A stretch of DNA of 64,000 nucleotides from Anaerolineae bacterium. GTDB lineage: Bacteria; Chloroflexota; Anaerolineae; Anaerolineales; UBA4823. The translations under genes were made by a program, and so were the position numbers. Below are positions 1 to 64,000 of the stretch, one piece after another (the first letter of the stretch is position 1; each line of letters opens with the position of its first letter). Below the pieces are notes generated by a model. That model saw nothing but the letters and a program-made list of their open reading frames with translations. It did not search any database and was not told the origin of the DNA. The stretch lies in assembly GCA_037439525.1 (NCBI GenBank), contig JBBIVW010000003.1, positions 124,393 to 188,392 on the forward strand. Direction: 5' to 3'.

Positions 1-49
1 TTTGCTTATAAACGGGACCAATACCTTCGATTCTTATAATTCGAGCCAT
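1..49 (-). CDS. 5' end of an unassigned gene running off the window edge (partial)
   Basis: The reverse strand reads AGGAGG-AATA-ATG GCT CGA... = MARIIRIEGIGPVYKQ. Only 16 codons are visible. Confidence 0.3.
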   Translation of the reverse strand, partial: MARIIRIEGIGPVYKQ

Positions 50-167
50 TATTCCTCCTATTTCTGAGCATCTCTTTATTATTGATTTTGGACGCCTGTT
101 TCCATGGCAAAAAAGGATGATACACCTGTGATGCTCCTTGTATTATAAACGATTTATACACCTCATC

Positions 168-1265
168 CTAAGCTTTTTGGGGGTTAGCGGTCATGTCCAC
201 TCTGGAGGGTTCCGCGTCCCTAAGGATATCCACAGCAATGAAATCCGGCAAGCAATTGATACGCAGGGGAGGCATTGCTGCGCCGATCCCGCTGCTGACA
301 AACAAATGGGTGTTTTCAATAGAATAATGCCCATGCAGGAAACGCCTACCATATCTGGAGGGCACGACCAATGCGCCGAATGCAGGGAGGCGTACCTGCC
401 CCGCGTGGTAATGTCCCGTAAAAACCATAGGCACCTGATTTCGGACAAAAGTATAGATACGGTCTGCAGAATGAGCCAGGACAAGACGAAGTTCACCTTT
501 TGGCGAATGTTTATCTACTGAAAGCGTCTTGCCCCACGGCGCCTCACAGCCTCCTAAGAGCACACTCTGCTGAGCCGAAATGGTAACCCGCGTCCATGAC
601 CCTCCGATAAAACGAACACCAAAATCCTCTACCGCGCGCTGCACCTCGCGAGCGCAACACCAGTAGTCGTGATTCCCTAAAACAGCGTATATCCCTACAG
701 AGGCACGCAGATTACCAAGAAATTGACTCAATAAAGAGATATGCGACCCCTCTGAAACAAAATCCCCGCCCAATAGAACAATTTGAGGGGATAAAGCATT
801 GACCTCTTCAACGACAGATTGGAAATAACTTATGGGAAGGCGCCGGTTTATATGGAAGTCGCTTAGAAAGACAAGGCGTATGCCCTCATCGGGCATTTCA
901 GGCAAGGTGATTTTATAACGCAAGCTGGCAACCTCTGTGGTGGTTATGGGGTGAAATAAGTTTATGTTGGGAATCCTCGAGTCCGCGCTTGGAGGGTTCC
1001 AGTGCACATGATGAAAAACCACCCGCCGCCTCTCCCCTAAGAGCATGGCTGCAAGGGTGACCAGGACAACGATTCTTCCTAAACCCTGGGGGCTGAGCAA
1101 AGCCAGCCAGAAAAACCCCACCATGGTCATCAATAACATTGGAAGGATGAGGGCAGCTTTCAGGCGGCTACTTTTGAGAAAACTCAAAAGGCGATTGAGC
1201 AGCCAGATAAATGCGCCAAAACCCGCAATTGTCCCTAAAATTCCCCAAACCACCACCATCCACAT
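168..1265 (-). CDS. membrane-anchored metallophosphoesterase (calcineurin-like, YaeI-type)
   Basis: 365-aa ORF with N-terminal TM helices. Phosphoesterase motifs are present: LSDFH, GGDFV, GNHDYW, GHYHAG. Confidence 0.8.
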   Translation of the reverse strand: MWMVVVWGILGTIAGFGAFIWLLNRLLSFLKSSRLKAALILPMLLMTMVGFFWLALLSPQGLGRIVVLVTLAAMLLGERRRVVFHHVHWNPPSADSRIPNINLFHPITTTEVASLRYKITLPEMPDEGIRLVFLSDFHINRRLPISYFQSVVEEVNALSPQIVLLGGDFVSEGSHISLLSQFLGNLRASVGIYAVLGNHDYWCCAREVQRAVEDFGVRFIGGSWTRVTISAQQSVLLGGCEAPWGKTLSVDKHSPKGELRLVLAHSADRIYTFVRNQVPMVFTGHYHAGQVRLPAFGALVVPSRYGRRFLHGHYSIENTHLFVSSGIGAAMPPLRINCLPDFIAVDILRDAEPSRVDMTANPQKA

Positions 1266-1300
1266 TGCCGCGTCGGTGAAAACGTCTGCCTGGGTGCGCT

Positions 1301-2635
1301 TTAGAGACTCAACGGAACACCTGCCTGGCGATTGTACGCATTCCAGGCAGCGGCGTACAGGCGGTTGACAGGTTTGTTGATGGATGTATGCTCAACGTCT
1401 TCAATCCATCGTTGCAATGCAGCCTGCGCCTGAGCAAAACTATCTACCTCCAATCGCTGACGGAGGTCTGCAGGCGCCTGTAATGCCTGGAAGGCCTGGG
1501 TGATGAATCGCCGTTCCAGGTCGTCGCGTTCCTGGCGAAACTTCTCAACCCTGGTGGGGTAATCACTCAAGACCAAGCGATGCAAGTATTCGTGTTTCCA
1601 AAAGAGCGTGTTGGGGTTGTATCTGCCTTGCGGCTCTTCTCCCATATCCGGCAAAGGCACATCCATCCATAGGGGTTTGAAGATCGATATGCACGGCGCG
1701 GCCGTTGCCGTAGCAAAGTGCAGGGGTGAAGTTGGATGCAAAAAAGACACCAGCGATGCTGTAGTCTGAGAAATGCGCACCGGCCCAAATGCAGCATGCA
1801 TACACACATCAGCCCCCGTCAACCCTCGATCAGGTCGCCATCCTCCTGGAGCATCCCGATGATGGCGCAACACAGCGATCACCTCTTCAAGGGTAATACG
1901 CCCCTCTTTTTCTCTGAGGATGTGATGCGTCCTACTGCAACGCTGGCGCCCGGCGCTAAAGGTTGTAAAAATGAAGTCCGAGTAACAGCGGGAGAAATCA
2001 AAGTCCTCTCTTCCTTTGCACCATCCCCGGCTTTGAGCGAAAGAGATGAGATTAGGAGAAGCCAGGTCAAACTGGTTGCCCAATGTCAAGCAATTCGAAA
2101 TCGAATAAACCCCGCTCACGCGGCGTGCAGCCCATTCTTTTCCCACGGTTTCTAACACCCAGGCTTCGCGCGCATCCGCAATGAGGAAAGAATTATGATA
2201 ATAAAGCTTATGTTGGAAGCCACAGTTCCCACCCTGGCCAAATTCCTCCAACAAAGTGGTGATGACCTGAACCGCTTGAGGTGCTGTTTCGGCACGCTCC
2301 AAGCCCAAACGCAACAAATCCATGCCGATCAATGCCGGCTCTTTTTGTGCAGGCACTTTCGAGAAAATCGCTTCGTTACCGATGGCCACGCCGTGTTGAT
2401 TGACGCCCATCTCCGCCCCCCAAATCCAAAATGGCTTGGAAAGGAGCACGGCGTTCGTGTGAGGGACTTGGGGGATTACGATGTACGTACACTTCAACCG
2501 ATCTCCCTTTTTATGTTCCATCTCAGGGAGATAACACAGATGCTGCGCCTCATTGGGGTCACGATCAGAGTTTTTAGCGAAGAGCATCACCCCATCGGCT
2601 GAGGCGTCTGGCGTAACAACGATGGTATCGCACAC
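1301..2635 (-). CDS. Ntn-hydrolase dipeptidase (peptidase C69/secernin-like)
   Basis: 444-aa ORF starting MCDTIVV, with Cys2 as the nucleophile. The following FAKNSDRDPNE is typical of the C69 family. Confidence 0.7.
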   Translation of the reverse strand: MCDTIVVTPDASADGVMLFAKNSDRDPNEAQHLCYLPEMEHKKGDRLKCTYIVIPQVPHTNAVLLSKPFWIWGAEMGVNQHGVAIGNEAIFSKVPAQKEPALIGMDLLRLGLERAETAPQAVQVITTLLEEFGQGGNCGFQHKLYYHNSFLIADAREAWVLETVGKEWAARRVSGVYSISNCLTLGNQFDLASPNLISFAQSRGWCKGREDFDFSRCYSDFIFTTFSAGRQRCSRTHHILREKEGRITLEEVIAVLRHHRDAPGGWRPDRGLTGADVCMHAAFGPVRISQTTASLVSFLHPTSPLHFATATAAPCISIFKPLWMDVPLPDMGEEPQGRYNPNTLFWKHEYLHRLVLSDYPTRVEKFRQERDDLERRFITQAFQALQAPADLRQRLEVDSFAQAQAALQRWIEDVEHTSINKPVNRLYAAAWNAYNRQAGVPLSL

Positions 2636-2689
2636 AAGAAACCTCCTTCAAAGTCAGGATTAGATCTTCTCTTTCGCTCGAATGAACAA

Positions 2690-3574
2690 CTATTCGTTGC
2701 GGGGCAATAACGATTGCGCCTTTTGGATGATCACCGGCATGAGAGCAGAAGAACCCGGAGCCTCCTCTTCAAGCTGAGAAATAGTATAAGGGCCGCTAAA
2801 GGCCACTCGAGGCACCAGGTCGAACTTGCGGGAGAAGAGCATCTGCTGTAACACCTGGAAGATCTCTGCCGTCTGCAACCTTTGTTGTGTATCTTTTAAG
2901 AACCTTTGAAAAGGGTTGCGCCAGGCATTAGGAGAAAGCACGTTGCTCACCATCGCGACCACAACCCGCGTTTGCGGAACTTTACGCATAATGAGCTCAA
3001 CGCTGGGTGACCAACGCATCAAAGCCTGCTCCGCTCCGGGCAAATGAGCTGGATCGGGGTCGAGTTTTCCGCTGGGGTAGATGAGCAATGACTTCCCCTC
3101 GCGCAATTCGCGAATCATACGTCGGATCACCATCATGCGTTCATGGGCGTTTAGGGTGGTAAAAATCAAGTGTTGGCTGGTCGCCGGCAGATTGCGCAAG
3201 AAGTGAATTAACCCACTGGCAATGATGCGAATATCGTTGCGAGGCAGGCTGGCAGTGATGACAAGGCTATCATAAGTGCCCGGATGGTTGGATACAACCA
3301 ATAAGGGACCTTGTCGCGGAATGTCATCATTGCCAGATACCTCAACCCCTCGGATAAAGCTGGGAATGATCTGGCGCATGGCTTCATGAAAACCGCTGGA
3401 AGCCACCAGGTGGTCAAAACGCTCAGCAAGCAAGGCAAAGCGCTGGATGGGCAACCAGAGTAACGGGACAAGCACTTTGCGCAGATAATTGCGAGGAGAC
3501 ATTCCCAGCACTTTAAAAATCTCTTCATAGGCTGCGGCACGCAATTGTCCTGCCAAGGATGGTTTGGATTCCAT
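2690..3574 (-). CDS. lysophospholipid/1-acylglycerol-3-phosphate acyltransferase family protein
   Basis: HxxxxD acyltransferase motif (NHPGTYD) and a downstream PSGK block. I chose the ATG at 3574 because AGAGGTGA lies 9 nt upstream. The maximal ORF starts at GTG 3586. Confidence 0.7.
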   Translation of the reverse strand: MESKPSLAGQLRAAAYEEIFKVLGMSPRNYLRKVLVPLLWLPIQRFALLAERFDHLVASSGFHEAMRQIIPSFIRGVEVSGNDDIPRQGPLLVVSNHPGTYDSLVITASLPRNDIRIIASGLIHFLRNLPATSQHLIFTTLNAHERMMVIRRMIRELREGKSLLIYPSGKLDPDPAHLPGAEQALMRWSPSVELIMRKVPQTRVVVAMVSNVLSPNAWRNPFQRFLKDTQQRLQTAEIFQVLQQMLFSRKFDLVPRVAFSGPYTISQLEEEAPGSSALMPVIIQKAQSLLPRNE

Positions 3575-3782
3575 TTCTACAATCACCTCTTTGCATCTCG
3601 ATGTAAGTAATTTCGCTTGCCCTCATCCCATTATAACCAAGGAATAAACAGAATCGCAGAGCGTTTGCTCAATCGCCACTGATGTGAAAGTGGCACAAAT
3701 CTGGCAACTGCGATTAAGACCATACGTCTCGACCAAGAGATCATAACAATGGCAATTCTTCTAAAAACGTTTGGGAGTCTCG

Positions 3783-4010
3783 ATGAAAAAAGTGCTCATT
3801 AGTTTCATGGTGCTTCTTATCATCATAATCTTCGCTTCACTGGCGTGCAAGACCAGCATCTTAGGCAGTGAAAGCGTGAGAACAGTAAAAATTCAAGCCG
3901 AGGTGCAATCCTTGCTTCAAGAAGCGACGCAAGCAGCACAGATCACCGCCACATTTGGCGCAGAACGTTTTCACCTCCAATTAACGGCAATTGCCGAACA
4001 AGAGCCTTGA
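3783..4010 (+). CDS. small secreted protein or lipoprotein, hypothetical
   Basis: MKKVLISFMVLLIIIIFASLAC is a signal peptide with a lipobox-like Cys. No family was recognised. Confidence 0.35.
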   Translation: MKKVLISFMVLLIIIIFASLACKTSILGSESVRTVKIQAEVQSLLQEATQAAQITATFGAERFHLQLTAIAEQEP

Positions 4011-4028
4011 CTTCGGAGTTTCATTATC

Positions 4029-5150
4029 TTACGGGGCGAGGCCCCATAATCGAATGCTCCCATCCAATCCACCAGAGGCAAGGAGCTCTCCTCCCGGGGC
4101 AAAGGCAACGCTACATACGCCCCGTTCATGGCCTTTCAAAATGGATGCAATGGAAAAGGTATCCATATCCCACAGAATCACCCTCCCATCCCCACCAGCA
4201 GAAGCCAATAAACTGCCATCTGCATTGAAAGCCACGCTCCATACCAAACTGCGATAAGTGCCATCCTTGCCTAAATGCCCCACTAAAAAGCGTGGTTCAA
4301 TGGTTCGCTCTTGTCCACTTCGGTAAGCCTGGTCCAGGCTCCAAATAGCCACGCGATTGTGGATGTCCCCCGCGGCCAGGAGATCTTGCATGGGATGGTA
4401 GGCAAGGCTATAAAACCAAGTCGCATAGCGAAATGTGCCCACGATATTACCCGCCTCTGCATCGCGCAGACGGATGACGTCGCCATTCACTAACGCCAAA
4501 GAATTCATCCGAGGGATGAACATAGCCGCGGGGACTGCGTACGTTCCTCCAATGATCTGTTGTAGAAGTTCTCCGCTTAGCGGTTGCCAAAGGCGCACAA
4601 CGGCGTCATTTCCACCGGTGATCAAGATGTCCTCAAGGGGGCTAAAAACCAACGTATTGACCCCCTTTCGGTGCGCCTGATATTCAGCCATTTGGATCAT
4701 TGAAACGGTGCCTTCTAGGGTCTCCTGCACCTGCCAAATGCGCACTAAGCCATCCTGACTACCCAAAGCCAACAGATTCCCCTGTGTGTTGAAGGCAAGT
4801 CCGCGGGAAAATGCGCCAATCTCGATGGATTGAACCACCTCCAGGCTATCAGCTTCCAGCAAAACCAAACGTACCCCTACGCTGGCTGCCAGGAATGTAC
4901 CATCTGGCGACCAGGCGAGCGCCAAAACCAATTCCCAGGGGTTGAATGTGAGGCTGTGCAACTCTTGTACATGCGCTGCATTTTCGGGAGTGATGGCGGT
5001 GATCTGGGCGGGAAACAAAGCGCGCCATTGCCCGCCGGTGAAAATTCCGGCAGAAAACGGCCTGAACGCGAATACACCCAGGCTGAACAAAGTGAGCCAG
5101 ATATACCAGCGCGCCAAGCCTCGCCTGGTTTTCAAGGCCAGAGACCCCAT
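4029..5150 (-). CDS. WD40-repeat beta-propeller protein with N-terminal TM anchor
   Basis: Repeated blocks of the form ...SVAFxPDGxxLASGxxDGxIRLW... I chose the internal ATG at 5150 (MGSLALKT). The maximal ORF extends to 5276 and would overlap the upstream gene by 145 nt. Confidence 0.8.
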   Translation of the reverse strand: MGSLALKTRRGLARWYIWLTLFSLGVFAFRPFSAGIFTGGQWRALFPAQITAITPENAAHVQELHSLTFNPWELVLALAWSPDGTFLAASVGVRLVLLEADSLEVVQSIEIGAFSRGLAFNTQGNLLALGSQDGLVRIWQVQETLEGTVSMIQMAEYQAHRKGVNTLVFSPLEDILITGGNDAVVRLWQPLSGELLQQIIGGTYAVPAAMFIPRMNSLALVNGDVIRLRDAEAGNIVGTFRYATWFYSLAYHPMQDLLAAGDIHNRVAIWSLDQAYRSGQERTIEPRFLVGHLGKDGTYRSLVWSVAFNADGSLLASAGGDGRVILWDMDTFSIASILKGHERGVCSVAFAPGGELLASGGLDGSIRLWGLAP

Positions 5151-6349
5151 ACGCGCATCATGCCATCGTAAGAGGCGCTTACCAAATAATCCCCATGCGG
5201 AGAAAAGAGCAGGCGCGTTACACCAGCCTGATGCCCTTCCAAATGCCTTAGCAATTGACCACTGGCAACTTCCCAAATTTGCACCGCGCTGGAGCTAAAG
5301 CTGCTCCCGCTGGCGATTAGCGAGCCATCCGGGCTGAAAGCCAGGCACTCGACTACGCCCTGAGCCTGAAACTCTACCAACATCTCGCCGTTATCCATAT
5401 TCCAAAGGCGCACCATGCCATCATAGTGCCCACTGGCAAGGTAGTTCCCGAAAGGCGAAAAAGCCAGCGCGCTCACCGCTCCGGTGAACGAGGTGGGGAA
5501 ATTCCACAACCACTCGCCATCCTTCAAGTCCCATACCCTGATGGCATAGCGATCAGGTGAGGCAGCAAAAAACCTGCCATCGGGCGAGAATGCAATTTGG
5601 ATCGCGGATTCCAGTTGCAAGGTTCGGGTAATTTGCCAACGGCTGGATATCCAAAAGTCAACGATGCTTGGCGCGGGGAGCTGGCCAGGATAGGCCACAG
5701 CCAGCACCGCGCCATCCGCTGAAAACGCCAAGGCGCTCAAACCTTGAGGGACATCGTACATGATCCCACGAGGTTTCCAGTCGGGCCCCTGCCAGAGTTC
5801 CAGCTTGCTGATGTAACGGTCGCCTTCAATGGTTTGACGGCTGCCGACAACCAACCATTTTCCATCTGGGCTGAATGCCAGGTCTACAATTCCGTTAGCC
5901 TGAGGATACAAAGAGCGCAACACGCGGCGAGAAAGCACATCGTACAACGCGATTGTGGAGTCTCCCGCCACTGCCAGGGTAAAGCCATCTGCGGTCCACT
6001 CCATATCGCGTACCGCTTCATACTGCCATGAGGCAAGGGCGCTAACCTGGTCAGCGTTCTGAATAGTGATGTGTGGCAAAGTGCCTGGCAAGGGGGTGCC
6101 TTCAAGAGCAAACAGCGTCGGTGTGGGGGTCAAGGTATGGGTGGCAGTGGGGGTAAGTGTGGGTGTGTTTGTAGGAATGTGGGTAAAAGTGGCCGAGGGC
6201 AAAACGGGGAGCATTGTCGATGAGGGGAAGTGCTCCATAGCCGTTGGGGTTGAAGAAAGTGCTCTAGACCCACACCCCCCTATGAAGGCAGAGGCGAAGC
6301 AAACAGCCAGGAACAAAAGGAGTCTAGGTAAATGGTGGTCAGCCTTCAT
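5132..6349 (-). CDS. WD40-repeat beta-propeller lipoprotein
   Basis: Signal peptide with lipobox (FIGGCGS), a Thr/Pro-rich linker (PTNTPTLTPTATHTLTPTPT), then WD40 repeats (LAFSPDG...DGxVRLW). Confidence 0.8.
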   Translation of the reverse strand: MKADHHLPRLLLFLAVCFASAFIGGCGSRALSSTPTAMEHFPSSTMLPVLPSATFTHIPTNTPTLTPTATHTLTPTPTLFALEGTPLPGTLPHITIQNADQVSALASWQYEAVRDMEWTADGFTLAVAGDSTIALYDVLSRRVLRSLYPQANGIVDLAFSPDGKWLVVGSRQTIEGDRYISKLELWQGPDWKPRGIMYDVPQGLSALAFSADGAVLAVAYPGQLPAPSIVDFWISSRWQITRTLQLESAIQIAFSPDGRFFAASPDRYAIRVWDLKDGEWLWNFPTSFTGAVSALAFSPFGNYLASGHYDGMVRLWNMDNGEMLVEFQAQGVVECLAFSPDGSLIASGSSFSSSAVQIWEVASGQLLRHLEGHQAGVTRLLFSPHGDYLVSASYDGMMRVWGLWP

Positions 6350-6607
6350 GGATACCTTGTTTTCCTTATCTATTTTACTTTACTAAGCCCAGGTGCTGTT
6401 TCGGGCAACCGCATCTATAAACTTCCCATTTATTTGTCTTTGCAAAGCGTTAAACAACAAAACGCCATGTGGGTTATAATGAGCGCGCTTTTGAAGGCTT
6501 ATGTTTGCCATCGCAGTGATATGGCGAGATCATAGAGCAAAACCGAAGAAAGGTGCTAAAATAGCGAAAAGGATTTGTCCAAAACAACCATGTCTTGAAA
6601 TCTGCCC

Positions 6608-7843
6608 ATGCCTAAAGACCGAGGCGTGACACGCAGATCACGGTTACACAATCTTACGCTTATGGCTCAAGAAACCAACACCCCACAAGACCCGGCGGAA
6701 CACGAAACTCCGCAGGCATCCGAGCAAACTAGAAGAAAACGCGCGGGTATTGTCATCCAAAAAATCGGCTTAGTGCTGATCAGCGCAGGGTTTCTCGGCC
6801 TGATCCTCTTCGTCGTATGGGAGCGGTACCTGCCTGCGCACGTGAAAGCGGCGCTCCACCCAGACGCCGAAGAAGCGGTCGCGTTCGCAGGGGGAGGCGC
6901 GTATGCCACCGCCACCGCAGAACCGCCCCTGGTGGCGCTTTCACCGCTAGCCACACCCTCCTCGCTGCTTCAATACGGGATATCGCGCAATATCGATTTC
7001 AAGACGATCATCCCCTCTCGCCCAAGGGTGGAAGTAATCACATATACCGTTCAACCCGGAGATACTCTGTTTAGCATTGCGCTGAAATTTGGGCTGAAGC
7101 CAGAGACGGTGCTGTGGGGGAACTTCGAAGTATTGGAAGACAATCCACATCTATTGAAACCCAACCAGGTTCTCAACATCTTGCCAGTGGATGGAACATA
7201 TTACCAATGGAAAGAAGGGGACAACCTGAACGATATTGCCGCGTTCTTCAAAGTCGAACCCGAAGCCATCCTCAACTATCCGGGAAACCATTTCGACCTC
7301 ACCGAAGTGCTCAACGGCGAAATCAACATCACCCCAGGCACATGGCTGATCGTTCCCGGAGGGAAACGCGCCATCAAAGACTGGGGGCCGCCTGCGATTA
7401 CGCGGCAAAACCCGGCTTCGGCGCGCTATTATGGAGAAGGACACTGCGGTGACGTTTACGAAGGCGCCTATGGCACCGGTACCTTTATCTGGCCAACCAC
7501 GGAGCGCACGCTCTCTGGCTACACCTATGATCCAGGCGTACACCCGGCAATCGACATTGGGGGGCAAGAAGGCAATCCGGTGTATGCTTCCGATAGCGGT
7601 GTAGTGGTATATGCCGGATGGAGCAATTATGGCTATGGCTATCTGATCGTCATCGATCATGGAAACGGTTGGCAAACGGCATACGCCCACCTGAGCGCAG
7701 TGGCAGTAAGTTGTGGTCAAAGTGTGTATCAGGGCGGCTACATCGGAGCACTGGGGAGCACAGGCAACTCTAGCGGACCCCACCTGCATTTCGAGATGGT
7801 CTATAATGGCGTCAAAGTCAACCCATTAGATTACTTACGCTAA
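6608..7843 (+). CDS. LysM-domain M23 family metallopeptidase (peptidoglycan endopeptidase)
   Basis: TM anchor and two LysM-like segments (YTVQPGDTLFSIALKFG; WKEGDNLNDIAAFF). M23 motifs HPAIDIGG and GPHLHFEM are present. The start is uncertain (alternative ATG at 6662). Confidence 0.85.
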   Translation: MPKDRGVTRRSRLHNLTLMAQETNTPQDPAEHETPQASEQTRRKRAGIVIQKIGLVLISAGFLGLILFVVWERYLPAHVKAALHPDAEEAVAFAGGGAYATATAEPPLVALSPLATPSSLLQYGISRNIDFKTIIPSRPRVEVITYTVQPGDTLFSIALKFGLKPETVLWGNFEVLEDNPHLLKPNQVLNILPVDGTYYQWKEGDNLNDIAAFFKVEPEAILNYPGNHFDLTEVLNGEINITPGTWLIVPGGKRAIKDWGPPAITRQNPASARYYGEGHCGDVYEGAYGTGTFIWPTTERTLSGYTYDPGVHPAIDIGGQEGNPVYASDSGVVVYAGWSNYGYGYLIVIDHGNGWQTAYAHLSAVAVSCGQSVYQGGYIGALGSTGNSSGPHLHFEMVYNGVKVNPLDYLR

Positions 7844-7870
7844 GCCACCCCAAGAAAAGACCCGCATCTC

Positions 7871-7912
7871 ACAGACCTGTAAGGGGAAAGCCACCCTCAG
7901 GTCTGTTTTTTC
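7871..7912 (+). terminator. intrinsic terminator after the M23 peptidase gene
   Basis: ACAGACCTG (7871-7879) pairs with CAGGTCTGT (7898-7906) and is followed by a T6 run. Confidence 0.6.
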
Positions 7913-8060
7913 TGCTTATGGGGACAGGCGATGGGTTTTTAGGGCATCTTGGGCATCCATCGTGTAGATTATAATCACTGCAAAATCAATGGATCGTATC
8001 CCTCAGTATCCGCAAAAAGACGAAAGAGGAAACAAGAGTGTACCGACTATGGAGGCGAGC

Positions 8061-8546
8061 ATGAAGCTGACCACTGTAAGTATCGAGAAGCCAGAAACGA
8101 TCAACTTCATTTTGGGTCAAACTCACTTCATCAAATCTGTCGAAGATATTCATGAAGCGATGGTCACCAGCGTTCCGGGCATCAAGTTTGGCTTGGCGTT
8201 CTGCGAGGCTTCGGGAAAGTGCCTGATTCGCGCCAGCGGAACAGACGAAGCAATGATCGCCCTGGCGAAAAAGAATGCTGAACAAATCGCAGCAGGACAC
8301 ACCTTTATCCTGTTTTTAGGAGAGGGCTACTACCCCATCAACGTGCTGAATACGATAAAACTCGTTCCCGAGGTGTGCCACATATTTTGCGCCACAGCCA
8401 ATCCCACCAAAGTGATCGTTGCTGAAGACGAACAAGGTCGAGGTGTGCTGGGGGTGATCGATGGTTTTCCACCCAAAGGCGTCGAAGACGAGGAAGGCGT
8501 TGCCTGGCGTAAAGGATTCTTAAGGATGATCGGTTATAAGGCTTGA
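8061..8546 (+). CDS. adenosine-specific kinase family protein (PF04008-like)
   Basis: About 161 aa beginning MKLTTVSIEKPE...NFILGQTHFIKSVEDIHEA, matching my recollection of the small Adenosine_kin family. GGAGG lies 6 nt upstream of the ATG at 8061. The maximal ORF starts at 7989. Confidence 0.6.
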   Translation: MKLTTVSIEKPETINFILGQTHFIKSVEDIHEAMVTSVPGIKFGLAFCEASGKCLIRASGTDEAMIALAKKNAEQIAAGHTFILFLGEGYYPINVLNTIKLVPEVCHIFCATANPTKVIVAEDEQGRGVLGVIDGFPPKGVEDEEGVAWRKGFLRMIGYKA

Positions 8547-8550
8547 ACGA

Positions 8551-9633
8551 ATGACGAAGAAGACCGAAGGAGTCCTTCCAGTTGGCAAGTTGCCTGTAGA
8601 GCTACTAAAAGAAATCCTTGCAGAGGCACCAACGAACGATGCGCGCCTGTTATTGGGACCGGGAATTGGACTTGACTGCGCGGTAGTCGAACCAGGGCAT
8701 GAGCTGTTGGTGTTCAAGACTGACCCAATCACTTTTGCCACCCACGAGATCGGATGGTATGCTGTGCAGGTGAATGCCAATGACATTGCCACCTGCGGAG
8801 CGATACCTCGATGGATGCTGATAACCCTGCTCTTACCCGAAAAGCATGCCACTCCGACATTCGCCAAGGCGATCTTTGACCAAATCTATCGCGCCTGTCG
8901 CCAGATGAATGTCACTGTAATTGGAGGGCACACAGAGATCACTGCCTCGTTCGAGCGCCCGATTGTCATTGGCACCATGATTGGCGAAGTAGCGCATGAC
9001 CAGTTCGTCCACCCTGGCAAAGTTCGAGCCGATGATCACTTGCTACTCACTAAGGGGGTACCCATCGAAGCCACCGGACTGCTCGCCAGGGAGTTTCCCG
9101 ACCGTCTCCTAGGAAAAACTACCTCGATCCAGAATCCTCCCGGATTTACAGCCTATCTCACAGCTGAAGAAGTCGAAGAAGCACAAAATTTCATTTACAG
9201 TCCTGGTATTGGTGTGCTTACCGAAGCTCAGATCGCGATCACCTGCGGCGGAGTACATGCCATGCACGATCCCACAGAAGGAGGGTTATACGCCGCGGTG
9301 TGGGAGTTTGCCGAAGCCAGCCAGCACTCTATGGCTATCGAGATCGATAAAGTGCCGGTGTTCCCTTTGTCTGAAAAAATTTGCCACCTGCTCGGTTTAG
9401 ACCCTCTAGGGGCAATCGCTTCGGGTGCCTTGCTCCTGGCAGTAGCCGAAGAGCAATCCTCGTCCGTACAAAGCGCAATAACCCGCGCGGGCATCCTTTG
9501 CGCCGACATCGGGCGCGTGTTAGAGCCATCGAACACACCCCAGGCTTACGCGATCCGTGCCGATGGACGACAGAATAAGCTGCCGTGCCCCGAACGGGAT
9601 GAAATTGCCCGACTCTACGAGAGTCTCTCATGA
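8551..9633 (+). CDS. AIR synthase-related protein (PurM/ThiL/HypE superfamily)
   Basis: 360 aa with DCAV...TDPITF...NDIATCGA...IGGHTE blocks typical of the ATP-binding PurM-like fold. Confidence 0.75.
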
Positions 9634-10661
9634 ATAGAAAAATGCACGTTTTAGTCACCGGAGGTGCAGGTTATATTGGCAGCCATACTTGTGTTGAGCT
9701 GCTTCAGGCCGGGTATGATGTTACCGTGATAGACAATTTATGCAATAGCAAGTATGAAGCACTGCGCCGTGTTCAAAGCCTGACTGGGAAAAAGCTCGAC
9801 TTTTTTCAAGTGGATTTGCTGGAGTATGAAGCTCTAAAACCGATCTTCGCTTCGCGCTCGTTTGACGCAGTCATCCACTTCGCCGGGTTAAAAGCAGTGG
9901 GAGAATCCGTCCTGGTCCCCTTGAATTACTACCACAATAACCTGGTGGGGACGATCAACTTATGCCGCCTGATGGCAGACCATGCGGTCAAAAACCTGGT
10001 GTTCAGCTCTTCGGCCACTGTGTATGGAGACGCAGCGCAGGTGCCGATTCCAGAAACCTTTCCCTGCAATCCTACCAGCCCTTATGGACGCACTAAATGG
10101 ATGATTGAGATGATCCTGCAGGATATCTACCGCGCAGACAACACCTGGAACATCATCTTGCTGCGGTATTTCAATCCAGTAGGGGCTCATCCCAGTGGAG
10201 CAATCGGCGAAGATCCTCAAGACATCCCCAACAACTTAATGCCTTATATTTCTCAGGTGGCGATTGGTCGCCTGGCTGAGCTCAAAGTGTATGGCAACGA
10301 CTACCCAACGCCAGACGGCACGGGCGTGCGCGATTACATTCATGTTGTTGACCTGGCTTTAGGGCATATTAAAGCCTTGGAGAAGATGAAAGAGAATCCA
10401 GGGATAGAAATCTACAACCTCGGCACCAATCGTGGACATAGTGTGCTGGAAGTCATTGCCGCCTTTGAGAAAGTTAGTGGGAGGAAAATCCCCTATCGCA
10501 TCGCCGCAAGAAGGCCAGGGGATATCGCCATAAGCTACGCCGATGCCGGCAAGGCAAACCGCGAGCTTAACTGGAGTTGCACCAGAAGCCTGGAAGATAT
10601 GTGCGCGGACACCTGGAACTGGCAATCCAAGAACCCCTGGGGTTATTCCGATTCTCATTGA
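9630..10661 (+). CDS. galE: UDP-glucose 4-epimerase
   Basis: [13 protein letters not shown] Rossmann motif, YGRTK catalytic YxxxK, and full-length resemblance to GalE. The start is coupled by a 4-nt ATGA overlap with the upstream gene. Confidence 0.9.
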
Positions 10662-10678
10662 AACGAAAGGGATCATTT

Positions 10679-11638
10679 ATGGAATACCGTTTTCTTGGTT
10701 CGACCGGCTTGAAAGTTTCCTGCCTCTGTCTTGGAAGCATGCAGTTCGGTTGGACAGCAGATCGAAAAACTGCATTCGATATCCTCTCTACAGCCTATGA
10801 GGCCGGAATCAATTTCATCGACACTGCGGATATTTACTCCAATTGGGTTGAAGGAAATCCGGGAGGCGTGGCTGAGGAGATTATCGGGGATTGGATCAAA
10901 GCTTCAGGGATTCCACGCCACCGATTGGTGATCGCCACAAAAGTGCGCGGCAGAATGGGAGAAGGAGCGAACGATGAAGGGCTATCTAGAGCACACATCC
11001 TCGCGGCCGTCGAGGCCTCGCTGAAAAGGCTCAAAACGGATTACATTGACCTGTACCAGACCCACTGGTTTGACGCGCAAACACCAATCTTAGAAACCCT
11101 CTCGGCTCTGGATGACCTCATTCACCAAGGGAAAGTTCGCTACATTGGGTGCTCGAATTACCCTGCCTGGCGGTTGACCGAAGCCCTGTGGACTGCGCGC
11201 CATTACCACCTGGCGGCATTTGTTTCCCTTCAGCCGCACTACAACTTGGTGCATCGCCAGGAATTTGAAAGCGAGTTAGCCGATGTTTGCCGCGCGTATA
11301 GCCTGGGAGTCATCCCTTATAGTCCATTAGGCGGTGGGTTCTTGACCGGGAAATATCGGCGAGAGGAGCAGCCTTCCAGCGTGCGCTTGCGTAACGTTAG
11401 CCGCTACTTCACTGAACGCAACTGGCAGGTATTAGACACACTCGACGCGCTGGCGCGGCAAAAGGGCAGCACGATTTCACAAGTCGCCCTGGCATGGTTG
11501 CTGGCGAACCCGCTGATCACCAGCCCCATCATCGGGCCGAGAACGCTTGACCAGTTGAAGGACAACCTGGGTGCTGTCGGGTTGCACCTCGAGGCATTCG
11601 AGATTGAGAAGCTCGACGAGGTTTCCCATTGGCGCTGA
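10679..11638 (+). CDS. aldo/keto reductase family oxidoreductase
   Basis: MEYRFLGSTGLKVSCLCLGSMQFG...INFIDTADIYS...IGCSNY signature blocks. The internal ATG at 10679 avoids overlap with galE. Confidence 0.9.
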   Translation: MEYRFLGSTGLKVSCLCLGSMQFGWTADRKTAFDILSTAYEAGINFIDTADIYSNWVEGNPGGVAEEIIGDWIKASGIPRHRLVIATKVRGRMGEGANDEGLSRAHILAAVEASLKRLKTDYIDLYQTHWFDAQTPILETLSALDDLIHQGKVRYIGCSNYPAWRLTEALWTARHYHLAAFVSLQPHYNLVHRQEFESELADVCRAYSLGVIPYSPLGGGFLTGKYRREEQPSSVRLRNVSRYFTERNWQVLDTLDALARQKGSTISQVALAWLLANPLITSPIIGPRTLDQLKDNLGAVGLHLEAFEIEKLDEVSHWR

Positions 11639-11661
11639 GACGCTCGAACGGATCTGCCTCC

Positions 11662-12651
11662 TCATGAAGTCTTATTTTCGTTAGATAAAAAATCTTCAAT
11701 GTCACCCCAGGCTGCGCAAAGCGCGGCAACAATTGCAGGATCGTACTTCGTGCCGCTACATGCCTCTATTTCCTTTAGCGCTTGTTGGGGCGATACTGCT
11801 TTCTGATACACACGTTCAGCAGTCATGGCATCGAAGGAGTCGGCTACAGCGATAATGCGCGCACCTAATGGAATCTCTTCTCCCTTCAACCCATCAGGAT
11901 AACCCCGTCCATCCCAGCGCTCGTGGTGATTGCGGATGATGGGAATGGCGGGGGTCAGGTAAGAGATGTGCTCAATGAGTTGTGAGCCATAGATCGTGTG
12001 TTTCTTCATTTCGGTCCATTCTTCTGCGTTCAGTGGACCCGTCTTGGATAGCACGGTTTCGCGAATGTAAATTTTCCCGATGTCGTGTAAGATCGCCCCG
12101 AAACGCAAGGGCTTCATGCTCGATTCCGGGAGGCCTAAACGGCGGGCAATAATCAGGGCGATGTTCATCACCCTCTCGACATGACCGCGTGTATAGCGAT
12201 CGCGCAACTCGATGGCGTTGGCCAGCATGATCAGGCTGGTTTCATATGCCTGCTCTAACTGCGCCAGTAAAAGCTGATGTGTCCTTTCCAGGCGCGAGCG
12301 GATTGTGGTCAACAATTCCTGCCGATCAACTGGTTTCACCAGATAATCTTCCACTCCAAGCTTCTTCCCCGCAAACACATCGTCGCGTTCGCCGCGCGCA
12401 GTTAAGAAAATAAAAGGAATGGTCACCCACTCGGGTCGGGTGCGCACATGCCGATAGAACTCAAAACCGTCCATCTCAGGCATGGATATGTCTGACAAGA
12501 TCAAATCCGGGCATATGGAATCCATCTTGCTAAGCGCCTCTCGGCCATGTACCGCAGAAAGCGCGCGAAATCCCTCGGTTTCCAATAGGATTTTTAGACC
12601 CTCGCGCAGTAAATCGTTGTCTTCAACCACTAAAATTACTTCGTTTGGCAT
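11662..12651 (-). CDS. response regulator with HD-GYP output domain (predicted c-di-GMP phosphodiesterase)
   Basis: REC domain (VVEDND...LILSDISMPEMDG...LVKP) followed by an HD-GYP domain (ILHDIGK...HHERWDGRGYPDG). Confidence 0.9.
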   Translation of the reverse strand: MPNEVILVVEDNDLLREGLKILLETEGFRALSAVHGREALSKMDSICPDLILSDISMPEMDGFEFYRHVRTRPEWVTIPFIFLTARGERDDVFAGKKLGVEDYLVKPVDRQELLTTIRSRLERTHQLLLAQLEQAYETSLIMLANAIELRDRYTRGHVERVMNIALIIARRLGLPESSMKPLRFGAILHDIGKIYIRETVLSKTGPLNAEEWTEMKKHTIYGSQLIEHISYLTPAIPIIRNHHERWDGRGYPDGLKGEEIPLGARIIAVADSFDAMTAERVYQKAVSPQQALKEIEACSGTKYDPAIVAALCAAWGDIEDFLSNENKTS

Positions 12652-12660
12652 CGATGCTCC

Positions 12661-15543
12661 TTAAATCGGCAACCAGATTTGGAAAACAGAACCTTTGCCA
12701 ATTTCACTCTGCACATCGATCTTTCCCCGGTGCAGGTCAACAATTTCACGCACAATCGCCAGCCCCAAGCCAGTGCCATGAATGCTCGATTGGCGAACGT
12801 TTTTGCCACGGTAAAACCGGTCAAAGATATGTGGAAGGTCTTCTTCAGGAATGCCCATGCCCGTATCTCTGATCGATAAACAGGCCATCTTATCTGCACT
12901 TCCGGTTTCAAGCTGCACCTTTCCTTCGGGTGAATAGCGGATGGCATTCGTGATCAAATTGGCAAGCATGCGCGAGAGCTGGTTGTACTCACCCTGGATT
13001 TCAAGCGGTGTGGCTCCAGGTGTAAAGGTGACCTCTACACCGGCAGCTTCAGCCATGGGTGCATGGGCGGTGATCACATCTAAGACCAGCTTGTTCAAAT
13101 CCACCGGGGCAAACTCCAGTTGAGAAACGCGTGCCTTAGTAATGCGAGATAGATCGAGGATATCTTCAACCAGTTTGGTCAATTGAAAGCTTTGCTCGCG
13201 GATCACCGCCAGATATTGGGCATGTTTTTCGGGCGGGGAGCTTTCAAGCAAGTCCAGGTAGAGGTTGATGTTCGTGGTCGGCGTGCGTAGCTCGTGAGAG
13301 ACATCGGCAACAAAGATGTCCTTCATGCGGTCCAGTTCTTTTTGATGGGTTATATCGCGTTGGCTACCCACATAGCTGACGATATGTCCGCTCTGATCTC
13401 GCACAGGCGCGATGGTCAGTAGAATGTCATACAAGCGTCCATTCTTACGACGACTAAGCAACTCGCCACTCCAGACCTCCCCCTGCTTTAAACAGGCTTT
13501 TACTTCCTCGACTTTCTGGGCTTCGTTATATTCATTTAGAATACTGAAGAAGTCTTGACCCACAAGGTCATTAAAGGTAAACCCCGATTGTCTTTCAAAG
13601 GCGCTGTTGATGATCTCGATTTGACCATTCAAATCGGTCACCACCACTCCCTCTCCAACACTGGCAAGTATGGCTTCGACGCGCTCTTTGGCGTTGAACA
13701 ATTCAGCAGTACGCAATTTTACGCGATGTTCAAGCTCAGCAGCATATTGACGCAAACGCGTCACCAGATGCAAATTCTCTAAAATCGGGGCAATTTGCCG
13801 CGCCACAACGCGCATGATGTCGATATCCTCCGAGCTGAAAATATCCCCCCCCAATTTGGGTCCCAAAGCCAGGAGACCCTGGATCTTGGCATGAGCAATC
13901 ACAGGCACCCATAAATGAATCTGTTCACTTTTCAGCAGTTGGAGCTCTTCTGCAGATAGAGCTACTTCCTCCAGAGCTTTGCGCAAATTGTTTTTTTCAA
14001 CCACGCCAAGATTCAATAAAAACTCCAGGCTGCTTCGAGGCAAGTGTGGATAATGGCGTGGCGGTTGCTCATCCAGATTGTAACGCGAGGCCACCTCGAC
14101 GATCGAAAACTCTCCATCTGCGTCTCGAAAGAAGACGCATGCTTCTTCCAGGCGCAGGATGTTCACCAAGCGTTGACCCACGATTTGGGCTAACTCGTGG
14201 TAATCGTTGACCAGCTCAAGCCCATGGGTGATATTCATCACGCCTAAACGGTAATCGTACCAGCCACCATAGAACATGGTGTCTACAAACTTCTGAACAC
14301 GACTGTGCAAAGGAATGAAGACCGTCGCCAGGAATAATACCAAGAGCGTGTCCAGGATGCGATTTTCCCCAATTTCTTCAGGCAAGAATCGATGTAATAA
14401 GAAGAAGAGGATGAGATATGCCGCCCCCATGATTGAATACACAAGGATATAAGTTGCGCCTCGGTTGACATGGCGTTCAATTTCGATTAGATGCAGACGA
14501 AAAATCGCATAACCGTAGGAAATGGGGATAAAACTCAGCAGCGCAAAAGCGAAACGATACGGGAGAATGGTATTTTGAAAAAGCGCATCTGGCAAAATCG
14601 TCAGTGTGACAATGAGTAAAACCGTCAGCCCGCCTCCTAGAGCAACCAGGCGAATGCGGCTTCGCACCCCTGGAGACTTCGGTCGCATATACGCATATAC
14701 GAGCAACACGCCGACAACAAGCAGGTTGATTGCCAGGTAAAATCTGCCGATAGTTACCAGTTGAGGAAACCAGGGCATAACACGGAGATTCACTCCAGAA
14801 AAGATCGAAATTAGGTGCGGGGCGGCGCCGATGAGTGCCAGCGCGTAGAAGAAGGCGACGATCCAATTCTGTTTTTTACTTGCAGTTTTTTGGGGGAAAT
14901 GAAAATGGAGATGAATGGACAGTGGGCCAATGAACCACACCAGGGCGTTAAACAAACTGGACGCCCAACGAGGCCCCAGGTAAGATGCCACGCCTGCAGT
15001 GAGGCTTACGGCACTCACCTGACACCAATAAAAGAATATGCTCGCTGCGCTATCTGGAGGGCGAAATGTCTGCACGCCTAAGCCGATGCTCCAAAAGATC
15101 AGGGCCACCAAAATCGGGATGAGGCGAAAGAAGATCTCCACCGCATCTGGTTGTACCAGACGAATGGAGATGTGCATTTCCCTCCCGCCACGGTCAATGA
15201 CAAAACCAACCAGGTCGCCAGGATGTTTATCGTAATAGGTCGTGATGCGCGTCCCCCAAGGCTGTCCATCGATTTCTTTGATCACATCCCCTTTGAAGAG
15301 CAAGTTGTCCGCTGGGCCACCGGATTCTATCGCTCCAATGGACCCGTCTGGATGAAGGGTCTCGATGCCATCATGGGGGTAGGCAATCACCTGCACAATC
15401 GTCCATAAGATACCCAAAAGAACAACGACGGAGATGGCAAACGGCAAGCTCAACCACCACTGGCGACGAACGGTTTGGAAGATTGGTCGCTTGATCGTTA
15501 GCATATTTCGTATTTTAACATAGGCGCTTGTGATTGCCTCCAT
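12661..15543 (-). CDS. polytopic sensor histidine kinase (TM, PDZ-like loop, ~9-10 TM, GAF, PAS, HisKA, HATPase_c)
   Basis: 960 aa. An N-terminal TM is followed by a GDVIKEIDGQPWG PDZ-like segment and a long hydrophobic multi-pass region. The H-box is VSHELRTPT and the G-boxes are DTGMGI / GTGLGLAIV. Confidence 0.9.
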   Translation of the reverse strand: MEAITSAYVKIRNMLTIKRPIFQTVRRQWWLSLPFAISVVVLLGILWTIVQVIAYPHDGIETLHPDGSIGAIESGGPADNLLFKGDVIKEIDGQPWGTRITTYYDKHPGDLVGFVIDRGGREMHISIRLVQPDAVEIFFRLIPILVALIFWSIGLGVQTFRPPDSAASIFFYWCQVSAVSLTAGVASYLGPRWASSLFNALVWFIGPLSIHLHFHFPQKTASKKQNWIVAFFYALALIGAAPHLISIFSGVNLRVMPWFPQLVTIGRFYLAINLLVVGVLLVYAYMRPKSPGVRSRIRLVALGGGLTVLLIVTLTILPDALFQNTILPYRFAFALLSFIPISYGYAIFRLHLIEIERHVNRGATYILVYSIMGAAYLILFFLLHRFLPEEIGENRILDTLLVLFLATVFIPLHSRVQKFVDTMFYGGWYDYRLGVMNITHGLELVNDYHELAQIVGQRLVNILRLEEACVFFRDADGEFSIVEVASRYNLDEQPPRHYPHLPRSSLEFLLNLGVVEKNNLRKALEEVALSAEELQLLKSEQIHLWVPVIAHAKIQGLLALGPKLGGDIFSSEDIDIMRVVARQIAPILENLHLVTRLRQYAAELEHRVKLRTAELFNAKERVEAILASVGEGVVVTDLNGQIEIINSAFERQSGFTFNDLVGQDFFSILNEYNEAQKVEEVKACLKQGEVWSGELLSRRKNGRLYDILLTIAPVRDQSGHIVSYVGSQRDITHQKELDRMKDIFVADVSHELRTPTTNINLYLDLLESSPPEKHAQYLAVIREQSFQLTKLVEDILDLSRITKARVSQLEFAPVDLNKLVLDVITAHAPMAEAAGVEVTFTPGATPLEIQGEYNQLSRMLANLITNAIRYSPEGKVQLETGSADKMACLSIRDTGMGIPEEDLPHIFDRFYRGKNVRQSSIHGTGLGLAIVREIVDLHRGKIDVQSEIGKGSVFQIWLPI

Positions 15544-15570
15544 AACCCCCTAACAATTAGGCAAGTGGCA

Positions 15571-16632
15571 TTACGCGCTTAGAATGTCTAGAGTTTGAAC
15601 GAGGCTGTGTAAAACCTGTGCGGGGGCCGCGTTCGGGTGGGCTTCCGCCAGGCATTGGTTCGCCTGTTGACGATATTTTTCGAGTTGGAGAAGCAGAAAC
15701 ACACTCGCTCCACTGGTTTCGACCAACTCGAAAACGCGCTGCAAAGCGCGTCGATCGCGCGCGGCGCGCTCTATTTCTTGACGCAAATCTGCGCATTGGG
15801 GCTCTGGAAGAACCGCCAGCGCGTATCTCACCGGTAAAGATCGTGAAAGCCCGCGATAATAAGCCAGGCTTCGCTCTTCGGTAAGGGGCTTGAAATCTTC
15901 GAGGTCATCGAGCAACTGTACGGCAATACCGATATTTTCACCAAATTGCTGATAAGCTGCCAACTTTGACGGCTCCGACGTGGCAAGGGATGCGCCCAAA
16001 CGACACGCCAGGGCGAAAAATGCGCCGGATTTCTCCCGCGCACGTGTCCAATAGCTATCTAACGAAGGATCATGCTGCAACAGATCGCGGTGCTGACCTG
16101 CGCACATGACTAAAAAGCGTTTATAAAATTCGCTTAGCAGAGTTGGATCCAAGGATTGGGTGAGAGGCGATCGACTTTGGGAAAGAATGACTGAGGCGCT
16201 GAAATAAAACCCAGAGGCGATATTGAGCGCTGCTCCGCTTCCTATAGAAGACCAATGTGGATCCGGCTCGTCCTGATCTTCTATGGTGTCCATGATATGC
16301 GCGGCGACATAGTACAACAGCCACGCCGCAGCGAGGTCATCTGCCCAATGCATTTCCCCTCCGGCAGCCTGGCAACATAACCCGGGCAAGAACGCCCAAC
16401 GCAGCGGGGAACGCCGATCGACCTCAGTGTCTTCGTTAAAATGCGGCAGAGTCAAACGCATGGCATGGACAAACTCATGCCACGCGCCTGACTCCGCCCA
16501 AACTTGTTCGATTCTGTCCCAAATGGGCTTGAGCGTAAGACGGCTCAAGAAGCCCGCGGGGTCACATCCAGGATGTCGCTTTAATGGCGAGTTCAGAGAG
16601 GCGGACGCTCCCGCTCTGAACGGTTCCTCCAA
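15571..16632 (-). CDS. polyprenyl-synthetase-fold protein, ComQ-like putative peptide isoprenyl transferase
   Basis: Trans-prenyltransferase fold blocks are present: AAGG...AAAW..AAHIMDTIEDQDE (atypical first Asp-rich motif with no RRG after it), GQHRDL, KSGAFFALA, and IAVQLLDDLEDF (second DDxxD). The start is uncertain. The maximal ORF begins at TTG 16632 and overlaps the upstream small ORF by 71 nt. Alternative starts are TTG 16548 and ATG 16461. Confidence 0.75.
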   Translation of the reverse strand: MEEPFRAGASASLNSPLKRHPGCDPAGFLSRLTLKPIWDRIEQVWAESGAWHEFVHAMRLTLPHFNEDTEVDRRSPLRWAFLPGLCCQAAGGEMHWADDLAAAWLLYYVAAHIMDTIEDQDEPDPHWSSIGSGAALNIASGFYFSASVILSQSRSPLTQSLDPTLLSEFYKRFLVMCAGQHRDLLQHDPSLDSYWTRAREKSGAFFALACRLGASLATSEPSKLAAYQQFGENIGIAVQLLDDLEDFKPLTEERSLAYYRGLSRSLPVRYALAVLPEPQCADLRQEIERAARDRRALQRVFELVETSGASVFLLLQLEKYRQQANQCLAEAHPNAAPAQVLHSLVQTLDILSA

Positions 16633-16771
16633 GTCCAGCGCAAAGGAAATTCATTTCCTCGCGGCTCAGTTGGAATCCTTTGTCTTTCAATGCAGCTTCG
16701 GGATCGTTGCGCCATTTTTCCGCAAATTCAGCATTATTGGTGATGTGATAAACGACCTGTGCGAGTGACAT
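16562..16771 (-). CDS. 69-aa candidate pheromone/RiPP precursor (LigA/NHLP-like helical leader, GG motif, C-terminal ...ATSWM)
   Basis: AAGGAG lies 6 nt upstream of the ATG at 16771, and a strong promoter lies upstream. The leader xxDPEAALKDKGFQLSREE resembles LigA-subunit/NHLP-clan leaders. The stop lies within or adjacent to the start region of the ComQ-like gene. Confidence 0.6.
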   Translation of the reverse strand: MSLAQVVYHITNNAEFAEKWRNDPEAALKDKGFQLSREEMNFLCAGLGGTVQSGSVRLSELAIKATSWM

Positions 16772-16832
16772 ATGCATCTCCTTTGTCTTTACAATATTGA
16801 TAAGACGCCTGACATTTTTGCAAGGTACTGTA

Positions 16833-16861
16833 AGTTTAGCATAAAAAAGCCTCCTTGTCAA
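16833..16861 (-). promoter_or_regulatory. sigma70-type promoter for the small-peptide operon
   Basis: The reverse strand reads TTGACA (16861-16856), a 17-nt spacer, then TAAACT (16838-16833). It sits about 60 nt upstream of the precursor ATG. Confidence 0.5.
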
Positions 16862-17005
16862 GCGAAGCGCCATACATTGGGGCAAGAGTCTGATTATCCC
16901 CTACATATATGCCAAATCGGGTAGGAATACGATTTATTCGGAGTAAAATCATCAATTTTTGCCTATAACAGCAGAGCCGCAAGGGGAATTTCAGTGAAAA
17001 ATTTA

Positions 17006-17014
17006 TGGTATAAT
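17006..17014 (+). promoter_or_regulatory. extended -10 element (TGgTATAAT) upstream of the MBL hydrolase gene
   Basis: TGGTATAAT lies in the AT-rich divergent intergenic region. No clear -35 was found. Confidence 0.35.
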
Positions 17015-17137
17015 TAAAGTTTGCCTTTTTTATATGATAGAATTTAAATATAATAATTTCCGCCTTTAATTCGTTTTCCAATACCTGGTGGTATTCCTTC
17101 CTCGATCAACTCTCACGCAAAGGTACCTTTTATCCAT

Positions 17138-18061
17138 ATGACAAACCATTCCGTGGCAACACTTGATCTGAATTTCATGAATATGCCGGGTGCAATCGCG
17201 GCATATGCGCTACCCCATGAAAAGGGGGTGCTGCTCATCGAAAGCGGGCCCGCTTCGACAATCAAAAACCTCGATTCCAATCTCGCCAAAATGGGATATT
17301 CGCTTGCTCAGGTGACTGATGTGTTTCTCACGCACATCCATCTCGACCATGCAGGCGCAGCCGGTTGGCTCGCCAGAACTGGCGCGCGCATTCATGTGCA
17401 CACAAATGGTGCGCCCCATTTACTCAATCCAGAACGTCTGCTCAACAGCGCGTGGAGAATCTATGGTGACGCATTGGAAGAACTATGGGGAGAATTCATC
17501 CCGGTGCCCGAGGACCAACTCCAATCCCACGAGGATAATGAGGTAATCGACATCCATGGGATAAAGATTCGCACGATAGACACCCCAGGCCATGCCTATC
17601 ACCACTTGAGCTACATTTGCTTGGATACCTGTTTCAGCGGCGATATCGGAGGGGTGCGCCTCGCTGGAGGCAAACACATCCGCCTGCCCATGCCTCCGCC
17701 GGAATTCAACCTCGAACTCTGGCGAGAAAGCCTCCACCGCCTGACCCTCGAACGATCGAAGGGAGTCTTTTCGAAAATCGCTCCAACGCATTTTGGCATT
17801 TACGCAGACGCCGATTGGCATCTTCAAGCAGCCCGCAAGGCGCTTGATGAGGTCGAAGAATGGTTGGAATCCGCAATGCAGGATAACCCTGACGTAGAAC
17901 AACTCAACACGCGGTTCCTCACCTGGACGGAACAACGCTCGATGCGAGAAGGCGCCTCGAGCGAAGATTTGCGCCTCTTTGAGACCGTCAATCCATCGAA
18001 AATGTCTTCGTATGGCCTCTATCGCTACTGGCATAAAGTGCGCATGAGCGAACACAATTGA
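17138..18061 (+). CDS. MBL-fold metallo-hydrolase
   Basis: THIHLDHAG (HxHxDH) motif, with a later TPGH and further His/Asp ligand positions. Confidence 0.85.
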   Translation: MTNHSVATLDLNFMNMPGAIAAYALPHEKGVLLIESGPASTIKNLDSNLAKMGYSLAQVTDVFLTHIHLDHAGAAGWLARTGARIHVHTNGAPHLLNPERLLNSAWRIYGDALEELWGEFIPVPEDQLQSHEDNEVIDIHGIKIRTIDTPGHAYHHLSYICLDTCFSGDIGGVRLAGGKHIRLPMPPPEFNLELWRESLHRLTLERSKGVFSKIAPTHFGIYADADWHLQAARKALDEVEEWLESAMQDNPDVEQLNTRFLTWTEQRSMREGASSEDLRLFETVNPSKMSSYGLYRYWHKVRMSEHN

Positions 18062-18399
18062 AGCACATTCCCCATTGAATGGTGGGGGTTGCTTTATAAG
18101 TCACACCTTTACCGAACAAGCTTATAGAACTGCTACGCCAGGCAAGCAAGTAAGCTTTTAAGCCTGCTTGCTGGCACGGGTGGGCTAGAAGAGAGTGGTG
18201 CACCTACCTCCAGGGAGACGAAAACAAGCCTCTGGCAGCTATCCCACAGAAGAGTAAGCAAATCCACAAGATTTGCGCCACATCAACCCGGTTTGGTGCT
18301 GGTATCTTTGGCGATGGAGTGTCGTGCGGTGGTATAAATTCTGCTCGGATTGGTGAAGTAAACCTGGCAAACAGGTCGTTAGAAATTCACGGCATCCGA

Positions 18400-19344
18400 T
18401 TAAATCTGCTGCAATTGATAGGTGTATCCACCTTCCAGGGATAACTGTTCCGAAAGATGTCGCCTGAGGTATTGCCCACAATTGCTGCCAATCAAGTTCT
18501 CCTCGAGCTCTCCAATGCTCACTATGACCTCGTACCCCGCCTTACGTAAAGCCTCAAAAAGCGCATCGCCTTCATTTGACTCGTATGGATCGACATATGA
18601 CGTAAGGTTGTGTTCTCTGGCGCGATATGTTGGGTTTAGTGGGGTGATTTTGATGAGGAACTTTTCAGGCGAGAAATATGCGCGCAGTTTTTCAACCTCC
18701 ACAGGATACCCTTTCGCAAGGGCAAAGTTCAAGGTAACTTTGCGGTCTCCGGGCTGGTAAAAACGCTCTCCATAGGCAGCCATTTCGGTAAAACCCCACT
18801 TTTTTATCGGGATGATGCAGTCGCGCAATGCCTCATCGGTTGTATGGATGGAAAATTGAAATTGAAACTGACCGTTAGGATACATATCCCTTTTGATTTC
18901 TAGCAAGCGCTCAAAGAACCGCTCGCCCCGGGATGGCGCCACCGTCGATATGGAAGGCATTAACCCTGGGGCGTTAAGGCGCCGAGGCAACTCTTCCAAG
19001 ACATCCAAGACAGCGAGATTCAAAGCCGGTTCCCCCATACGAGCGAATTGAATCTTGAATTGTCTGCAAGGCACACTCGCCTGCGGGTATCTTCTGTGCA
19101 CCAGAAACTCAATCTGCTCCATGATCTCGTCCTTGCTGGCAACACCTTTATACCCCCCACCCGCATCGCACATCAGACAGCGCACCGGACAACCGAACAT
19201 GGTCGAAACGAGCAACACCCACTTGTCCTCACGGGGCAAGGGAGGTTGTATTGCTTCCACACATTCCAGATGCTTGCCGTCACCAAACTCTAGGATATAA
19301 ACCAGGGCAACTTCTTCTTTACCCGTTGAGGCAATCACGCGCAT
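18400..19344 (-). CDS. radical SAM enzyme with RlmN/Cfr-like core
   Basis: CPVRCLMC (CX3CX2C) cluster. Ordered blocks ARMGEPALN, SISTVAP, FSIHTTD, LNFALAKG, IKITPLNP and a C-terminal GSNCGQY resemble the RlmN/Cfr core, including the CGQ loop. Confidence 0.8.
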   Translation of the reverse strand: MRVIASTGKEEVALVYILEFGDGKHLECVEAIQPPLPREDKWVLLVSTMFGCPVRCLMCDAGGGYKGVASKDEIMEQIEFLVHRRYPQASVPCRQFKIQFARMGEPALNLAVLDVLEELPRRLNAPGLMPSISTVAPSRGERFFERLLEIKRDMYPNGQFQFQFSIHTTDEALRDCIIPIKKWGFTEMAAYGERFYQPGDRKVTLNFALAKGYPVEVEKLRAYFSPEKFLIKITPLNPTYRAREHNLTSYVDPYESNEGDALFEALRKAGYEVIVSIGELEENLIGSNCGQYLRRHLSEQLSLEGGYTYQLQQI

Positions 19345-20249
19345 AGCTCTGTCTCCTTCAAAGTCCGATAAATCTGCATAGCGGCTAAGAGACCATCCCC
19401 GATGGCAATGCCTGTTTGCCGGTATATGCCACGATGTACATCACCAATGAAATACAATCTGCCCGCCTTTAACAATTCGGCTTTCAACAATTGTATCTTA
19501 TCCGTAAGAAAATCGAGGCGGGGTTCTCGCCCTAAGGCACACAAGAGCACATCCGCATGAAACTCAAACTGCTCTCCTGCTCTTTGCCCGGATAAGAGCA
19601 ACCCCGCCGAGGAATCAAAAGCAACTTTCACGATGTTTGTGTTTGGCACATAGGCGATACTCTCTATTTGGCGGGCGCGTTGCCATAACAATGGCAGGCA
19701 CTTGAGGGTACTACTTCTATTTATGATCGTGATACGGTTACGTGGCGCAAGATTAAGGGCGTAATCAAAAGCCGCATCCCCTGCACCGAGGATCGCCACC
19801 TTTCTGCCGATCAAATCTCGCAACGGGTAAACTTCATAATAAACGTATCGCTCAGCACCCTCTTCCAGCATGTGCGCGGGCAATTGCCGTGGTTTTGTCC
19901 CACTGGCGATCACGACGATGCGGGACTGATATTCATTTTGCTGAGTTGTGAGCAGAAAACGCCCTTTTTCATAGTTAAGCGCCAGGACTTCTTCATAACA
20001 TACATCAACAGCCAGAAGTTCAAATTGCCGAACCATTTGATGCACCAATTGAGGTCCGGCTATTCCACCCGGAAAGCCGGGGTAGTTTTCGACCAAATTC
20101 GCATTCCAAAGCAGCCCGCCGAGACACGTGGCTTCAATCAACAAGGGGTCAAGGTCATAGCGCTTCATCTGGAGCGCCGCGGTCATCCCTGCCGGACCAC
20201 CGCCAATGACCACCACATCCCGATAAAGACCAGCGCTCATGACATCCAT
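19335..20249 (-). CDS. FAD/NAD(P)-binding oxidoreductase (thioredoxin-reductase-like fold, no CxxC)
   Basis: VVIGGGPAGMTAA and a second VAILGAGDAAFDYA dinucleotide motif. The CATCDG redox-active disulfide is absent (the sequence reads EATCLGG). Confidence 0.8.
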   Translation of the reverse strand: MDVMSAGLYRDVVVIGGGPAGMTAALQMKRYDLDPLLIEATCLGGLLWNANLVENYPGFPGGIAGPQLVHQMVRQFELLAVDVCYEEVLALNYEKGRFLLTTQQNEYQSRIVVIASGTKPRQLPAHMLEEGAERYVYYEVYPLRDLIGRKVAILGAGDAAFDYALNLAPRNRITIINRSSTLKCLPLLWQRARQIESIAYVPNTNIVKVAFDSSAGLLLSGQRAGEQFEFHADVLLCALGREPRLDFLTDKIQLLKAELLKAGRLYFIGDVHRGIYRQTGIAIGDGLLAAMQIYRTLKETELCA

Positions 20250-20899
20250 TCCAAAAGGTGAGTGCTCATTTGAGGGATCGCTAACCCATGAGACAAAGTG
20301 CGCAATGAAGATAGATGCAATTCAGCCGTGTAGGTTGCCGTGGCATCCACAACAAAGTAGACGGTGTAGCCGCGCACAAATGCAGCCCGCGCGGTGGTCT
20401 CGCAGCATAAATGGGTCATCACGCCGGTGATCACCAGGCTGTCAACGCGCGCGGATTTGAGCAGCGCATCCAATGAGGTGTCATAAAACGCATCGTATTG
20501 GGTTTTATCCAGCACCAGGTCTGTGGAGAGGTCAACTTCCAAATCTGCATGTAAAGATGCCAAGGGGTGGTTGGGGGTGATCAGTTCGCGCCACCAAACC
20601 GCCATCATCCCGGCGTTTTCGTAGGTGTTGACATGGCGGGTGTAAATGACTGGTCGATGCATGGCTTTGAACGCGCGCACCAACGCATTGATGTTCTGTA
20701 GGATTGCGGGGGCGCTGGGCACAAACGCATGTGAAGAGGGGGTAAGAAAATAGTCTTGCATATCCAGAACGAGCAAGCCGGCGTGCTGGGGGCTAAATGG
20801 AAATCGAGAAAATATTTTGCGAAAGCCAACCTGCTGGTAAAAAACCTCTGCCTGGCCTGCCAGCGTCTCAGGTGTGTAATAGGCTTCTTTCATTGACAT
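20237..20899 (-). CDS. isochorismatase-family cysteine hydrolase
   Basis: LLVLDMQDYF...LVITGVMTHLCCETTARAA, which gives the Asp, Lys and Cys triad context. Confidence 0.85.
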   Translation of the reverse strand: MSMKEAYYTPETLAGQAEVFYQQVGFRKIFSRFPFSPQHAGLLVLDMQDYFLTPSSHAFVPSAPAILQNINALVRAFKAMHRPVIYTRHVNTYENAGMMAVWWRELITPNHPLASLHADLEVDLSTDLVLDKTQYDAFYDTSLDALLKSARVDSLVITGVMTHLCCETTARAAFVRGYTVYFVVDATATYTAELHLSSLRTLSHGLAIPQMSTHLLEWMS

Positions 20900-20902
20900 A
20901 TC

Positions 20903-21829
20903 TCAACGTGTATAACGGTTCACCATCCAAACCCCAAGCAGGATCAAGCCACCGCCAATAATCGTCGCCAGCAAGATTTGCTCTCGGAGCATTCGGGCAG
21001 CGATCAGAACGGTGACCACCGGCTCCAGGTATAAAAACGCGCCCACTTGTGCCACAGGAAGCCTTTGTAACGCGTCAAACCAAAAGATGTACGCCAGCCC
21101 AGAACAGGCAATGCCTAAAAAGGCAATGCCTCCCCACCCTGCGAAGGACAAAGAGTGGACATCCGTCAGCCCTGGTCCGAGAATGAACAAGGCAGTGGTA
21201 AACAACCAGCCAAAAGCCATCACGTAGAACATCATCCAGGTCGCCGAAAAAGATTGCAAACCACGCCGCGAAAGCGCAGAAAAGACCGCCCAGTTTACCG
21301 CGCTGATGAGGATCAGGCCATCTCCACGCACCCCAAAGCGACCGGCAAACAGCGAGGCAAAGTCCCCTTTCGAAACCACGGCTAAAACACCCGCGGTCGC
21401 CAATAGGATGCCCAAAGCCTGCATCCAATTCAGCCTTTCATGCAACGCCATCCAGCCCAACAAAGCCATAAAAATGGGGGTGGTGGCAACAATCCAGGCA
21501 GTGGTTGTCGCCTGAGAGGTGACCAATCCATTAGACTGCAGCCATTGATGAAAAGTGATGCCCAAGAATCCTAAAAGCGCAAAATAGCCCAAATCCTTTA
21601 CACGAGGTAAAGATAATTGATGACGCACAGCAATGGTCAAGCCCAAGATTAAAACCCCAATGGCAAAACGTAGCCAAACGATGGTTGCCGGCTGTGCCTC
21701 GCGCAGGGCGATCTTCGTGGCAACAAAAGAGCCTCCCCAAAAAATCACCGCCAGAGTGGCTTCAGCGATGGCAAGACCCTTCGCCCGCGCTTGTGGGAGA
21801 TTAGCCATAGGCGGCAACCTGGAAGGCAA
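20903..21829 (-). CDS. EamA/DMT superfamily transporter
   Basis: 308 aa with 10 predicted TM segments in two EamA-like halves. Confidence 0.85.
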   Translation of the reverse strand: MPSRLPPMANLPQARAKGLAIAEATLAVIFWGGSFVATKIALREAQPATIVWLRFAIGVLILGLTIAVRHQLSLPRVKDLGYFALLGFLGITFHQWLQSNGLVTSQATTTAWIVATTPIFMALLGWMALHERLNWMQALGILLATAGVLAVVSKGDFASLFAGRFGVRGDGLILISAVNWAVFSALSRRGLQSFSATWMMFYVMAFGWLFTTALFILGPGLTDVHSLSFAGWGGIAFLGIACSGLAYIFWFDALQRLPVAQVGAFLYLEPVVTVLIAARMLREQILLATIIGGGLILLGVWMVNRYTR

Positions 21830-21841
21830 ACAATATGTACC

Positions 21842-22291
21842 CTAAAAAGAAGGAAGCCAGGGGCGTGTCCATGGCATGCCCAGCGCGAGCAGTGCCCCTG
21901 CTAAGAGGAACCAGAACAAGGCACGTCGATGTTTCTGGATAGCTTCAGGGGCTTTGCGGGAAGAGATGCTGCCTAGATGGGCGAACACCACTGCCCCAAA
22001 CATATATAGCGCATGTTCCAGGGAAAAAAAGCGCAGGCTGCTCTCGCGCATGGCAGCCGAAAAGTTCTGCAGGGCGATTTGCGTCAATGGGCTATATACC
22101 AAGTACAAAAGCGCACCTAAGAGCAATTGAACATCCAGGGAAACGGTGAAAAACATACTTAATAGACGATGTTGCTTGTTCCAACTCTGCTTTCGAAAAA
22201 CCCCCCAAGCAGCGCTGCCGATTGCCAGTACACCGGTAACGACAACGACCCAACGGATAAGATTATGTAAAGCCAAAACAACCGGGTACAT
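21842..22291 (-). CDS. four-TM membrane protein, hypothetical
   Basis: 149 aa with hydrophobic helices. It is the first gene of a tightly packed minus-strand array. Confidence 0.55.
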   Translation of the reverse strand: MYPVVLALHNLIRWVVVVTGVLAIGSAAWGVFRKQSWNKQHRLLSMFFTVSLDVQLLLGALLYLVYSPLTQIALQNFSAAMRESSLRFFSLEHALYMFGAVVFAHLGSISSRKAPEAIQKHRRALFWFLLAGALLALGMPWTRPWLPSF

Positions 22292-22468
22292 CTATCACAT
22301 CTCCTTGCTTCCAGAGTGTAAAATGCCTTCAACAGATAGCCCAATGATACCAAAGCCCCCAAAGACTGTCTATCGGGAATTCGCCCTAACCTAGAAGTGT
22401 CAGGAGTGCCCAGGAGCAGATTTATGTGATACGATTACCCCGGAAAGGAGCTGGAACGCAAAAAGCTT

Positions 22469-23818
22469 ATGGAAGAAATCGCAGATGCCGATATTCTGAG
22501 TACCTGTTTGAAGCACAGTTTCTGGACATGGTCTGCACAGGGAAAAGTAAGCCCTATTCCAGTAAAGCAGGCAAAAGGCGTATATTTTTGGGATGTATCC
22601 GGCAAACGCTACCTGGATTTCAATTCAATGGTCATGTGCGTGAACATCGGTCATGGGAATAAGCGCGTCATCCAGGCGATTATTGAACAAGCGCAAAACC
22701 TGGCCTATGCCGGTCCACCCATGGCAACCAAACCCAGAGCCACTTTAGGGAAGATATTGAGCGAGATCACCCCTGGGGATATCGACCATTTCCTGTTCAC
22801 CTTAGGGGGCGCGGACGCCAACGAGAACGCCATCAAACTTGCCCGTGCGTTTACCGGAAAACACAAAATCCTCGCCCGCTATCGCTCTTATCATGGCGCT
22901 ACGGCAGGAGCCATGGCAGCCACCGGCGACCCGCGGAGAGTCGCCTGGGAACCCAACCTGATGCCTGGAGTGGTCCATTTCCTCGACCCTTACCGTTACC
23001 GTTCCACTTTTCATCGCACCAATCCGCACATCTCCGAAGAGGACTTCAGCCTGGATTATCTCAATCACCTTGAGGAAATAATCCAGTATGAAGGCGCAGA
23101 GACCATCGCAGCCATCCTGCTAGAACCGGTAACGGGGACAAATGGGATAATCATCCCTCCGGCGGGCTATCTGCAAGGGGTGCGCACTCTATGCGACCGA
23201 TATGGCATCCTGCTGATCGCGGATGAAGTGATGAGCGGCTTTGGCCGAACGGGTAAATGGTTTGCTGTGGACCATTGGGATGTGGTGCCGGACCTGATCA
23301 CGATGGCAAAGGGATTGACTTCCGGCTATGCCCCGCTCGGTGCAGTAGGCATGCGTCCAGAGATCGCCTCATTTTTCAAAGAACGTGTGTATTGGAGCGG
23401 GTTGACTTACAACGCCCACCCCATCTCGCTGGCAGCAGCGATTGCCAATATTCAGGTAATGCAAGAAGAGCATCTGATCGAACATGCCGCAAAAATGGGC
23501 GGCTTGCTTCACCGCCTGCTCACCGACCTCGGGGAACAACACCCTAGCGTCGGCGAAGTGCGTTCCATCGGTCTATTTGGAGTCATCGAGTTGGTGCGCA
23601 ACCGAGAGACCAAGCAACCCATGGCGCCATTCAACAGCTCTAGCGCAGAGATGAACGCCCTACGTCAGTACCTGCTCGACCGCGGGGTGTACCTGTACAC
23701 ACACTGGCACACCCTGCTGATCATTCCGCCACTGATCATCCAGGAAGAGCAACTGCGCGAAGGCTTCGAAATCATCGACCAGGCATTGGAAATTACGGAT
23801 CGAGCTGTGCAAATCTAA
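22469..23818 (+). CDS. class III (omega) aminotransferase, PLP-dependent
   Basis: ADEVMSGFGRTGKWFA, the PLP-lysine region ITMAKGLTSGY, and the YHGAT block. Confidence 0.9.
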   Translation: MEEIADADILSTCLKHSFWTWSAQGKVSPIPVKQAKGVYFWDVSGKRYLDFNSMVMCVNIGHGNKRVIQAIIEQAQNLAYAGPPMATKPRATLGKILSEITPGDIDHFLFTLGGADANENAIKLARAFTGKHKILARYRSYHGATAGAMAATGDPRRVAWEPNLMPGVVHFLDPYRYRSTFHRTNPHISEEDFSLDYLNHLEEIIQYEGAETIAAILLEPVTGTNGIIIPPAGYLQGVRTLCDRYGILLIADEVMSGFGRTGKWFAVDHWDVVPDLITMAKGLTSGYAPLGAVGMRPEIASFFKERVYWSGLTYNAHPISLAAAIANIQVMQEEHLIEHAAKMGGLLHRLLTDLGEQHPSVGEVRSIGLFGVIELVRNRETKQPMAPFNSSSAEMNALRQYLLDRGVYLYTHWHTLLIIPPLIIQEEQLREGFEIIDQALEITDRAVQI

Positions 23819-23835
23819 GCTTCAATGCGGCGAAC

Positions 23836-25266
23836 ATGGTGGAGATTCCCGCGGCTTTTCTGAGGCGCTTCAAAGATCTATTGGGAGAGGAGTTTCCGGC
23901 TTTTTCAGCCAGTCTGAATAGAGAGCCAATACAAGGTTTGCGTGTCAATACATTAAAAACCGAAGCGCAAAAGCTCAGCCAGCGCCTGCCCTATCTCCTC
24001 GAAGCAGTGCCATGGTCTCCCTGCGGTTTCGTCATCAAGGAAAACAAGGAACTCTCAGCCAGCAAACACCCCTTCCACCTGGCTGGCGCATATTACCTTC
24101 AGGAGCCCTCCGCCATGGCTGTGGCAGAGGTGCTTACCCCCGAACCTGGCGAGCGTGTCCTCGACCTGTGTGCCGCACCAGGAGGGAAAAGCACGCACAT
24201 CGTGTGCCTGATGAAAAACCGGGGACTTCTGGTAGCCAATGAGACACATCCCCAAAGAGCCTGGGAGCTGGTGAAAAACCTGGAGCGTTGGGGGGCGCGC
24301 AATACGGTCATCCTGAACGAACACCCCACACGCCTGGCAGCCCTATTTCAAGACTTTTTCGATAAAGTGCTGGTAGATGCACCATGTTCTGGAGAAGGTA
24401 TGTTCCGCAAGAGCGAAAATGCTCGCCGGGAATGGTCATACGCGCAGGTGCAGAGTTGCGCTTTGCGCCAACTTGCGATCCTGAAACAAGCTGCACAGAC
24501 CGTGCGCCCCGGAGGCACATTGGTTTACTCCACCTGCACTTTCAACCCTCAGGAGAACGAAGAGGTGGTTTACGCCTTCTTGAAGGAGCAACCTCACTTC
24601 GAATTAGCCAATATACCGCAGGCTATCGGGTTCTCTCGCGGCAGGGCAGATTGGATCCACGTCTCCACGGAGCGCGTTCCCCTCGAGCGTGCCATCCGCC
24701 TCTGGCCACATCTTTGCCAGGGGGAAGGTCATTTCATTGCCGCGATGGTCAGGCGACCTCAGCTAGAGAAGACGGCGCTGGCTTCCCACATACATGGAGA
24801 TCATCCTGCCAAATTGCCTGTGCAAATGCAAAAGATCATAAGAGCTTTTTTAGAAGAGCATTTCACCGAAGATGCCATCGCCGAAATCGAAGCGCATCAA
24901 ATGTACATCGACAAGGACGGAAAGGTATATCTCCTGCCCGAACCCTCCATCAACCTGGCCGGCTTGAGCGCCCTACAACCAGGCTGGTGGCTAGGTAGCC
25001 TCATACCCCAGGCTGGAAAACCTTCAGCCCAATTTCTCCCCTCTCACGCGCTGGCTATGGGCATCCAGGCGCAGGATTTTCGCTTCCTGCTCCGCATGAG
25101 CATTGGGAGCGATGAGTTGCAATCGTTCTTAAGAGGGGAAAACCTGCGTCACAACGCACGAAATGGTTGGTTGCTCGCAGTGCTGGATGAGTTCTCTCTG
25201 GGGTGGTTGAAAGGTGTTCAAGGGGTGTTGAAAAATCACCTGCCACGCGGATTACGCCTGCCTTGA
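23836..25266 (+). CDS. RsmB/RsmF (NOL1/NOP2/Sun) family RNA m5C methyltransferase
   Basis: DLCAAPGGKSTH SAM motif, DAPCSGEGMFRK and YSTCT catalytic Cys motifs, and a C-terminal PUA-like extension. Confidence 0.85.
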   Translation: MVEIPAAFLRRFKDLLGEEFPAFSASLNREPIQGLRVNTLKTEAQKLSQRLPYLLEAVPWSPCGFVIKENKELSASKHPFHLAGAYYLQEPSAMAVAEVLTPEPGERVLDLCAAPGGKSTHIVCLMKNRGLLVANETHPQRAWELVKNLERWGARNTVILNEHPTRLAALFQDFFDKVLVDAPCSGEGMFRKSENARREWSYAQVQSCALRQLAILKQAAQTVRPGGTLVYSTCTFNPQENEEVVYAFLKEQPHFELANIPQAIGFSRGRADWIHVSTERVPLERAIRLWPHLCQGEGHFIAAMVRRPQLEKTALASHIHGDHPAKLPVQMQKIIRAFLEEHFTEDAIAEIEAHQMYIDKDGKVYLLPEPSINLAGLSALQPGWWLGSLIPQAGKPSAQFLPSHALAMGIQAQDFRFLLRMSIGSDELQSFLRGENLRHNARNGWLLAVLDEFSLGWLKGVQGVLKNHLPRGLRLP

Positions 25267-26966
25267 AGGCGCGCGAGTTCGAGGTCAAATATGCGTCGTA
25301 GTATCGCCAGAGCCGAGGCGTAGGTCGAATCCATACCATAGTAGGAGAGGCTACCAGCCCCCAGGTTCCTGCCTTTGCTCAGCGGTGTATCCGAAGCGTA
25401 ATGGAGAATGCCTATATCAAACGGCAAGCTGTACAGGTTGACGATCTCATTAATCGGGTGGCGCTTTGGACGATACATTTCATAAACTGCAGAAAGGTAT
25501 GGCCCGGATTCCATTTCAATGTCCGTATAGCCCTCGCGATAAAAAACGTCCATATAGCGGGCGTTTTGCAGAAATGTGCCCATGACGCTCATCGCCTTCT
25601 GGTTATCCAGGACCGAGCCATACACCAGATGAGGGGAAATGTCCGCGGCGCTAAAACAATTCTCAAACAGATAGGTGTTCTTAGAGTGCTCGTCATGGAC
25701 TACATTGGGGATCATGACATCTCCTACCACAGCGTTCAACGTAGCAGCTTTGCCCATGATATAAACTCCGAGCACGGAGCTGACACGAGAGGCGACTTCG
25801 GTGAGGATGTCGTAGGCAGCCACCCCCAATGGGTAGTCGATGTTAACGATCAGCGCCTCGCTTTTCGAGAGAAGGCGATCATCAGCGTGAGTTTTCAAGC
25901 GTGGATCGATGTTTGCATAATCCAGAGAAGATAGCTCGATCACCTGTGCTTCAACATCAAAGGTGCGCATGCTCGAGACGCGCGTAATCCCCATGGCTTT
26001 CTCCAGTTGCGCCTGCTCTTCCAGGCTATCCAGGCCTTCATGCGCCTGCTGATACTTCCTGAGGAGGTAGTAGAGGAAGTTCTCCCGGCTAGAAGGAACC
26101 CTCCCCAACACAATCTCTCTCCATTCATTTTGTAACCCAACATTCCCGGAATTCTCCAGGTAAGCAATGAGTTTTCTTTCGTTCTTCAATGCAAAGCCGG
26201 TAAGAAGATTACGCATGCTATGCACATTACTAGAGACAAAATAAATCGGCCGCGAGCGTACCTGAGGGGCAGCAGCTTCGATGTTTTCCCACCAGGCATG
26301 GCGCGCTTTGCGGTACTCATTCAGAGAACCACTCAGTAAACGCACGCGCAGGTCGAGTGGAATATCTGCGATACGACGTAAATTACAACCAAAATCATCC
26401 CCCCAGATGGCAAACAAGCGGTCAAAATCCTCTATAGGCACATCCATCAGTTCTGCCAGGCGAGAATATCCACTGGGGCTCTCACAAAGCTCATCGAAAT
26501 TGACAGTGGGAGCAATGCGCCTTAAACGTAGATGCAGCTTATTCCATTCGATTTGTAAGGCGGTGAGCATCGGGATCATGTCATCGATATCCGAACGGCT
26601 GGCAATAAAACACGCCAGCACCCCACGGCCATCGAAGTAACAACGTCGACGACGGGCGATTGCCGCCGCCTCTTGCCACGAGGTCAACGCATGAAAACCC
26701 GCACGGGCAAAGACTTCATCGCTTTGCCCCAAAACCACCAACTGCACCTGAGGTAGACACGTGGGTAAGCGCAGCAAACTGTAGATCAACGCCGAAGTGT
26801 CAATTTGGGGCGTGTTGGCCTGCAAGTGCAACAGCGAGTGCATGCCTGCGTGAGCTTCTTCAAAAGAGCGAATGCGCACCTCTGCGGTCGAACGCAGCAA
26901 AGAATAGTAGGTGCGCATGTAGAGTTCGATCTCTTCAGAGGCGGTAGTGGGTACGGTCCTTTCCAT
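25236..26966 (-). CDS. two-domain protein with C-terminal PNP/UDP/AMP-nucleosidase-like phosphorylase fold
   Basis: In the C-terminal ~200 aa, IMGKAATLNAVVGDVMIPNVVHDEHS, DIEMESGPYL and HYASDTPLSKG resemble the catalytic domain of AMP nucleosidase or nucleoside phosphorylase. The N-terminal ~350 aa are unassigned. Confidence 0.55.
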   Translation of the reverse strand: MERTVPTTASEEIELYMRTYYSLLRSTAEVRIRSFEEAHAGMHSLLHLQANTPQIDTSALIYSLLRLPTCLPQVQLVVLGQSDEVFARAGFHALTSWQEAAAIARRRRCYFDGRGVLACFIASRSDIDDMIPMLTALQIEWNKLHLRLRRIAPTVNFDELCESPSGYSRLAELMDVPIEDFDRLFAIWGDDFGCNLRRIADIPLDLRVRLLSGSLNEYRKARHAWWENIEAAAPQVRSRPIYFVSSNVHSMRNLLTGFALKNERKLIAYLENSGNVGLQNEWREIVLGRVPSSRENFLYYLLRKYQQAHEGLDSLEEQAQLEKAMGITRVSSMRTFDVEAQVIELSSLDYANIDPRLKTHADDRLLSKSEALIVNIDYPLGVAAYDILTEVASRVSSVLGVYIMGKAATLNAVVGDVMIPNVVHDEHSKNTYLFENCFSAADISPHLVYGSVLDNQKAMSVMGTFLQNARYMDVFYREGYTDIEMESGPYLSAVYEMYRPKRHPINEIVNLYSLPFDIGILHYASDTPLSKGRNLGAGSLSYYGMDSTYASALAILRRIFDLELARLQGRRNPRGR

Positions 26967-27056
26967 AAGTAGTTACGCGTCTCCAAAAAGGCATACATTC
27001 ATATCCGCCCCTTCCGAAGGAGGCGCGGAAAAAACGGGTATCCTGAGCAGGCGGCA

Positions 27057-27467
27057 TCAACGGCGTCTGCGCCGTGGAGGAGGGCGGAGTGGTGGTGCAT
27101 CTAATGGGCCGTATCGAGGAGGCCCGATGAGGCTGTACACAATGGTGTAAAAAGCCACCAGCAGGGCAAAGCCCAATAAAGAAAGCAGCACCGTGACTAC
27201 AAGGTTCGCCAACAAATGCGGTATCGGTTCTCCAAGCGGAGGATATAGAAGGCCAACAAGTGGGATGCTTATCGGGCGCATCAGTGGATAAGGTGAGGGC
27301 AGCCAACCATTTTCGGCGTTCATCTCAACAAGAATAGCCGAGGCAGCATACGCCATGATCGGAATGAGCAGCAACAAAAGACACCCAATGCCTCGCCAAA
27401 CAGGGTGAATCTGCCAGGGACGAGGTTTATCCAAAGGGGATTTATGATATCTCTCGAATTTAGACAT
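27057..27467 (-). CDS. small three-TM membrane protein with Pro/Arg-rich tail
   Basis: 136 aa from the ATG at 27467, 5 nt after the upstream stop. It ends PPLRPPPRRRRR. The maximal ORF (to 27737) lies inside the upstream gene and was rejected. Confidence 0.5.
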   Translation of the reverse strand: MSKFERYHKSPLDKPRPWQIHPVWRGIGCLLLLLIPIMAYAASAILVEMNAENGWLPSPYPLMRPISIPLVGLLYPPLGEPIPHLLANLVVTVLLSLLGFALLVAFYTIVYSLIGPPRYGPLDAPPLRPPPRRRRR

Positions 27468-27471
27468 GTCT

Positions 27472-28905
27472 TCACTCCCACTGGCTGGCGCGTTCAATGG
27501 CGCGCACAATCTTGTAATACCCCGTGCAGCGACACAAATTGCCCGTGAGAGCTTGTTGCACCTCTGCGTGGCTGGGGTGAGGCTGTTCTTCCAATAGATT
27601 CGCGGCGGCCATAATAAACCCTGGCGTGCAGTAGCCACATTGCACCGCACCCTCTTCGATAAACGCCTGCTGCACCGGGTGCAGCTGTCCATCGTGCGCC
27701 AAACCTTCAATAGTGACGATTTCTGCACCGTGTGCACGCGCTGCAGGCACCAGGCAACTCATTACCGCCATGCCATCCAGAAAAACGGTGCATGCGCCAC
27801 ATTCTCCCTCGGCGCATCCCTCCTTTGTGCCGATCAAACCTGCTTCTTCACGAAGCAGGCGTAACAAAGTCTTGTTCTGACCACTGGTAAAAGTATACTC
27901 TTTGCCATTGATGCGTGTGACAATGGGCGTATCCCCTTCGTGTTTCAAGCTATGACTCAATGGCGTCGGAGCTACACCTTTGCCCCAAAGCAGCACGGGC
28001 TTTTGAGGGAAATCGCGCCGCTCTTCGCCCCGCCAGATTGACCTTAATAGACGCGCCACAACGACGCGCACCATTTCGAAACGATATGCAGCGCTGCCGC
28101 GAAGGTCGTCGATTGGGCGAGCGGCGTTGCGCGCCAGAGTGGCTGCTTGGGCAATGACCTCTTCAGAAAGCACTTTGCCTCTCAGAAAAGCCTCTGCTTC
28201 GGAAGCATGGATGACCTGCGGAGCAACAGCCCCCAAGGTAATGATTGCCCGCTGAATTGGGCGCTCGGTGAACTCGGATGTGTGGGAAGGTTCAAAGTGC
28301 AACACCACTGCAGCGTTCACCACAGAAATCGCCTGAGCGCGGCGCAAGCCCAGCTTGTAAAACGCGCCGCGCGCGTGGGGTTGCAACGCCGGGAACTCGA
28401 TCTCACTAAGCAACTCATCGGACTGCATCACCGTTCTGCGCACGCCAAGATAGAAATCACTTAATGGCACCCAACGCTCCCCATGAAGAGAAACCAACTT
28501 CACCCTTGCGTTCAAAGCCATTAGAGGAGGGATGGTATCATTCGCCGGCGAAGCGGTGATCAGGTTGCCGGCTACGGTGCCACGATTGCGGATTTGAGGT
28601 GCACCGACTTCCCACGCGGCTTGCGCGAGCGGAAAGGCTTTTTCGCGGATCACAGGCGAAGCCGCAACCTGGTTGTGCGTCACCAACGCTCCCAGGTGAA
28701 CATTGCCCGAGTCATCCAGCCAAATGCGATCCCACTCCGGGAGGCGCGTCACATCAATGAGCACTTCGATGCCCTTTCGCACACCCCTCTCCATTTCAAT
28801 GAGCAAGTCCGTTCCACCGGCGATGATGCGCGCCCGCGCGCCATATTCTGCAAGCAGTCGAAGGGGTTCATCTACTTGATGTACACTGTAATAAGCCTTC
28901 CACAT
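27472..28905 (-). CDS. molybdenum hydroxylase FAD-binding subunit fused to a [2Fe-2S] small-subunit module (CoxM-CoxS-like fusion)
   Basis: The N-terminal half carries IIAGGTDLL...RNRGTVAGNL (FAD_binding_5). The C-terminal half carries GCAEGECGACTVFLDG, QCGYCTPGF and NLCRCTGY (two 2Fe-2S sites). Confidence 0.9.
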   Translation of the reverse strand: MWKAYYSVHQVDEPLRLLAEYGARARIIAGGTDLLIEMERGVRKGIEVLIDVTRLPEWDRIWLDDSGNVHLGALVTHNQVAASPVIREKAFPLAQAAWEVGAPQIRNRGTVAGNLITASPANDTIPPLMALNARVKLVSLHGERWVPLSDFYLGVRRTVMQSDELLSEIEFPALQPHARGAFYKLGLRRAQAISVVNAAVVLHFEPSHTSEFTERPIQRAIITLGAVAPQVIHASEAEAFLRGKVLSEEVIAQAATLARNAARPIDDLRGSAAYRFEMVRVVVARLLRSIWRGEERRDFPQKPVLLWGKGVAPTPLSHSLKHEGDTPIVTRINGKEYTFTSGQNKTLLRLLREEAGLIGTKEGCAEGECGACTVFLDGMAVMSCLVPAARAHGAEIVTIEGLAHDGQLHPVQQAFIEEGAVQCGYCTPGFIMAAANLLEEQPHPSHAEVQQALTGNLCRCTGYYKIVRAIERASQWE

Positions 28906-28928
28906 CGTTTCCGTTCTCCTGACATTGA

Positions 28929-29756
28929 TTATGTTTCATGATGCTCTAACATCGCCACATCATTGGCTGCATGCGACATGGCTTCACCGCTACCGCCCTG
29001 GCGTAGCATGATGACTTCCGCCAGGATGCTGACCGCAATTTCCTCGGGCGTTTCTGCCTGGATCTCCAAGCCAATAGGCGAACGCACGCGGTCGAGTTTC
29101 TCTTGAGGCACACCTTGAGCAAGCAACTGTTTACGCGTTGTAGCCCAACGTCTTCGAGACCCAATGATGCCGATATAAGCTGCAGGGCTATCCAACAATG
29201 GGGGTAACCCCGGAACATCGATCGTCACCCCGCGGGTGGTCAAGACAATGTATGTCCAGGGGGTGATTTCCATTTTGCGGGGAATCTCTGCCATGGGCAT
29301 GAGCAGGTATTCGTGAGCCTCTGGTACAGCTCGAGGGTTGCAGAACTCGGGTCGGTCGTCGCTGAGGACAACGCGAAACCCCAGCCAGTTCCCCAAATGC
29401 ACCACAGCTTTACCGACATGCCCGCCACCGATGACCAACAAAGTCGGCTTAGGTAGAATAGGCTCCAAAAATACCTCCAGTTGTCCGCCGCAAACGCCCG
29501 GATCGCCGCGTTCGGGGTCCACCATATTATATTCCAGCAGTTTGGGGCTGCCATGGCGAAGCGCTTCAAGGGCTTCGTGAATCACGCGATTCTCCAACTC
29601 CCCCCCGCCTATGGATCCCACAATGGCACCATCCGGGTAGACAAGCATCTTACTACCTGTATGGCGCGGCGTGGATCCGCGGCTGCGGATTAGGGTGCAC
29701 AACACACCTGCTTTTCCCTCCGCCTCCAATCGAGCAAGCGCCTCATAAATCGACAT
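28929..29756 (-). CDS. XdhC/CoxI family molybdenum-cofactor insertion chaperone
   Basis: An N-terminal XdhC_CoxI block (LCTLIRSRGSTPR...GSIGGGELE) and a C-terminal Rossmann-like block (LLVIGGGHVGKAV). Confidence 0.85.
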   Translation of the reverse strand: MSIYEALARLEAEGKAGVLCTLIRSRGSTPRHTGSKMLVYPDGAIVGSIGGGELENRVIHEALEALRHGSPKLLEYNMVDPERGDPGVCGGQLEVFLEPILPKPTLLVIGGGHVGKAVVHLGNWLGFRVVLSDDRPEFCNPRAVPEAHEYLLMPMAEIPRKMEITPWTYIVLTTRGVTIDVPGLPPLLDSPAAYIGIIGSRRRWATTRKQLLAQGVPQEKLDRVRSPIGLEIQAETPEEIAVSILAEVIMLRQGGSGEAMSHAANDVAMLEHHET

Positions 29757-29757
29757 C

Positions 29758-31104
29758 TCAGTCCTCCAATAAACCCAAAACTACCGGTAAAAGCTGCTTT
29801 TTGCGCGAAACAACCCCTTCCGCCAGCCAGGTGCCGTCCGGTTGGGGCAAATAAGGCAACTCATCAAGAACGGATGGCGGATTGACGGGCAGCAAGCGAC
29901 TGGCATTGTTGACCACATCCGTAACCATCAACATGGCAAAATCCAACCCCTGTTTCTGGCGGAACTCATCCAATGCGCTTCTCAGGCTAGACAAATGTTC
30001 ATCCATCTCCAACAGGTCGGTGACTTCTGCTTGAGCGATGGCAAATTGAAACTCGCCTGCCTGGTATATTTTCATGTCCGTGGTGACGATTTCATGCGCC
30101 TCGCGCGTTGCCAGCCCTGCGCTCGCGGCAAGCACTTGTTTCCCATAATTCTCCAAGTTTTCATGGGCTAAAGGCCCATTAGCGACAAATGCCCAACGCG
30201 CCAGTCGTTCGGCAGCATACCGATCGCGCTCGGTAGTGGTTGGAGATGTCAGGGTGAGTGTATCCGAAAGCAACCCGGCAAGCAACAAACCGGCGATCGG
30301 TGGAGGGGCGCTCAACCCAGCTTCCTCGGTGCGCTCAGAGATCAAAGTGCTGGTGCTGCCTACCACATCCACTGAAAAGCGAATGGGTGCATGAGTAGGC
30401 ATGTTTCCTAGGCGATGATGGTCCAGAACCTCAATCAACTCGGCTTCATCCAGCGAACCCAGCGCTTGAGACGGTTCATTGTGATCTACCAGGATCACGC
30501 GCAAGCGAGGCGGGTTAAGCACATCCCGTTGGCGGCAGACTCCCAAATAAGCACCATGTTCATCAACAATGAGAAATTCGTTGTGTTCTTCGCGCAGGAT
30601 GCGTTGAATCACGTCGCGGATGCGCGTTTGGGATTGAAAACGCGGCACACTGGTGTCGCAAACCTCACGGCAGGGGAGTTCCAACATCTCCGCCAGGCGG
30701 GTTTCCTGCAGAGGCGGGCGCGGTCCAACCATCCGAGCGAGACGCTCAAACAGGCTCCAGCCGGTGATCAGCCCCAGCGGTTTGCCGGTTTTGCCATCTA
30801 CAATTGGCGCGACCCCACCGGCGCGGTTGAGGATTGCCCAGGCATCCCTTAATCGGCTATCTGGCGCGGCGGTATCCAGGCGCCGGGTGATAGAGGAGAA
30901 GCGCGGCGAGGCATCGGTAAGCAACTGTGGGGCTTCCAGGTTCAGGCGCTTCAGCACCCATTGGGTTTGAGGGTTAATCGGGCCAGCGCGCGCGGCAACC
31001 GTCTCCTCACCATCGCGCGCTTGCAACAGCCAGGCGTATCCCACCGCAGCGGCAATGGAATCGGTATCCGGGTTGACATGTCCAATCACATATACCGGCG
31101 CCAT
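29758..31104 (-). CDS. CBS-domain family II inorganic pyrophosphatase (DHH, CBS pair, DHHA2)
   Basis: GHVNPDTDSI, VDHNE and LDHHRLG DHH motifs with an inserted CBS pair, plus a C-terminal DHHA2-like region. The ATG at 31104 lies immediately after the upstream stop (31107). Confidence 0.8.
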   Translation of the reverse strand: MAPVYVIGHVNPDTDSIAAAVGYAWLLQARDGEETVAARAGPINPQTQWVLKRLNLEAPQLLTDASPRFSSITRRLDTAAPDSRLRDAWAILNRAGGVAPIVDGKTGKPLGLITGWSLFERLARMVGPRPPLQETRLAEMLELPCREVCDTSVPRFQSQTRIRDVIQRILREEHNEFLIVDEHGAYLGVCRQRDVLNPPRLRVILVDHNEPSQALGSLDEAELIEVLDHHRLGNMPTHAPIRFSVDVVGSTSTLISERTEEAGLSAPPPIAGLLLAGLLSDTLTLTSPTTTERDRYAAERLARWAFVANGPLAHENLENYGKQVLAASAGLATREAHEIVTTDMKIYQAGEFQFAIAQAEVTDLLEMDEHLSSLRSALDEFRQKQGLDFAMLMVTDVVNNASRLLPVNPPSVLDELPYLPQPDGTWLAEGVVSRKKQLLPVVLGLLED

Positions 31105-31106
31105 GT

Positions 31107-34100
31107 TCACCCCTGCACCTTGAGCTGCAAGCAGCGCCATACCTTTTCAGGCGTGAGGGGGTTGGCATCTATATCCGCGCCACAGGCATCATACACTGCA
31201 TTAGCCACCGCAGGCGCGACGCCATCCATGGGTATTTCGGCGACTGCTTTGACACCAAAAGGATGCGAAGGTTCCTGAGTTTCGATAAAAATCGTCTCCA
31301 AAGCAGGCATTTCGTGCGCTTGAAAGATGTGGTAATCGCGCAGATCGTGCTCGCGCGCCCTGCCGAATTCGTCGTAGCGCATCTCTTCGCATACAGCGTA
31401 GCCCAAAGCTTGGGTCATTCCGCCTTCGATTTGCCCGGAGGCGGTCAAGGGGTTGACAATGACGCCCGAATCGACCGCCATCACCAGTCTATCAACTACA
31501 ACCTGACCGGTTTCGATATCCACGGTGACTTCAGCGAATTGGGCGGCAAATGGTGGAGGGGAGACCGGCGACATGAACGAAGCCACAGCCATAATCTGTT
31601 CCTGGTCGGTATGATGCAGAGAATGCAATGCCACTTCCGCCAAGGTGACGGCGCGGCCGTCGGGTGCTATGGCTTGGCGCTCTGCAAGCACAAGGTCCTC
31701 TGCTTCCACCACAGGCAGTCCTTCTTCTGAGCGCGCGTTGAGAATGCGCGCCGCGCGCTGGCGGATCTTCTCCGCCACCTGCTGCGCAGCTTTGACAACC
31801 GCCCCCCCAGAGATGTAGGTGGTGCTGGAGGCATAGGCACCTTTATCAAACGGAGTGAAATCCGTGTCTGAGGAATATACTATGACATCCTCCAACGGCA
31901 CGCCCAACACCTCGGCGGCCATTTGAGCCAGGACCGTATCCGAACCGGTGCCTAGATCGGTCGCACCCACCAACAAGTTGAAAGAGCCATCATCATTGAG
32001 CTTGATGCTCGCCGCACCCATGTCCAGATAGGGGATGGCAGTGCCCTGCATCACCAGGGCAACCCCAATGCCGCGGCGTAAAAAGGGTTTGCCCGGTATG
32101 TGATGCCAGGCCGAGTTGTTAAACTTTCCATCCCAGCCGATCAGCGCCTTCCCTTGACGTACACATTCTTCTAATCCGCAGGTGAGGATGGTCTCGGGGC
32201 GCGGTTCGCGCCCCTCGCTCCAGGCAGTGCTGAAGGGGTGCAGCTCCCCGGCGCGCAGGGCATTTTTCAAGCGGAACTCCAGAGGGTCCAGATTCAGCGC
32301 GCGGGCGATTTTTTCCATGTGGCGCTCCACCGCCCAAAAGCCTTGGGGCACACCGTAACCGCGGTACGCCCCTGCCGGAGGGTGATTGGTGTACACCACA
32401 TCGGCATAAAAGCGGATGTTCGGCGATTGACGGTATTTGCCATCGCCGACATAAAGCGCCATGGATTTGTGTCCCGTGTTGCCGGTGACGGTAAGCGCAT
32501 GACAGCCATAGGCGCCGGTATCGGTGAGCACATGCATGGCATTGGCGGTGAGGGTACCGTCCTTTTTTACCCCGGTCTTCATGCGGATGCGCATAGGATG
32601 GCGCGAACGTCCGGCGATGAACTCCTCCTCGCGGGTGTACTCATAATACACGGGCCGACCGGTTGCAATGGTCAGGTGTGCAGCCACATCTTCAATGAGC
32701 ACCTCCTGCTTACCACCAAAGCCCCCGCCGATGCGCGGTTTGATCACGCGAATGCGCTTCATCGGCAAGCCCAATACCGGCGCCAGAATGCGCCGCGCAT
32801 GAAAGGGCACTTGGGTGCTGGTGCGAATCACCAGCCGATCGTCTTCGTCCCAGTAGGTGATGACTACATGCGGCTCAATGTGCGCCTGGTTGACCTTGGG
32901 GACTTCGTACTCAGCCTCAAAAATGTGGTCCGCTTCTGCAAAACCCTGCTCCACATCCCCAATGTCGATGCGGATCTCTGCAGCCAGGTTGCGGTGCGGG
33001 TCAGACTCGGCGAAATTGACGTACTCTGGCTCATCGTGCAAAATGGGGGCACCCGGCTGCATTGCCTGACGAGAATCCAACAAGGCAGGTAGAATTTCGT
33101 ATTCGACTTCGATAAGTTCCAATGCCTTTTCGGCGATTTCGGCGGTTTCAGCGGCCACAAAAGCCACCCGGTCGCCGACAAAGCGTACCTTGTTATCCAG
33201 GGAAAAGGTATCCAGGGGACCCGGGATGGGGTCGGACTGCCCGGCGGTGGAAAATGCCACGCGGGGGATATCCTCCCAGGTGAGCACTGCAGCCACTCCA
33301 GGCAAGGCGCGCGCTTTACTGGCGTCAATGCGTTTAATTCCCGCATGGGCATAAGGGCTGCGCAACACACGCGCAATCAACAAATCGCGTTTCTCGAAGT
33401 CGGCAGCGAAAGCCGGATTGCCCTGCACCAGTTTATAGGCATCCACCTTCACCTCGGGCGACCCGACGCGTTGCAAGCGCGGCATCTGTTCCGCAAGATG
33501 GATACGAGGCATAATCCGCGTGCGTAACAAGGCAGGGGAGATTGGTCCACCAGGCAAGTCTTCCGCCTCACCTCCCAAGTCATCCTTTGGCAACCACTCT
33601 GACGGCGCGGGGATCAACTCCTGTTCCCACTCTTCATCATCTACGGGCGGCACATCTTCGCCGCGCAGGCGCGCCGCGGCGCGTAATACCGCCTGCACCG
33701 GCTTGAGATATCCCGTGCAACGGCATAGCACGCCAGAAAGGGCTTCGCGCACCTGCTCCTCGTTGGGGTCAGGGTTTTGCTCAAGCAACTGACGGGCTGC
33801 CAGCACCTGCGCGGGAGTGCAATAGCCACATTGAATGGCTCCAGTTTCCACAAAAGCATGTTGAATCGGGTGCAATCCAGAGCTGGGCTTCCAGCCACGT
33901 TCGGGATGCTCGCCAAGCGCCTCGATGGCTTCAATTGAATGCCCTTCAGCCTGAGCAGCAAGGATCAAGCAGGCATTCACCGCTTTACCATCGAGTAAAA
34001 TCGTACATGCGCCACATTCTCCGGTCTCACATCCATGTTTGACACCGAAAAACCCCAATTTGCGCAGCACGCCAAGTAGCGTGTCCTTTGGAGAAGCGAC

Positions 34101-34142
34101 GAGTGAGTGCTTTTTATGGTTGATTTCCAAAGTAATTCTCAT
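31107..34142 (-). CDS. molybdenum hydroxylase large subunit fused to an N-terminal [2Fe-2S] module (XdhD/aldehyde-oxidase-like)
   Basis: GCETGECGACTILLDG, QCGYCTPAQ and LCRCTGY are followed by about 800 aa of molybdopterin-binding domain (GGGFGGK and GQIEGG blocks). Confidence 0.9.
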   Translation of the reverse strand: MRITLEINHKKHSLVASPKDTLLGVLRKLGFFGVKHGCETGECGACTILLDGKAVNACLILAAQAEGHSIEAIEALGEHPERGWKPSSGLHPIQHAFVETGAIQCGYCTPAQVLAARQLLEQNPDPNEEQVREALSGVLCRCTGYLKPVQAVLRAAARLRGEDVPPVDDEEWEQELIPAPSEWLPKDDLGGEAEDLPGGPISPALLRTRIMPRIHLAEQMPRLQRVGSPEVKVDAYKLVQGNPAFAADFEKRDLLIARVLRSPYAHAGIKRIDASKARALPGVAAVLTWEDIPRVAFSTAGQSDPIPGPLDTFSLDNKVRFVGDRVAFVAAETAEIAEKALELIEVEYEILPALLDSRQAMQPGAPILHDEPEYVNFAESDPHRNLAAEIRIDIGDVEQGFAEADHIFEAEYEVPKVNQAHIEPHVVITYWDEDDRLVIRTSTQVPFHARRILAPVLGLPMKRIRVIKPRIGGGFGGKQEVLIEDVAAHLTIATGRPVYYEYTREEEFIAGRSRHPMRIRMKTGVKKDGTLTANAMHVLTDTGAYGCHALTVTGNTGHKSMALYVGDGKYRQSPNIRFYADVVYTNHPPAGAYRGYGVPQGFWAVERHMEKIARALNLDPLEFRLKNALRAGELHPFSTAWSEGREPRPETILTCGLEECVRQGKALIGWDGKFNNSAWHHIPGKPFLRRGIGVALVMQGTAIPYLDMGAASIKLNDDGSFNLLVGATDLGTGSDTVLAQMAAEVLGVPLEDVIVYSSDTDFTPFDKGAYASSTTYISGGAVVKAAQQVAEKIRQRAARILNARSEEGLPVVEAEDLVLAERQAIAPDGRAVTLAEVALHSLHHTDQEQIMAVASFMSPVSPPPFAAQFAEVTVDIETGQVVVDRLVMAVDSGVIVNPLTASGQIEGGMTQALGYAVCEEMRYDEFGRAREHDLRDYHIFQAHEMPALETIFIETQEPSHPFGVKAVAEIPMDGVAPAVANAVYDACGADIDANPLTPEKVWRCLQLKVQG

Positions 34143-34370
34143 ATTGTTTCCAATCTCGACATCTGATCATGAAAAATGACAAACCCTTTGAGCAAACCTC
34201 CAGGGGTCAACAGGCATAAAAAACATTGAAAAGCCTCAAAGCATATTTTACCCTCTTTCTCACCTAAACAGCCTGCCGCAAGCGTTAGAGCCATGGGTAT
34301 AAGCCAGCAAAAGTCGGTTTCAGAGCCCCTTTTTTGGACGAGATTGCGTCCAGAAATTTGATATTAAACC

Positions 34371-34399
34371 TTGACAAAATTTAGACATCATGTTATATT
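34371..34399 (+). promoter_or_regulatory. sigma70-type promoter of the heliorhodopsin operon
   Basis: TTGACA (34371-34376), a 17-nt spacer, then TATATT (34394-34399) with TGT immediately upstream. A GGAG RBS precedes the ATG at 34460. Confidence 0.5.
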
Positions 34400-34459
34400 C
34401 TTACATCATCAGTACCAAATCTGAGGATACCTAAGCCTCGTAATCAATAGGAGAATAAG

Positions 34460-35254
34460 ATGAACACTCAAAAGCCAAGCCTCGGCGAAATCGACAGATA
34501 CGCCTCCCTGCGTCGCTTCAACCTCATCATGGGGTTTTTACATTTGATCCAAGGGGCGTTTATGTGGGTGGTCAGCAACGACACCACCTATCCAATTTTC
34601 ACCAACTTCCTTAAGTTTGACACAGCAACATTCTCGCTCAAGCCGGATTCTGAATTGTTTTATAAACTGCCATTAGGCCCAGCCGTGGCGATCTTCCTGC
34701 TTCTTTCTGCAGTGGCACATTTTTACCTCTCCACCATTGGCTACCAACGGTATGTTGCGGATTTAAAAAGCGGGAAAAATCCAATTCGATTTTATGAATA
34801 TGCCCTCAGTTCATCTTTGATGATCGTGTTGATCGGCATGCTCGCAGGTGTCTGGGACCTGGGCGCCATCCTCCTCATGTTCGCCTTGAACGCGACGATG
34901 AACCTGTTTGGGTTGCTCATGGAAAGCATCAATCAATACACCGAAAAAACCGACTGGACTCCATTTACGTTCGGCTCCATCGCGGGCATCATTCCCTGGG
35001 TGGTGATCTTCATCTACTTCTTTGGCGCAGTTGCCTCTGGCGGCGAGGCCAAGCCGCCTGCATTCGTGTATGCCATCATCCCGACACTTTTCGTCTTCTT
35101 CAACACCTTTGCGGTGAATATGTATCTGCAGTACAAAAAGGTTGGGAAATGGCGAGACTATCTTTACGGTGAACGAGGCTTCATTGTACTCAGCCTGGTA
35201 TCAAAATCCGTGCTCGCTTGGATGATTTTCGCGGGTACGCTTGCGCCAGTTTAG
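34460..35254 (+). CDS. heliorhodopsin (inverted-topology type-1-like retinal protein)
   Basis: 264 aa with 7 TM helices. By recall it aligns along its whole length to heliorhodopsin 48C12: FLHLIQ (His28), AVAHFYL (His87), RFYEYALSSS (counterion Glu113, GAA 34796-34798), LSLVSKSVLAW (Schiff-base Lys249, AAA 35204-35206), and the C-terminal IFAGTLAPV. Confidence 0.9.
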   Translation: MNTQKPSLGEIDRYASLRRFNLIMGFLHLIQGAFMWVVSNDTTYPIFTNFLKFDTATFSLKPDSELFYKLPLGPAVAIFLLLSAVAHFYLSTIGYQRYVADLKSGKNPIRFYEYALSSSLMIVLIGMLAGVWDLGAILLMFALNATMNLFGLLMESINQYTEKTDWTPFTFGSIAGIIPWVVIFIYFFGAVASGGEAKPPAFVYAIIPTLFVFFNTFAVNMYLQYKKVGKWRDYLYGERGFIVLSLVSKSVLAWMIFAGTLAPV

Positions 35255-35262
35255 AATAAACC

Positions 35263-36105
35263 ATGAGCATATCCATACTCACTGACAGCACCTGCGACCT
35301 TCCTGAAGAGGTCATCCAAAAGTACCAGATTGAGGTCGTCCCATTGTTCATTCAAATGGGAGAAAAACAACTGGTTGACGGGATGAATATCACCAAAGAA
35401 GAATTCTACGCCCGTCTGCCGGATTATGATCCGGCGCCCACTACAGCATCGCCAGGCCCGGATATCTTCAAAGAAGCCTACCGGCGCCTGGCTGCCCAGG
35501 GTGCAGAAACCATTCTCTCGCTACATATCTCCGAAGCCCTAAGCGCGACGATCAAGAGCGCTCGTATGGCTGCGCAGGAGATGGACCGCGTTGCCGTGCA
35601 AGTAATCGATTCGGGCCAACTCAGTCTAGGGCTGGGTTTTATGGTTGAAAGAGTTGCTCAGATGGCGCATCGTGGGGCAAGCCTGGAGGAGATCCAGCAC
35701 GAGATCAAAGAGATGCAATCCAGGACATATGTCTTCGCCGCGTTGGATACATTGGAATACCTGCGTCGCAGCGGGCGGATGCACATTGCCCTGGCGCGCT
35801 TTGGGGAGATTCTGCAATTGAAAGCCCTCCTGTACATGCACCAAGGGCGCCCCGAAGCTCATCGCATTCGCACAACCAAAAAAGCAATGCACAAGATGTT
35901 CTCCTGGCTGGAGCACCGCGCGCCGTTCGAAAAGCTGGCAGTCCTGCACGCAGGTGTATACGATAGAGCAAAAGCCTTGCGAGAACAGGTGCAAAAATAC
36001 CTCCCTAGGGAAGAGATCCCAATTACCCAGATCACCCCGGTTTTAGGGGCGCATCTGGGTGTGGGGGCTTTGGGTTTTGCCTGTATGTCACAAACGAAAA
36101 GGTGA
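35263..36105 (+). CDS. DegV family fatty-acid-binding protein
   Basis: MSISILTDSTCDLPEEVIQKYQIEVVPL... is the characteristic DegV N-terminus. The length is 280 aa. Confidence 0.9.
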   Translation: MSISILTDSTCDLPEEVIQKYQIEVVPLFIQMGEKQLVDGMNITKEEFYARLPDYDPAPTTASPGPDIFKEAYRRLAAQGAETILSLHISEALSATIKSARMAAQEMDRVAVQVIDSGQLSLGLGFMVERVAQMAHRGASLEEIQHEIKEMQSRTYVFAALDTLEYLRRSGRMHIALARFGEILQLKALLYMHQGRPEAHRIRTTKKAMHKMFSWLEHRAPFEKLAVLHAGVYDRAKALREQVQKYLPREEIPITQITPVLGAHLGVGALGFACMSQTKR

Positions 36106-36902
36106 ACGAAATGAATTTCATGACACTATGGCTTGAAGCGGGATTAATCATCCTGGGGTTGATGACTACACTCTGGTTGCTCAGCCTGGTGCTGAGAGAT
36201 TCGAGTATCGTAGACATCTTCTGGGGCACGGGTTTTGTGGTCACTTTTTGGGCTGCGGCCGCCCTGCTGCCAGATGGGCTCTCCCCGCGCAGCGTCCTAT
36301 TGGGCATATTGGTTACCATTTGGGGAGTGCGCCTGTCTGCATATATCGGCTACCGCAACATCGGGCACGGGGAGGACTTCCGCTACGCCCAATGGCGGCA
36401 GGAAGCCGGCTCTTCCTGGTGGTGGCGTAGCTTTTTCAAAGTCTTTTTGCTCCAAGGGGTGATCATGTGGCTGGTGGCAGCTCCCCTTCTGGCAGTGCAA
36501 ACCTCCAAAGCAAACGCTTCCATCGGTTGGATGGATCTGCTCGCCGTACTGGTATGGCTAATCGGTTTCATCTTCGAAGCTGGCGGTGACCTGCAACTGG
36601 CTCTTTTCAAACGCAATCCTGAAAACAAGGGGAAACTGTTAACCAGCGGGCTCTGGGGGCTAACCCGCCACCCGAACTATTTTGGAGACGCGTTGCAATG
36701 GTGGGGATTTTACCTATTCGCCCTGATCAGCGCAGGATGGTGGACGGTGTTCAGCCCGCTGATCATGACTTACCTGCTGCGAAACGTATCCGGCGTTGCC
36801 ATGCTGGAGAAATCGCTCAAAGACGCCAAGCCGGGCTACGAAGAATATGTCAGGCGCGTGCCGGCGTTTGTTCCGCGCATACTCCCGAAAAAAGGTGAAT
36901 AA
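36102..36902 (+). CDS. DUF1295 membrane protein (steroid 5-alpha-reductase/ICMT-like superfamily)
   Basis: Polytopic protein with the C-terminal block GLWGLTRHPNYFGDALQWWGFY. It overlaps degV by 4 nt. Confidence 0.8.
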   Translation: MNEMNFMTLWLEAGLIILGLMTTLWLLSLVLRDSSIVDIFWGTGFVVTFWAAAALLPDGLSPRSVLLGILVTIWGVRLSAYIGYRNIGHGEDFRYAQWRQEAGSSWWWRSFFKVFLLQGVIMWLVAAPLLAVQTSKANASIGWMDLLAVLVWLIGFIFEAGGDLQLALFKRNPENKGKLLTSGLWGLTRHPNYFGDALQWWGFYLFALISAGWWTVFSPLIMTYLLRNVSGVAMLEKSLKDAKPGYEEYVRRVPAFVPRILPKKGE

Positions 36903-36903
36903 C

Positions 36904-37248
36904 ATGAGTATATTGAAAATCCTTCAAATTGTCGGTGTCATCGGCACCGTGCTTACTGGCTTGATCGCCTTGTTCTTTCCGCGCAATATCCAAGGCTTTA
37001 CCGGGTTAACCGCACCTGGTGCGCGCGGCATCACAGAATTTCGCTCTGTCTTTGGCGGTGCCTTCATCGGATTGGGAATTGCCATTTTGGTTCTGGGAAC
37101 ACGAGAAGCCTACCAAACACTCGGCTTGATGTATCTGGCTATTGGAGTCATTCGGGCGATCTCCATGGTCGTGGATAAATCCTTCGAACAATCCAACTGG
37201 ATCAGCCTGGCAGCAGAAATCGTCTTCGGTGTAATCCTGGTGCTGTGA
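36904..37248 (+). CDS. small four-TM membrane protein (DUF4345-like by recall)
   Basis: 114 aa from the ATG at 36904, 1 nt after the upstream stop. It contains EFRSVFGGAFIGLG. Confidence 0.55.
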   Translation: MSILKILQIVGVIGTVLTGLIALFFPRNIQGFTGLTAPGARGITEFRSVFGGAFIGLGIAILVLGTREAYQTLGLMYLAIGVIRAISMVVDKSFEQSNWISLAAEIVFGVILVL

Positions 37249-37586
37249 TGCGAACCGCCAAAATTATCGCTCTACTAGGGCTGGCCGCGATGAGCGCAGC
37301 GTTAATATTCGGCTTTACCGTAGGAGATTTTATCTCCGAGGGAGGTCAACTGGTTTCCATGCCGTGGGGGATTGTCTCCCTGGTGGATTTGTACACAGGC
37401 TTTGTGCTTTTCTCGGTGTGGATCATTTTCCGGGAAAAATCTCTTCCTGTGGCTATCCTGTGGACCATCGGAATGCTGGTATTAGGGTTTTGGGCGGGAA
37501 GCCTCTACTTTTTGCAAGCCCTATACTTCAGCAAAGGCGACTGGCGCAAGTTCTGGTTGGGCAAACACGCCTCACGCGGGGATTAA
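37245..37586 (+). CDS. small membrane protein (DUF1475-like by recall)
   Basis: 113 aa with a 4-nt start/stop overlap. It contains PWGIVSLVDLYTGF. Confidence 0.55.
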   Translation: MMRTAKIIALLGLAAMSAALIFGFTVGDFISEGGQLVSMPWGIVSLVDLYTGFVLFSVWIIFREKSLPVAILWTIGMLVLGFWAGSLYFLQALYFSKGDWRKFWLGKHASRGD

Positions 37587-37613
37587 CTCCCGAAGTGTTT
37601 CTGGGCAATTATT

Positions 37614-38282
37614 ATGAACAAAGCACACGAGCTGTGGGCCGAATTAAAATCAGTGCTCGGCAACCGACTGTTGGATGTAATTCTGCCGCCGCTATTTTTC
37701 TTGCTTATCAATGGATTATGGGGGCTGGCCACCGCAATGGTCACTTCGCTCTTTGTTGCCGCGGCAATTTCCTATGTTCGCCTGCGGCGCGGGGAAAGCC
37801 TGCGATATGCACTGGCTGGTGTGGTCAGCCTCCTGACGGCCCTGGCGCTTACCTGGATATTAGGGCGCGCAGAAGGTTATTTCATCCCCGGATTGGTGAA
37901 CGCCGCCCTTACTTTCGGGATCTGTGCTCTCAGCTTGTTCATCAAACGCCCTCTGACTGCCTGGAGCAGTTATTTAGTACGCCGCTGGCCTTTGGAGTGG
38001 TATTGGCACCCTCGCGTGCGCCCAGCCTACACCCAGACAACGCTGCTCTGGACAGCCTTTTTCGGCGTGCGGTTTCTATGGCAATACAATCTTTTCCGCG
38101 ATAACCAGGTAGAAACATTAGCTTGGGTAAATGCCCTCTTGGGGTGGCCAGCCCTGATCATCCTGTTAGTCATCACGTACCTGGTCGGGATATGGATGCT
38201 CCGACGTTTAAAAGGGCCGAGTGTAGAGGAATTTCGAGCAGGTACCCCACCCCCCTGGCACAGCCAGCGAAGAGGGTTTTAG
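37614..38282 (+). CDS. polytopic membrane protein, hypothetical (DUF3159-like by recall)
   Basis: 222 aa with about 6 TM helices. I preferred it over the overlapping Arg/Cys-rich ORF at 37364-38104. Confidence 0.55.
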   Translation: MNKAHELWAELKSVLGNRLLDVILPPLFFLLINGLWGLATAMVTSLFVAAAISYVRLRRGESLRYALAGVVSLLTALALTWILGRAEGYFIPGLVNAALTFGICALSLFIKRPLTAWSSYLVRRWPLEWYWHPRVRPAYTQTTLLWTAFFGVRFLWQYNLFRDNQVETLAWVNALLGWPALIILLVITYLVGIWMLRRLKGPSVEEFRAGTPPPWHSQRRGF

Positions 38283-38310
38283 CAATTCTAAAATTATAAA
38301 GGAAAGAACG

Positions 38311-39315
38311 ATGATTCGAGAACAATGGTATGTCGTTTTAGAATCCAACCAGGTTGGGAACAAACCGATTAGTGCGCTGCGCCTGGGTGAAAAGATGGTC
38401 TTCTGGAGGGACGGTCAGGGGGTTGTGCGATGTGCTGTAGATCGCTGCCCGCATCGCGGTGCAGCCCTGAGCAAAGGGAGCATAACCAATAACCACCTGC
38501 AATGCCCTTTTCATGGATTTGAGTTCAACGCTCAGGGAATGTGTGTGCATATCCCGGCAAATGGACGAGGGGGCAATATCCCTAAGTCAATGCGCTTGCA
38601 AAGTTACCCTACATACGAAGAACATGGCTTTATCTGGATTTGGTGGGGAGATTCCGCACCTAAAGATAAACCCGAATTCTTCGATAACATTGGCAACGAG
38701 TTCCAATATACTTCCGTGCAAGACGCCTGGAATACACATTATTCGCGCGTGATAGAGAATCAGCTGGATGTGGCCCATTTACCCTTCATACACAAGAAAA
38801 CCATCGGTCGCGGTGGCCGCACGGTGGTGGATGGCCCGTTGGTTGAATGGCATGGGGAAAAATTGCTGTACACTTATGTGTTCAATCGCAAAGACGACGG
38901 AACACCTGCGCGCAAGCCTTCGGAGTTATCTGCTGCACAATCCAGCAGCGTGCATTTGGAATTCATCATGCCCAACCTGTGGCAAAACTATATCAGCGAA
39001 AATGTGCGCATTCTCATCGCCTTTGTGCCAGTGGATAACGATAACACCCTGCTGTACCTGCGCTTCTACCAAAAAACCATTCCCATTCCACTTGTGGGCA
39101 AGATTTTCACCCTTCTGGCAATGCCGATGAACATCTTCATCGCCCATGAGGATAGATACATTGTGGAGACACAAGAGCCAAAAGCAAGCGGGTTGAAAAT
39201 CGGTGAAATTTTAATCCAGGGGGACCTTCCCATCATCGAATATCGGCGAAGGCGCGCCGAGTTGCAAGCCAAATCAAATTCCTATCAAAAAGAAAGCAAG
39301 AGTAATGAAAAATAA
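38311..39315 (+). CDS. Rieske [2Fe-2S] / mononuclear non-haem iron oxygenase (PaO/KshA-like alpha subunit)
   Basis: The Rieske motif is CPHRG...CPFHGF. The catalytic iron motif is ENQLDVAHLPFIH (DxxHxxxxH). Confidence 0.85.
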   Translation: MIREQWYVVLESNQVGNKPISALRLGEKMVFWRDGQGVVRCAVDRCPHRGAALSKGSITNNHLQCPFHGFEFNAQGMCVHIPANGRGGNIPKSMRLQSYPTYEEHGFIWIWWGDSAPKDKPEFFDNIGNEFQYTSVQDAWNTHYSRVIENQLDVAHLPFIHKKTIGRGGRTVVDGPLVEWHGEKLLYTYVFNRKDDGTPARKPSELSAAQSSSVHLEFIMPNLWQNYISENVRILIAFVPVDNDNTLLYLRFYQKTIPIPLVGKIFTLLAMPMNIFIAHEDRYIVETQEPKASGLKIGEILIQGDLPIIEYRRRRAELQAKSNSYQKESKSNEK

Positions 39316-40573
39316 GTCCCTAACCGCGATCATCCTGGTCGTTTTCATCGACCTGCTAGGTTTCAGCCTAATCCTGCCCCTTCTGCCTTATTATGCAGAT
39401 ACCTATGGCGCCGGAGGCGCCGTCACCGGTTTGCTGGTAGCCTCTTATGCAATCATGCAGCTGATTGGCGCACCCATACTTGGGCGCTTATCGGATAGAC
39501 ACGGACGAAGGCCCTTATTACTGATCTCGGTCGCAGGCACCTCACTGGGCTTTCTACTTCTGGCTCTGGCGGACCCAATTGGAAATTTCCTGGCACAAAG
39601 CTTCAATTCGAATGCTGCGAATATATTTATCATCGCTTTGCTCTTCCTGAGTCGCATGTTGGATGGATTGACCGGCGGGAATATCAGCGTGGCTCAGGCT
39701 TACATTACGGATGTTACCGTAGAAAAGGAGCGCGCCAGAGGCTTGGGGCTAATTGGTGCCGCATTTGGATTAGGTTTTATCATCGGTCCTGCAGCCGGAG
39801 GCCTGCTCAGCCAATGGGGATACGCCGTCCCCGCATTTGTCGCCACAGCTCTGACCATATGCAACCTTGCGCTGATATATTTCTGGTTGCCAGAATCGCT
39901 CTCGCAACAGAGGCGAGATGAACTGCGCACCACCCCGAACACGCCGTTGACGCTAAACGCTCTGATTCGGGCACTACAAAGACCGTATAGCGGAGCATTG
40001 TTGACCACGCGTTTTTTCTTCAACCTGGCATTTTCGATCTTGCAAACCATTTTTTCGCTCTATGCTCTAGAGCGGTTCAGCTTATCTGCACAAAGTACGG
40101 GGTTTTTACTTACCTATATCGGTCTGTTATCTGTGTTTGTGCAGGGTTTTTTAGTAGGTAAACTGAATGCACGCTATCGTGATGATCTACTCATCCCGGC
40201 GGCTGTGAGCATCATGACCATCGCCATGCTCGGATGGGCCTGGGCTCCCAATATCCCCTGGCTGTTGCTCGTGCTCGCTCCGATGGCAATATCCGGAGGG
40301 CTTTTAAATACCTTGTTATCTTCCTCCCTGACCAAAGCTGTACAAAGAAATGAAGTGGGGGGTATTTTAGGGTTAGGAGCTTCGTTGGATAGCGCAACAC
40401 GCATCATCGCGCCCATTATGGGCGGGATGCTCATCCAACAGTATGGCACATCAGCTCCTGGTATCGCAGGGGCGATGATCCTGGCTGGGCTGTCGATGTA
40501 CGTATGGCGGATTATTTATGCCCACCCGATAGCTGTTGAAATAGACACTAGTCAAAGGAAGATACAGGCATGA
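39305..40573 (+). CDS. MFS transporter (12 TM, drug:H+ antiporter-like)
   Basis: GRLSDRHGRRP motif A between TM2 and TM3, with 12 hydrophobic segments. Confidence 0.85.
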   Translation: MKNKSLTAIILVVFIDLLGFSLILPLLPYYADTYGAGGAVTGLLVASYAIMQLIGAPILGRLSDRHGRRPLLLISVAGTSLGFLLLALADPIGNFLAQSFNSNAANIFIIALLFLSRMLDGLTGGNISVAQAYITDVTVEKERARGLGLIGAAFGLGFIIGPAAGGLLSQWGYAVPAFVATALTICNLALIYFWLPESLSQQRRDELRTTPNTPLTLNALIRALQRPYSGALLTTRFFFNLAFSILQTIFSLYALERFSLSAQSTGFLLTYIGLLSVFVQGFLVGKLNARYRDDLLIPAAVSIMTIAMLGWAWAPNIPWLLLVLAPMAISGGLLNTLLSSSLTKAVQRNEVGGILGLGASLDSATRIIAPIMGGMLIQQYGTSAPGIAGAMILAGLSMYVWRIIYAHPIAVEIDTSQRKIQA

Positions 40574-41280
40574 TTCATTACTTGAGACAAGAATTAACCG
40601 TCCCCGTTGACTTGGAGGCCATCTGGCCTTATTTCGCAACACCCCGAAACCTGAATGAATTGACACCCAGCACGATGCGCTTTGAGTTCGTTGCCGGTGG
40701 GGAGGAGCCAATGTATGCCGGGCAGATCATCGAATACAAGGTAGAGATTCTGCCCGGAATTAGGGTACGTTGGCTGACAGAAATTACTCATATGGAACAA
40801 TATAAATACTTCATCGACGAGCAGCGTATTGGTCCTTATCGCCTGTGGATCCACGAGCACCGTTTTGAAGGCGTGGAAAACGGGACGCGCATCCTAGACC
40901 GAGTTACTTATGGGCTTCCGTTTGGTTTTTGGGGTGATCTTGTGCATAAGCTCTTTGTGCGCCAACGGCTTAAATGGATTTTCGACTATCGCGCCGAGCA
41001 AATAAAAGGCTGTTTGGTTAGATTTGCGTGGTGCCATAGACCCTTTTTCTTCGCACCGTTAGCAATCACTCGCCGTGACCGTGCTGTGTTGCGGGCTATA
41101 TATGGACCGACCTTTAATATTCAGGCAGGAAGGATGAACCTGCCTTTCTCACCAAAGGATCGCATGTGGGGGAATTTCGGGTTAGCTCAGCACACGAGCG
41201 CCAACATGATATACGAAACGGAACGAATGGACTTGAGTTTCCAGGAAACGGTACGGCGCCCTAGCCGGCCAAGGTCATAA
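40570..41280 (+). CDS. SRPBCC (START/cyclase-dehydrase-like) protein with an unexplained ~85-aa C-terminal extension
   Basis: The first ~150 aa form a complete small SRPBCC domain (...RLWIHEHRFE...IFDYRAEQI). The tail has an atypical composition and runs into an inverted repeat. Confidence 0.65.
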   Translation: MIHYLRQELTVPVDLEAIWPYFATPRNLNELTPSTMRFEFVAGGEEPMYAGQIIEYKVEILPGIRVRWLTEITHMEQYKYFIDEQRIGPYRLWIHEHRFEGVENGTRILDRVTYGLPFGFWGDLVHKLFVRQRLKWIFDYRAEQIKGCLVRFAWCHRPFFFAPLAITRRDRAVLRAIYGPTFNIQAGRMNLPFSPKDRMWGNFGLAQHTSANMIYETERMDLSFQETVRRPSRPRS

Positions 41281-41298
41281 CCCGTTTCCTGGAAACTC
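41235..41298. repeat. perfect 17-bp inverted repeat with a 30-nt spacer, spanning the SRPBCC stop codon
   Basis: GAGTTTCCAGGAAACGG (41235-41251) pairs with CCGTTTCCTGGAAACTC (41282-41298). Confidence 0.8.
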
Positions 41299-41594
41299 GC
41301 AAACTGCGCCAGTCGATCCAAGAAACGAATGCAAACGTTCCGAATCAGCGTTGTAAACCCACCCAGATTCCAACCATCCGTTGGGTTTTTCAGCTTTTTA
41401 AATGCTTGGACATCCTGTTGGCGAAGCGAAACAGTGAAGTGACACTTATCAGCTCCTGAACCTACAGGTAGCTCAAGAAGAGATCATCAAGCTACTTGGC
41501 CCTCAGGCGATAAAATGCAATTGGTTCGGTTCTTAAGGCACGGAATGCGGGATGAACAAGAGGCTACAGCCAGCTTCAGCCGCAAACGATACCC

Positions 41595-44588
41595 CTAGGG
41601 ATTGACCCAGCTAAACACCTGACCGTTAAACCTGGGTAACGGAACTAGCTCACACGTTTGAGGGTTGATTAGGGCAGGGATTTGGCGTGGAAGGAATATA
41701 TAGGGAGGGTGCACCGTCACCAGAATCCAGTCACCCTCACCCGACCATAGGGGATTGCTCAGAAACAGCTCCCCGAGCTGCAGGATCAATTGACGTTGGG
41801 AATGATCCATCAGTGAAACAAACAATCCTGCCGCAAGCTCTCCGGGGACCCTTTCCAAGTAGGCTACCCTGGTGCCATCAGGAGAGATGGCAGCTTCACC
41901 ACCACGAGTGCTATCAAAAGAGAACAGACTGTGTTCGATTCCGGTGAGCAGGTCTTTGAACATCAGAGTCACCCTTTTATCTGCAGGGAGGGTGAAATAA
42001 ATTCCTGTTCCATCAGGCTCCCATCCGACCAGCCCCTCGTACTCGCCATGGGAGGTCACCTGCTGTAAGCTATCGGTATATAGATGGAGTATGTAGATGT
42101 CTGCTTGGGCAGAGCGGATGAACGCCAGAGAGCCGCCGTCTGGTGACCAGAGCGGAGCATAGTCTCCCGGCTGGGTAGCGGCGAGGAAACGATCGATGCC
42201 AGAGGTCAGATCAAAGAGATGCAAACCATCGTCCGTGCTGTAAGCCACGCTTGAAACCTGTGGCGAGAGGGCATACCACGCACCTGGAGGGAGCGCCTGT
42301 CGGTGGCTACCGTCCAAATCCGCGATAAAGGCACCAAAATCTTCAAGTGTGGAGGAGTAATCTCGCTCACCCAAATGTCCGTAGACGATAACTTTGCCTC
42401 CCACGCCTGCAGGCAAAGCTGGTGGCTGAGCCAGCGTTGCCAGCCAAGCCGCAGATGAAGCACATGCTTGAAGCTGTGACGGAGGCGGCGCGTTCGGGTC
42501 AGCATCGGGTGGTGCCCAGGTCGCCTGCCAGGCACCTTTGAGGGAAATCTGGTGCACCGCAAAGGTGAATAAACCGGTTAGCTCGCCATCTGTTAGGACA
42601 TACGAGCGCAGGACTCCCTCGGCATCGCGCCCCGAACCGCCACCACCACGTCCCTGACCTCCAATAACGCCGCTATCGAGGGTCACATGTATCGCCTGAA
42701 TGGCCGGAGGCGCCTCCCAGGTGAGTTCAAACCCTTGCAAGTCACCCTGGCGTACAAAGCGTAAGGAACGTACTTGCACAATGTATGCGGGCAACTCGAT
42801 AGGAAGTAAACCGATCTTCCAAGAATTTCCTAATTGCTGTGGGGCAGCATTGAAACCCATGGAGGCCAGGTCGATCGTGAAGGAAACCGGCTGGGCAAAG
42901 GTGATCTCGACCTGGTTCATCTTCAAAGTCAACGGTGCGCGTAAAGGGCGACCATATACTCGCCCGACCCATTGCGCCGGGGTAGTTTCGCTCAGCCCTA
43001 GCTCGTCCGCGTGGGCGGGCTCGAATGGCACATTTTCTCCCTGAGCATCCTGCAGCTGCATATTCCAGGCGCTTGAGGCTACCTCGGAAAGGCGTGTATC
43101 TTCCCATTTCAAAGCGCCAGCCAGATAATAGCCATCCTCCAGTGGGATAGACCTCTCCAAAGCGAGTTCGATACCAAATGGAGACAGCTCCTCTGCATCG
43201 GTTGTCGCATCCTCTGGCGACCAGGTCACTGTATAGACTGGCCCAGGGGAGCGTAGGATCAGCTCGGTGACCGCCAGGGTAATCTCTCCAACAGGTGGGG
43301 TTCCCTGATACTCCAGGCTGGCATGAACCATCCCTTGCCCATCCCCGCCCCCACCACCGCCCATAGGTTGTGTACCGGGGATTTCGATAGCGATACTCTC
43401 CACCTGCGGTTGTGTAGTAAATGTAAAGTCATAACCGTGGCCGGTGAAAGTTGCCGAGTCCAGTCGTACTGGAATTCCATCGATGATCACCTGATCATCC
43501 AACTCCCATTCCTGCCCTTTCTGCGGGTTGGGACCGGTATCGAATGTAAACGTTGCCTGGCTGGGGACGGAGTCTAAGCGATCGGATTGCACCGTAAAAC
43601 GAAGCGGCCAGGCAATATCCCCTGCGGACAGGCGATATGCCCAAACCATATCCACTTCTTCAGGCACATCACTAAAGTCGATGTCGTTGGCAAAAACTGC
43701 AAACTGCGCTTGTCCGCGAGCATCCGTGATCTCCACTGTGGACATAAACGCGGTGAGCATACCGCCATCTAGAAGATGCACATTGGTGAAGGTAAGCAGG
43801 AAGATATATCCATCGGAATACTCTACGACACGGTGCAGTTGAAACGGAGCGGGCGATGGAATAGCCTCTGGTTGGGCGCTCGCTTCGACCGAAGGTATAG
43901 CAGTGGAATCCAACTGCGGGGGCGTGGGGGTGGGCACATCGATCACCTCTGCTATAGCAATATCGGGCGGCGCAGCGACGAAGCGCAGGGTCAATTCCCA
44001 ATTTTCGGGAGCCTTGCCAGGCAGGGTACCTAAGAGGCACGGCATAACGAACGTGATTTCATCGATATCGGGGGAAATCGGGGCATACACAAAGCGGCTG
44101 GCATGCGGCGAGCCGCCACCGCTAATCAGCTGCATGCTCTCTCCGCTCGGCAGGCGCAGGAATGCCTGTCCGCTGCAGCCAGGGATATTTTCTTCAGGAG
44201 ACAAAGCCTCCCATGGCACGCCTTCCACCGAGAAGAGCACGACGCTTTTGTCGGAGCTAAGCACCGCCTGATGAACCGTCAGGGTTATCCCCTGACGGGT
44301 GAGACTCACCGGTTGTTCCAGGATGCGCAATGTGGCATCCTGTTGGATCACACCTACGCCAGGGATATATCCCAAAACATTGCCCAGAGCATAAGCGACA
44401 CCCGCCAGAGCGGCTAAAATCAACAATGCCAACAATACCGCTGCGACAGGGTGGTAGCGCCAGATACGCCGCAATGGCGCCTGCTTTTCTCGACTCACCT
44501 GTTCGACAAGGCGAGGGAACAGATCGAAATTGTCTGGGATGTGCGCGCGGGCAATTTCATCGAGGATTTCAGCAGATGATGGCTTCAT
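41595..44588 (-). CDS. membrane-anchored anti-sigma factor-like protein with duplicated middle domains and a C-terminal TolB/PD40-like propeller
   Basis: The ATG at 44588 overlaps the sigma-factor stop (ATGA). There is a short cytoplasmic N-terminus and one TM. Two similar domains each carry a Gly-rich loop (MGGGGGGDGQG; GRGGGGSGRD). The C-terminus has SPDGxxxAF/Y repeats. Confidence 0.75.
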   Translation of the reverse strand: MKPSSAEILDEIARAHIPDNFDLFPRLVEQVSREKQAPLRRIWRYHPVAAVLLALLILAALAGVAYALGNVLGYIPGVGVIQQDATLRILEQPVSLTRQGITLTVHQAVLSSDKSVVLFSVEGVPWEALSPEENIPGCSGQAFLRLPSGESMQLISGGGSPHASRFVYAPISPDIDEITFVMPCLLGTLPGKAPENWELTLRFVAAPPDIAIAEVIDVPTPTPPQLDSTAIPSVEASAQPEAIPSPAPFQLHRVVEYSDGYIFLLTFTNVHLLDGGMLTAFMSTVEITDARGQAQFAVFANDIDFSDVPEEVDMVWAYRLSAGDIAWPLRFTVQSDRLDSVPSQATFTFDTGPNPQKGQEWELDDQVIIDGIPVRLDSATFTGHGYDFTFTTQPQVESIAIEIPGTQPMGGGGGGDGQGMVHASLEYQGTPPVGEITLAVTELILRSPGPVYTVTWSPEDATTDAEELSPFGIELALERSIPLEDGYYLAGALKWEDTRLSEVASSAWNMQLQDAQGENVPFEPAHADELGLSETTPAQWVGRVYGRPLRAPLTLKMNQVEITFAQPVSFTIDLASMGFNAAPQQLGNSWKIGLLPIELPAYIVQVRSLRFVRQGDLQGFELTWEAPPAIQAIHVTLDSGVIGGQGRGGGGSGRDAEGVLRSYVLTDGELTGLFTFAVHQISLKGAWQATWAPPDADPNAPPPSQLQACASSAAWLATLAQPPALPAGVGGKVIVYGHLGERDYSSTLEDFGAFIADLDGSHRQALPPGAWYALSPQVSSVAYSTDDGLHLFDLTSGIDRFLAATQPGDYAPLWSPDGGSLAFIRSAQADIYILHLYTDSLQQVTSHGEYEGLVGWEPDGTGIYFTLPADKRVTLMFKDLLTGIEHSLFSFDSTRGGEAAISPDGTRVAYLERVPGELAAGLFVSLMDHSQRQLILQLGELFLSNPLWSGEGDWILVTVHPPYIFLPRQIPALINPQTCELVPLPRFNGQVFSWVNP

Positions 44589-45136
44589 TCTGCACTCCTT
44601 TCTACGCCCAGCAAAGCGCGCAAGCGTTTTCGGGCACCATGTAACAGCCACTTAATCGTCCCGCGAGAGAGCTGAAGCGAAGCCGCCATCTCCTTCTCGC
44701 TCATTTCCAGGTAATAACGTTGCACAACCACTGCTCTCTGGCGCGGGGAGAGCCGGCCAAGCGCAGCGAAAATCGCCTGTTTCAATTCGGCGAGTTCCAC
44801 CTGAGATTCGACAGAGGTCGCTTGGTGTATCAAGCCTTCCACTTCTCTGAGGTCCACATCCAGATGCATCTCCTTCTTCTGGCGACGCAGAACATTCAGG
44901 GAAGCATTCACCACGCTGCGCATCAGGTAGGCTTCGAATGGCCGACTTTCATCGAGGCGCTGTGAGGCGTGGAAGAGGCGCAGGAAGGTATCCTGCACGA
45001 CATCCTCTGCCAGCCCCTCATCCTGAGTGATCAGGAACGCCAGGCGCGCAGCCTTGAGCTGGTAACGCCTGACCAGGTGCTCCAACCCGTCAATTTCGCC
45101 ACGCTTCATTTGGCGAATAGCTTGGTCATCATCCAT
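44585..45136 (-). CDS. ECF-type RNA polymerase sigma-70 factor
   Basis: Region 2 (EDVVQDTFLRLF) and region 4 (RQRAVVVQRYYLEMSEKEMAASLQLSRGTIKWLLHGARKRL). GGAG lies 6 nt upstream of the ATG at 45136. Confidence 0.9.
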   Translation of the reverse strand: MDDDQAIRQMKRGEIDGLEHLVRRYQLKAARLAFLITQDEGLAEDVVQDTFLRLFHASQRLDESRPFEAYLMRSVVNASLNVLRRQKKEMHLDVDLREVEGLIHQATSVESQVELAELKQAIFAALGRLSPRQRAVVVQRYYLEMSEKEMAASLQLSRGTIKWLLHGARKRLRALLGVERSAE

Positions 45137-45361
45137 GCATTTCTCCAAGTCAGAATTTCATGTGTTATACACCAAACGAGCAAAAAAGGTTGGGGGAGGA
45201 GCAGACTGGCTTTTTATCCTTAGGTCCATTCAAGGGCTGGTGTTACTGCCTTGGAGTTGAGAAGTTCGGCGTCTCTACCAGATGAGGGTGGAGCAATGGG
45301 AAATTTAATCTCTTCAGCACAGGATATGAATAACCTGGCTGCAAAGCTTCGCGGAATGACG

Positions 45362-46144
45362 TCAAGAGGTGAGGCGAATGGCTTCCAGGCAGCGTTGGGT
45401 CAGCACGCCCGCCACATGGCAACGATATTCTGCGGAAGCCCACTCATCTTCAGCTTCGCTATAGGCACTTTGCGCGGCGAATGCCAGCCCATCCGCGGAG
45501 GGACCGTCGAAAGCCATCAGAGGCGCCTCCCCGAAACCGCCCAAGGCAAGACGCACTCTTCCCGAAGGCCATTCTGCCAGAGCAGCACAAACAATAGGGC
45601 GGTCCGCAGGGGTGCGCGCCACATAGCGATAAGCCAACCGTGGATGAAGAGGCAGGGACACCCGGGTAATCAAGCACCGGCGCAGCCGTTCGACGCGCAG
45701 GGGGAGCAGATCGCCCAAGGCGATGCGTTCCTCTTCGGGCAGCAGGGTAAGTTCAGCGTCCAGAGCCAGCATGGCCGTAGTAAACGGCGAGCGTCCATCA
45801 GCAGCTACGAGGGTACCCGCTATGCTACCCATCTGACGCAGGTTATGGGTGGCTTCGTGACGCAGAGCGTCTTGTAGGGCCGTGCGCAAGCGCACCTCTT
45901 CCCCGGCCGTCTCCAACCAATCTAAAAAAGATTGCAGCGTGGTAATCGCACCCAGATGAAGCACCTCTCCACGGCGTTCGATCTTGTTCAAGTCGAGTGC
46001 CTGTAAGTCCACCACGGCGAAATCCTGCTTCGAGGGACGGTTGACCACCGTACCACCCGCCATAGGCAGGGTAAGAGGGGTCTCTCTGGAGAGCAGACGC
46101 AAAGCCTGCTCTAATGTCTCCGGGCGATGATATTCGATAATCAT
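45362..46144 (-). CDS. stand-alone molybdenum hydroxylase FAD-binding subunit (CoxM/XdhB-like)
   Basis: MIIEYHRPETLEQALRLL...PMAGGT...IAGTL. The ATG at 46144 follows the upstream stop (46155). The longer ORF to 46297 was rejected. Confidence 0.75.
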   Translation of the reverse strand: MIIEYHRPETLEQALRLLSRETPLTLPMAGGTVVNRPSKQDFAVVDLQALDLNKIERRGEVLHLGAITTLQSFLDWLETAGEEVRLRTALQDALRHEATHNLRQMGSIAGTLVAADGRSPFTTAMLALDAELTLLPEEERIALGDLLPLRVERLRRCLITRVSLPLHPRLAYRYVARTPADRPIVCAALAEWPSGRVRLALGGFGEAPLMAFDGPSADGLAFAAQSAYSEAEDEWASAEYRCHVAGVLTQRCLEAIRLTS

Positions 46145-46154
46145 AAAAACATCC

Positions 46155-46622
46155 TCAATCTTCAGGGTAAACTTTCCAACCCAACTGTTCCAAATCCACA
46201 GCTTTGAGCGCTTCACCAGGCACATCCACCAGCAAAGCCTGCGCTTCAGCCAAAAGGCGGCCCTCCTGATCGTAGAGCGCACTCGTCGCCGAGGCAAGGC
46301 TGCGTTTGCTTTCCAAGGCGCGTCCTACCAGACGAATGGGTTGGCCAATGGGCACATGCTTCCGATAACGCACCTCCAGGCGCGCCGTGTACATGAACCG
46401 GGGGGCACCGCCGCTCATCCAGGCGCGGCCTGCAGCCTCGTCGAGCATGGCGGCAACGATACCTCCGTGCGCGACCCCAGGGTATCCCTGATATTCTTCG
46501 CTCAACACGGTTTCGGCGATCACCTCGCCTTCCGTAGTCTGATAAAAGCGCAAGCGTAGCCCAAAGCGATTCCCCATGCCACAAACAAAACAGCTTTTTG
46601 AATTGGGTTGCAATGTACGCAA
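46155..46622 (-). CDS. PaaI-family hotdog-fold thioesterase
   Basis: CFVCG...GVAHGGIVAAMLDEAAG block; 155 aa. Confidence 0.8.
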   Translation of the reverse strand: MRTLQPNSKSCFVCGMGNRFGLRLRFYQTTEGEVIAETVLSEEYQGYPGVAHGGIVAAMLDEAAGRAWMSGGAPRFMYTARLEVRYRKHVPIGQPIRLVGRALESKRSLASATSALYDQEGRLLAEAQALLVDVPGEALKAVDLEQLGWKVYPED

Positions 46623-46810
46623 GATGGCTCCTTTTTATGTTCTAAATTATACCCAAGCAGCCGGGTTTATACGACGCGCTTCAAAGTACCACAAGATGCT
46701 CAATTGGCTGCCTTTAATCCAATACGCCTCCAATTCGAGTATAATTTTTTATTCGCAGGAGAATTCAAGAACCAGGAAGGAGGTTTGCGGCAGAGAAGAA
46801 CTCGGGAAAG

Positions 46811-47010
46811 ATAGCGCATGGACTGGAGCAGGAACCTCCAGTTGACGAGGATGAGGGTTCCTGCCCGCAAGGGCAGGTTTACCGGACCATCGACAGGCTG
46901 CCCGCCTGGAGACCGGGAAAATCGAAGGATCAGCGGAAGCCCTCCGGGTGCGCACACCGCCCGACATCTTTCCCTCCACGAGAAATCCCGCCTAAACGCC
47001 ACAACGGCAA
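46811..47010 (+). ncRNA. glmS ribozyme/riboswitch-like leader (boundaries approximate)
   Basis: It lies upstream of glmS. There is an AT-A/GCGC cleavage-site-like start. An ACTGGAG/CTCCAGT hairpin has a GGAACC loop that can pair with a downstream GGTTCC (pseudoknot). The conserved-looking strings TGACGAGGATGAGG and ATCGAAGGATCAGCGGAAGCCCTCCGGGTG resemble the Bacillus core (GACGAGGAUG; AUCGAA..CGGCGGAUGCCUCCCGGCUG) as I recall it. Confidence 0.6.
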
Positions 47011-47126
47011 CGTTGCGGACAAAAAGCCGGGAAGTGTGCGGATAATCCGAACCGCCTCTGTGAAAGACAGGCTCTATGCCATCAAACGCGGAGACGGGAG
47101 GGAGACTCTTTTTGGAGGGATGCTCT

Positions 47127-48971
47127 ATGTGTGGAATAGTTGGCTATATTGGGCCGCGTCAAGCTACGCCCATCATCCTGAATGGCTTGAAGCGACTGGA
47201 ATACCGCGGCTACGACTCGGCTGGACTGGCAGTGTTGCAGGATGGCAGAATCGAGATTCGCCGCGAAGCGGGAAAGTTATCCCGACTGGAAGCACTGGTG
47301 CAAGCTCAGCCCCTAAGCGGAACAGCCGGTATTGGTCATACGCGTTGGGCCACCCATGGCGCGCCCAGCGCGCGCAATGCCCATCCACATATCGGCATGA
47401 CCGGCGAAGTGGTCATCGTGCACAATGGCATCGTCGAGAACTTCCTCGAATTGCGAGAAGAGCTCAGCGCGGAAGGGGTATCTTTCAATTCGGATACGGA
47501 TACCGAAGTCATTGTCCACCTGGTAGAGCGATACTTATCAGCAGATACATCTTTCGCAGAAGCCGCTCGTCTGGCATTGAAGCAGCTAAAGGGAGCACAC
47601 GGCATCGTCATGCTCTCCACGCGCGAGCCCGACAAGATCATCGCCGCACGCTTGGGTAACGCTGGCGGAGTGGTCATTGGCCTCGGTCAGGGAGAGACCT
47701 TCATCGCCTCGGATCTGCCTGCCATTTTGGAGCACACCCGCGAGGTGGTCTTTCTAGAATCGCGACAGATGGCCGTGGTCACCAGAGAGGGCGCACAGGT
47801 GCAGACCCTTGATGGGGTCGAGGTGGCAGCCGAAAGTCAACACGTGCCATGGGATCCAATATCCGCTGAAAAAGGGGAATATCGCCATTTCATGGCAAAG
47901 GAAATCCACGAGCAGGTGCGTTCGCTGACCGATACCATCGCCGGGCGCGTGGATCTGGAAAATGGACAGAACATCCGCTTACCGGAGTTGAACCTGACGG
48001 CTGAGTTCGCCCGCCGCATTAAAAAGATTTTCATCACCGCCTGCGGCACCGCTGCCCACGCCGGCATGGTGGGAAAAATGCTCATCGAACGCCTCGCCCG
48101 CCTGCCTACAGAAATGGAAATTGCCTCTGAGTTCCGCTATCGCGAGGCGATTATCGAAGCGGATACGGTATTGCTGGCGATCAGTCAGTCTGGGGAGACG
48201 GCGGACACACTGGCGGCCATGGAAGAAGGGCGGCGCAAAGGTGCAACGCTATGGTCGATCGTCAATGTCATTGGCTCGCAAGCCATGCGCCTGGCGGATG
48301 GCTATATCTCCATGCAGAGCGGGCCGGAGATCGGTGTGGCTTCCACCAAGGCTTACACGGCTCCACTGGTGGACCTTTATATGCTTGCCATCCTGCTGGG
48401 AGACCTGCGCGGCACGTTAACCCAGGTGCAAAAGCATAAGCTCATCGCCGACCTGCGCCTGATTCCCGACTTGGTAGGCCAGTGCCTGGATCGCGAGAGC
48501 GAGGTCGAAAAAGTGGCGCGCGCCCTATTGAACGTGCGCCATTGCCTGTACCTTGGGCGCGGCATCAATATGCCTACTGCGTATGAAGGCGCGCTCAAGC
48601 TCAAAGAGATTTCTTATATCCACGCCGAAGGTTACCCGGCGGGTGAGATGAAGCACGGACCGATCGCACTCATCGATCGGGAAATGCCGGTGGTGGTCAT
48701 CGCGCCGCGCGACCCGTGGTACGATAAGATGTTCAATCAGGTAGAACAGGCGAAAGCGCGAGGCGGGATCGTCATCGCCGTGGCTACGGATGGAGATGTG
48801 CGCCTGGCGGAAGTTGCCGACCACGTCCTCTGGATACCCGAAACACCATGGATGCTCAGCCCAGTAACAGCAGTGATTCCCCTGCAGTTGCTGGCATACC
48901 ACATAGCGGCGCTCAAAGGGCTGGATGTGGACCAGCCACGCAACCTGGCAAAGAGCGTCACCGTTGAGTGA
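47127..48971 (+). CDS. glmS: glutamine--fructose-6-phosphate aminotransferase (isomerizing)
   Basis: MCGIVGYIG N-terminal Cys nucleophile, two SIS domains, and the C-terminal LAKSVTVE. The ATG is at 47127. Confidence 0.95.
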   Translation: MCGIVGYIGPRQATPIILNGLKRLEYRGYDSAGLAVLQDGRIEIRREAGKLSRLEALVQAQPLSGTAGIGHTRWATHGAPSARNAHPHIGMTGEVVIVHNGIVENFLELREELSAEGVSFNSDTDTEVIVHLVERYLSADTSFAEAARLALKQLKGAHGIVMLSTREPDKIIAARLGNAGGVVIGLGQGETFIASDLPAILEHTREVVFLESRQMAVVTREGAQVQTLDGVEVAAESQHVPWDPISAEKGEYRHFMAKEIHEQVRSLTDTIAGRVDLENGQNIRLPELNLTAEFARRIKKIFITACGTAAHAGMVGKMLIERLARLPTEMEIASEFRYREAIIEADTVLLAISQSGETADTLAAMEEGRRKGATLWSIVNVIGSQAMRLADGYISMQSGPEIGVASTKAYTAPLVDLYMLAILLGDLRGTLTQVQKHKLIADLRLIPDLVGQCLDRESEVEKVARALLNVRHCLYLGRGINMPTAYEGALKLKEISYIHAEGYPAGEMKHGPIALIDREMPVVVIAPRDPWYDKMFNQVEQAKARGGIVIAVATDGDVRLAEVADHVLWIPETPWMLSPVTAVIPLQLLAYHIAALKGLDVDQPRNLAKSVTVE

Positions 48972-49127
48972 AAATTCCATGGAAATTTAAGATTATACGT
49001 TCGTTTATCTGGTATAATGAACTTAATGTACAGGGTGACGACGTATGTACGTCTCCTTTTTCCATCCTCTGAACAGACCTATCATAAGTTTCAGAGGAAC
49101 TTGAAGTAAAGTGGAAAGGAACAAACC

Positions 49128-49682
49128 ATGGGTGAAAATGAAGATAAAAACTTACTTGAAAAAGCCCTCGACGCGCTGACATCAAAAGATGAAGAAGAGG
49201 CATTGGCTGAGGCATTGAAAGAATTAGAGGAACTAAAAAAAGCTCTTGCACAAGCCAACTCTGATGCCGCGAAAGCCAAAGCGCAGGCTGCGCTGCAAAC
49301 CGCCCAAGCAAAAGCCGAAGCACTGAAAGCCCTACAGGCGGCAGAAAAACGCGCCGCGGAAGCTGAAGCGCGCGTCAAACAATTGGAAGCGCAAATCGCC
49401 AGAATCAAGTGGATGGAAGAACAGCGCGCCGCGGCTCTTGAGCGCCAGAGGCGTATAGAAGAGCAGCGAGCAGCTGCGCAGCCGAAATTTATCGCTGAGC
49501 ATACCCTCACCTCGGAAGAGACTCTGAGCCACCTGGCGCTCAAATACTACGGCCATGCCACAAAACCTTACTGGATGGTGATCTACGAAGCCAATAAGGA
49601 GCTCATTGGAGATAATCCTAACCGAGTGCGCAAAGGCATGGTGATCAAAATCCCTGAACTCCCTAAAGATTTTAAAGGCTAA
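49128..49682 (+). CDS. coiled-coil protein with C-terminal LysM domain
   Basis: An Ala/Glu/Lys-rich heptad-like N-terminal region is followed by HTLTSEETLSHLALKYYG...GMVIKIPEL (LysM). Confidence 0.7.
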   Translation: MGENEDKNLLEKALDALTSKDEEEALAEALKELEELKKALAQANSDAAKAKAQAALQTAQAKAEALKALQAAEKRAAEAEARVKQLEAQIARIKWMEEQRAAALERQRRIEEQRAAAQPKFIAEHTLTSEETLSHLALKYYGHATKPYWMVIYEANKELIGDNPNRVRKGMVIKIPELPKDFKG

Positions 49683-49699
49683 ATTGAGAAGGAAATTCA

Positions 49700-50341
49700 A
49701 TGTCACAAGGTCTCGATTTATCCTCTCTATTTCAGGCTGTAACGAAGACGTTATCACAAAACAAAGAATCGCTCAACCAAGCAGATGAATACAACCACGA
49801 CCATGGCGACAACATGGTGGAAATCTTTCGCGTGATCACCGAAGCCATGGAAACCAAACGCGGTGCCGACCCGGCGGATCAACTGGCTTATGCCAGCGAA
49901 TTGCTGAGATCTCGTACAAAGAGTGGTTCAGCAGAGATGTATGCCCAAGGGTTATCTCGGGCTGCCCAAGAATTTCAAGGCCGGAAGGACGTTACACCTG
50001 AGGCGATCCCCAGCCTTATCCAGGCAATGCTCGGCACACAACAGCCTGCTCAAAAACAGAGCCAGCCTTCCAGCGGAGACTTACTTGGTTCACTGCTCGG
50101 CAGCTTAGTCGGATCCCAAACACAACAACCTCAGCAAGATGAAGGTTTGGACCTGGGCGACTTGTTAAACGCTGGGATGGCTTTCTTGAGCGCCAAACAA
50201 CAAGGTGGCGATAACTTGGAAGCGCTGATAAATGCCATAAGCTCATCCACCCAAACTGGTCAACGTCCCTATAGGGCTCAGTCTGGTGCGCTCGTGGCGA
50301 ACACATTGCTCCAGTTGATCTCTAGGATGGGTAACCGCTAG
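49700..50341 (+). CDS. hypothetical protein with DAK2-like N-terminal motif and Gln/Ser-rich linker
   Basis: ADEYNHDHGDNMV resembles the DAK2 DxxxGDGDxGxNM motif. The family assignment is weak. Confidence 0.45.
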   Translation: MSQGLDLSSLFQAVTKTLSQNKESLNQADEYNHDHGDNMVEIFRVITEAMETKRGADPADQLAYASELLRSRTKSGSAEMYAQGLSRAAQEFQGRKDVTPEAIPSLIQAMLGTQQPAQKQSQPSSGDLLGSLLGSLVGSQTQQPQQDEGLDLGDLLNAGMAFLSAKQQGGDNLEALINAISSSTQTGQRPYRAQSGALVANTLLQLISRMGNR

Positions 50342-50361
50342 ATTTTCCCCAAATTCAAGCA

Positions 50362-50402
50362 AAAAGCCGGTGAGAAGGCAAAACCCTTTCACCGGTTTTT
50401 TT
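50362..50402. terminator. bidirectional intrinsic terminator between convergent genes
   Basis: AAAAAG-CCGGTGA (50367-50373), a 15-nt loop, then TCACCGG (50389-50395) followed by T7. The A-run on the other side serves the minus-strand gene. Confidence 0.65.
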
Positions 50403-51009
50403 AACTCTGATTGAACCACTTCAAAGGGTTGATGTTCTTACCTTTCATTTTGTCATAGATATTGATATGGGTGTGATACCCGCAATCGCGCCCTGCGCAT
50501 GAGCGCCCATTGAGGTCATAAGTGAGTCCCTGGTTGCTTTCCGCGCCAATCACCTGACCCTGCTCTACCTGCTCACCAACTTGCACAGTAAAGTTGCCGT
50601 GCAGCAGAGTGACGCGATAGCGCTCATTTTCGATCACCAGGATGGTGTTGCCATAAACATCGACCTGATTTTGGGTGACCACACCGCGGATGGGTGAGAG
50701 GATTGGCGCTCCCTTTCCTGCCGAGAGGTCCACGGCGCGATGACCATATTCAAAGCCATGCAACCCTTGAGTAACGGTGAAATGTGCGTAGGGAGGTAGG
50801 ATGTCTGGGGATGTGTCGCCCGGGGATAGATCGCCGTTTCCGGTTTGTAGCTGTTCCATGGGTGGCTTTGATTCGGCAGGTGTGACAATCATACCGACCG
50901 AATCCCCTGTCGGGTAGGGAGAAGCTGGCACGCCATCGCGCAGCAACTGTGCCAACATAAAGCCACCAAAAACCATCGATACCAAGAACAGACTATCGAT
51001 CTTCATCAT
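50401..51009 (-). CDS. secreted M23 family metallopeptidase
   Basis: N-terminal TM/signal segment, then HRAVDLSA and the GYHTHINIYD (HxH) motif. Confidence 0.85.
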   Translation of the reverse strand: MMKIDSLFLVSMVFGGFMLAQLLRDGVPASPYPTGDSVGMIVTPAESKPPMEQLQTGNGDLSPGDTSPDILPPYAHFTVTQGLHGFEYGHRAVDLSAGKGAPILSPIRGVVTQNQVDVYGNTILVIENERYRVTLLHGNFTVQVGEQVEQGQVIGAESNQGLTYDLNGRSCAGRDCGYHTHINIYDKMKGKNINPLKWFNQS

Positions 51010-51311
51010 GACAATATATTCTCTTTATTAATTCACGTGTAGAAATAATTGGAGCAACGCTCTGCTCCAGTAAAGAGGTGAAAGTACCGCTCGCTTCTAA
51101 TATATCGAACATATGTTTCAATATTGTAACACATATTCGCTATGGATGCAGAGGATTTTTCTATCGATAGCAAAGTAGCCCAACCAATTCTCGGGTGCAT
51201 CTGAAGTGTCGAACTCCCCCTGGCTTGCTATTTACTTGTGGTCACAACAGCCAATCGCTACCCCTGGATGCGTTCGGCCCCCCTGGCAATAACCAGAGCT
51301 AGAGCTTAAGG

Positions 51312-52310
51312 CTACGCCTGAGCAAAGGTGTCGATGAGCAGCTTGGGGTCACCACCCACAGGATACAGGATTGGGCATGTGCAACCATGACGGCGATATT
51401 CTTCCACCTTCGCCCAAGCCTCGGAAGGCGTTCCCGATGCGGTAATGCGCTCAATCAAAGAGTCCGGCACAAGATGTTTGGCGCGTTGAATTTGCTCTTT
51501 TGTAGCGGGCCACCCCAAGATAGACTGAATCTCTGCCACGACCTGGGGCGAGACACCCGAAGCTTTGGCGATATGCGGCTGTTGCGCCAGGTATTGGGTA
51601 AGCAATTCGCGGGTCGAATCGAAGGCGCGATCGTGATCCTCATCCACTGAACAGACCACCAACTGCGGTCGGTCGAGGTCTTCGAGATAACGACCCGACT
51701 TGCGGGCGCCGAGAGCCAAAAGCTCCAAGGCGCGATCGTTGTATTCGGGTGGTACACAATAGTTGAGAACGACGCCATCTGCGATCTCACCGGTCAGCTC
51801 TAGCATCTTCTCTCCGGTAGCGCCGATCATAATGGGGACATGCCGCGGTTCGCGGCGCCCATGGACGACATCCAATTCAATGCCTTCAACGTGATGGAAC
51901 TCCCCATGGAAGGTGACGCGTTCCATGTTGAGCAAGCGCCGCAAAACCTCCACTGTCTCACGCATGGCGGTGAGCGGGTTACGCCGCTCGATGCCGACGT
52001 TGCGCGCTAAGGGATCCCACCACGCGCCGATACCGCAAATGATGCGGTTGGGCGCCAGATCGTCTAGGGTGAGAAATGTCGCGGCAAGCAAGCCGATGTT
52101 ACGCGTCCAATTGTTGATCACACCTGAGCCGACTTTGATTTTCTCGGTCACAGCAGCATAGGCAGCCATAGGGACGATGGCATCCCGCACCAGGCGAGAC
52201 TCTGCCTGCCAGACGGCCTCGAAGCCGCGCTGTTCAGCATAGCGCACATACTCCAATCCATCCCGTAAATCGTGTGCATCCTGCAAATAAAGGGCAACGC
52301 GTTCACTCAT
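51312..52310 (-). CDS. luciferase-like (LLM class) flavin/F420-dependent oxidoreductase
   Basis: 332-aa TIM-barrel LLM signature blocks (GFEAVWQAE...; GIGAWW). F420 dependence is inferred from the adjacent cof genes. Confidence 0.75.
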
Positions 52311-52392
52311 CTTACCTCCATTTCACCTTAGGGTAATAAAAATGCTCTTCATCAGGGACGTAGAAGCGTCCCGCAAACCTACTATCGGGCAT

Positions 52393-53013
52393 TTAGAAGA
52401 AGCCTTCCAGAGTCTGAGAGACCAGAGCCAAATCCTCTGGCAGGTCCATGTCTAAAGCCAGAGAAGGTAACTCACAGATTTCAAGGCGCGCGCCTGCCTG
52501 GCGTGCGCTTTCACAGTGCTTTCGAAACGAGTCTGGACCAAACTCATAGGTGATCAACCCCGCGGGGCAGACCAGCAAGGCATTCGTGCCGCGATGGCGA
52601 TGGTCTGGGGCAACCACAACTACAGGGGGCTGCGTTGCCCTGGCGAGCATGGCGCGTATATCCTCAGGGGTGAGGAGCGGTAAATCTGCCGGTACGATCA
52701 ACACGCCGCGCGTGGTATGCGTTTGAGCGATCACCGTCGCTCTGGTAAGCGCCAGGTTGAGCTGCGGGGCGCCCATCTCCTGAACGGTGCGCGCCCCATA
52801 CTGGCGCGCCAGGGCTAAAGCAGCCTGGTCGCGGCTTACCACGAGGATATGCTCGATCTCGCTTACCGCATCCAGCGTAGCCAGGGTGTGCGCCAGCAGG
52901 CGGCGATTCATATCGGCGCGCTCTTCTGCGGTTAGCACCTCAGCCAATCGAGATTTCCCCAACGACAGGGGCTTCACCGGCACAATCGCCCATAACGCCA
53001 TGCGTTCAATCAA
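52393..53013 (-). CDS. cofC: 2-phospho-L-lactate (or PEP) guanylyltransferase
   Basis: WAIVPVKPLSLGKSRL...ERADMNRRLLAHTL is the typical CofC/FbiD N-terminus; 206 aa. Confidence 0.8.
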   Translation of the reverse strand: MIERMALWAIVPVKPLSLGKSRLAEVLTAEERADMNRRLLAHTLATLDAVSEIEHILVVSRDQAALALARQYGARTVQEMGAPQLNLALTRATVIAQTHTTRGVLIVPADLPLLTPEDIRAMLARATQPPVVVVAPDHRHRGTNALLVCPAGLITYEFGPDSFRKHCESARQAGARLEICELPSLALDMDLPEDLALVSQTLEGFF

Positions 53014-53078
53014 TTCCTTTCACCAAAGGTTTTTGAAAATCAACTCACAGATTTTAACCCATCGAACAACACAAGTGC

Positions 53079-54041
53079 CTACCAGGTGGTAACAAAATCC
53101 AATATTTCTCGCGCCAGGCGTTCTCGATCGGCGAGCGAGGTCATCAGGGTATCGGTGACTAAAACTTCAAGTCCTAAACGGCGAATTTCCGCGGTTTGCG
53201 CCTTGTCCTGCCGGTCGAGCACAAAACCTCGTAGCCAAGGCTGGTAGTGTTGAGCCACAGCGAGGGCGCTGGGCTGCACACCGAGCTCTGCAAACATCTT
53301 GGCAGCAGGTCCTTTAACCGCCTGCCCCGCGATAATTGGCGATACCGCCACCACAGGTTTGCCTGCCAACCCTGCGCGCACCCCTGGCACAGCCAGGATC
53401 GGGTCGATGCTTACCCACGGATTCGAGGGACAGATCACAACCACATGCGCGGCTTCCAGAGCAGTGAGCACACCCGGCGCCGGACGGGCGCAGGCGTGGT
53501 TCTCGAACACAAACCCCTTGACGCGCGGTTGACATTGGCGCAGGACAAAATACTCCTGGAATGGAAGCAGCCCCTCATCGGTATCCACCTGGGTGGGAAT
53601 AGCCTCGTCGCTCATCGGCAGGACGCATGCCTGAATGCCCAAGGCGCGGCAGAAACTTTGGGTCACCTGGCTGAGGCGTTCACCAGTCGCCAGGCGTCGC
53701 GTGCGTTCCAGATGCAGGCCCAGGTCACGGTCCCCTAAACGAAACCAGCCTGGACCTCCCAATGAAACAACGGTCTCCAGAGCATGCCAGCTCTCTTCCG
53801 CGCGCCCCCAGCCGGTGGCAGGGTTGGCAATCCCCGCCAGGGTGTAGCATACGGTATCCAAATCGGGGCAGATATACAACCCCAGATGCGTGAAATCATC
53901 TCCGGTGTTCACGATGACGGTCAGCGCCTCAGGGGGCAGCACTCTGTTCAGACCATCCACAAGCTTGGCGCCTCCCACACCTCCAGCCAGCGCCACCAGG
54001 CGGTCAACCTTCACTGCGCCTTCTCCTTTTTTTTCCCTCAT
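53079..54041 (-). CDS. cofD: 2-phospho-L-lactate transferase
   Basis: LAGGVGGAKLVDGL and NTGDDF motifs; 320 aa. Confidence 0.9.
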   Translation of the reverse strand: MREKKGEGAVKVDRLVALAGGVGGAKLVDGLNRVLPPEALTVIVNTGDDFTHLGLYICPDLDTVCYTLAGIANPATGWGRAEESWHALETVVSLGGPGWFRLGDRDLGLHLERTRRLATGERLSQVTQSFCRALGIQACVLPMSDEAIPTQVDTDEGLLPFQEYFVLRQCQPRVKGFVFENHACARPAPGVLTALEAAHVVVICPSNPWVSIDPILAVPGVRAGLAGKPVVAVSPIIAGQAVKGPAAKMFAELGVQPSALAVAQHYQPWLRGFVLDRQDKAQTAEIRRLGLEVLVTDTLMTSLADRERLAREILDFVTTW

Positions 54042-54044
54042 GTC

Positions 54045-54830
54045 TCAACGAAACAAATCGAGTTCTTTTGGCCGCAGAAGCTCTTGCAAGCTGCCTTCTC
54101 GCAGAGGATACGGGAAGCCGCGCACATGTACTACTGGGGTGCCTTCGGCTGCCTGCCCCATGACCAAAGAGGCAGCCGCGGCAAGTTCATCTGCCGCGCC
54201 AACTTGAGTGATCTGCAGGCGGAAACCACACAAATCCGGAACGCCGCGCAAATCCACCAGGCCGGGCAAGCCGGATATCCCGATGGCGACACCTACTGTA
54301 CCCAGGCGCCAGGCGCGACCATGAGAATCGATGATCAGCACTCCCAACTTGCATCCGTATTTTGCCTCCAGGCGTTGACGGAGGCGTTGCGCCGAGGCAT
54401 CCGGGTCTTCGGGGAGGAGCAACACCCATTCCTCTGCTTGATCGTCATCGGGTGGGACATTGGAATGGTCCACTCCGGCGCTGGCACATATAAAGCCCAG
54501 GCGATGTTGGACGATCATCACCCCGGGGCGTGTACGCAGCACTTCGCTGCTCTCCCTCAAGATCAGTTCCACCAAGCGAGGGTCCTTGCCCGTTTCCTGA
54601 GCATAGCGCCTTGCCTGGTCGGAGGGATGGACCTCTCGCAGGTTCATTTTGCGCCCCTCCGCTTTTGAGACGACCTTTTGAGTGACAACCAGGATGTCTC
54701 CTTGTTCCAGAACGATGGCGTTGAAATCCAATGCCTGGGCGATAAGCTCGGCAAGATCGTCTCCTGCATGAACCAGGGGAAAGCCCTGAAGGGGCGTCAG
54801 ACACAAACGTCTGGCATTTTGGTCGGGCAT
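54045..54830 (-). CDS. cofE: coenzyme F420-0:L-glutamate ligase
   Basis: [17 protein letters not shown] and downstream Gly-rich blocks. It is a single-domain form of 261 aa with no nitroreductase fusion. Confidence 0.85.
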
Positions 54831-54844
54831 GGCGCGTTCTGCTT

Positions 54845-55531
54845 CTACCCCAAGGAGGGTGAAAGCCCTGAAATGTGCAGGGCAGCGGTTTTCACTTTAT
54901 AGTGCTTATTGATGCTGATCAGCAAAGCGGTCAACCCTTCGACGACGATGGCGTTATCCAAACCGCCCGCGTAAAACGCCTGCATGCCGGCGGCTTTCGT
55001 CAAGTCGATCACTTGAGCGGCAGCTTCCAGGTCATCGGCGCACACGAGTACATCTACATCCAGGGGGGTAGCCGGGTCCTGGCGCAAGACATGGGCTGGC
55101 ACGGTTTGAAAGGCAGCCACGACGCGCGCCTCCTCACCCAAGAAATTCTGCGCCAAACGAGCTGCTGATGGGGGCGGCGGAGGTAGCGGCTGCCGAAAGT
55201 CAACCCGCGCCGTGGCATCCACAAGCACTTTCCCTTGTAAACACCCGCGCAGCACCTCGAGCGCCGCTTGATGAGCAGTGTACACTACGGTCAAAACGCA
55301 TATATCCGCTTGCCGCGCCGCCTCCTGATTTTCCAGGCCCATGATGGTATCGAGATGCAGCAATGTATTCAGTTCATTCGCCGTGGCTACCGCTTTTTCT
55401 AACTGGCGCGAGCCGATGATGACTGAATAACCCGCATAAGCCCAGCGCATGGCTAAGCCAGGGCCTTCCTTGCCTGTGCCTCCCAAAATCGCGATCCTGG
55501 GCTTTGATGAATTTGCAGATTGCATGATCAC
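54845..55531 (-). CDS. NADPH-dependent F420 reductase (Fno/Npd family)
   Basis: IAILGGTGKEGPGLAMRWAYAGYSVIIGSR Rossmann N-terminus; 228 aa. Confidence 0.8.
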   Translation of the reverse strand: MIMQSANSSKPRIAILGGTGKEGPGLAMRWAYAGYSVIIGSRQLEKAVATANELNTLLHLDTIMGLENQEAARQADICVLTVVYTAHQAALEVLRGCLQGKVLVDATARVDFRQPLPPPPPSAARLAQNFLGEEARVVAAFQTVPAHVLRQDPATPLDVDVLVCADDLEAAAQVIDLTKAAGMQAFYAGGLDNAIVVEGLTALLISINKHYKVKTAALHISGLSPSLG

Positions 55532-56880
55532 TCCTCAAATTGTCGCTGATATCGCTCCCAAACTGCCGGGGCAACCTCTTGGCCTAAAGTGGCAATCTCG
55601 GCTTCATCCAGAGTGAGCAGGTGACGATCGCGCATGATCACGCGGCCATCCACCAGCATGGTAGTAACCATGCTCTCATGAAAACCAAAAATGATGTGCC
55701 AGGGGAGGTTTTCCGCGGTGAGAGGCGTGTAAGGATGGTAATCCACAAAGATGATATCCGCATAGGCTCCGGGAACGATGACGCCAATTGGCGCTTCGGC
55801 AAACAACTGCCCGGCGAGCCTTTGGTGGTTATACACACCCATGCGCGCTACATCCAAACCGGACATACGGCGCGGATCGCGGCGCCATAACTTGTGTACC
55901 AGATAGGCGGCTTTCCACTCTTCCCACATGGTGTGAGAAAAGCCATCCGTGCCCAGGCAGACATTGATCCCCGCGCGCAGAAAGCCTTCCACATCCGCCA
56001 CACCGACGCCGTTGTTCATGTTCGAGCGTGGCTGATGAGTCACCCAAGTGTTGGTTTCTGCAAGCAGTTGCACTTCGCGGGCATCTACATGAACCGCATG
56101 CACCACGATGGAGCGAGGCCCCAAAATGCCATGCTGATAGAGTCGGTCGACAACGCGCGTGCCGTACCGCGCCAGCGAATCGTATTCATCCGCTTCGTGC
56201 TCCGCAACGTGGATATGAAAACCAAGCTCTTGAGGCGCTGCCTGGCGGCAGGCGCGCAACGTCTCTTCCGACAATGTGAGGCTGGCATGCAATCCGAAGG
56301 TGGCCGACAGCCTCCCTGCGGCATTATCTCCTCTCTGGAGGCGGGTGAAAAAGCGCAGGTTTTCCTCGATGCCGGCGCGGGCTTTTGCCTCACCATCGCG
56401 ATCCGTAACCTCGTAGCACAACGCGGCACGCAAGCCGGCACGTTCCACCGCCTCCGCAATGATGTCCAATGAGCCCGAAATGGCGTTAGGCGAGGCATGG
56501 TGATCGATAAGGGTTGTCGTGCCATGCTTGATGGCATCCACCAACATGACCAATGCAGAAAGCCGTATGGCTTCTTCATCCAAAGAGCGATCCAAAGGCC
56601 ACCAAAGCTTTTGCAGGATTTCAGGAAAATCCTTGGGCGGGGCGCCCGGAATGGCCATGCCGCGCGCAAACGCGCCATAGAAATGCGTGTGCGCACAAAT
56701 GTTTCCGGGCATTACCAGTTGATGGCGCGCGTCCAATTTTTCTTCGTTAGGATAGGCTTTCTCAAGTTCCTCCTGGGGTCCAAGTGCGGTAATGTGACTT
56801 CCACGGATCAGCAGAGCAAATCCCTCTAAGATGCGGTTCGGCTGTTCCCAGGTGATGATCGTGCCGTTGGTGATCAACAT
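55528..56880 (-). CDS. SsnA-like amidohydrolase (chlorohydrolase/aminohydrolase family)
   Basis: VMPGNICAHTHFYGAFARG (HxH metal site) and an overall architecture like E. coli SsnA as I recall it. It overlaps fno by 4 nt. Confidence 0.75.
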   Translation of the reverse strand: MLITNGTIITWEQPNRILEGFALLIRGSHITALGPQEELEKAYPNEEKLDARHQLVMPGNICAHTHFYGAFARGMAIPGAPPKDFPEILQKLWWPLDRSLDEEAIRLSALVMLVDAIKHGTTTLIDHHASPNAISGSLDIIAEAVERAGLRAALCYEVTDRDGEAKARAGIEENLRFFTRLQRGDNAAGRLSATFGLHASLTLSEETLRACRQAAPQELGFHIHVAEHEADEYDSLARYGTRVVDRLYQHGILGPRSIVVHAVHVDAREVQLLAETNTWVTHQPRSNMNNGVGVADVEGFLRAGINVCLGTDGFSHTMWEEWKAAYLVHKLWRRDPRRMSGLDVARMGVYNHQRLAGQLFAEAPIGVIVPGAYADIIFVDYHPYTPLTAENLPWHIIFGFHESMVTTMLVDGRVIMRDRHLLTLDEAEIATLGQEVAPAVWERYQRQFEE

Positions 56881-56892
56881 GTCAACACCTCC

Positions 56893-59712
56893 TCAAACTT
56901 CTTTTCCCGATGAGGCGATAGCCAACGCAGCGAGGATTTTCTCTTGATCCACCGGCAGGCGGTCGACGCGCACGCCGCATGCATGGTAGATCGCGTTGGT
57001 GATTGCCGGGGTAGTGGGAATGCTGACGATCTCGCCAATCCCTTTCGCACCATACGGGCCTTCGCGCGTAGGGTGCTCGACGATGATGGGGATGATCTGC
57101 GGTGTGTGTATGATGGAAGGGATGCGGTAGCGCGCCAGGCGGTCGGTGAAGACGACACCCTCTTCAACAATGAATTCTTCGGTCAACGCGTTTCCCAGGC
57201 CCATCATCACGCCTCCCTCCACCTGCCCTTGTAAGCCGAGGGGGTTTATCGCCCGGCCTACATCTAAAGCAGAAATGACGCATAGGACGCGCACCTCTCC
57301 CGTTTTCAGATTGACCTCCACCTCGGCTGCTTGAGCGGCAAAGGCGTAAGCGAAATGCATATCCCCTCCCTCTCCCAGGGGCTGGGTGGCCGGCGCCCAA
57401 TACTCGTAAAGGGCACGCGGTTCACGTCCCTCGGCGCGCAGCATCGCCACAACATCGCCCAGCGGGATGGAGTGCCCATTCACTTGCGCCAAGCCTTCAA
57501 CAAAACGCACGCTTTCCGGGGGTTGGTCGAACTTTTCAGCAATCGTGGAAGCGACTGCCTGGCGCAAGGTGCGTGCCGCATACAGAGCAGCGTTGCCGGT
57601 GACAAAGGTTTGGCGCGAGGCAGTGGTTGGACCGCCGTCAGGGGTGAGATCCGTATCCATGACGAGCACGCGCACCCGCTCTGGAGGCACACTGAACTCC
57701 TCAGCCACGATCATGCGCAGTACCGTGACCAGTCCCTGCCCTAATTCTGCCGAGGAAGTGCGCACTTCAAAAGTACCGTCGGAAAACAGCTCAACCTCTG
57801 CGCCGGCTTTGTCTGGCGCCCCTCCACCCAAACCGGTGTTCTTGAAAGCCGCAGCCACTCCCCAGGCACGCCGCAAATGTTCCGCTCCGGGCACCACGCG
57901 TGGACGAAAAGGCTGATCGCCAGCCACGCGCTTTAGTTCTTCTTCGAGACGGTCCAGGCACTCCAGCAAACCAACGCTCTCTGTAAGCAATTGCCCGGTA
58001 TTGGTAACGCTGCCGACGCGCAGCGCGTTAAGGCGCCTAATCTCAACAGGGTCAAGATGCAGTTCGTGCGCCAGCATATCCATCATGCTCTCAATCGCAA
58101 AGGCAGACTGTGTAACGCCAAAACCGCGAAAGGCGCCTGCAGGTGGGTTATTGGTGTACATGGCGTAACAATCCGCGCGGGCATGAGGCAGATCGTATGG
58201 GCCGGTGGAATGGGTTGTGGCGCGCGTCATCACCTTTTCGCCCAGGGAAGCATAGGCGCCGGTATCTCCATAAAGCTCGGTTTGCACCGCGAGCAGACGC
58301 CCATCGCGCCGCGCTCCCAGGCGCACTTTGATTTGCGTGGCGTGGCGTTTGGGGTGCACCAGCAGACTTTCATGGCGGTCAAAAAGCAGCTTTACCGGCC
58401 GACCGGTGGCATGCGCGAGCAAAGCCGCGTGGATTTGACCGGCGATATCCTCCTTGCCTCCAAACCCCCCTCCCATGGTTTGACCAACAATACGCACACG
58501 CTCCGGCGGCCAACCCAAGGCGCGCGCCACTTGATGACGGTCTGCGTAAGGAATCTGAGAACCAACATACACTTCCATGCGCCCATCGGGTAATGGACGC
58601 GCCAGGCTACACTCTGGTTCGATGAACGCGTGATCGGTCATCGGGGTGTAAAAAGTGTGTTCCAGAAGCAGGTCTGCTTGGGCAAACCCCTGCTCCACAT
58701 CCCCTTTACGCACTTTGATGTGCTTCAATAGATTTCCGGAGGCGTGCAACTGAGGCGCCTGTGGCTGGCGCGCCTGCACAGGGTCGACAACCACCGGCAA
58801 TGGTTCCCATTCGGCCTGGATCAAGTCCAAGGCTTGGGTAGCGATCTCTCTGCTCTCTGCAGCAACGATGGCCAGGGCATCGCCGACATAGCGCACGCGC
58901 TCTCCTATCCCCACCATGATTGGCCAATCGTAGATCACCAAGCCGTGATTGTGCTCTCCAGGGATGTCCTCGGCAGTAAGGACGCACACCACGCCCGGCA
59001 AAGCGCGCGCCGCTTCAACATCGAGACGTTTGAGGATCGCATGGGGTACCCCGGCGCGTTTCACACGTGCATGGAGCATGCCCTCAAAACTGAGATCATC
59101 GGTAAAGCGCGCCGTGCCGCAAACTTTTTCAATGGCATCCGGGCGGATATGAGGGTGACCTACCACGTGCGTGGGTGAAGTGGGATGAGGCTCGGTGGGA
59201 AGGGTTAACGCCTCTCCGCTTTGCATACTCCTGGCTGCAGCAAGCACAGCACGAATAATGCTCGGATAGCCACCGCAGCGACACAAGGTATCCTTCAACG
59301 CCTGACGCACTTCGTCCTCGCCTGGCACAGGGTTTTTCTTGAGCAGGGCATAAGAAGCCATGATCTGCCCCGGTATGCAAAAACCGCATTGCACCGCTCC
59401 ATATAACACAAACGCCTGCTGCAGCGGGTGAAGTGCCTCAAGACCCGGCGGCTGATGCGTATGCCCTAAAGAGGCAATTTCTGCCATCAGACCCTCGATA
59501 GTGAGCACCTCCCTGCCGTCGGCTTTAGCCGCGGGAAAAGTGCAGGAAAGCACTGCTTCACCGTCCACAAGCACGGTGCAGGCGCCACATTCAGCTTCGT
59601 TACAACCAATCTTCGTGCCGGTCAAGCCGAGGCGATAACGTAATAAGTCCGCCAACATTTCGCCCGGCACCTCCGCCAACTCATACCATTGATGATTTAC
59701 CCGAATACGCAT
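56893..59712 (-). CDS. [2Fe-2S]-molybdopterin fusion hydroxylase subunit (XdhD-like)
   Basis: GCNEAECGACTVLVDG, QCGFCIPGQ and LCRCGGY are followed by a molybdopterin-binding domain (GGGFGGK, GQVEGG). Confidence 0.9.
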   Translation of the reverse strand: MRIRVNHQWYELAEVPGEMLADLLRYRLGLTGTKIGCNEAECGACTVLVDGEAVLSCTFPAAKADGREVLTIEGLMAEIASLGHTHQPPGLEALHPLQQAFVLYGAVQCGFCIPGQIMASYALLKKNPVPGEDEVRQALKDTLCRCGGYPSIIRAVLAAARSMQSGEALTLPTEPHPTSPTHVVGHPHIRPDAIEKVCGTARFTDDLSFEGMLHARVKRAGVPHAILKRLDVEAARALPGVVCVLTAEDIPGEHNHGLVIYDWPIMVGIGERVRYVGDALAIVAAESREIATQALDLIQAEWEPLPVVVDPVQARQPQAPQLHASGNLLKHIKVRKGDVEQGFAQADLLLEHTFYTPMTDHAFIEPECSLARPLPDGRMEVYVGSQIPYADRHQVARALGWPPERVRIVGQTMGGGFGGKEDIAGQIHAALLAHATGRPVKLLFDRHESLLVHPKRHATQIKVRLGARRDGRLLAVQTELYGDTGAYASLGEKVMTRATTHSTGPYDLPHARADCYAMYTNNPPAGAFRGFGVTQSAFAIESMMDMLAHELHLDPVEIRRLNALRVGSVTNTGQLLTESVGLLECLDRLEEELKRVAGDQPFRPRVVPGAEHLRRAWGVAAAFKNTGLGGGAPDKAGAEVELFSDGTFEVRTSSAELGQGLVTVLRMIVAEEFSVPPERVRVLVMDTDLTPDGGPTTASRQTFVTGNAALYAARTLRQAVASTIAEKFDQPPESVRFVEGLAQVNGHSIPLGDVVAMLRAEGREPRALYEYWAPATQPLGEGGDMHFAYAFAAQAAEVEVNLKTGEVRVLCVISALDVGRAINPLGLQGQVEGGVMMGLGNALTEEFIVEEGVVFTDRLARYRIPSIIHTPQIIPIIVEHPTREGPYGAKGIGEIVSIPTTPAITNAIYHACGVRVDRLPVDQEKILAALAIASSGKEV

Positions 59713-59781
59713 GGAAACCCTTTTTCTAATCTACTCAATCGAGCATATATGCTTCCGTAATTGGTTCACGCACGCATTGCC

Positions 59782-60663
59782 TCACGCGTTCCTGGCAGAG
59801 CGCTGCCAGGCGCGAGTCAACGTCTCTTCCAGCAGTTGGGCTGCCATCTGACGACGATAATCCTTGGTGGCGCGATGCGGACTGGTGCGGAAACTGACTT
59901 CCGCCAACAAGGCAGTGATTGCGCCCTGGAGCACTTCCGAGGTGAGGGGTTGTTGAGCAAGCGCCTTTTCTGCCTGATAAGCCCGCCTGGGCGTTGGGCC
60001 CGCCGGCCCGATTGAGATACGCACCTCTTGAATACGATTGCCCAGCCTTTTCAACCATACGCCCATGTTGAGAATGGCAATCGCCACCCCCTGGGGTCGC
60101 ATGACGCGCTGAAACACAGAGGCTTCGCCAGGGCGACGCGCAGGGATATAGAATCCGACCAGAAGCTCGTTGCGCGGATGAAGCGCGGACCTGCCCGGTG
60201 CGAGGAACAGGCTTTCTATCGACTGGCGGTGCACTCCCTGTCTGTGGGCAATTTCAGCATGCGCATCCAGGCAAAGCAAGGCAATTGTGCCGTCGCCGGC
60301 GGGCAGGGCATGGGCAACATTCCCACCCAATGTGGCCGTATTGCGCACCTGAGGACCACCAATGAGGCGCGCGGCTTCTAATACCGCGTGGGCATGTTCT
60401 GCGACAAGTTTCGAAGAGATCACGCGATTCAATGGCACTGCTGCCCCAATGAACAGTTCCTCTCCACGCATTTCTATTACGCTCAATTCCGGGATATGGG
60501 TGATGTCAACCAGAGTATGCACCGGCTCATGGCGGCTCTGCTGGAGGTCTAAAAGCAAGTCTGTCCCCCCTGCGATGACCCTGGAAGGCGCCTCGCTTTG
60601 TTCTAATAGCGCCAGGGCATCGTCAATTGATCTCGCGAGATGATACTTCTTCCATAAGGGCAT
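59782..60663 (-). CDS. molybdenum hydroxylase FAD-binding subunit (YgfM/CoxM-like)
   Basis: VIAGGTDLLLDL and RNTATLGGNV blocks; 293 aa. Confidence 0.85.
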   Translation of the reverse strand: MPLWKKYHLARSIDDALALLEQSEAPSRVIAGGTDLLLDLQQSRHEPVHTLVDITHIPELSVIEMRGEELFIGAAVPLNRVISSKLVAEHAHAVLEAARLIGGPQVRNTATLGGNVAHALPAGDGTIALLCLDAHAEIAHRQGVHRQSIESLFLAPGRSALHPRNELLVGFYIPARRPGEASVFQRVMRPQGVAIAILNMGVWLKRLGNRIQEVRISIGPAGPTPRRAYQAEKALAQQPLTSEVLQGAITALLAEVSFRTSPHRATKDYRRQMAAQLLEETLTRAWQRSARNA

Positions 60664-60892
60664 GGATCGGCGTGAACCCTTTCAATTAGACTTAGAACGG
60701 AGGCACTTTTCGACGGGCAGTGGATAGAGTATGCGCGAAGCCACCGCCCGACGCCGTCACAGGTATCCCTATGACGACCACCGATCCAGGGCTTATATTT
60801 TATCATGAAAGGATTAACCAAAAGAAAAGATCGAGTTATGGGCTAGGGGAGTAAACTGGCGTATGGCAAAGAAACATATATAATTTCGCTTC

Positions 60893-61597
60893 ATGAAGGC
60901 AAAAAACCGCCACCCTGTGCTTCGGATGCACCGCTTTTTAGTGCATCAATCTTTTTACCTACTCGTCCTTTCCAGTGGGTTCGCCCTGAGCCTGTACCTG
61001 GCGCGCGCCCTGGCAACGTCGACATGGCTGATTTATTTCAACCTGGTGTGGAATCTGGTGCTCGCCTGGGTGCCGTATGCCATCAGCTTCCTCCTGGCCG
61101 CCCTGGAGAAGCTCACTCCCCGAACCTGGTGGTTGTGGCTGCCTCTGTGGGGTATCTGGCTCATTTTCTTCCCCAACGCACCTTATATCGTTACCGATTT
61201 CCTGCATCTTGCCCCGCGAGAGGTCATCCCTCTATGGTATGACATCTTGTTGTTGGCCAGTTTCTCTTGGACCGGCATTTTTCTGGCCATCGCTTCCTTA
61301 CAGACGATGCAAGCCATTGTCAAAACCCATTTTGGCGGTTTGCTGAGTTGGGGCTTCGCGGCCACTGCATTAGGACTCAGTGCTTTGGGAATGTACCTGG
61401 GACGGTTCGAACGCTGGAACAGTTGGGACCTCTTCTTCCAACCACGCTCGATTTTAGCCGATGTGCTTTCACGCCTGGCCAATCCTTTTGCCAACCTGCG
61501 CTTCTTCGGCTTTACCGTGCTCTTTACCGCTTTTTTGACCATCTGCTATCTGATGTTCCTCTCGGGGAGGCGAGTGGAAGAAGAGGATCAAATCTAA
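60893..61597 (+). CDS. DUF1361-like polytopic membrane protein
   Basis: 234 aa with about 6 TM helices. NLVLAWVPY and FFPNAPYIVTDFLHL blocks were recalled from DUF1361. Confidence 0.65.
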   Translation: MKAKNRHPVLRMHRFLVHQSFYLLVLSSGFALSLYLARALATSTWLIYFNLVWNLVLAWVPYAISFLLAALEKLTPRTWWLWLPLWGIWLIFFPNAPYIVTDFLHLAPREVIPLWYDILLLASFSWTGIFLAIASLQTMQAIVKTHFGGLLSWGFAATALGLSALGMYLGRFERWNSWDLFFQPRSILADVLSRLANPFANLRFFGFTVLFTAFLTICYLMFLSGRRVEEEDQI

Positions 61598-62019
61598 CAT
61601 TTTTCAATATCCTGGCTACGCAAGCCATCGATAAATCCAGGGGAGGACAACATCAACATACTATTTATTAGAGATAAACGCGTCCATCAAGCCCAAAACG
61701 CTGTACTCAACCCAAGATTTCAACAGACAACATCCGAGCGATATACCTGCAAGGTCAAGTTGCATGGGCTTATGCTGCATCAATCCGGCATCGAGGCTCA
61801 TCATTTACAGAGGAGCTCAATATGATGTAAGGCCGTCAATCGAAAATGGCTCCAACCATAAAACTCCATCAGCCCAAACCTATGACCGCCAATGAAGTAC
61901 GATGAAGGTCTCCAACCTCACCTGCATTACCGCATCTGAATATCTAAGCGAAGGGCATGGGGTACAATAAAGCCTGGTTTTATGTATCAGCACGTCATTT
62001 CTTTTACAGGAGATACTCA

Positions 62020-63399
62020 ATGGAAACAAAGTTGAACGCGACTCTCGATTACTTCCATGCGCACTCCGAAGCATTTATCGACAACCTCAAGCAGCTTGTG
62101 CGTATTCCTTCGATCTCTACGGATGCGCGAGCCAAAGAAGACATCCAGCGCGCCGCCCATTGGGTGCGCGAAAAGTTGGAAGCGATAGGCATGCAACGCA
62201 CGCGCCTCCTACCTTCAGAGGGGCATCCTGTAGTCTATGGCGAATGGCTGCAAGCTGGAGCAGAGAAACCAACCGTATTGATCTATGGCCACTACGATGT
62301 CCAACCCCCAGAACCTTTGGAGCTTTGGGACAGCCCACCTTTTGAGCCCACCCGCCGCGGCGAAAACCTGTACGGGCGGGGGGCTTCGGACATGAAAGGG
62401 CAGGTGGTCATTACACTTTCCGCGGTAGAAGCGTGGATGAACAATGGTGGCTTGCCGGTGAACGTCAAATTCCTGATCGAAGGGGAGGAGGAGATCGGCT
62501 CTCCTCACCTCGGCCAGGTCATCGCCGAGAACAAAGTCCTGCTGAAATGCGACTTTGCTCTGAACACCGATACGGGAATGTTGGGCGCGGAGCTTCCCAC
62601 CATTACCTATGGGCTAAGAGGCTTGGCATACTTCGAGATACGCGTGCAGGGACCAAAACACGATCTCCACTCAGGTATCTATGGTGGTGTGGTGCACAAC
62701 CCGGCGCAGGCGCTATGCGAGTTGATCGCCGGTATGCATGATGCCGATGGACGGGTTACCTTGCCTGGGTTCTACGACCGTGTCAAGCCGTTAGACGAAG
62801 AGGAAAGGAGAGAGCTTGCCAGACTCCCGCTAGACGATAGCTTTTACCTCCAGCAAACCGGAGCACCGGCTTTGTTTGGTGAAAAAGGCTACTCGCCGGT
62901 CGAACGCATTGGAGCGCGACCGACCCTGGAGGTCAATGGGCTGCTTTCCGGTTTCACCAGCGAAGGTGCAAAAACCGTATTGCCGGCCAAAGCCATGACA
63001 AAGATCTCCATGCGCCTGGTGCCCGATCAAGACCCTGAAGAAGTGCACCAACAACTTATAGCCTACATGAAAACGCATGCGCCTAAAACCGTGCAATGGG
63101 AAGTGATTTCCATGGCGGGCGCGCCGGCTTCACTCACCGACCGCCACATTCCCGCGGTGCGCGCGATGAGCCAGGCACTGGAAGCGACCTGGGGGAAGTT
63201 GCCTGTCTTCCGTCGTGAGGGCGGTTCTGTACCCGTAGTATCCCAGATGCACACCATTCTGGGGATAGAATCGGTGCTGACCGGCTTTGGGTTGCCAGAT
63301 GACAACTTGCACGCGCCCAACGAAAAAATCCACCTGCCCACCTTTCTGCGCGGCGTCGAAGCGGTTGCGCGCTTCCTGGGCGTGCTTGGGGCAGCCTGA
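62020..63399 (+). CDS. M20 family dipeptidase (ArgE/DapE/ACY1-like)
   Basis: GHYDVQP, RGASDMKG and EGEEEIGS metal and catalytic motifs. The ATG at 62020 is preceded by AGGAG. Confidence 0.85.
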   Translation: METKLNATLDYFHAHSEAFIDNLKQLVRIPSISTDARAKEDIQRAAHWVREKLEAIGMQRTRLLPSEGHPVVYGEWLQAGAEKPTVLIYGHYDVQPPEPLELWDSPPFEPTRRGENLYGRGASDMKGQVVITLSAVEAWMNNGGLPVNVKFLIEGEEEIGSPHLGQVIAENKVLLKCDFALNTDTGMLGAELPTITYGLRGLAYFEIRVQGPKHDLHSGIYGGVVHNPAQALCELIAGMHDADGRVTLPGFYDRVKPLDEEERRELARLPLDDSFYLQQTGAPALFGEKGYSPVERIGARPTLEVNGLLSGFTSEGAKTVLPAKAMTKISMRLVPDQDPEEVHQQLIAYMKTHAPKTVQWEVISMAGAPASLTDRHIPAVRAMSQALEATWGKLPVFRREGGSVPVVSQMHTILGIESVLTGFGLPDDNLHAPNEKIHLPTFLRGVEAVARFLGVLGAA

Positions 63400-63498
63400 T
63401 CCGCTTCCCTGCCCGCGTTGCATTGCCAGCTTAGAATTCACTCAGAGAGACGCGGGCAGGGTTGACGGGCGATTCATCCACTAATACAATCCTTTGTC

Positions 63499-64000
63499 AT
63501 GGAAAACAAATTACCAAACTATGGTGGTCAGGCAGTTATCGAAGGCGTGATGATGCGGGGCACACACTTCGCGGCTATCGCCATGCGCGCACCGGACCAA
63601 ACAATCGTCGTCCACACGGAACCACTGGGGAAGATTTATCGCAGCAAGCTGGTGAAGGTCCCCTTTTTGAGGGGTTTAGTCACCCTTTGGGATGCGCTCG
63701 GTCTGGGAATGCGCGCTCTGACCATATCGGCTAACACACAAACGGACGAAGACGAAAAACTGGAAGGCCCTGGGCTCTATCTCACCCTGGGCATCTCTTT
63801 GGCTATCGGCATTGGACTTTTTTTCCTCCTTCCCGCGCTTGTTGGTCAACTGGGCGAACGATATTTGAGCCTGACCGCTTGGTGGGGCAACCTGTTGGAG
63901 GGATTGGTGCGCCTGGGACTACTTATCGGGTACATCTTTGCCATTGGACGGTTACCCGACGTGCGCCGCGTCTTCGCGTACCATGGCGCAGAACACAAGA
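63499..64000 (+). CDS. DUF1385 family membrane protein (partial, runs off the window)
   Basis: The ATG at 63499 gives MENKLPNYGGQAVIEGVMMRG...YHGAEHK, conserved DUF1385 blocks. There is no stop before the window end. Confidence 0.7.
   Translation, partial: MENKLPNYGGQAVIEGVMMRGTHFAAIAMRAPDQTIVVHTEPLGKIYRSKLVKVPFLRGLVTLWDALGLGMRALTISANTQTDEDEKLEGPGLYLTLGISLAIGIGLFFLLPALVGQLGERYLSLTAWWGNLLEGLVRLGLLIGYIFAIGRLPDVRRVFAYHGAEHK

Follow-up and report, generated by a model that had tools for sequence, protein, structure and literature searches.

A predicted lipopeptide signalling operon in Anaerolineae that is related to ComQXPA but has a different output

The window analyzed here, a stretch of 64,000 nucleotides from an Anaerolineae bacterium, contains four adjacent minus-strand genes, which raise the question whether a prenylated-peptide signalling cassette of the ComQXPA type occurs within the Chloroflexota, as had been proposed in a preliminary description of the sequence. 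As in Bacillus ComQXPA, the genes are co-directional and comprise those for a prenyltransferase-like enzyme, a Trp-containing precursor, a polytopic histidine kinase and a response regulator. An ORF check located all four where they had been described. The region includes the following features:

16833..16861, minus strand: candidate sigma-70 promoter TTGACA-17-(TG)CTAAACT of the X-Q-HK-RR operon
16778..16783, minus strand: Shine-Dalgarno sequence AAGGAG, 6 nt upstream of the X ATG (sequence reading)
16562..16771, minus strand: X, 69-aa precursor peptide (ORF; NCBIfam/Pfam matches; conserved in homologues)
15571..16548, minus strand: Q, 325-aa trans-prenyl-synthase-fold enzyme, predicted peptide Trp prenyltransferase (PF00348; AF2; homologue N-termini)
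14209..15543, minus strand: HK sensor module, residues 1-445 (hydropathy, PDZ_2, profile)
12661..14208, minus strand: HK cytoplasmic part, GAF/PAS/HisKA/HATPase_c (Pfam)
11662..12651, minus strand: RR, REC and HD-GYP (Pfam, NCBIfam, motifs)
17138..18061, plus strand: MBL-fold hydrolase, divergent neighbour (PF00753)

The gaps of 27 nt from Q to HK and of 9 nt from HK to RR are as described before. X and Q had been described as abutting or overlapping, and the mechanical ORF of Q indeed begins at a TTG (16632) inside X. Since the homologues share the N-terminus IWxxIExxWxxSGAW, the start was reset to the TTG at 16548, which lies 13 nt past the X stop codon, so that the two genes abut without overlap. 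No protease or exporter gene is encoded within the cassette, which counts against the reading as a lipopeptide signalling operon. Bacillus ComQXPA likewise has no dedicated one. The proposed promoter is the best site of the region, with 10 of 12 matches and a TG extension. However, six promoter-like sites were found there compared to 5.7 expected from shuffled sequences, so that the match by itself proves little. Both hexamers and the TG are kept in the closest relative (L001), although synonymous sites in X have reached saturation between the window and L001 (dS ~1.7). Among the aligned relatives, most also have an AGGAG-type site ahead of X. The divergently oriented MBL-fold hydrolase (PF00753, 65.8 bits) occupies the same position in 29 related loci and may be an accessory gene; NCBIfam and PDB searches yielded no specific assignment for it.

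The peptide X ends with KATSWM, which bears out the Trp at position -2 (Trp68, followed only by Met69). It consists of a leader (residues ~1-45), a variable linker and core, and the invariant Trp68. The earlier likening of the precursor to ComX did not hold for the leader, which belongs to the NHLP clan, as in PalX (NCBIfam NF038399, E 1.6e-8; Pfam PF14407, Frankia_peptide, E 0.0016). A Trp with one or two trailing residues is present in all 40 unique X homologues, and dN/dS values of 0.03-0.38 indicate purifying selection, whereby the tail evolves faster than the leader. Judged by this conservation, X is a real, conserved coding gene, and the comparisons show it as a translated 69-aa precursor whose NHLP-type leader is predicted to fold and whose C-terminal tail is flexible.

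In order to deduce what type of enzyme Q is, its motifs were compared with those of ComQ proteins and of chain-elongating synthases. The polyprenyl-synthetase fold was confirmed by the Pfam model polyprenyl_synt (PF00348; 60 bits, cutoff 27) and by an AF2 model (pLDDT 84) with TM values of 0.7-0.78 to IPPS and Ord1 structures. Both Asp-rich motifs are found, the FARM IMDTIEDQDE (D87/D91/D93) and the SARM DDLED (D214-D215-L-E-D218), together with Q211. That the first motif is close to the one of ComQ could be substantiated with the Gracilibacillus timonensis protein, which stems from a real comQ-comP-comA locus and reads IMDDIQDQDA. Q and real ComQ share the FARM pattern IMDx[IV][EQ]DxD followed by a Trp, which is missing in E. 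coli IspA and IspB, and unlike these they have neither GGKRxRP nor RRG and have lost, by deletion, the LGK loop that follows the SARM. In line with this, the Q-family profile scored 140 bits with a Desulfosporosinus ComQ-like protein and 62 bits with Bacillaceae ComQ, but 39 bits with IspB and 31 bits with IspA, whereas all NCBIfam IPPS equivalogs gave 12-46 bits with Q at cutoffs of 275-600. Identity to Bacillaceae ComQ is ~20%. It counts against the assignment that the SARM of the window clade has an Asp where ComQ and StheQ have an Asn, and the exchange N215D cut StheQ activity by 98% (10.64898/2026.08.29.745113). In PalQ the SARM positions are Asp as well (D200, D204), but a D200A/D204A double mutant is still active (PMC10853753). 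Overall, the comparison supports Q as a relative of ComQ/StheQ-type peptide Trp prenyltransferases, with a predicted activity of this kind.

The closest described counterpart comes from the same phylum: in Sphaerobacter thermophilus (Chloroflexota, Thermomicrobia), the 69-aa StheX is farnesylated at Trp68 by the enzyme StheQ, as described in a bioRxiv preprint of August 2026 (10.64898/2026.08.29.745113). Like X, StheX has 69 residues and the prenylated Trp second from the C-terminus, and like Q, StheQ is a trans-IPPS-fold enzyme whose FARM reads D-x3-D-x-D and whose second motif is preceded, at a distance of three residues, by a Gln. The comparison was made via a StheQ-like Thermomicrobiales clade (P0120), whose members carry all 11 residues named in 10.64898/2026.08.29.745113 and match Q with E 2.9e-16 at ~28-33% identity. 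The systems differ in that stheX is described downstream of stheQ whereas X precedes Q, in the pseudo-SARM NDxxD versus DDLED, and in that the preprint gives no receptor kinase or regulator, whereas the window has both. The X profile scored a non-significant 13.7 bits with the StheX-like peptide, so that the link between the peptides rests on their shared NHLP-clan family matches. The PalPXQ system of Paenibacillus alvei, described in 2023 (PMC10853753), resembles the window in three respects: its precursor is of the NHLP type, its Trp C3 prenyltransferase has an isoprene-synthase fold and Asp residues in the SARM, and a histidine kinase is encoded next to them. In contrast, the NHLP leader of PalX is long and of the classical kind, PalQ falls into its own sequence cluster, and its target Trp must be the last residue, since a C-terminal extension abolishes activity (PMC10853753). 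Ord1 (PDB 9V4G/9V4J), an all-alpha-helical indole prenyltransferase, has the same fold as Q (TM ~0.72), is similar to it in sequence (E 6.5e-7) and also carries a Gln ahead of its second Asp-rich motif, but its substrate is free Trp instead of a peptide, and neither a precursor nor a kinase belongs to its context.

Is Q tied to a receptor? The HK protein comprises TM1, an extracytoplasmic PDZ-like domain (~60-130) and a polytopic TM bundle, followed by GAF (447-590), PAS (620-735), HisKA (741-802) and HATPase_c (853-959) domains. The kinase is thus of the HisKA type with GAF and PAS modules, as described before; its PDZ_2 match is weak (E 0.012), whereas the homologous L042 sensor reaches 30.8 bits (cutoff 27). 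Of the ~10 TM helices proposed, a crude hydropathy scan recovered seven strong segments, and with weaker ones seen by eye the total is plausible. RR consists of REC (6-117, predicted phospho-acceptor Asp54 in ...ILSDISMPEMDG) and HD-GYP (142-307), with HD_5/HD matches in Pfam and intact HD189 and HHERWDGRGYP (at 242) motifs, which affirms an HD-GYP output in place of a LuxR-type HTH. Bacillus, in contrast, has a HisKA_3-type ComP and a REC-LuxR regulator.

Of the 50 related Chloroflexota loci, 48 have an X-like gene immediately ahead of Q, and in 45 of 48 the gene immediately behind Q codes for a protein that shares the sensor of HK, so that the arrangement is not due to chance. This near-universal synteny (45-48 of ~50 species-level genomes) does not extend to the REC-HD-GYP gene, which follows HK in 15 of the 29 main-clade loci with room downstream; the output wiring is therefore not fixed. 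Natural fusions join leader and Trp motif to Q (P0112, P0115, P0116). Sister clades within the Anaerolineae show X-Q-P(HisKA_3)-A(REC+GerE), i.e., the composition of ComQXPA, and in one Thermomicrobiales locus the sensor is fused directly to GAF and HD domains, which ties it independently to an HD-type output. According to its profile, the sensor module adjoins Q in all Chloroflexota clades. Homology to Bacillus-type ComP was not demonstrable (hhalign probability 55%, 63 columns), whereas the ComP-like kinase of a Desulfosporosinus locus (L062) has the same TM1, PDZ-like and polytopic sensor (98.3%, E 2.6e-14). This genus was included in the 2014 census (PMC4008528). The locus is also ordered X-Q-P-A, its small ORF immediately precedes Q and has a Trp at -2 (..RFWV), and its enzyme is the one that scored 140 bits. 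The X-before-Q order is thus present but not unique to the window, even though Bacillus has Q before X. Unlike the window, L062 has the pseudo-SARM NDLDD, a HisKA_3-type core and a REC+GerE regulator, and the family search detected no NHLP match for its small ORF.

It could be that Q is nothing more than a chain-elongating prenyl diphosphate synthase, e.g., a GGPP synthase, in a functionally meaningless neighbourhood. The Pfam match, the canonical look of QLLDDLED and the name "geranylgeranyl pyrophosphate synthase" of many homologues at JGI would fit this, as would the best single PDB sequence match (GGPP synthase 3lmd, 48 bits) and the IPPS structures on top in Foldseek. Fold likeness is not discriminating, however, since an equal score is reached by the indole prenyltransferase Ord1, and the missing IPP/diphosphate-binding elements, a replaced second FARM Asp, the equivalog scores far under cutoff, the synteny and the X-Q fusions make this reading highly improbable. 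It might also be that X is not a substrate but a small NHLP-like protein acting unmodified, for instance as a regulatory partner of Q or the kinase. Small NHLP-clan proteins such as Os1348 can be functional (PMC7726476), and AF2 predicts X, albeit at low confidence, to consist mostly of helix, which also takes in the tail (H57-67). However, the Trp near the C-terminus never varies although the rest of the tail evolves fast, in relatives with several cores nothing but the motif containing the Trp is repeated, and homologous systems with direct biochemistry modify that Trp; we therefore consider an unmodified X very unlikely.

More difficult to set aside is that X and Q make a Trp-prenylated RiPP that is not an autoinducer but an antimicrobial, surfactant or membrane-anchored lipopeptide, whereby kinase and regulator would control production, confer self-protection or sense an unrelated envelope cue. 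PalX and StheX have no assigned biological role (PMC10853753; 10.64898/2026.08.29.745113), prenylation raises the membrane activity of peptides (PMC13290415), 14 of the 29 main-clade loci lack an RR beside HK, and some relatives have multi-core or duplicated precursors, which are frequent in natural-product RiPP clusters. On the other hand, the cassette holds no transporter or immunity gene, and the variable cores with conserved leader recall ComX pherotype variation (PMC4008528). Moreover, the PDZ-plus-polytopic sensor accompanies Q in every clade with three output types (HisKA kinase, with REC-HD-GYP in about half of the loci; HisKA_3 with REC-LuxR; GAF-HD fusion), and such constancy of the sensor beside Q, at varied outputs, is what a dedicated receptor would be expected to show. 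We thus regard a non-signalling product as unlikely, albeit a possibility of real weight.

Altogether, we consider it reasonably probable from these comparisons that the four genes form an operon for lipopeptide signalling, found Anaerolineae-wide, which is a relative of ComQXPA with a different output; derived ComQ enzyme characters and a variable peptide tail are shared with Bacillus. Every comparative test that was run supports this core interpretation, and we infer the signalling role from the obligate kinase linkage. Q would bind the leader and prenylate the indole C3 of Trp68, probably with a geranyl or farnesyl group taken from a diphosphate bound at its FARM. In ComX, PalX and StheX the equivalent reaction leads to a tricyclic pyrroloindoline. 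Some protease and export route would free a short prenylated C-terminal peptide, which the 960-aa kinase would sense via its N-terminal module, the constant companion of Q. In our proposal, the free C-terminus (Trp plus one or two residues) would be recognized by the extracytoplasmic PDZ-like domain, while the lipid would lie in the polytopic bundle. Judging from the domain content, the kinase would phosphorylate the REC domain of the HD-GYP regulator and thereby change c-di-GMP hydrolysis, so that the output would be second-messenger turnover and not ComA-type transcription.

The view that such loci are known from Firmicutes only is true of the 2014 census (PMC4008528) but was overtaken by 10.64898/2026.08.29.745113, and the novelty of the locus is partly anticipated by this StheQ/StheX preprint and by PalPXQ. 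The complete receptor and output cassette, its Anaerolineae-wide spread and the REC-HD-GYP (c-di-GMP) output appear to be undescribed so far. If the proposed reading is true, a c-di-GMP-degrading regulator would be the output of a prenylated-peptide sensing system in Anaerolineae.

The preliminary description had proposed that four minus-strand genes of the window form a ComQXPA-like prenylated-peptide signalling cassette in X-Q-P-A order. These four co-directional genes were recovered at the following positions, and the gaps of 27 nt between Q and HK and of 9 nt between HK and RR were borne out:

16771..16562, minus strand: X, candidate precursor peptide of 69 aa; AAGGAG 6 nt 5' of the ATG; C-terminus ...KATSWM
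15571..16548, minus strand: Q, trans-prenyl-synthase-fold enzyme of 325 aa; start at TTG 16548, 13 nt downstream of X
15543..12661, minus strand: HK, polytopic sensor kinase of 960 aa; Pfam GAF, PAS, HisKA and HATPase_c, plus a weak PDZ_2
12651..11662, minus strand: RR, regulator of 329 aa; Pfam REC and HD_5/HD

The mechanical ORF of Q starts at TTG 16632, inside X, and only in this ORF do the two genes overlap, as had been considered possible. We annotated Q from TTG 16548, because this is the first in-frame start after the X stop and because Q homologues keep the N-terminal stretch IWxxIExxWxxSGAW, which is modelled confidently by AF2; X and Q thus abut. The suggested promoter TTGACA-17-TAAACT is present and carries a TG extension, but such a match is equally common in shuffled sequence. 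Both elements are retained in L001, the closest and fully syntenic relative, and it is this conservation in one close relative, not the match statistics, that weakly supports the putative promoter.

The small ORF X turned out to be a genuine gene of the precursor type, though unlike ComX. It proved to be conserved, with 40 unique homologues of 67-71 aa and pairwise dN/dS values of 0.03-0.38 (dN 0.052 and dS 1.72 between the window and L001). Among these homologues residues 1-45 are strongly conserved (M-x-LAQVVY..StD..FA.....dPe.aLa..G..lS.EE.aFL), the next ~20 residues are variable, and the tail usually changes at several times the rate of the leader. The Trp that had been noticed near the C-terminus (...KATSWM) is invariant in 40/40 unique sequences, where it is followed by one residue in 30 and by two in 10; in PalPXQ, in contrast, Trp is the very last precursor residue. 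The leader is not ComX-like and appears to belong to the NHLP clan instead: X reaches 34.5 bits (E 1.6e-8) on NCBIfam NF038399, which is below the cutoff of 40, and E 0.0016 on Pfam Frankia_peptide PF14407, and its relatives score 41.7 and 46.1 bits, with TIGR04509, TIGR03793 and nitrile hydratase alpha also matched. The name "Os1348" was rejected as a taxonomic clue, as it refers to a small protein of Pseudomonas sp. Os17 and not to a Chloroflexota protein. PalX, read from a corrupted machine-read alignment, did not match the X profile significantly, and the AF2 model of X (pLDDT 63) is of too low confidence for a fold search.

More distant relatives encode multi-core X-like precursors in which only the Trp-containing motif is repeated. 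Four tandem copies of IVSLADEKAAAWRAGHELG occur in L046 (5468-5962), three copies of KPMFNWY in L034 (162-485), three of GRTWFE in L041 (5654-5986), and two copies each in L035 (2028-2285) and L042 (5690-5980). These tandem cassettes suggest that several lipopeptides could derive from one precursor, with the Trp internal and not near-terminal. Apart from these, locus L010 carries two tandem, nearly identical X genes before a single Q (2361-2576 and 2606-2821; dN/dS 0.05 between them). In locus L028 (5556-5946) the X gene is broken into two reading frames (MTLAQVVYNMSKDRDFASQLQSNPEF... and ...GYQLSKEELAFLL...ASWRG), which reflects either a frameshifted pseudogene or a MAG assembly error.

Gene context is the strongest evidence in favor of the predicted cassette reading. 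A scan of one genome per species with an alignment of the closer homologues (A3) as query yielded 56 loci. Of these, 52 bear Chloroflexota names, most of them Anaerolineae or Anaerolineales and one Thermoflexales; three are Firmicutes and one is an "uncultured bacterium". This distribution, together with the full synteny of L001, makes it almost certain that the window stems from an Anaerolineae genome. The expected synteny of small ORF, synthase-like gene and kinase was found in nearly all of the Chloroflexota loci: an X-like gene is located directly upstream of Q in 48/50 Chloroflexota loci with room, and a protein with the N-terminal module of the kinase follows Q directly in 45/48 loci. 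The REC-HD-GYP regulator, which had been counted as a further part of this synteny, follows the kinase in 15/29 main-clade loci with room and is not adjacent in the other 14. Furthermore, three Q homologues of 401-413 aa (P0112, P0115 and P0116) are natural fusions, in which an X-type leader and a Trp motif (GFWE, GYWE and LGWS) are in frame with the Q N-terminus, and L068 harbors an X-Q fusion (6001-7242) beside a divergent PDZ-HisKA_3 kinase and a REC-GerE regulator. Further X-Q fusions may exist among several Q-family representatives of 406-436 aa that match Q only from about residue 80-100 onwards.

By fold, Q is a member of the trans-IPPS superfamily, the superfamily of the chain-elongating isoprenyl diphosphate synthases (IPPS), with 60 bits on Pfam PF00348 polyprenyl_synt (cutoff 27) and an AF2 model (pLDDT 84) to which Foldseek aligns numerous IPPS structures at TM 0.70-0.78. 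Against this model the indole prenyltransferase Ord1 scores no differently from IPPS enzymes; the fold search was therefore discarded as evidence on function, as fold does not separate IPPS from peptide or indole prenyltransferases. Chain-elongating IPPS bind the diphosphate of IPP through the region I motif GGKRxRP, and their first Asp-rich motif (FARM), DDxx(xx)D, is followed by RRG. In place of GGKRLRP in E. coli IspA and GGKRIRP in IspB, window Q reads SPLRWAFLP and thus lacks the motif. Its FARM is IMDTIEDQDEPDPHW, with the second Asp changed to Thr and RRG absent, and the same is seen throughout the family. A first motif h-h-M-D-x-[VI]-[EQ]-D-x-D-x-P is present in all homologues and a second, Q-x-x-D-D-L-x-[DE], in nearly all. 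The likeness of the first motif to that of ComQ, noted in the preliminary description, was confirmed with ComQ of Gracilibacillus timonensis (IMDDIQDQDAHENVPW versus IMDTIEDQDEPDPHW). A joint alignment of the Q family and ComQ with E. coli IspA/IspB yielded four characters that occur only in the first two: IMDx[IV][EQ]DxD with a Trp ~12 residues on, the lack of GGKRxRP, the lack of RRG after the FARM, and the deletion, at the same position in Q and ComQ, of the Lys-containing "LGK" loop that follows the second motif (SARM).

These characters also bear on the alternative that Q is a chain-elongating FPP/GGPP/OPP synthase. Its SARM, VQLLDDLED, fits the IPPS pattern (F/Y)QxxDDxxD, a feature that is common to IPPS and does not discriminate, and one PDB GGPPS reaches 48 bits against Q in a single-sequence search. 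Besides the absent GGKRxRP and RRG motifs and the deleted LGK loop, the scores on NCBIfam IPPS equivalogs argue against this alternative, as they amount to 12-46 bits at cutoffs of 275-600. For comparators from ComQ loci we used the scan loci L064 (G. timonensis; comQ together with a polytopic comP of 670 aa and a REC-LuxR comA), L063 (Pseudogracilibacillus ComQ) and L062 (Desulfosporosinus fructosivorans), and as the two IPPS outgroups IspA and IspB, taken by RefSeq annotation. The Q-family profile favored the ComQ-locus proteins, with 140 bits for the Desulfosporosinus enzyme and 62 for the two Bacillaceae ComQ sequences versus 39 and 31 for E. coli IspB and IspA (two IPPS outgroups). The Desulfosporosinus enzyme bridges both sides, with ~96 bits to ComQ, 83 to window Q and 110 to P0120, a representative of a StheQ-like Thermomicrobiales clade. 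Thus, Q is predicted to belong with the ComQ-type peptide prenyltransferases and not with the chain-elongating synthases. At E <= 1e-30, the family comprises 397 clusters (50% identity) in a set of 1.84 billion representatives.

In Sphaerobacter thermophilus (Chloroflexota), StheQ is reported to farnesylate StheX, a 69-aa peptide, at the Trp that is second from its C-terminus, and crystal structures were given (10.64898/2026.08.29.745113). Window Q matches the P0120 clade, whose members are named Thermomicrobiales, at E 2.9e-16, and several clade members carry, with consistent spacing, every one of the 11 residues that the preprint names in StheQ (the StheQ sequence itself lay outside the comparison set). 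No StheQ structure was found in the PDB with window Q and P0120 as queries (Foldseek library to April 2026). ComQ and StheQ have a pseudo-SARM, NDxxx, in which the Asn is critical, and N215D lowers StheQ activity by 98% (10.64898/2026.08.29.745113), whereas the window clade has Asp at this position (DDLED) and the ComQ-type Asn appears only in the distant members P0114, P0117 and P0120. PalQ, an active Trp prenyltransferase, also has Asp at its SARM positions D200 and D204, which are not essential, since the D200A/D204A double mutant is still active (PMC10853753).

The phospho-acceptor domain of the polytopic HK is of the HisKA type (PF00512), preceded by GAF and PAS, and the earlier assignment of PDZ-like, GAF and PAS modules to a HisKA kinase agrees with Pfam, the PDZ_2 match being weak. 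We built a sensor profile from kinase residues 1-450, which cover TM1, an extracytoplasmic PDZ-like domain and a polytopic bundle. It matches a Q-adjacent protein in every Chloroflexota clade at 138-700 bits, as well as the Desulfosporosinus ComP-like kinase (hmmsearch 79.7 bits; hhalign probability 98.3%, E 2.6e-14, 406 columns). Against Bacillaceae ComP, pairwise BLASTP gave nothing and hhalign a non-significant probability of 55% over 63 columns. Homology of the sensor is thus claimed to the Desulfosporosinus kinase only, and not to Bacillus ComP. Three outputs are joined to this module. In the window clade it is followed by GAF-PAS-HisKA and then, in roughly every second locus, by REC-HD-GYP; in L034, L042, L058 and L068 by HisKA_3 and then REC-GerE, which is the ComP/ComA composition, with the REC+GerE regulator seen in the sister clades L034, L058 and L068; and in L008 (2146-4056), from the StheQ-like Thermomicrobiales clade, it is directly fused to GAF and an HD domain, within which the contig ends. 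Since the module stays with Q and X while the outputs change, it would be expected to constitute the ligand-binding receptor. The L008 fusion, which adjoins a StheQ-like enzyme and a precursor of 67 aa with the C-terminus GIWW, looks like a one-component version of the window HK and REC-HD-GYP pair. PDZ domains generally bind C-terminal peptides and the tail after the Trp is fixed at 1-2 residues, so the PDZ-like domain could read the free C-terminus of the prenylated peptide.

RR matches PF00072 (95.6 bits) and PF13487 (142 bits), and its HD at 189 and HHERWDGRGYP at 242 are intact. From its domains and motifs it is a predicted HD-GYP c-di-GMP phosphodiesterase response regulator, in line with the earlier view that HD-GYP stands in place of a LuxR-type HTH. 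Within genomes, the partner regulator seems to be mobile, given a second one in L006 and none adjacent in 14 main-clade loci; in L006 this second REC-HD-GYP regulator (6114-7253) lies upstream of X, besides the one after the kinase. The genes next to the cassette are:

17138-18061, plus strand: MBL-fold hydrolase gene, divergent from the X promoter region; same position in 29 related loci
18400-19344, minus strand: radical-SAM protein of 314 aa, distant RlmN/Cfr relative (45 bits, cutoff 290)
19335-20249, minus strand: thioredoxin-reductase-like flavoprotein (154 bits, cutoff 343); 10-nt overlap with the radical-SAM gene
10577-11638, plus strand: aldo-keto reductase ORF, convergent with RR; called from TTG, family match from residue 35 (MEYRFLG...)

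The MBL-fold protein matched no specific family (best PDB match the uncharacterised ST1585; weak matches to B3 lactamase and AHL-lactonase), and its gene could have an accessory role in the system, e.g., in signal turnover or processing. The radical-SAM and thioredoxin-reductase-like genes were rejected as RiPP tailoring enzymes, as they are not conserved beside the cassette in relatives. The true start of the aldo-keto reductase is probably the internal ATG at MEYRFLG, because the family match begins there; a homologous gene also follows RR in L001.

Measured against ComQXPA sensu Dogsa et al. 2014, the genes are likewise adjacent and co-directional, but the order is X-Q-P-A instead of comQ-comX-comP-comA. 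ComP is a polytopic HisKA_3/NarL-partner kinase, whereas HK is polytopic but of the HisKA type, HisKA_3 being found in sister Anaerolineae clades; ComA combines REC with a LuxR/GerE HTH, and RR combines REC with HD-GYP. Strictly, the locus thus falls outside ComQXPA, from which it departs in gene order and the Asn motif as well as in the classes of its kinase and regulator. The 2014 census had found no comQXPA-like locus outside Firmicutes (PMC4008528). In 2023 an NHLP-type precursor encoded together with a histidine kinase was reported to be prenylated at its C-terminal Trp by PalQ (PMC10853753), a 2026 review gives ComQ, PalQ and the P domain of ChrPC as the trans-IDS-like peptide prenyltransferases that have been characterised, and the StheQ preprint of August 2026 states that its finding extends ComQ-like systems beyond Firmicutes, with no kinase or regulator described (10.64898/2026.08.29.745113). 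StheQ/StheX is therefore a precedent against the idea that prenyl-peptide loci are known only in Firmicutes, and the X-before-Q order, which is indeed present, has a precedent as well. In the set of papers that our search covered, neither the Anaerolineae cassette nor its HD-GYP output is described.

Overall, the core of the ComQXPA-like reading stands, without the ComX-like leader, the restriction to Firmicutes and the novelty of the gene order. Judged from sequence, Q very likely prenylates Trp68 of X. That the adjacent kinase senses the product as a signal is somewhat probable, and the model as a whole, i.e., a ComQXPA-like system working with a c-di-GMP output, seems rather probable to us. 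In this model the prenylated-Trp peptide would act on a dedicated PDZ-plus-polytopic receptor, which would signal through REC-HD-GYP to c-di-GMP hydrolysis, and in sister clades the same receptor would control LuxR-type transcription. More tentatively, it is conceivable that Anaerolineae widely use a prenylated-Trp pheromone with these two outputs.

Anaerolineae are filamentous Chloroflexota found in abundance in sludge, sediments and the subsurface. They are difficult to grow in culture and influence the structure of granules and flocs in wastewater systems. Quorum sensing by prenylated-Trp peptides has so far been regarded as peculiar to Firmicutes. The pairing of enzyme and peptide has already been described, and the only published Chloroflexota case consists of enzyme and peptide, without receptor or output; the interest thus rests on the receptor, the output and the spread of the cassette across Anaerolineae. 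The window locus and ~50 related species-level genomes supply a receptor module and alternative outputs, including c-di-GMP degradation. If the pheromone reading is true, no earlier peptide quorum-sensing system outside Firmicutes would have had a defined receptor, and a lipopeptide autoinducer would be linked directly to second-messenger turnover. If confirmed, it would add a peptide prenyltransferase clade with Trp at -2 or -3 and an Asp-type second motif, relevant to enzymatic peptide lipidation, and would yield an evolutionary series that runs from ComQXPA-type to HD-GYP-type wiring as well as a handle on cell-cell signalling in Anaerolineae.

Follow-up and report, generated by a model that had tools for sequence, protein, structure and literature searches.

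A candidate ComX-type signaling-peptide operon with an HD-GYP response regulator in an Anaerolineae bacterium

Tryptophan-prenylated peptide pheromones have long been seen as a Bacillus speciality. A small open reading frame (ORF) in DNA from an Anaerolineae bacterium, within the 64-kb stretch that was analyzed here as a whole (the window), raises the question of whether such a signal may also be made in another phylum. A first-pass annotation had left three readings for its product, X: a ComX-like prenylated pheromone, an NHLP-type peptide cleaved at a Gly-Gly motif, and a small unprocessed helical protein. Here, the first of these is favored. X is adjoined by a ComQ/PalQ/StheQ-like enzyme (Q) and then by a ComP-like kinase (P), and the Trp in its tail is conserved. 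The features of the locus are collected in Table 1.

Table 1. Positions in the window of the X-Q-P-R genes, the parts of X and the signals upstream of X.
Feature	Positions	Strand	Evidence
R, receiver + HD-GYP response regulator	11662..12651	(-)	PF00072 E 2.7e-27; PF13487 E 2e-41
P, 960-aa sensor histidine kinase	12661..15543	(-)	Pfam, AF2, Foldseek
Q, IPPS-fold (polyprenyl_synt) enzyme	15571..16548	(-)	PF00348 E 2.7e-16
X, 69-aa precursor peptide	16562..16771	(-)	Translation, purifying selection vs L003, homologues
X C-terminal region VRLSELAIKATSWM, residues 56-69	16565..16606	(-)	Trp kept in family
X variable linker GGTVQSGS, residues 48-55	16607..16630	(-)	Mean entropy 2.9 bits
X leader, residues 1-47	16631..16771	(-)	Helical, NHLP clan; NF038399 match
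Shine-Dalgarno AAGGAG	16778..16783	(-)	Direct reading; invariant in window, L003, L069, L071
Promoter-like site TTGACA-17-TG-TAAACT (TG-extended)	16833..16861	(-)	Consensus scan, 10/12 matches; consensus match only

The X gene and its operon

Read directly from the sequence, X runs on the minus strand from an ATG at 16771-16769 to a TGA stop at 16564-16562, and the peptide string given in the first-pass annotation is identical to the 69-aa translation of this ORF. The Shine-Dalgarno sequence reported 6 nt upstream of the ATG was also found by direct reading, with ATGCAT as the spacer. In the mechanical ORF list, the X frame stays open further upstream, to TTG 16885 (107 aa). All X homologues begin with MSLAQ or MTLAQ, and ATG 16771 was therefore taken as the start. 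A promoter-like site lies about 60 nt upstream of the start codon. Both of its hexamers are kept in the syntenic locus L003, where the surrounding sequence has diverged from that of the window.

The closest relative of X is encoded in L003 and shares 90% amino acid identity. The two genes differ at 39 nucleotides, 30 of them in third codon positions, with 30 synonymous and 7 nonsynonymous codon changes, a pattern indicating that X is under purifying selection. When 1.84 billion representatives were searched, homologous small proteins were found in 71 clusters. The X ORF is real.

X is the first gene of a tight four-gene operon, X-Q-P-R, in which all genes lie on the minus strand. The X stop is followed after 14 nt by Q (or overlaps it), and P and R follow after a further 27 nt and 9 nt, respectively; a convergent gene lies beyond R. 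The start of Q is uncertain, the candidates being TTG 16632 (overlapping X), TTG 16548 (14 nt past the stop of X), and ATG 16461 further downstream; the N-terminal segment upstream of ATG 16461 is conserved among homologues. No terminator or attenuator was found in the X-Q gap. In several relatives, X and Q share one frame with a single stop between them. Read-through from X into Q was considered and rejected: it fails in the window, where the frames differ, and the shared frame is not beyond chance given that the loci are related.

To describe the neighborhood, 61 metagenome loci and 2 genome loci were collected with Q alone. In about 40 of these loci, a leader-profile search placed an X-like small ORF directly upstream of Q and in the same orientation, and additional divergent X candidates in Q loci were spotted by eye. 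Dozens of metagenome loci from Chloroflexota (Anaerolineales) show the X-Q-P arrangement; among the loci that extend far enough past Q, the gene directly downstream of it in most cases encodes a kinase with a homologous sensor domain. The full set, including an HD-GYP-type R, is also present in L003-L005, L012, L069, and L071.

Within the X family, the leader is the best-conserved part. Its best profile match, covering residues 3-43, is NF038399 ("Os1348 family NHLP clan protein"; E 1.6e-8, 34.5 bits), for which the curated cut-off is 40 bits. Relatives encoded beside Q score 39.1 (L015), 45.0 (L024), and 56.0 (L029) bits, so that the last two pass. The NHLP-like leader proposed earlier thus stands as homology at the clan level, whereas membership by the curated cut-off does not hold for X itself. 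The Nif11 profile TIGR03798 gave an E value of 0.087. In a Pfam scan of X at E ≤ 1, the sole match was a weak one to PF14407 (Frankia_peptide, E 0.0016); neither ComX nor LigA matched at this threshold, and the LigA likeness claimed earlier was dropped on that ground.

As the first-pass annotation had anticipated for a ComX-like peptide, the leader is conserved and the tail is variable but keeps its Trp. The mean column entropy is 1.31 bits in the leader, 2.9 bits in the linker, and 2.8 bits in the tail; the C-terminal region of X combines a semiconserved VRLSEL with the variable tail that carries Trp68. The contrary pattern, uniform conservation along the full length with no modifying enzyme nearby, is not what the homologues show; their tails vary and Q adjoins. 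A Trp near the C terminus is the one conserved tail residue. It falls within the last 4 residues in 31 of 68 short X representatives and within the last 5-20 residues in 27 more. In X, this residue is Trp68, at position -2 (codon 16568-16570), the proposed prenylation site. As had been noted, the last 20 residues contain no other Trp; the second Trp, W20, lies in the leader. X is therefore a small protein with a Trp in a variable C-terminal region, encoded beside a prenyltransferase-like enzyme, the traits by which ComX-type precursors are recognized.

Four relatives (P0016, P0030, P0057, and P0070) carry two or three tandem copies of a Trp-containing unit; P0016, with 3x ERTSWYQ, is encoded within an X-Q-P-R locus. 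The repeat units of these multicore relatives are about 11-19 aa long, which points to a mature peptide shorter than 20 aa and speaks against the 20-aa core assumed earlier.

The prenyltransferase-like enzyme Q

The AF2 model of Q (pLDDT 89) has a trans-IPPS fold, with TM scores of 0.75-0.78 to IPPS structures that include the indole prenyltransferase Ord1 (PDB entries 9v4g-j). When a profile of Q homologues was compared with the PDB, Ord1 (9v4g) ranked second. In the fold search, Ord1 and GGPPS-type structures score alike for Q; this search cannot separate a peptide prenyltransferase from an ordinary chain-elongating synthase.

The motifs of Q comprise D87/D91/D93, K173, Q211, and D214-D215 (325-aa numbering). 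All of 35 homologues keep D87, D91, and D93, which are spaced as D85/D89/D91 of StheQ, and the second Asp of the DDxxD in the first Asp-rich motif is replaced by Thr or Ser in the Q subgroup. With StheQ, the window Q shares this D-x3-D-x-D spacing, the Lys (StheQ K174), and the Gln (StheQ Q212). The Gln, which precedes the second Asp motif by one turn, also has counterparts in PalQ (Q197) and Ord1 (Q216).

One position argues the other way. ComQ has a pseudo-SARM, NDxxx, at the second motif, whereas Q has DDxxD; the window Q reads QLLDDLED, with Asp at the position of StheQ N215 and ComQ N186. This Asn is functionally critical in StheQ, where N215D cost 98% of activity (10.64898/2026.08.29.745113), and the N-to-D exchange at ComQ N186 cost about 90%. 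PalQ (Q197/D200/D204) and Ord1 (Q216/D219) naturally have Asp there, and PalQ and the window Q (Q211/D214/D218) both keep the Gln and the Asp...Asp of the second motif. Because of these natural examples, the objection to Q is softened, but it still stands. We propose that Q is a peptide tryptophan prenyltransferase.

Sensing, output and alternative roles for X

P consists of TM1, an extracytoplasmic PDZ domain, nine more transmembrane (TM) helices, GAF, PAS, HisKA (PF00512), and HATPase, in that order. The AF2 model of residues 1-440 (pLDDT 83) places TM1 at residues 33-53 and a beta-rich domain at residues 57-130, followed by the nine helices. The best Foldseek matches of the sensor are the peptide-binding PDZ domains of DegS, DegQ, HtrA, and AlgW. 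The homologous sensors encoded in L001 and L002 score above the Pfam PDZ cut-off, and the sensor homologues that were found are Anaerolineales proteins, some of them named "PDZ domain-containing protein." Bacillus ComP has 10 TM helices, a PDZ domain in loop 1, and the same structural neighbors (PMC9620489). P shares this layout of 10 TM helices with a PDZ domain in the first extracellular loop, a likeness of architecture and fold. The transmitters differ, being HisKA_3 in ComP and GAF-PAS-HisKA in P. The transmitter module also differs among the Q loci, some of which have HisKA and others HisKA_3; the kinases of the related Chloroflexota loci L001 and L002 are of the HisKA_3 type, and L002 also has a GerE-type regulator. 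P is proposed to be the receptor for the modified peptide.

R matches NF053512 with an E value of 5.5e-63, under the 400-bit cut-off of that profile. Its translation carries the HD and GYP motifs (HDIGK and HHERWDGRGYPDGL), and its output is predicted to be c-di-GMP phosphodiesterase activity. In the DSF signaling system of Xanthomonas, a diffusible signal acts through the membrane kinase RpfC on RpfG, a receiver/HD-GYP c-di-GMP phosphodiesterase. The P-R pair resembles RpfC/RpfG in that a kinase would control a receiver/HD-GYP protein. The two systems part ways in the signal, a fatty acid for DSF and a proposed peptide for X, and in the kinase, RpfC being of the hybrid type with another kind of sensor. 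Their signal-synthesis genes are not homologous.

By comparison with characterized systems and from the sequence features above, we consider X, with a probability of roughly 0.7, to be the precursor of a ComX-type Trp-prenylated signaling peptide at the head of the X-Q-P-R operon, acting as follows. The helical NHLP-clan leader (about residues 1-47) would dock X on Q, a role proposed by analogy with PalX and PalQ (PMC10853753) and with the StheQ-StheX complex (10.64898/2026.08.29.745113). [quoted passage not shown] A protease encoded outside the cluster would cut off the leader. The lipopeptide freed in this way would be short and would probably comprise some 8-11 C-terminal residues (roughly ELAIKATSWM, or less), not the Gly-Gly 20-mer. 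P would sense it through the ComP-like sensor (TM1, extracytoplasmic PDZ, and nine TM helices) and phosphorylate R, and the result would be changed c-di-GMP hydrolysis rather than ComA-type transcription.

Several observations count against the ComX-type reading: the Asp of Q at the StheQ N215/ComQ N186 position (softened, not removed), the missed NF038399 cut-off, the lack of a Pfam ComX match, the GAF-PAS-HisKA transmitter, and the nondiscriminating fold search. In addition, no leader protease or exporter was found encoded in the cluster or in the 64-kb window.

The strongest rival keeps the prenylation of X by Q and gives the lipopeptide another role, as an antimicrobial, a surfactant, or a membrane-anchored molecule, with P and R only regulating, protecting, or sensing something else. 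Prenylated peptides with other roles do exist, such as the cyanobactins (PMC10853753), and the papers on the PalX and StheX products state their role as unknown; the exporter not found in the window fits as well. However, it is the sensor domain of the kinase, not its transmitter, that stays with X-Q across divergent loci, and this sensor has the ComP layout, with a predicted peptide-binding PDZ fold outside the cell. No immunity or transport genes are conserved beside the cassette. We regard a nonsignaling lipopeptide as unlikely, although it is the most serious competitor of the pheromone reading.

A smaller chance is left for a classical NHLP-type product, for which a C39-peptidase ABC exporter would cut X behind Gly-Gly (residues 48-49) and release a 20-residue core; another enzyme, for example a radical SAM enzyme, might modify it, and Q would be incidental or minor. 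The NHLP-clan leader fits this route, as do GLGG at residues 46-49 of X, a radical SAM gene on the same strand 1.6 kb upstream, and a C39-like peptidase 5 kb away in the distant locus L002. The cleavage site proposed in the first-pass annotation did not withstand comparison, however. Gly-Gly occurs only in the window, in L003, and in one or two others; elsewhere in the family the site reads GLK, GLQ, GLN, and similar, with the GG replaced by KN, KE, QG, IN, RR, or others. In classical NHLP/Nif11 precursors, the leader ends in Gly-Gly and the partners are C39-ABC exporters and other maturases; neither trait is conserved in the case of X. A tblastn search of the 64-kb window for a C39-like peptidase gave no significant match (a marginal one, at 56310-56471, falls inside an amidohydrolase-like ORF and was discarded), and the ABC signature LSGGQ is absent from the window. 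The Gly-Gly/C39-ABC route was dropped on these grounds. The radical SAM/FAD-oxidoreductase/isochorismatase operon (18400-20899) was likewise rejected as a component of the cluster, since L003, syntenic in other respects, lacks it; a divergent gene stands between this operon and X. In addition, the multicore repeat units are shorter than the core defined by Gly-Gly, and the invariant neighbor of X is Q, not the radical SAM enzyme.

To a similarly low degree, X might be a small unprocessed helical protein that serves as a partner or regulatory subunit of the kinase or of Q, as in heteromeric prenyl diphosphate synthases, with Q acting as an ordinary isoprenyl diphosphate synthase. Q does have a complete IPPS fold, in which the second motif, DDxxD, is intact and GQxxDL is present, and public annotations of its homologues include "geranylgeranyl pyrophosphate synthase." StheQ and PalQ, moreover, make stable complexes with their peptides. 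Chain-elongating IPPS enzymes (FPPS/GGPPS) bind IPP by an RRG after the first Asp-rich motif and by an upstream GKRxR-type motif. In the Q family, both are missing: of 35 homologues, 34 have no RRG/RR following the first Asp-rich motif, and no conserved basic motif was found upstream of the LPGLCCQAAGG helix among the 35. A 42%-identical homologue is annotated by JGI as "competence protein ComQ," and the characterized relatives of Q are peptide prenyltransferases. A structural-subunit role for X would also be unexpected, given a tail that varies except at the Trp and that some relatives carry in two or three copies. From the PF00348 match, the AF2 fold, the motifs, the absence of RRG, and the homologue annotation, Q belongs to a peptide-associated branch of the IPPS superfamily.

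Finally, X is short (69 aa) and has no curated family above cut-off, as a chance open frame or untranslated remnant might, but the comparative data effectively refute this reading through the predominance of synonymous changes against L003, the invariant Shine-Dalgarno sequence, the 71 homologous clusters, and the conserved position beside Q.

Known systems and meaning of the cassette

The first-pass annotation considered the union of an NHLP leader with a ComX-like tail unusual in itself. The combination had in fact already been published, for PalX in 2023 (PMC10853753) and for StheX/StheQ in 2026 (10.64898/2026.08.29.745113). PalX of Paenibacillus alvei (Miyata et al. 2023) is an NHLP-type precursor with a conserved C-terminal Trp, encoded beside PalQ and the kinase PalP; PalQ prenylates PalX, the NHLP domain enhances the reaction, and the PalX core is 8 aa long (PMC10853753). 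The window locus is alike in its NHLP-type precursor with a C-terminal Trp, its IPPS-superfamily neighbor, and the histidine kinase in the cluster. The two differ in gene order, P-X-Q against X-Q-P-R, and in the position of the Trp, which PalQ needs as the very last residue, whereas in X it is followed by Met. The Pal genes form a Firmicutes system, for which no HD-GYP regulator is described.

StheX, a 69-aa peptide of Sphaerobacter thermophilus (Chloroflexi; Matsui et al. 2026 preprint), is farnesylated by StheQ in vitro on its Trp in position -2 (10.64898/2026.08.29.745113). The species belongs to the same phylum as the window, where a 69-aa peptide with Trp at -2 is likewise encoded beside an IPPS-fold enzyme. 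A StheQ-like subgroup (QLDNDxHDL, with peptides ending in WWF or WWV) was retrieved with the same Q profile, and the window Q is only about 26-30% identical to it. In the preprint, stheX lies downstream of stheQ, whereas X lies upstream of Q, and neither a kinase nor an NHLP leader is named there.

ComQXPA of Bacillus subtilis and other Firmicutes follows the same logic, in which a Trp-containing precursor, an IPPS-family prenyltransferase, a 10-TM/PDZ kinase, and a regulator are encoded in one locus. Its order is Q-X, whereas that of the window is X-Q; X differs from ComX in its NHLP-clan leader; and ComA is a NarL/GerE-type regulator, whereas R is of the HD-GYP type. Among the papers covered, a literature search on ComQ with HD-GYP and on Anaerolineae prenylated quorum-sensing peptides returned nothing relevant. 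Most likely, the locus is a form of the quorum-sensing-type cassette that has lately been reported from relatives of Bacillus and from a single Chloroflexi species, a form in which a c-di-GMP-degrading regulator replaces the transcription factor.

Two recent papers widened the reach of the enzyme chemistry, one to Paenibacillus, where the precursor has an NHLP leader, and the other to a single Chloroflexi species. In the window locus and about 60 relatives, the Anaerolineales precursor and prenyltransferase travel with a ComP-like sensor kinase. This association is the genomic argument, missing before, for regarding such peptides as signals and not only as natural products. With a c-di-GMP phosphodiesterase as its output, quorum sensing by peptides would be tied to the biofilm-motility switch. 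The natural variants, with Asp or Asn at a key catalytic position, should be useful for enzymology and as peptide lipidation tools, as should the precursors with Trp at -1 to -4 or internal and those with multiple cores.

More tentatively, and with odds that we place a little below even, uncultured Anaerolineales (filamentous Chloroflexota) may run a ComX-type quorum-sensing circuit, from a Trp-prenylated peptide through a ComP-like PDZ/10-TM kinase directly to HD-GYP c-di-GMP turnover, diversified into pherotype-like variants and multicore precursors. If this is true, signaling by prenyl-peptides would be an ancient language that is shared across phyla and whose outputs can be exchanged, and its conserved reader of C-terminal peptides would be the PDZ loop.

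The X-Q-P-R operon and its surroundings

Translation of the minus strand bore out the 69-aa ORF proposed by the first-pass annotation, and X, the precursor peptide ORF under study, is a real gene. Its product is 90% identical to that of L003, the closest of the related genome and metagenome loci. Third codon positions hold 30 of the 39 nucleotide differences between the two, 30 codon changes are synonymous and 7 are nonsynonymous, and X is under purifying selection. The Shine-Dalgarno sequence was unchanged across the four loci compared, and a promoter-like site is common to the window and L003, with diverging flanks. A TTG codon at 16885, the start of the mechanically called ORF, was rejected because all homologues start with MSLAQ or MTLAQ.

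Three genes follow 3' of X on the minus strand with short gaps, encoding Q (an IPPS-fold enzyme and proposed peptide tryptophan prenyltransferase), the sensor histidine kinase P, and the response regulator R; a convergent aldo-keto reductase gene closes the unit. Conservation of the segment IWDRIEQVWAESGAWHEFVHAMR among Q homologues puts the start of Q 5' of its first ATG (16461). TTG 16548, 14 nt past the X stop, is the simplest choice, and an alternative, TTG 16632, would run into X. X and Q are in different frames in the window, unlike in L003, L007, L008, L009, L011, and L017, where Q has its conserved N-terminal segment in the X frame and the X stop alone divides the two, with no obvious ATG nearby. 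Coupled termination and reinitiation could underlie this shared frame; since several of the loci are related, its recurrence does not exceed chance.

On the 5' side, X is flanked by a divergent MBL-fold hydrolase gene and then by an operon encoding a distantly RlmN/Cfr-like radical SAM protein (314 aa), a thioredoxin-reductase-like FAD oxidoreductase (304 aa), and an isochorismatase-family protein (220 aa). This operon was placed outside the X system because it is missing in the otherwise syntenic L003; the block was either inserted in the window or deleted from L003. The MBL-fold hydrolase is weakly similar to B3 lactamases and AHL lactonases. Its gene was also present near X in L003 and L071, and none was seen near X in the more distant loci L006 and L070; it could reflect mere synteny or encode a processing or quenching enzyme. 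Elsewhere in the window, a glmS glucosamine-6-phosphate ribozyme/riboswitch match covered the whole model at 43.9 bits (gathering score, 37).

Coordinates of features in the window and in related loci
Feature	Locus	Position	Strand	Details
X	window	16562-16771	minus	ATG 16771, TGA 16564-16562; 69 aa, MSLAQVVYHITNNAEFAEKWRNDPEAALKDKGFQLSREEMNFLCAGLGGTVQSGSVRLSELAIKATSWM
Shine-Dalgarno of X	window	16783-16778	minus	AAGGAG, 6 nt 5' of ATG
Promoter-like site	window	16861-16833	minus	TTGACA-17-TG-TAAACT
Q	window	15571 to about 16548	minus	polyprenyl_synt, PF00348
P	window	12661-15543	minus	960-aa histidine kinase: PDZ-like, multi-TM, GAF, PAS, HisKA, HATPase
R	window	11662-12651	minus	receiver + HD-GYP
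MBL-fold hydrolase gene	window	17138-18061	plus	divergent to X, adjoining
Radical SAM operon	window	18400-20899	minus	three overlapping genes
glmS match	window	46802-47042	plus	RF00234
MBL-fold gene	L003	6724-7656
MBL-fold gene	L071	1712-2647
P0016	L069	6001-6285		X-type protein, 3x ERTSWYQ
P0030	L068	40-366		X-type protein, 3x SLADEKAAAWRG
Stand-alone receiver	L001	5195-5572		5' of X
Stand-alone receiver	L002	5321-5701		5' of X
Stand-alone receiver	L030	1181-1363		5' of X
C39-like peptidase	L002	12264-12725	minus	PF13529, E 5.7e-13
Disrupted Q	L006	8207-9864		282 aa, junk C terminus, then 147-aa ORF
Broken kinase	L071	6001-8857		95-aa and 850-aa ORFs

The X family and its C-terminal Trp

Only eight close homologues of X were found in a word-indexed database, and 71 clusters were recovered at E <= 1e-3 from 1.84 billion representatives; the family is small. 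The NHLP-like leader proposed earlier was upheld: the window leader scored 34.5 bits against NF038399 (cut-off, 40) and Q-adjacent relatives scored 39 to 56 bits, two of them above the cut-off, so the leader probably belongs to the NHLP clan. No Pfam match to LigA or ComX was found for X, and the suggested LigA link was dropped.

Column entropy was computed on 43 aligned close relatives, part of them picked for a C-terminal Trp. Mean values were 1.31 bits in the leader (residues 1 to 47), 2.9 bits in the linker (48 to 55), 2.3 bits in VRLSEL (56 to 61), and 2.8 bits in the tail (62 to 67), and Trp aligned in all 43 members of this partly selected set. Without such selection, among 68 short representatives from the 1.84-billion-representative search, Trp lay inside the last four residues in 31 and inside the last 5 to 20 in 27, while 10 were apparently truncated, frameshifted, or fused. 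Among background small ORFs of the same loci, 13% had Trp in the last five residues. The alignment showed a conserved leader and a variable tail with Trp kept; the window's Gly-Gly (GLGG) was unconserved, which speaks against the cleavage once proposed there.

Four relatives are multicore precursors, in which a single leader is followed by two or three copies of a Trp-containing unit. P0016, from a locus with X, Q, P, and an HD-GYP-type R, and P0030 have three copies, and P0057 and P0070 have two apiece. These repeats identify the core as the short Trp unit and favor a mature peptide of about 8 to 11 residues over the 20-aa core that Gly-Gly cleavage would release.

Features of Q and P

The AF2 model of Q has a trans-IPPS fold (pLDDT, 89) and was matched about equally well by Ord1, an indole prenyltransferase, and by ordinary synthases; Ord1 also ranked second in the PDB by sequence with a profile of Q homologues. 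In the numbering of the 325-aa form, D87, D91, and D93 (StheQ D85, D89, and D91), K173 (StheQ K174), Q211 (StheQ Q212, PalQ Q197, and Ord1 Q216), D214, and D215 were invariant over 35 homologues. The RRG after the first Asp-rich motif and the conserved basic motif upstream, which bind IPP in IPPS enzymes, are absent from the Q family, and chain elongation by Q would therefore be unlikely.

At the pseudo-SARM Asn (NDxxx) of ComQ and StheQ, the window's Q subgroup has Asp (QLLDDLED), a feature at odds with the ComQ definition. An N-to-D change there nearly abolished activity in both ComQ and StheQ; PalQ and Ord1 naturally carry Asp at this position. Asn-type and Asp-type Q both adjoin X-type peptides in the metagenome set, and the peptides paired with a StheQ-like subgroup (QLDNDxHDL) have WWF, WWV, or YW at their C termini.

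The AF2 model of P residues 1 to 440 (pLDDT, 83) comprises TM1 (33 to 53), a five-strand domain (57 to 130), and nine more long helices. Because basic residues precede TM1, the positive-inside rule would place the N terminus in the cytoplasm and the beta domain outside the cell. The top Foldseek matches were the peptide-binding PDZ domains of DegS, DegQ, HtrA, and AlgW, and in L001 and L002 the homologous sensors scored above the Pfam PDZ cut-off. PDZ domains bind C termini, and such a sensor would suit a ligand in which a modified C-terminal Trp is the conserved element. In layout and structural neighbors, P is like Bacillus ComP; the latter is described with ten TM helices, and its first loop, an 85-residue PDZ fold, is the proposed ComX-binding site (PMC9620489).

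Related loci and known prenyl-peptide systems

A search with Q alone found 2 genome loci and 61 metagenome loci. In about 40 of the Q-found loci, a leader-only profile detected an X-like ORF immediately 5' of Q and in the same orientation, and further divergent candidates were seen by eye in others. In most sufficiently long loci, tblastn revealed, directly 3' of Q, a kinase whose N-terminal sensor is homologous. Its transmitter varies: some loci, like the window, have HisKA plus PAS, and others (L001, L002, L021, L035, L040, L051, and L064) have HisKA_3. A receiver/HD-GYP gene comes next in L003 to L005, L012, L069, and L071; L002 has a GerE-type regulator in its place and is therefore a near-canonical ComQXPA set. 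The named homologues come from Anaerolineales MAGs, and the window probably originates from the same order.

In the HisKA_3-type loci L001, L002, and L030, a stand-alone receiver-domain protein is encoded just 5' of X, and the window has no counterpart. L002 also encodes a stand-alone C39-like peptidase about 5 kb from its X-Q-P-GerE-regulator cassette, which for L002 alone is a candidate leader protease. The apparently truncated or frameshifted Q of L006 and the broken kinase of L071 may be pseudogenes or assembly errors.

As the first-pass annotation had considered, the best account of X is that of a prenyl-peptide precursor of the ComX type, heading the X-Q-P-R cassette, with each functional step inferred. 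The joining of an NHLP-like leader to a ComX-like tail, held to be unusual, has a precedent in the PalP/PalX/PalQ system (2023). PalX, an NHLP-type precursor, carries a C-terminal Trp that PalQ (IPPS superfamily) prenylates at C3 of the indole, closing a ring; the PalX leader helps this reaction, and the kinase gene PalP adjoins (PMC10853753). ComP-ComA-like pairs in Chloroflexi were recorded by a KEGG-based survey. StheQ, also from Chloroflexi, farnesylates Trp at -2 of the 69-aa StheX (preprint, August 2026, 10.64898/2026.08.29.745113). Among the papers searched, none reported ComQ-type systems with HD-GYP regulators or in Anaerolineae. The window cassette is a variation on the known prenyl-peptide systems, in which X has both an NHLP leader and a Trp at -2, Q has an intact DDxxD, P joins a ComP-like sensor to a HisKA kinase, and R provides an HD-GYP output.

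Follow-up and report, generated by a model that had tools for sequence, protein, structure and literature searches.

A heliorhodopsin-containing nine-gene operon with a candidate CarH operator in an Anaerolineae bacterium

Organization of the operon and its gene products

The window analyzed here, a 64-kb stretch of DNA from an Anaerolineae bacterium, contains nine co-directional ORFs on the plus strand (34460–41280). Their junctions measure +8, -4, +1, -4, +27, +28, -11, and -4 nt; the four overlaps suggest translational coupling, and the other junctions do not exceed 28 nt. The sole strong promoter match between positions 33900 and 41800 is a sigma-70-type promoter on the plus strand (TTGACA-17-TATATT with an extended -10 TG, 34371–34399), which agrees with the consensus at 11 of 12 positions. 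Eight further matches in this region score 9/12, with 7.9 expected by chance. A GGAG ribosome-binding site lies upstream of the first ATG. No convincing terminator was found on searching the operon interior, and a terminator-like hairpin followed by a T-run is located on the plus strand 89 nt past the last stop codon (41369–41385 or, at its widest, 41369–41393). Based on the tight or overlapping junctions, the single strong promoter, and the single terminal terminator-like site, the nine ORFs are a real operon forming one transcription unit. The ORFs, junctions, and promoter reported in the first-pass annotation, which had been made from the sequence without database searches, were confirmed, the junctions exactly.

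Gene products were assigned using Pfam profiles with their cut-offs, NCBIfam models, and matches to PDB structures. All nine families named in that annotation were recovered with Pfam, seven of them above the cut-offs. The first gene (34460–35254) encodes a heliorhodopsin (HeR) of 264 aa (PF18761, 340 bits), which also exceeds the cut-off of the NCBIfam HeR equivalog (364 vs. 100 bits). Its best solved structure is TaHeR (6IS6, 2.5e-73), and H28, H87, the counterion E113, and the Schiff-base K249 are all aligned. The second gene (35263–36105) codes for a DegV-family fatty-acid-binding protein of 280 aa (Pfam DegV, 258 bits; TIGR00762, 269 bits, above cut-off), whose full-length PDB matches are 2DT8 (1e-43) and FakB1/FakB2.

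The third product (36102–36902, 266 aa) is a DUF1295 membrane protein (247 bits) of the steroid-5-alpha-reductase/ICMT-like superfamily with secondary Pfam matches to Steroid_dh, ERG4/ERG24, and PEMT. It is followed by genes for a DUF4345 protein (36904–37248, 114 aa, 36.9 bits, cut-off 26.5), a DUF1475-like protein (37245–37586, 113 aa), and a DUF3159 protein (37614–38282, 222 aa, 109 bits) with a weak NCBIfam match to the VC0807 family. Hydropathy analysis, which showed 4, 3, and about 5–6 hydrophobic segments, respectively, confirmed that all three belong in the membrane. The DUF1475-like protein scored below the Pfam cut-off (19.9 vs. 22.3 bits); most of its 2406 homologs carry a precomputed PF07343 match. 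The DUF4345 gene was taken to start with the ATG at 36904, while the mechanical ORF list begins at a TTG upstream (36796); for the DUF1475-like gene, a second possible ATG start is present at 37248.

The seventh gene (38311–39315) encodes the alpha subunit of a Rieske non-heme-iron oxygenase of the VanA/DdmC type (334 aa; Pfam Rieske and VanA_C). Its best PDB match is DdmC (3GB4, 1e-30), followed by SxtT and NdmA, and the match to KshA_C is weak. The sequence contains the iron motif D153-x2-H156-x4-H161 as well as C46, H48, C65, and H68 as cluster ligands; a reductase gene for the oxygenase was not found among the nine genes. An oxygenase in a supposed anaerobe had seemed odd. This objection does not hold, as Ca. 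Villigracilis, the nearest named relatives, are facultative anaerobes using O2 (PMC10746286) and the Rieske ortholog is abundant in Anaerolineales (4172 homologs at E<1e-20). The eighth gene (39305–40573) encodes a DHA1/Tet-like efflux transporter of the MFS type (422 aa; MFS_1, 191 bits), whose best NCBIfam matches, all far under the cut-offs, are to the Tet(A/B/C) family. The ninth (40570–41280) codes for an SRPBCC-like protein with a domain at about residues 1–148 (Polyketide_cyc2, 19.3 bits, cut-off 27.4). It shares 53–54% identity with proteins of 151–152 aa from two related loci (L005 and L006); homologs stop at about 150 aa, and the last 85 residues (about 41016–41280) have no counterpart.

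A candidate CarH operator at the promoter

The operator of the adenosylcobalamin-dependent photoreceptor CarH has the consensus of a tandem nnnnTnnACAn across the -35 region (PMC9304148). Four in-register 11-bp units forming a candidate operator of this type lie on the plus strand at 34356–34399, namely dr ATTTGATATTA starting at 34356, DR AACCTTGACAA starting at 34367 and containing the -35 region, DR AATTTAGACAT starting at 34378, and dr CATGTTATATT starting at 34389 and containing the -10 region. The 20-nt pattern of two DRs occurred once in the window, with 0.07 occurrences expected. With a matrix trained on 16 sites from other loci, the window being left out, the site at 34367 (plus strand) ranked first among 127,936 window positions, but its 19.6 bits lie below all 16 training sites (20.5–41.9 bits). 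Just two of these units are canonical, and one of this pair takes its TnnACA from the -35 TTGACA itself.

In related loci, two to four in-register repeats were present 5' of carH or HeR; in L170, there are four perfect DRs together with a TATAAT. The promoters of L022 and L028 and the carH-divergent promoter of L088 contain a unit identical to AACCTTGACAA. Among intergenic upstream regions, CarH-type repeats occurred at 9 of 64 HeR genes, 4 of 7 carH genes, and 5 of 701 other genes (p about 1e-7), and the enrichment was replicated in independent metagenome contigs (HeR 8/65, other genes 2/378; p = 5e-6). As judged from the DNA sequence, the operon promoter thus appears to bear the signature of the B12-dependent light-sensing repressor CarH. 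Because tblastn revealed no carH gene in the 64-kb window, we assume that the regulator is encoded elsewhere in the genome.

Related loci and linkage to carH

The first-pass annotation had made its reading depend on conservation of the neighborhood in related HeR loci, and such conservation was found. Conservation of the gene set, though with the order shuffled, is limited to the closest relatives within Anaerolineales (HeR identity of 78% or more; L001, L003, L004, L005, L006, L007, L081–L085, L089, L090, and L170); the set is missing from about 70 other HeR loci. DegV lies directly 3' of HeR in the window and in all of these loci except L004, which has the cluster without DegV. DUF4345 is kept, and the DUF1475-like gene is located directly 5' of DUF3159 wherever a cluster has both. 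The conserved part of the layout is its gene content; a second instance of the exact nine-gene order was not found among the loci examined. The distal end and the chromosomal flanks differ between relatives, whose clusters often also carry genes for photolyase, pyrimidine-dimer glycosylase, AhpC/TSA peroxiredoxin, SDR, and alpha/beta hydrolases. That the nine genes were juxtaposed by chance or read-through and share no function, as the unique gene order and the variable distal end might suggest, can practically be dismissed, since the related loci in which the same families recur, shuffled and between different flanks, number more than 12, and four junctions overlap.

In nearly all conserved-cluster loci, a gene for a MerR and B12-binding protein heads the same-strand run containing HeR; in most it is immediately 5' of HeR, and in L005 two genes lie between. 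The best solved relatives of this protein are CarH (5C8D) and LitR (3WHP) of Thermus thermophilus (3e-31), its best NCBIfam match is CarH, and it has both the Wx9EH motif and the His that serves as lower ligand. Orthologs of the Rieske, MFS, and DUF1295 genes were also found in carH clusters lacking HeR (L086, L088, and L171), and some occur with neither. The MFS orthologs in carH clusters with and without HeR are 56–64% identical to the window protein. The DUF1295 protein shares 54% identity with that of L087, which adjoins a Rieske ortholog, and just 33–35% with the longer DUF1295 proteins of the relatives' HeR clusters. Among HeR clusters, a minority contain the Rieske gene, namely those of L005, L081, L170, and the window. 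The occurrences without HeR indicate that the three genes follow CarH rather than HeR and do not depend on the latter, which makes the earlier description of the operon as heliorhodopsin-led doubtful.

Proposed function and comparison with known systems

Most likely, the operon is one more light-induced photoprotection cluster. We assign a probability of roughly 0.6 to the reading in which relief of CarH repression turns on an operon for photo-oxidative protection, HeR-DegV being one of its sub-modules. In the dark, a CarH/LitR-type AdoCbl tetramer would sit on the tandem repeats over the -35 and -10 regions, and in the light its release would allow all nine genes to be expressed together. In this reading, the operon is a mosaic of two sub-modules recurring in Anaerolineales light-response clusters: HeR, DegV, DUF4345, the DUF1475-like protein, and DUF3159 form the first; DUF1295, the Rieske oxygenase, the Tet-like exporter, and the SRPBCC protein form the second, which travels with carH even without HeR. 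The likely task is protection or repair of the cytoplasmic membrane under light and O2, with products that may handle or modify fatty acyl compounds or hydrophobic molecules of other kinds and may oxidize and export photosensitizers or their damaged products. HeR probably adds a second level of light control by acting post-translationally on a co-encoded protein. As DUF1295, DUF4345, DUF1475, DUF3159, and this Rieske subfamily have no established function, the photoprotective chemistry is assigned through guilt by association. Of the functions proposed in the first-pass annotation, which included light-gated remodeling of lipids, isoprenoids, or pigments, the comparative data favor the photo-oxidative-damage module, so that its interpretation was supported in part.

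It is less probable, yet to be taken seriously, that HeR itself controls the pathway, binding DegV or passing a fatty acid to it in the light, and that all nine genes serve one HeR-dependent lipid-remodeling pathway. DegV is the commonest immediate neighbor of HeR, also as divergent neighbor (L009, L011, L015, and L027), and the strongest HeR-specific neighbor in the literature, and HeR crystal structures bind a fatty acid (bioRxiv 10.1101/2021.02.16.431466); moreover, HeRs modulate co-encoded proteins (PMC9529153, PMC11109279). On the other hand, DegV lies within 10 kb of HeR in just 9 of 80 genome HeR loci, the L004 cluster lacks it, and the Rieske, MFS, and DUF1295 orthologs occur without HeR. 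In addition, FakA was found neither in the window, whose only candidate is a short Dak2/DhaL-like gene (49700–50341), nor in any cluster examined. Control by HeR can be reconciled with the CarH-dependent reading where HeR and DegV are concerned, but it does not explain the whole set of nine genes.

The Rieske and MFS proteins could alternatively constitute a VanA/DdmC-type O-demethylase and a Tet-like efflux pump for aromatic or xenobiotic compounds, placed behind HeR by coincidence. The closest solved relatives, dicamba O-demethylase and methylxanthine demethylases, and the tetracycline pumps as best MFS matches point in this direction, but all these matches are far under the family cut-offs and neither a reductase or ferredoxin partner nor catabolic genes accompany them. 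Furthermore, carH is adjacent in 6 of 10 sampled ortholog contexts, of which several also contain photolyase or AhpC; in the window, there are in addition the candidate operator and junctions that overlap or span at most 28 nt. We therefore regard this explanation as very unlikely.

Equally hard to credit is a supply role in which, the usual blh being absent, the Rieske, DUF1295, and SRPBCC proteins make, trim, or deliver retinal or a precursor as the carotenoid-derived chromophore of HeR. In favor of it, blh is rare in HeR genomes, for which an unknown retinal route was proposed (bioRxiv 10.1101/2021.02.16.431466), and CarH classically controls carotenogenesis (PMC9304148). CrtD/CrtI-family FAD desaturases adjoin the Rieske gene in L086, L088, and L169, but the CrtI-like matches are far under the equivalog cut-offs, the operon has no carotenoid gene, and the Rieske gene is confined to a minority of HeR clusters and also occurs where HeR is absent. 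SRPBCC domains bind hydrophobic ligands, which would suit such a delivery; we know of no Rieske enzyme that cleaves carotenoids to retinal.

The closest known arrangement is the HeR-DegV-DUF2177-DUF1295 neighborhood of Chazan et al. 2021 (bioRxiv 10.1101/2021.02.16.431466; later Environ Microbiol), for which light-dependent lipid remodeling or repair of oxidative membrane damage was hypothesized. It shares with the window HeR followed by DegV, DUF1295 in the same unit, and a Chloroflexota host, and both the functional hypothesis and the wider neighbor families (AhpC/TSA, photolyase, PNPOx, MFS, and cobalamin-binding proteins) match as well. The core and the lipid-remodeling or oxidative-stress idea, including the lipid module of the first-pass annotation, were therefore already published, and the interpretation given there is mostly not new. 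The operon differs in that DUF2177, for which no signal was obtained even at E<=10, is replaced by DUF4345, the DUF1475-like protein, and DUF3159, in the additional Rieske and SRPBCC proteins, and in its DUF1295, a different paralog from that of the relatives' HeR clusters.

With the CarH/LitR regulons of T. thermophilus, Bacillus megaterium, and Myxococcales (PMC9304148), the locus shares the tandem 11-bp repeats overlapping both elements of a sigma-70 promoter. The relatives add a regulator gene with the Wx9EH/His signature at the operon head, which implies autoregulation, and photolyase and CrtI-family genes among the cargo. In contrast to these regulons, the cargo here consists of heliorhodopsin-centered membrane genes instead of carotenoid synthesis genes, the regulator gene is unlinked in the window, and the operator is a predicted one. 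Against light induction, HeR of an actinobacterium not known to have the operator was up in the dark, not in the light, in the single RNA-seq study that was found (PMC8591293).

Singlet-oxygen regulons, such as the Chlamydomonas SAK1 regulon with DUF1295, DUF2177, and a Rieske protein (PMC4067076) and sigmaE-ChrR of Rhodobacter sphaeroides (cited in PMC4067076), resemble the operon in DUF1295, a Rieske 2Fe-2S protein, transporters, and lipid-modifying enzymes, a resemblance of family names only; their DUF2177 and SOUL are also published HeR neighbors. The regulator differs, and the operon has no cyclopropane or furan fatty-acid synthase gene. The link to singlet-oxygen stress suggested in the first-pass annotation was thus borne out for DUF1295, whereas no singlet-oxygen literature was found for DUF1475. 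The FakA/FakB fatty acid kinase is matched by the full-length alignment of the DegV protein to FakB structures, but this protein fails the FakB1 equivalog cut-off (156 against 350) and FakA is missing from the window and from the clusters examined.

A partnership of HeR with photolyase reportedly has experimental support. Contrary to the earlier statement that the partners of HeR are unknown, glutamine synthetase (PMC9529153) and the ABC transporter OmrDE (PMC11109279) were also reported. None of the three is encoded in the operon here, and DegV and the small membrane proteins are not among the experimentally supported partners. In those systems, HeR shares its transcript with the modulated partner, as would be the case here, which supports the idea of a direct HeR target among the operon products.

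Organization of the heliorhodopsin operon and its products

The first-pass annotation had described nine plus-strand ORFs within 34371-41280 with junctions of +8, -4, +1, -4, +27, +28, -11, and -4 nt, and both positions and junctions proved to be exact. The genes (34460-41280) form a real operon and encode, in this order, heliorhodopsin (HeR), DegV, a DUF1295 protein, three small membrane proteins (DUF4345, DUF1475-like, and DUF3159), a Rieske oxygenase, an MFS transporter, and an SRPBCC-like protein. The start codon of the fourth gene (DUF4345) is ATG 36904, a mechanical ORF list opening the frame at an upstream TTG, and the fifth gene (DUF1475-like) has possible starts at GTG 37245 or ATG 37248. 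The proposed promoter (TTGACA-17-TATATT, 34371-34399) was confirmed with 11 of 12 positions matched and an extended -10 TG, and no other strong promoter match was found in the region 33900-41800, where the remaining eight matches are at the chance level of 9/12. A GGAG ribosome-binding site is located upstream of the first ATG, and a hairpin with a T-run was found behind the last operon gene at 41369-41385. Hydropathy identifies six of the nine gene products as integral membrane proteins. In the 5' leader, neither a riboswitch nor any other RNA family was detected by Rfam searches at gathering thresholds; the sole match in the window was a glmS ribozyme/riboswitch at 46802-47042 (+; RF00234, 43.9 bits versus a gathering threshold of 37), which is directly followed by the glmS gene (47076-48971, +) encoding GATase and SIS domains.

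The protein families named in the first-pass annotation were confirmed by Pfam, with the exception that DUF1475 and SRPBCC (Polyketide_cyc2) scored below the cut-offs. HeR matched PF18761 (340 bits, cut-off 26.7) and NF038020 (364 bits, cut-off 100). In an alignment with the solved structure of TaHeR (6IS6), all hallmark residues were present, namely the retinal Schiff-base lysine K249 in TM7, the counterion E113 in TM3, and the conserved histidines H28 and H87 in TM1 and TM2, whose TaHeR counterparts are K238, E108, H23, and H82, respectively. DegV contains a full-length EDD-fold domain (TIGR00762, 269 bits, cut-off 99.7), and its residues 1-275 align with T. thermophilus DegV (PDB 2DT8) and the FakB1/2 structures; the score against the FakB1 equivalog was 156 bits at a cut-off of 350. 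The usual partner of DegV/FakB is FakA, whose kinase domain family is Dak2. No FakA is encoded in the 64-kb window, the only Dak2/DhaL-like ORF (49700-50341, +; 31.7 bits) being located 8.4 kb downstream and, with 213 amino acids, too short for FakA. The DUF1295 gene (36102-36902) was assigned with 247 bits, and the link of its product to the steroid-5-alpha-reductase/ICMT-like superfamily rests on secondary Pfam matches, since a PDB sequence search gave only a marginal match to a Delta14-sterol reductase (E = 0.002). The DUF1475-like protein reached 19.9 bits versus a cut-off of 22.3, and its close homologues carry a precomputed DUF1475 match. The idea that the small membrane proteins are hidden relatives of DUF2177 was rejected, as no operon protein matched DUF2177 (PF09945) even at E ≤ 10.

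The Rieske protein is composed of a Rieske (82 bits) and a VanA_C domain (61 bits) with intact cluster ligands C46, H48, C65, and H68 (CxH...CxxH) and an intact mononuclear-iron motif (D153-x2-H156-x4-H161). It is of the VanA/DdmC/NdmA/SxtT type, not recognisable as the KshA or PaO type named before, and belongs to no characterised subfamily (best NCBIfam equivalog SdmA, 89 versus 600; KshA_C, 18.8 versus 23.3). The operon encodes no reductase or ferredoxin partner; in a related cluster (L088), a small Rieske ferredoxin-like gene was seen. The view that an oxygenase is an oddity in a presumed anaerobe was abandoned, because Ca. Villigracilis, another member of the Anaerolineales, uses O2 (PMC10746286). 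The MFS protein is a DHA1/Tet-like exporter. For the last product, the SRPBCC assignment is plausible as a remote match only (Polyketide_cyc2, 19.3 bits, cut-off 27.4). Its ORF has an 85-residue tail (41016-41280, +) beyond the stop codon of the homologues, which has no detectable homologue itself and might be due either to the loss of a stop codon or to an extension specific to this lineage.

Divergent from the HeR promoter lies a molybdenum hydroxylase cluster of the xanthine-dehydrogenase family (27472-34142, -), which codes for a 1011-amino-acid fused 2Fe-2S + MoCo subunit, an FAD/2Fe-2S subunit, XdhC, and a DHH-CBS-DHHA2 protein. On the other side, an ECF-type sigma factor gene (44585-45148, -) is followed by one for a 1018-amino-acid PD40 beta-propeller protein; together they span 41595-45148 (-) and probably form an anti-sigma/sensor pair. 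A role of this pair as a LitS- or ChrR-like regulator of light stress was weighed and set aside, as it is convergent with the operon and the related clusters lack a homologue. Also on the minus strand are the F420 biosynthesis genes CofC and CofD beside a luciferase-like monooxygenase (51312-54041) and, separately, a gene for a DUF6909 protein (25236-26966, 740 bits).

Conservation of the neighbourhood and mosaic structure

The comparison of HeR loci suggested in the first-pass annotation was performed with 80 loci taken from one-genome-per-species contigs, whose six-frame ORFs were searched with the nine proteins singly and then with profiles. The gene set was found to be kept, but only in the closest clade and in shuffled order. 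This clade consists of Anaerolineales, Ca. Villigracilis saccharophilus included, and its loci with the set (L001, L003, L004, L005, L006, and L007) encode HeR proteins with 78-84% identity and have chromosomal flanks unlike those of the window. In L005, the order is HeR-DegV-PyrExcise-SRPBCC-DUF4345-DUF1475-DUF3159-MFS-Rieske-hydrolase-DUF1295. Among the 80 loci, DegV was present in nine, DUF4345, DUF1475, and DUF3159 in six each, DUF1295 in five, SRPBCC in two, and Rieske in one. Homologues of the DUF1475-like protein and of the Rieske protein led to further relatives, as did a metagenome scan. Their gene order is carH-HeR-DegV-DUF4345-DUF1475-DUF3159-Rieske in L081 and L170, carH-HeR-DegV-DUF4345-DUF1475 in L082-85, and carH-HeR-DegV-DUF1475-DUF3159-DUF1295-DUF4345 in L089 and L090. 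Downstream of DUF4345, L089 continues with AhpC-unknown-SDR-MFS-unknown-photolyase, and the L090 contig stops. The exact nine-gene order occurred in no other locus examined. Exact-sequence look-ups of the HeR and DUF1475-like proteins of the window returned no contig on record, and an exact 24-nt promoter search among metagenome contigs gave no match; hence, the species is not represented in the collections, which left the nine-gene order without replication.

In almost all relatives, a gene for a protein with MerR, B12-binding_2, and B12-binding domains heads the same-strand run containing HeR, usually immediately upstream of HeR. The best solved relatives of its product are CarH of T. thermophilus (5C8D) and LitR (3WHP), AdoCbl (B12)-dependent photoreceptor-repressors (3e-31), its top NCBIfam match is CarH, and the Wx9EH motif and the lower-ligand His are conserved. 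The runs also hold genes for photolyase, pyrimidine-dimer glycosylase, AhpC/TSA, PNPOx-like, SDR, and alpha/beta hydrolase proteins and constitute a light/UV/oxidative-damage gene set. Within the 64-kb window, tblastn detected no carH, photolyase, AhpC, SDR, or Pyr_excise gene and none of the conserved unknowns of these clusters.

One of the regular members of the carH/HeR clusters is a conserved protein of ~310-346 amino acids without firm Pfam family (N_BRCA1_IG match, faint at some loci), which is encoded in L001 (13582-14595), L005 (3564-4562), L081 (5319-6263), L088 (7171-8211), and L170 (3210-4121) and is absent from the window. An unannotated family of ~250 amino acids with only a weak precomputed TspO_MBR match (L005, 13440-14195; L086, 14317-15084; L034; L105, L139, L148) recurs in carH clusters. 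It also directly adjoins HeR in the distant non-Chloroflexota loci L139 and L148 and is a possible further HeR-linked family. Tandem duplicated HeR genes were observed in a Methanomassiliicoccus-like archaeon (L073, 9034-10747) and in the metagenome contigs L149 (9047-10741) and L108.

With the window included, ten contexts were sampled for the Rieske gene, the orthologues being 65-72% identical. The orthologue was accompanied by HeR in the window, L005, L081, and L170, by carH without HeR in L086, L088, and L171, and by neither in L087, L169, and L172. The gene order is carH-MFS-hydrolase-Rieske-CrtD-like-photolyase-PNPOx-...-AhpC in L086; in L088, carH is divergent from unknown-DUF1295-SDR-Rieske-SnoaL-SDR-CrtI-like-PlsY-GT-MFS-hydrolase, and in L171 from epimerase-Rieske-...-photolyase-AhpC. 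Furthermore, the DUF1295 protein of the window shares 54% identity with the one encoded beside the Rieske gene of L087 and only 33-35% with the longer paralogue from the HeR clusters of relatives. The operon is therefore a mosaic of a HeR-DegV-small-membrane-protein core and a CarH-associated DUF1295/Rieske/MFS/SRPBCC part, and its distal genes track CarH, not HeR. A recurrent module DUF1295-(SDR)-Rieske-SnoaL-SDR-CrtI-family FAD oxidase (L088, 8208-14030; L169, 8119-12983), of which the window retains only DUF1295 and Rieske, resembles a pathway with a hydrophobic substrate.

Candidate CarH operator at the heliorhodopsin promoter

CarH operators consist of tandem 11-bp repeats of the type nnnnTnnACAn, with the -35 region placed inside one repeat, and degenerate repeats are tolerated (PMC9304148). 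In this register, the HeR promoter of the window reads ATTTGATATTA / AACCTTGACAA / AATTTAGACAT / CATGTTATATT (34356-34399). The units AACCTTGACAA and AATTTAGACAT are canonical and the two outer ones degenerate; the -35 region lies within the second unit, AACCTTGACAA, and the -10 region within the fourth, CATGTTATATT. The two-repeat pattern occurs once in the 64 kb versus 0.07 expected occurrences, one canonical repeat being partly "free" because TTGACA itself contains TnnACA.

The same repeat architecture, including a recurrent third unit nnnnTTGnnnn, was found just upstream of carH or HeR in the relatives. The unit AACCTTGACAA is identical at the promoters of L088, L022, and L028, and in L170 four perfect repeats precede a TATAAT. 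Within intergenic regions upstream of genes, the pattern of two repeats was present at 9/64 HeR genes and at four of seven carH genes versus 5/701 other genes (Fisher p = 1.7e-7 and 4e-7, respectively), and the result was 8/65 for HeR versus 2/378 (p = 5e-6) in 80 independent metagenome loci. At many pattern-positive HeR loci an adjacent carH is missing, as in the window. With a matrix derived from 16 non-window sites, 34367 (+) ranked first of 127,936 window positions, with a score near the lower limit of the training scores. The second-best match (51102-51134, -; 16.0 bits), situated ~93 nt upstream of a gene for an M23 peptidase (50401-51009) and with its ACA triplets spaced by 11 bp, is probably due to chance, as the T of TnnACA is missing in both repeats. 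A match at 22515 in a relaxed scan for three ACA triplets was dismissed, being inside a coding region. In summary, HeR promoters of Anaerolineae, including that of the window, bear candidate CarH-type operators; HeR expression is therefore predicted to be light-induced by the B12 photoreceptor, and the operon is predicted from its promoter sequence to be part of a CarH light regulon.

Proposed function and comparison with known systems

In the dark, AdoCbl-CarH encoded elsewhere would occupy 34356-34399 and block RNA polymerase. In the light, CarH would be released and the nine genes would be transcribed as one message. The products are mostly membrane proteins. HeR, DegV, and the three small membrane proteins form the HeR-linked core, whose members are candidates for a direct partnership with HeR. 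The remaining proteins are a reductase/methyltransferase-like membrane enzyme (DUF1295), a putative mono-oxygenase (Rieske), a Tet-like exporter (MFS), and a presumed ligand binder (SRPBCC-like); their plausible targets are hydrophobic photosensitisers or lipids that have been damaged, which they might modify, oxidise, carry, and export. We consider it unlikely, with a chance of perhaps one in seven, that HeR is induced by CarH together with DUF4345, DUF1475-like, and DUF3159 as its partners and that illuminated HeR gates the DegV-dependent handling of fatty acids for the repair of singlet-oxygen-damaged lipids. If true, the two photoreceptors would act in series, the HeR effectors missing so far would be found in this clade, and the HeR genes of Anaerolineae would generally belong to the CarH regulon. 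Few HeR partners are known so far, and direct ones can be sought among fewer candidates once a HeR-linked core is distinguished from a CarH-linked accessory set, a distinction that also cautions against taking every neighbour as a HeR effector.

Among the neighbours of HeR, DegV and DUF2177 have been described as the most specific, with DUF1295 often found as a third, and AhpC/TSA, photolyase, PNPOx, MFS, and "cobalamin-binding proteins" were reported in the vicinity of HeR; a light-dependent lipid remodelling or a repair of oxidative membrane damage was proposed and a common light regulation raised as a possibility (Chazan et al., bioRxiv 10.1101/2021.02.16.431466). HeR operon groups with MerR, photolyase, SDR, alpha/beta hydrolase, and DUF2177 have also been reported (Cho et al., PMC11109279). 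The first-pass annotation had linked DUF1295 and DUF1475 to singlet-oxygen stress, which is correct for DUF1295, a member of the Chlamydomonas SAK1 regulon, and not for DUF1475; this regulon also includes DUF2177 and a Rieske protein (PMC4067076). The locus opens no new category, since both the link of HeR with DegV and DUF1295 and the lipid/oxidative-stress hypothesis had been published before. No paper tying HeR to a CarH operator was found in the literature, where earlier work lists only "cobalamin-binding" or "MerR" neighbours. The operon may serve as a test bed for the predicted regulatory link between HeR and CarH and for HeR function; it is not a new kind of system.

The operon is a clade-specific variant of the published HeR neighbourhood. 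With the HeR-DegV-DUF2177-DUF1295 arrangement it shares DUF1295 and a same-strand DegV gene 8 nt after HeR, whereas DUF2177 is absent. With the CarH/LitR regulons it shares tandem 11-bp repeats overlapping the promoter, two canonical and two degenerate, to which CarH is predicted to bind.
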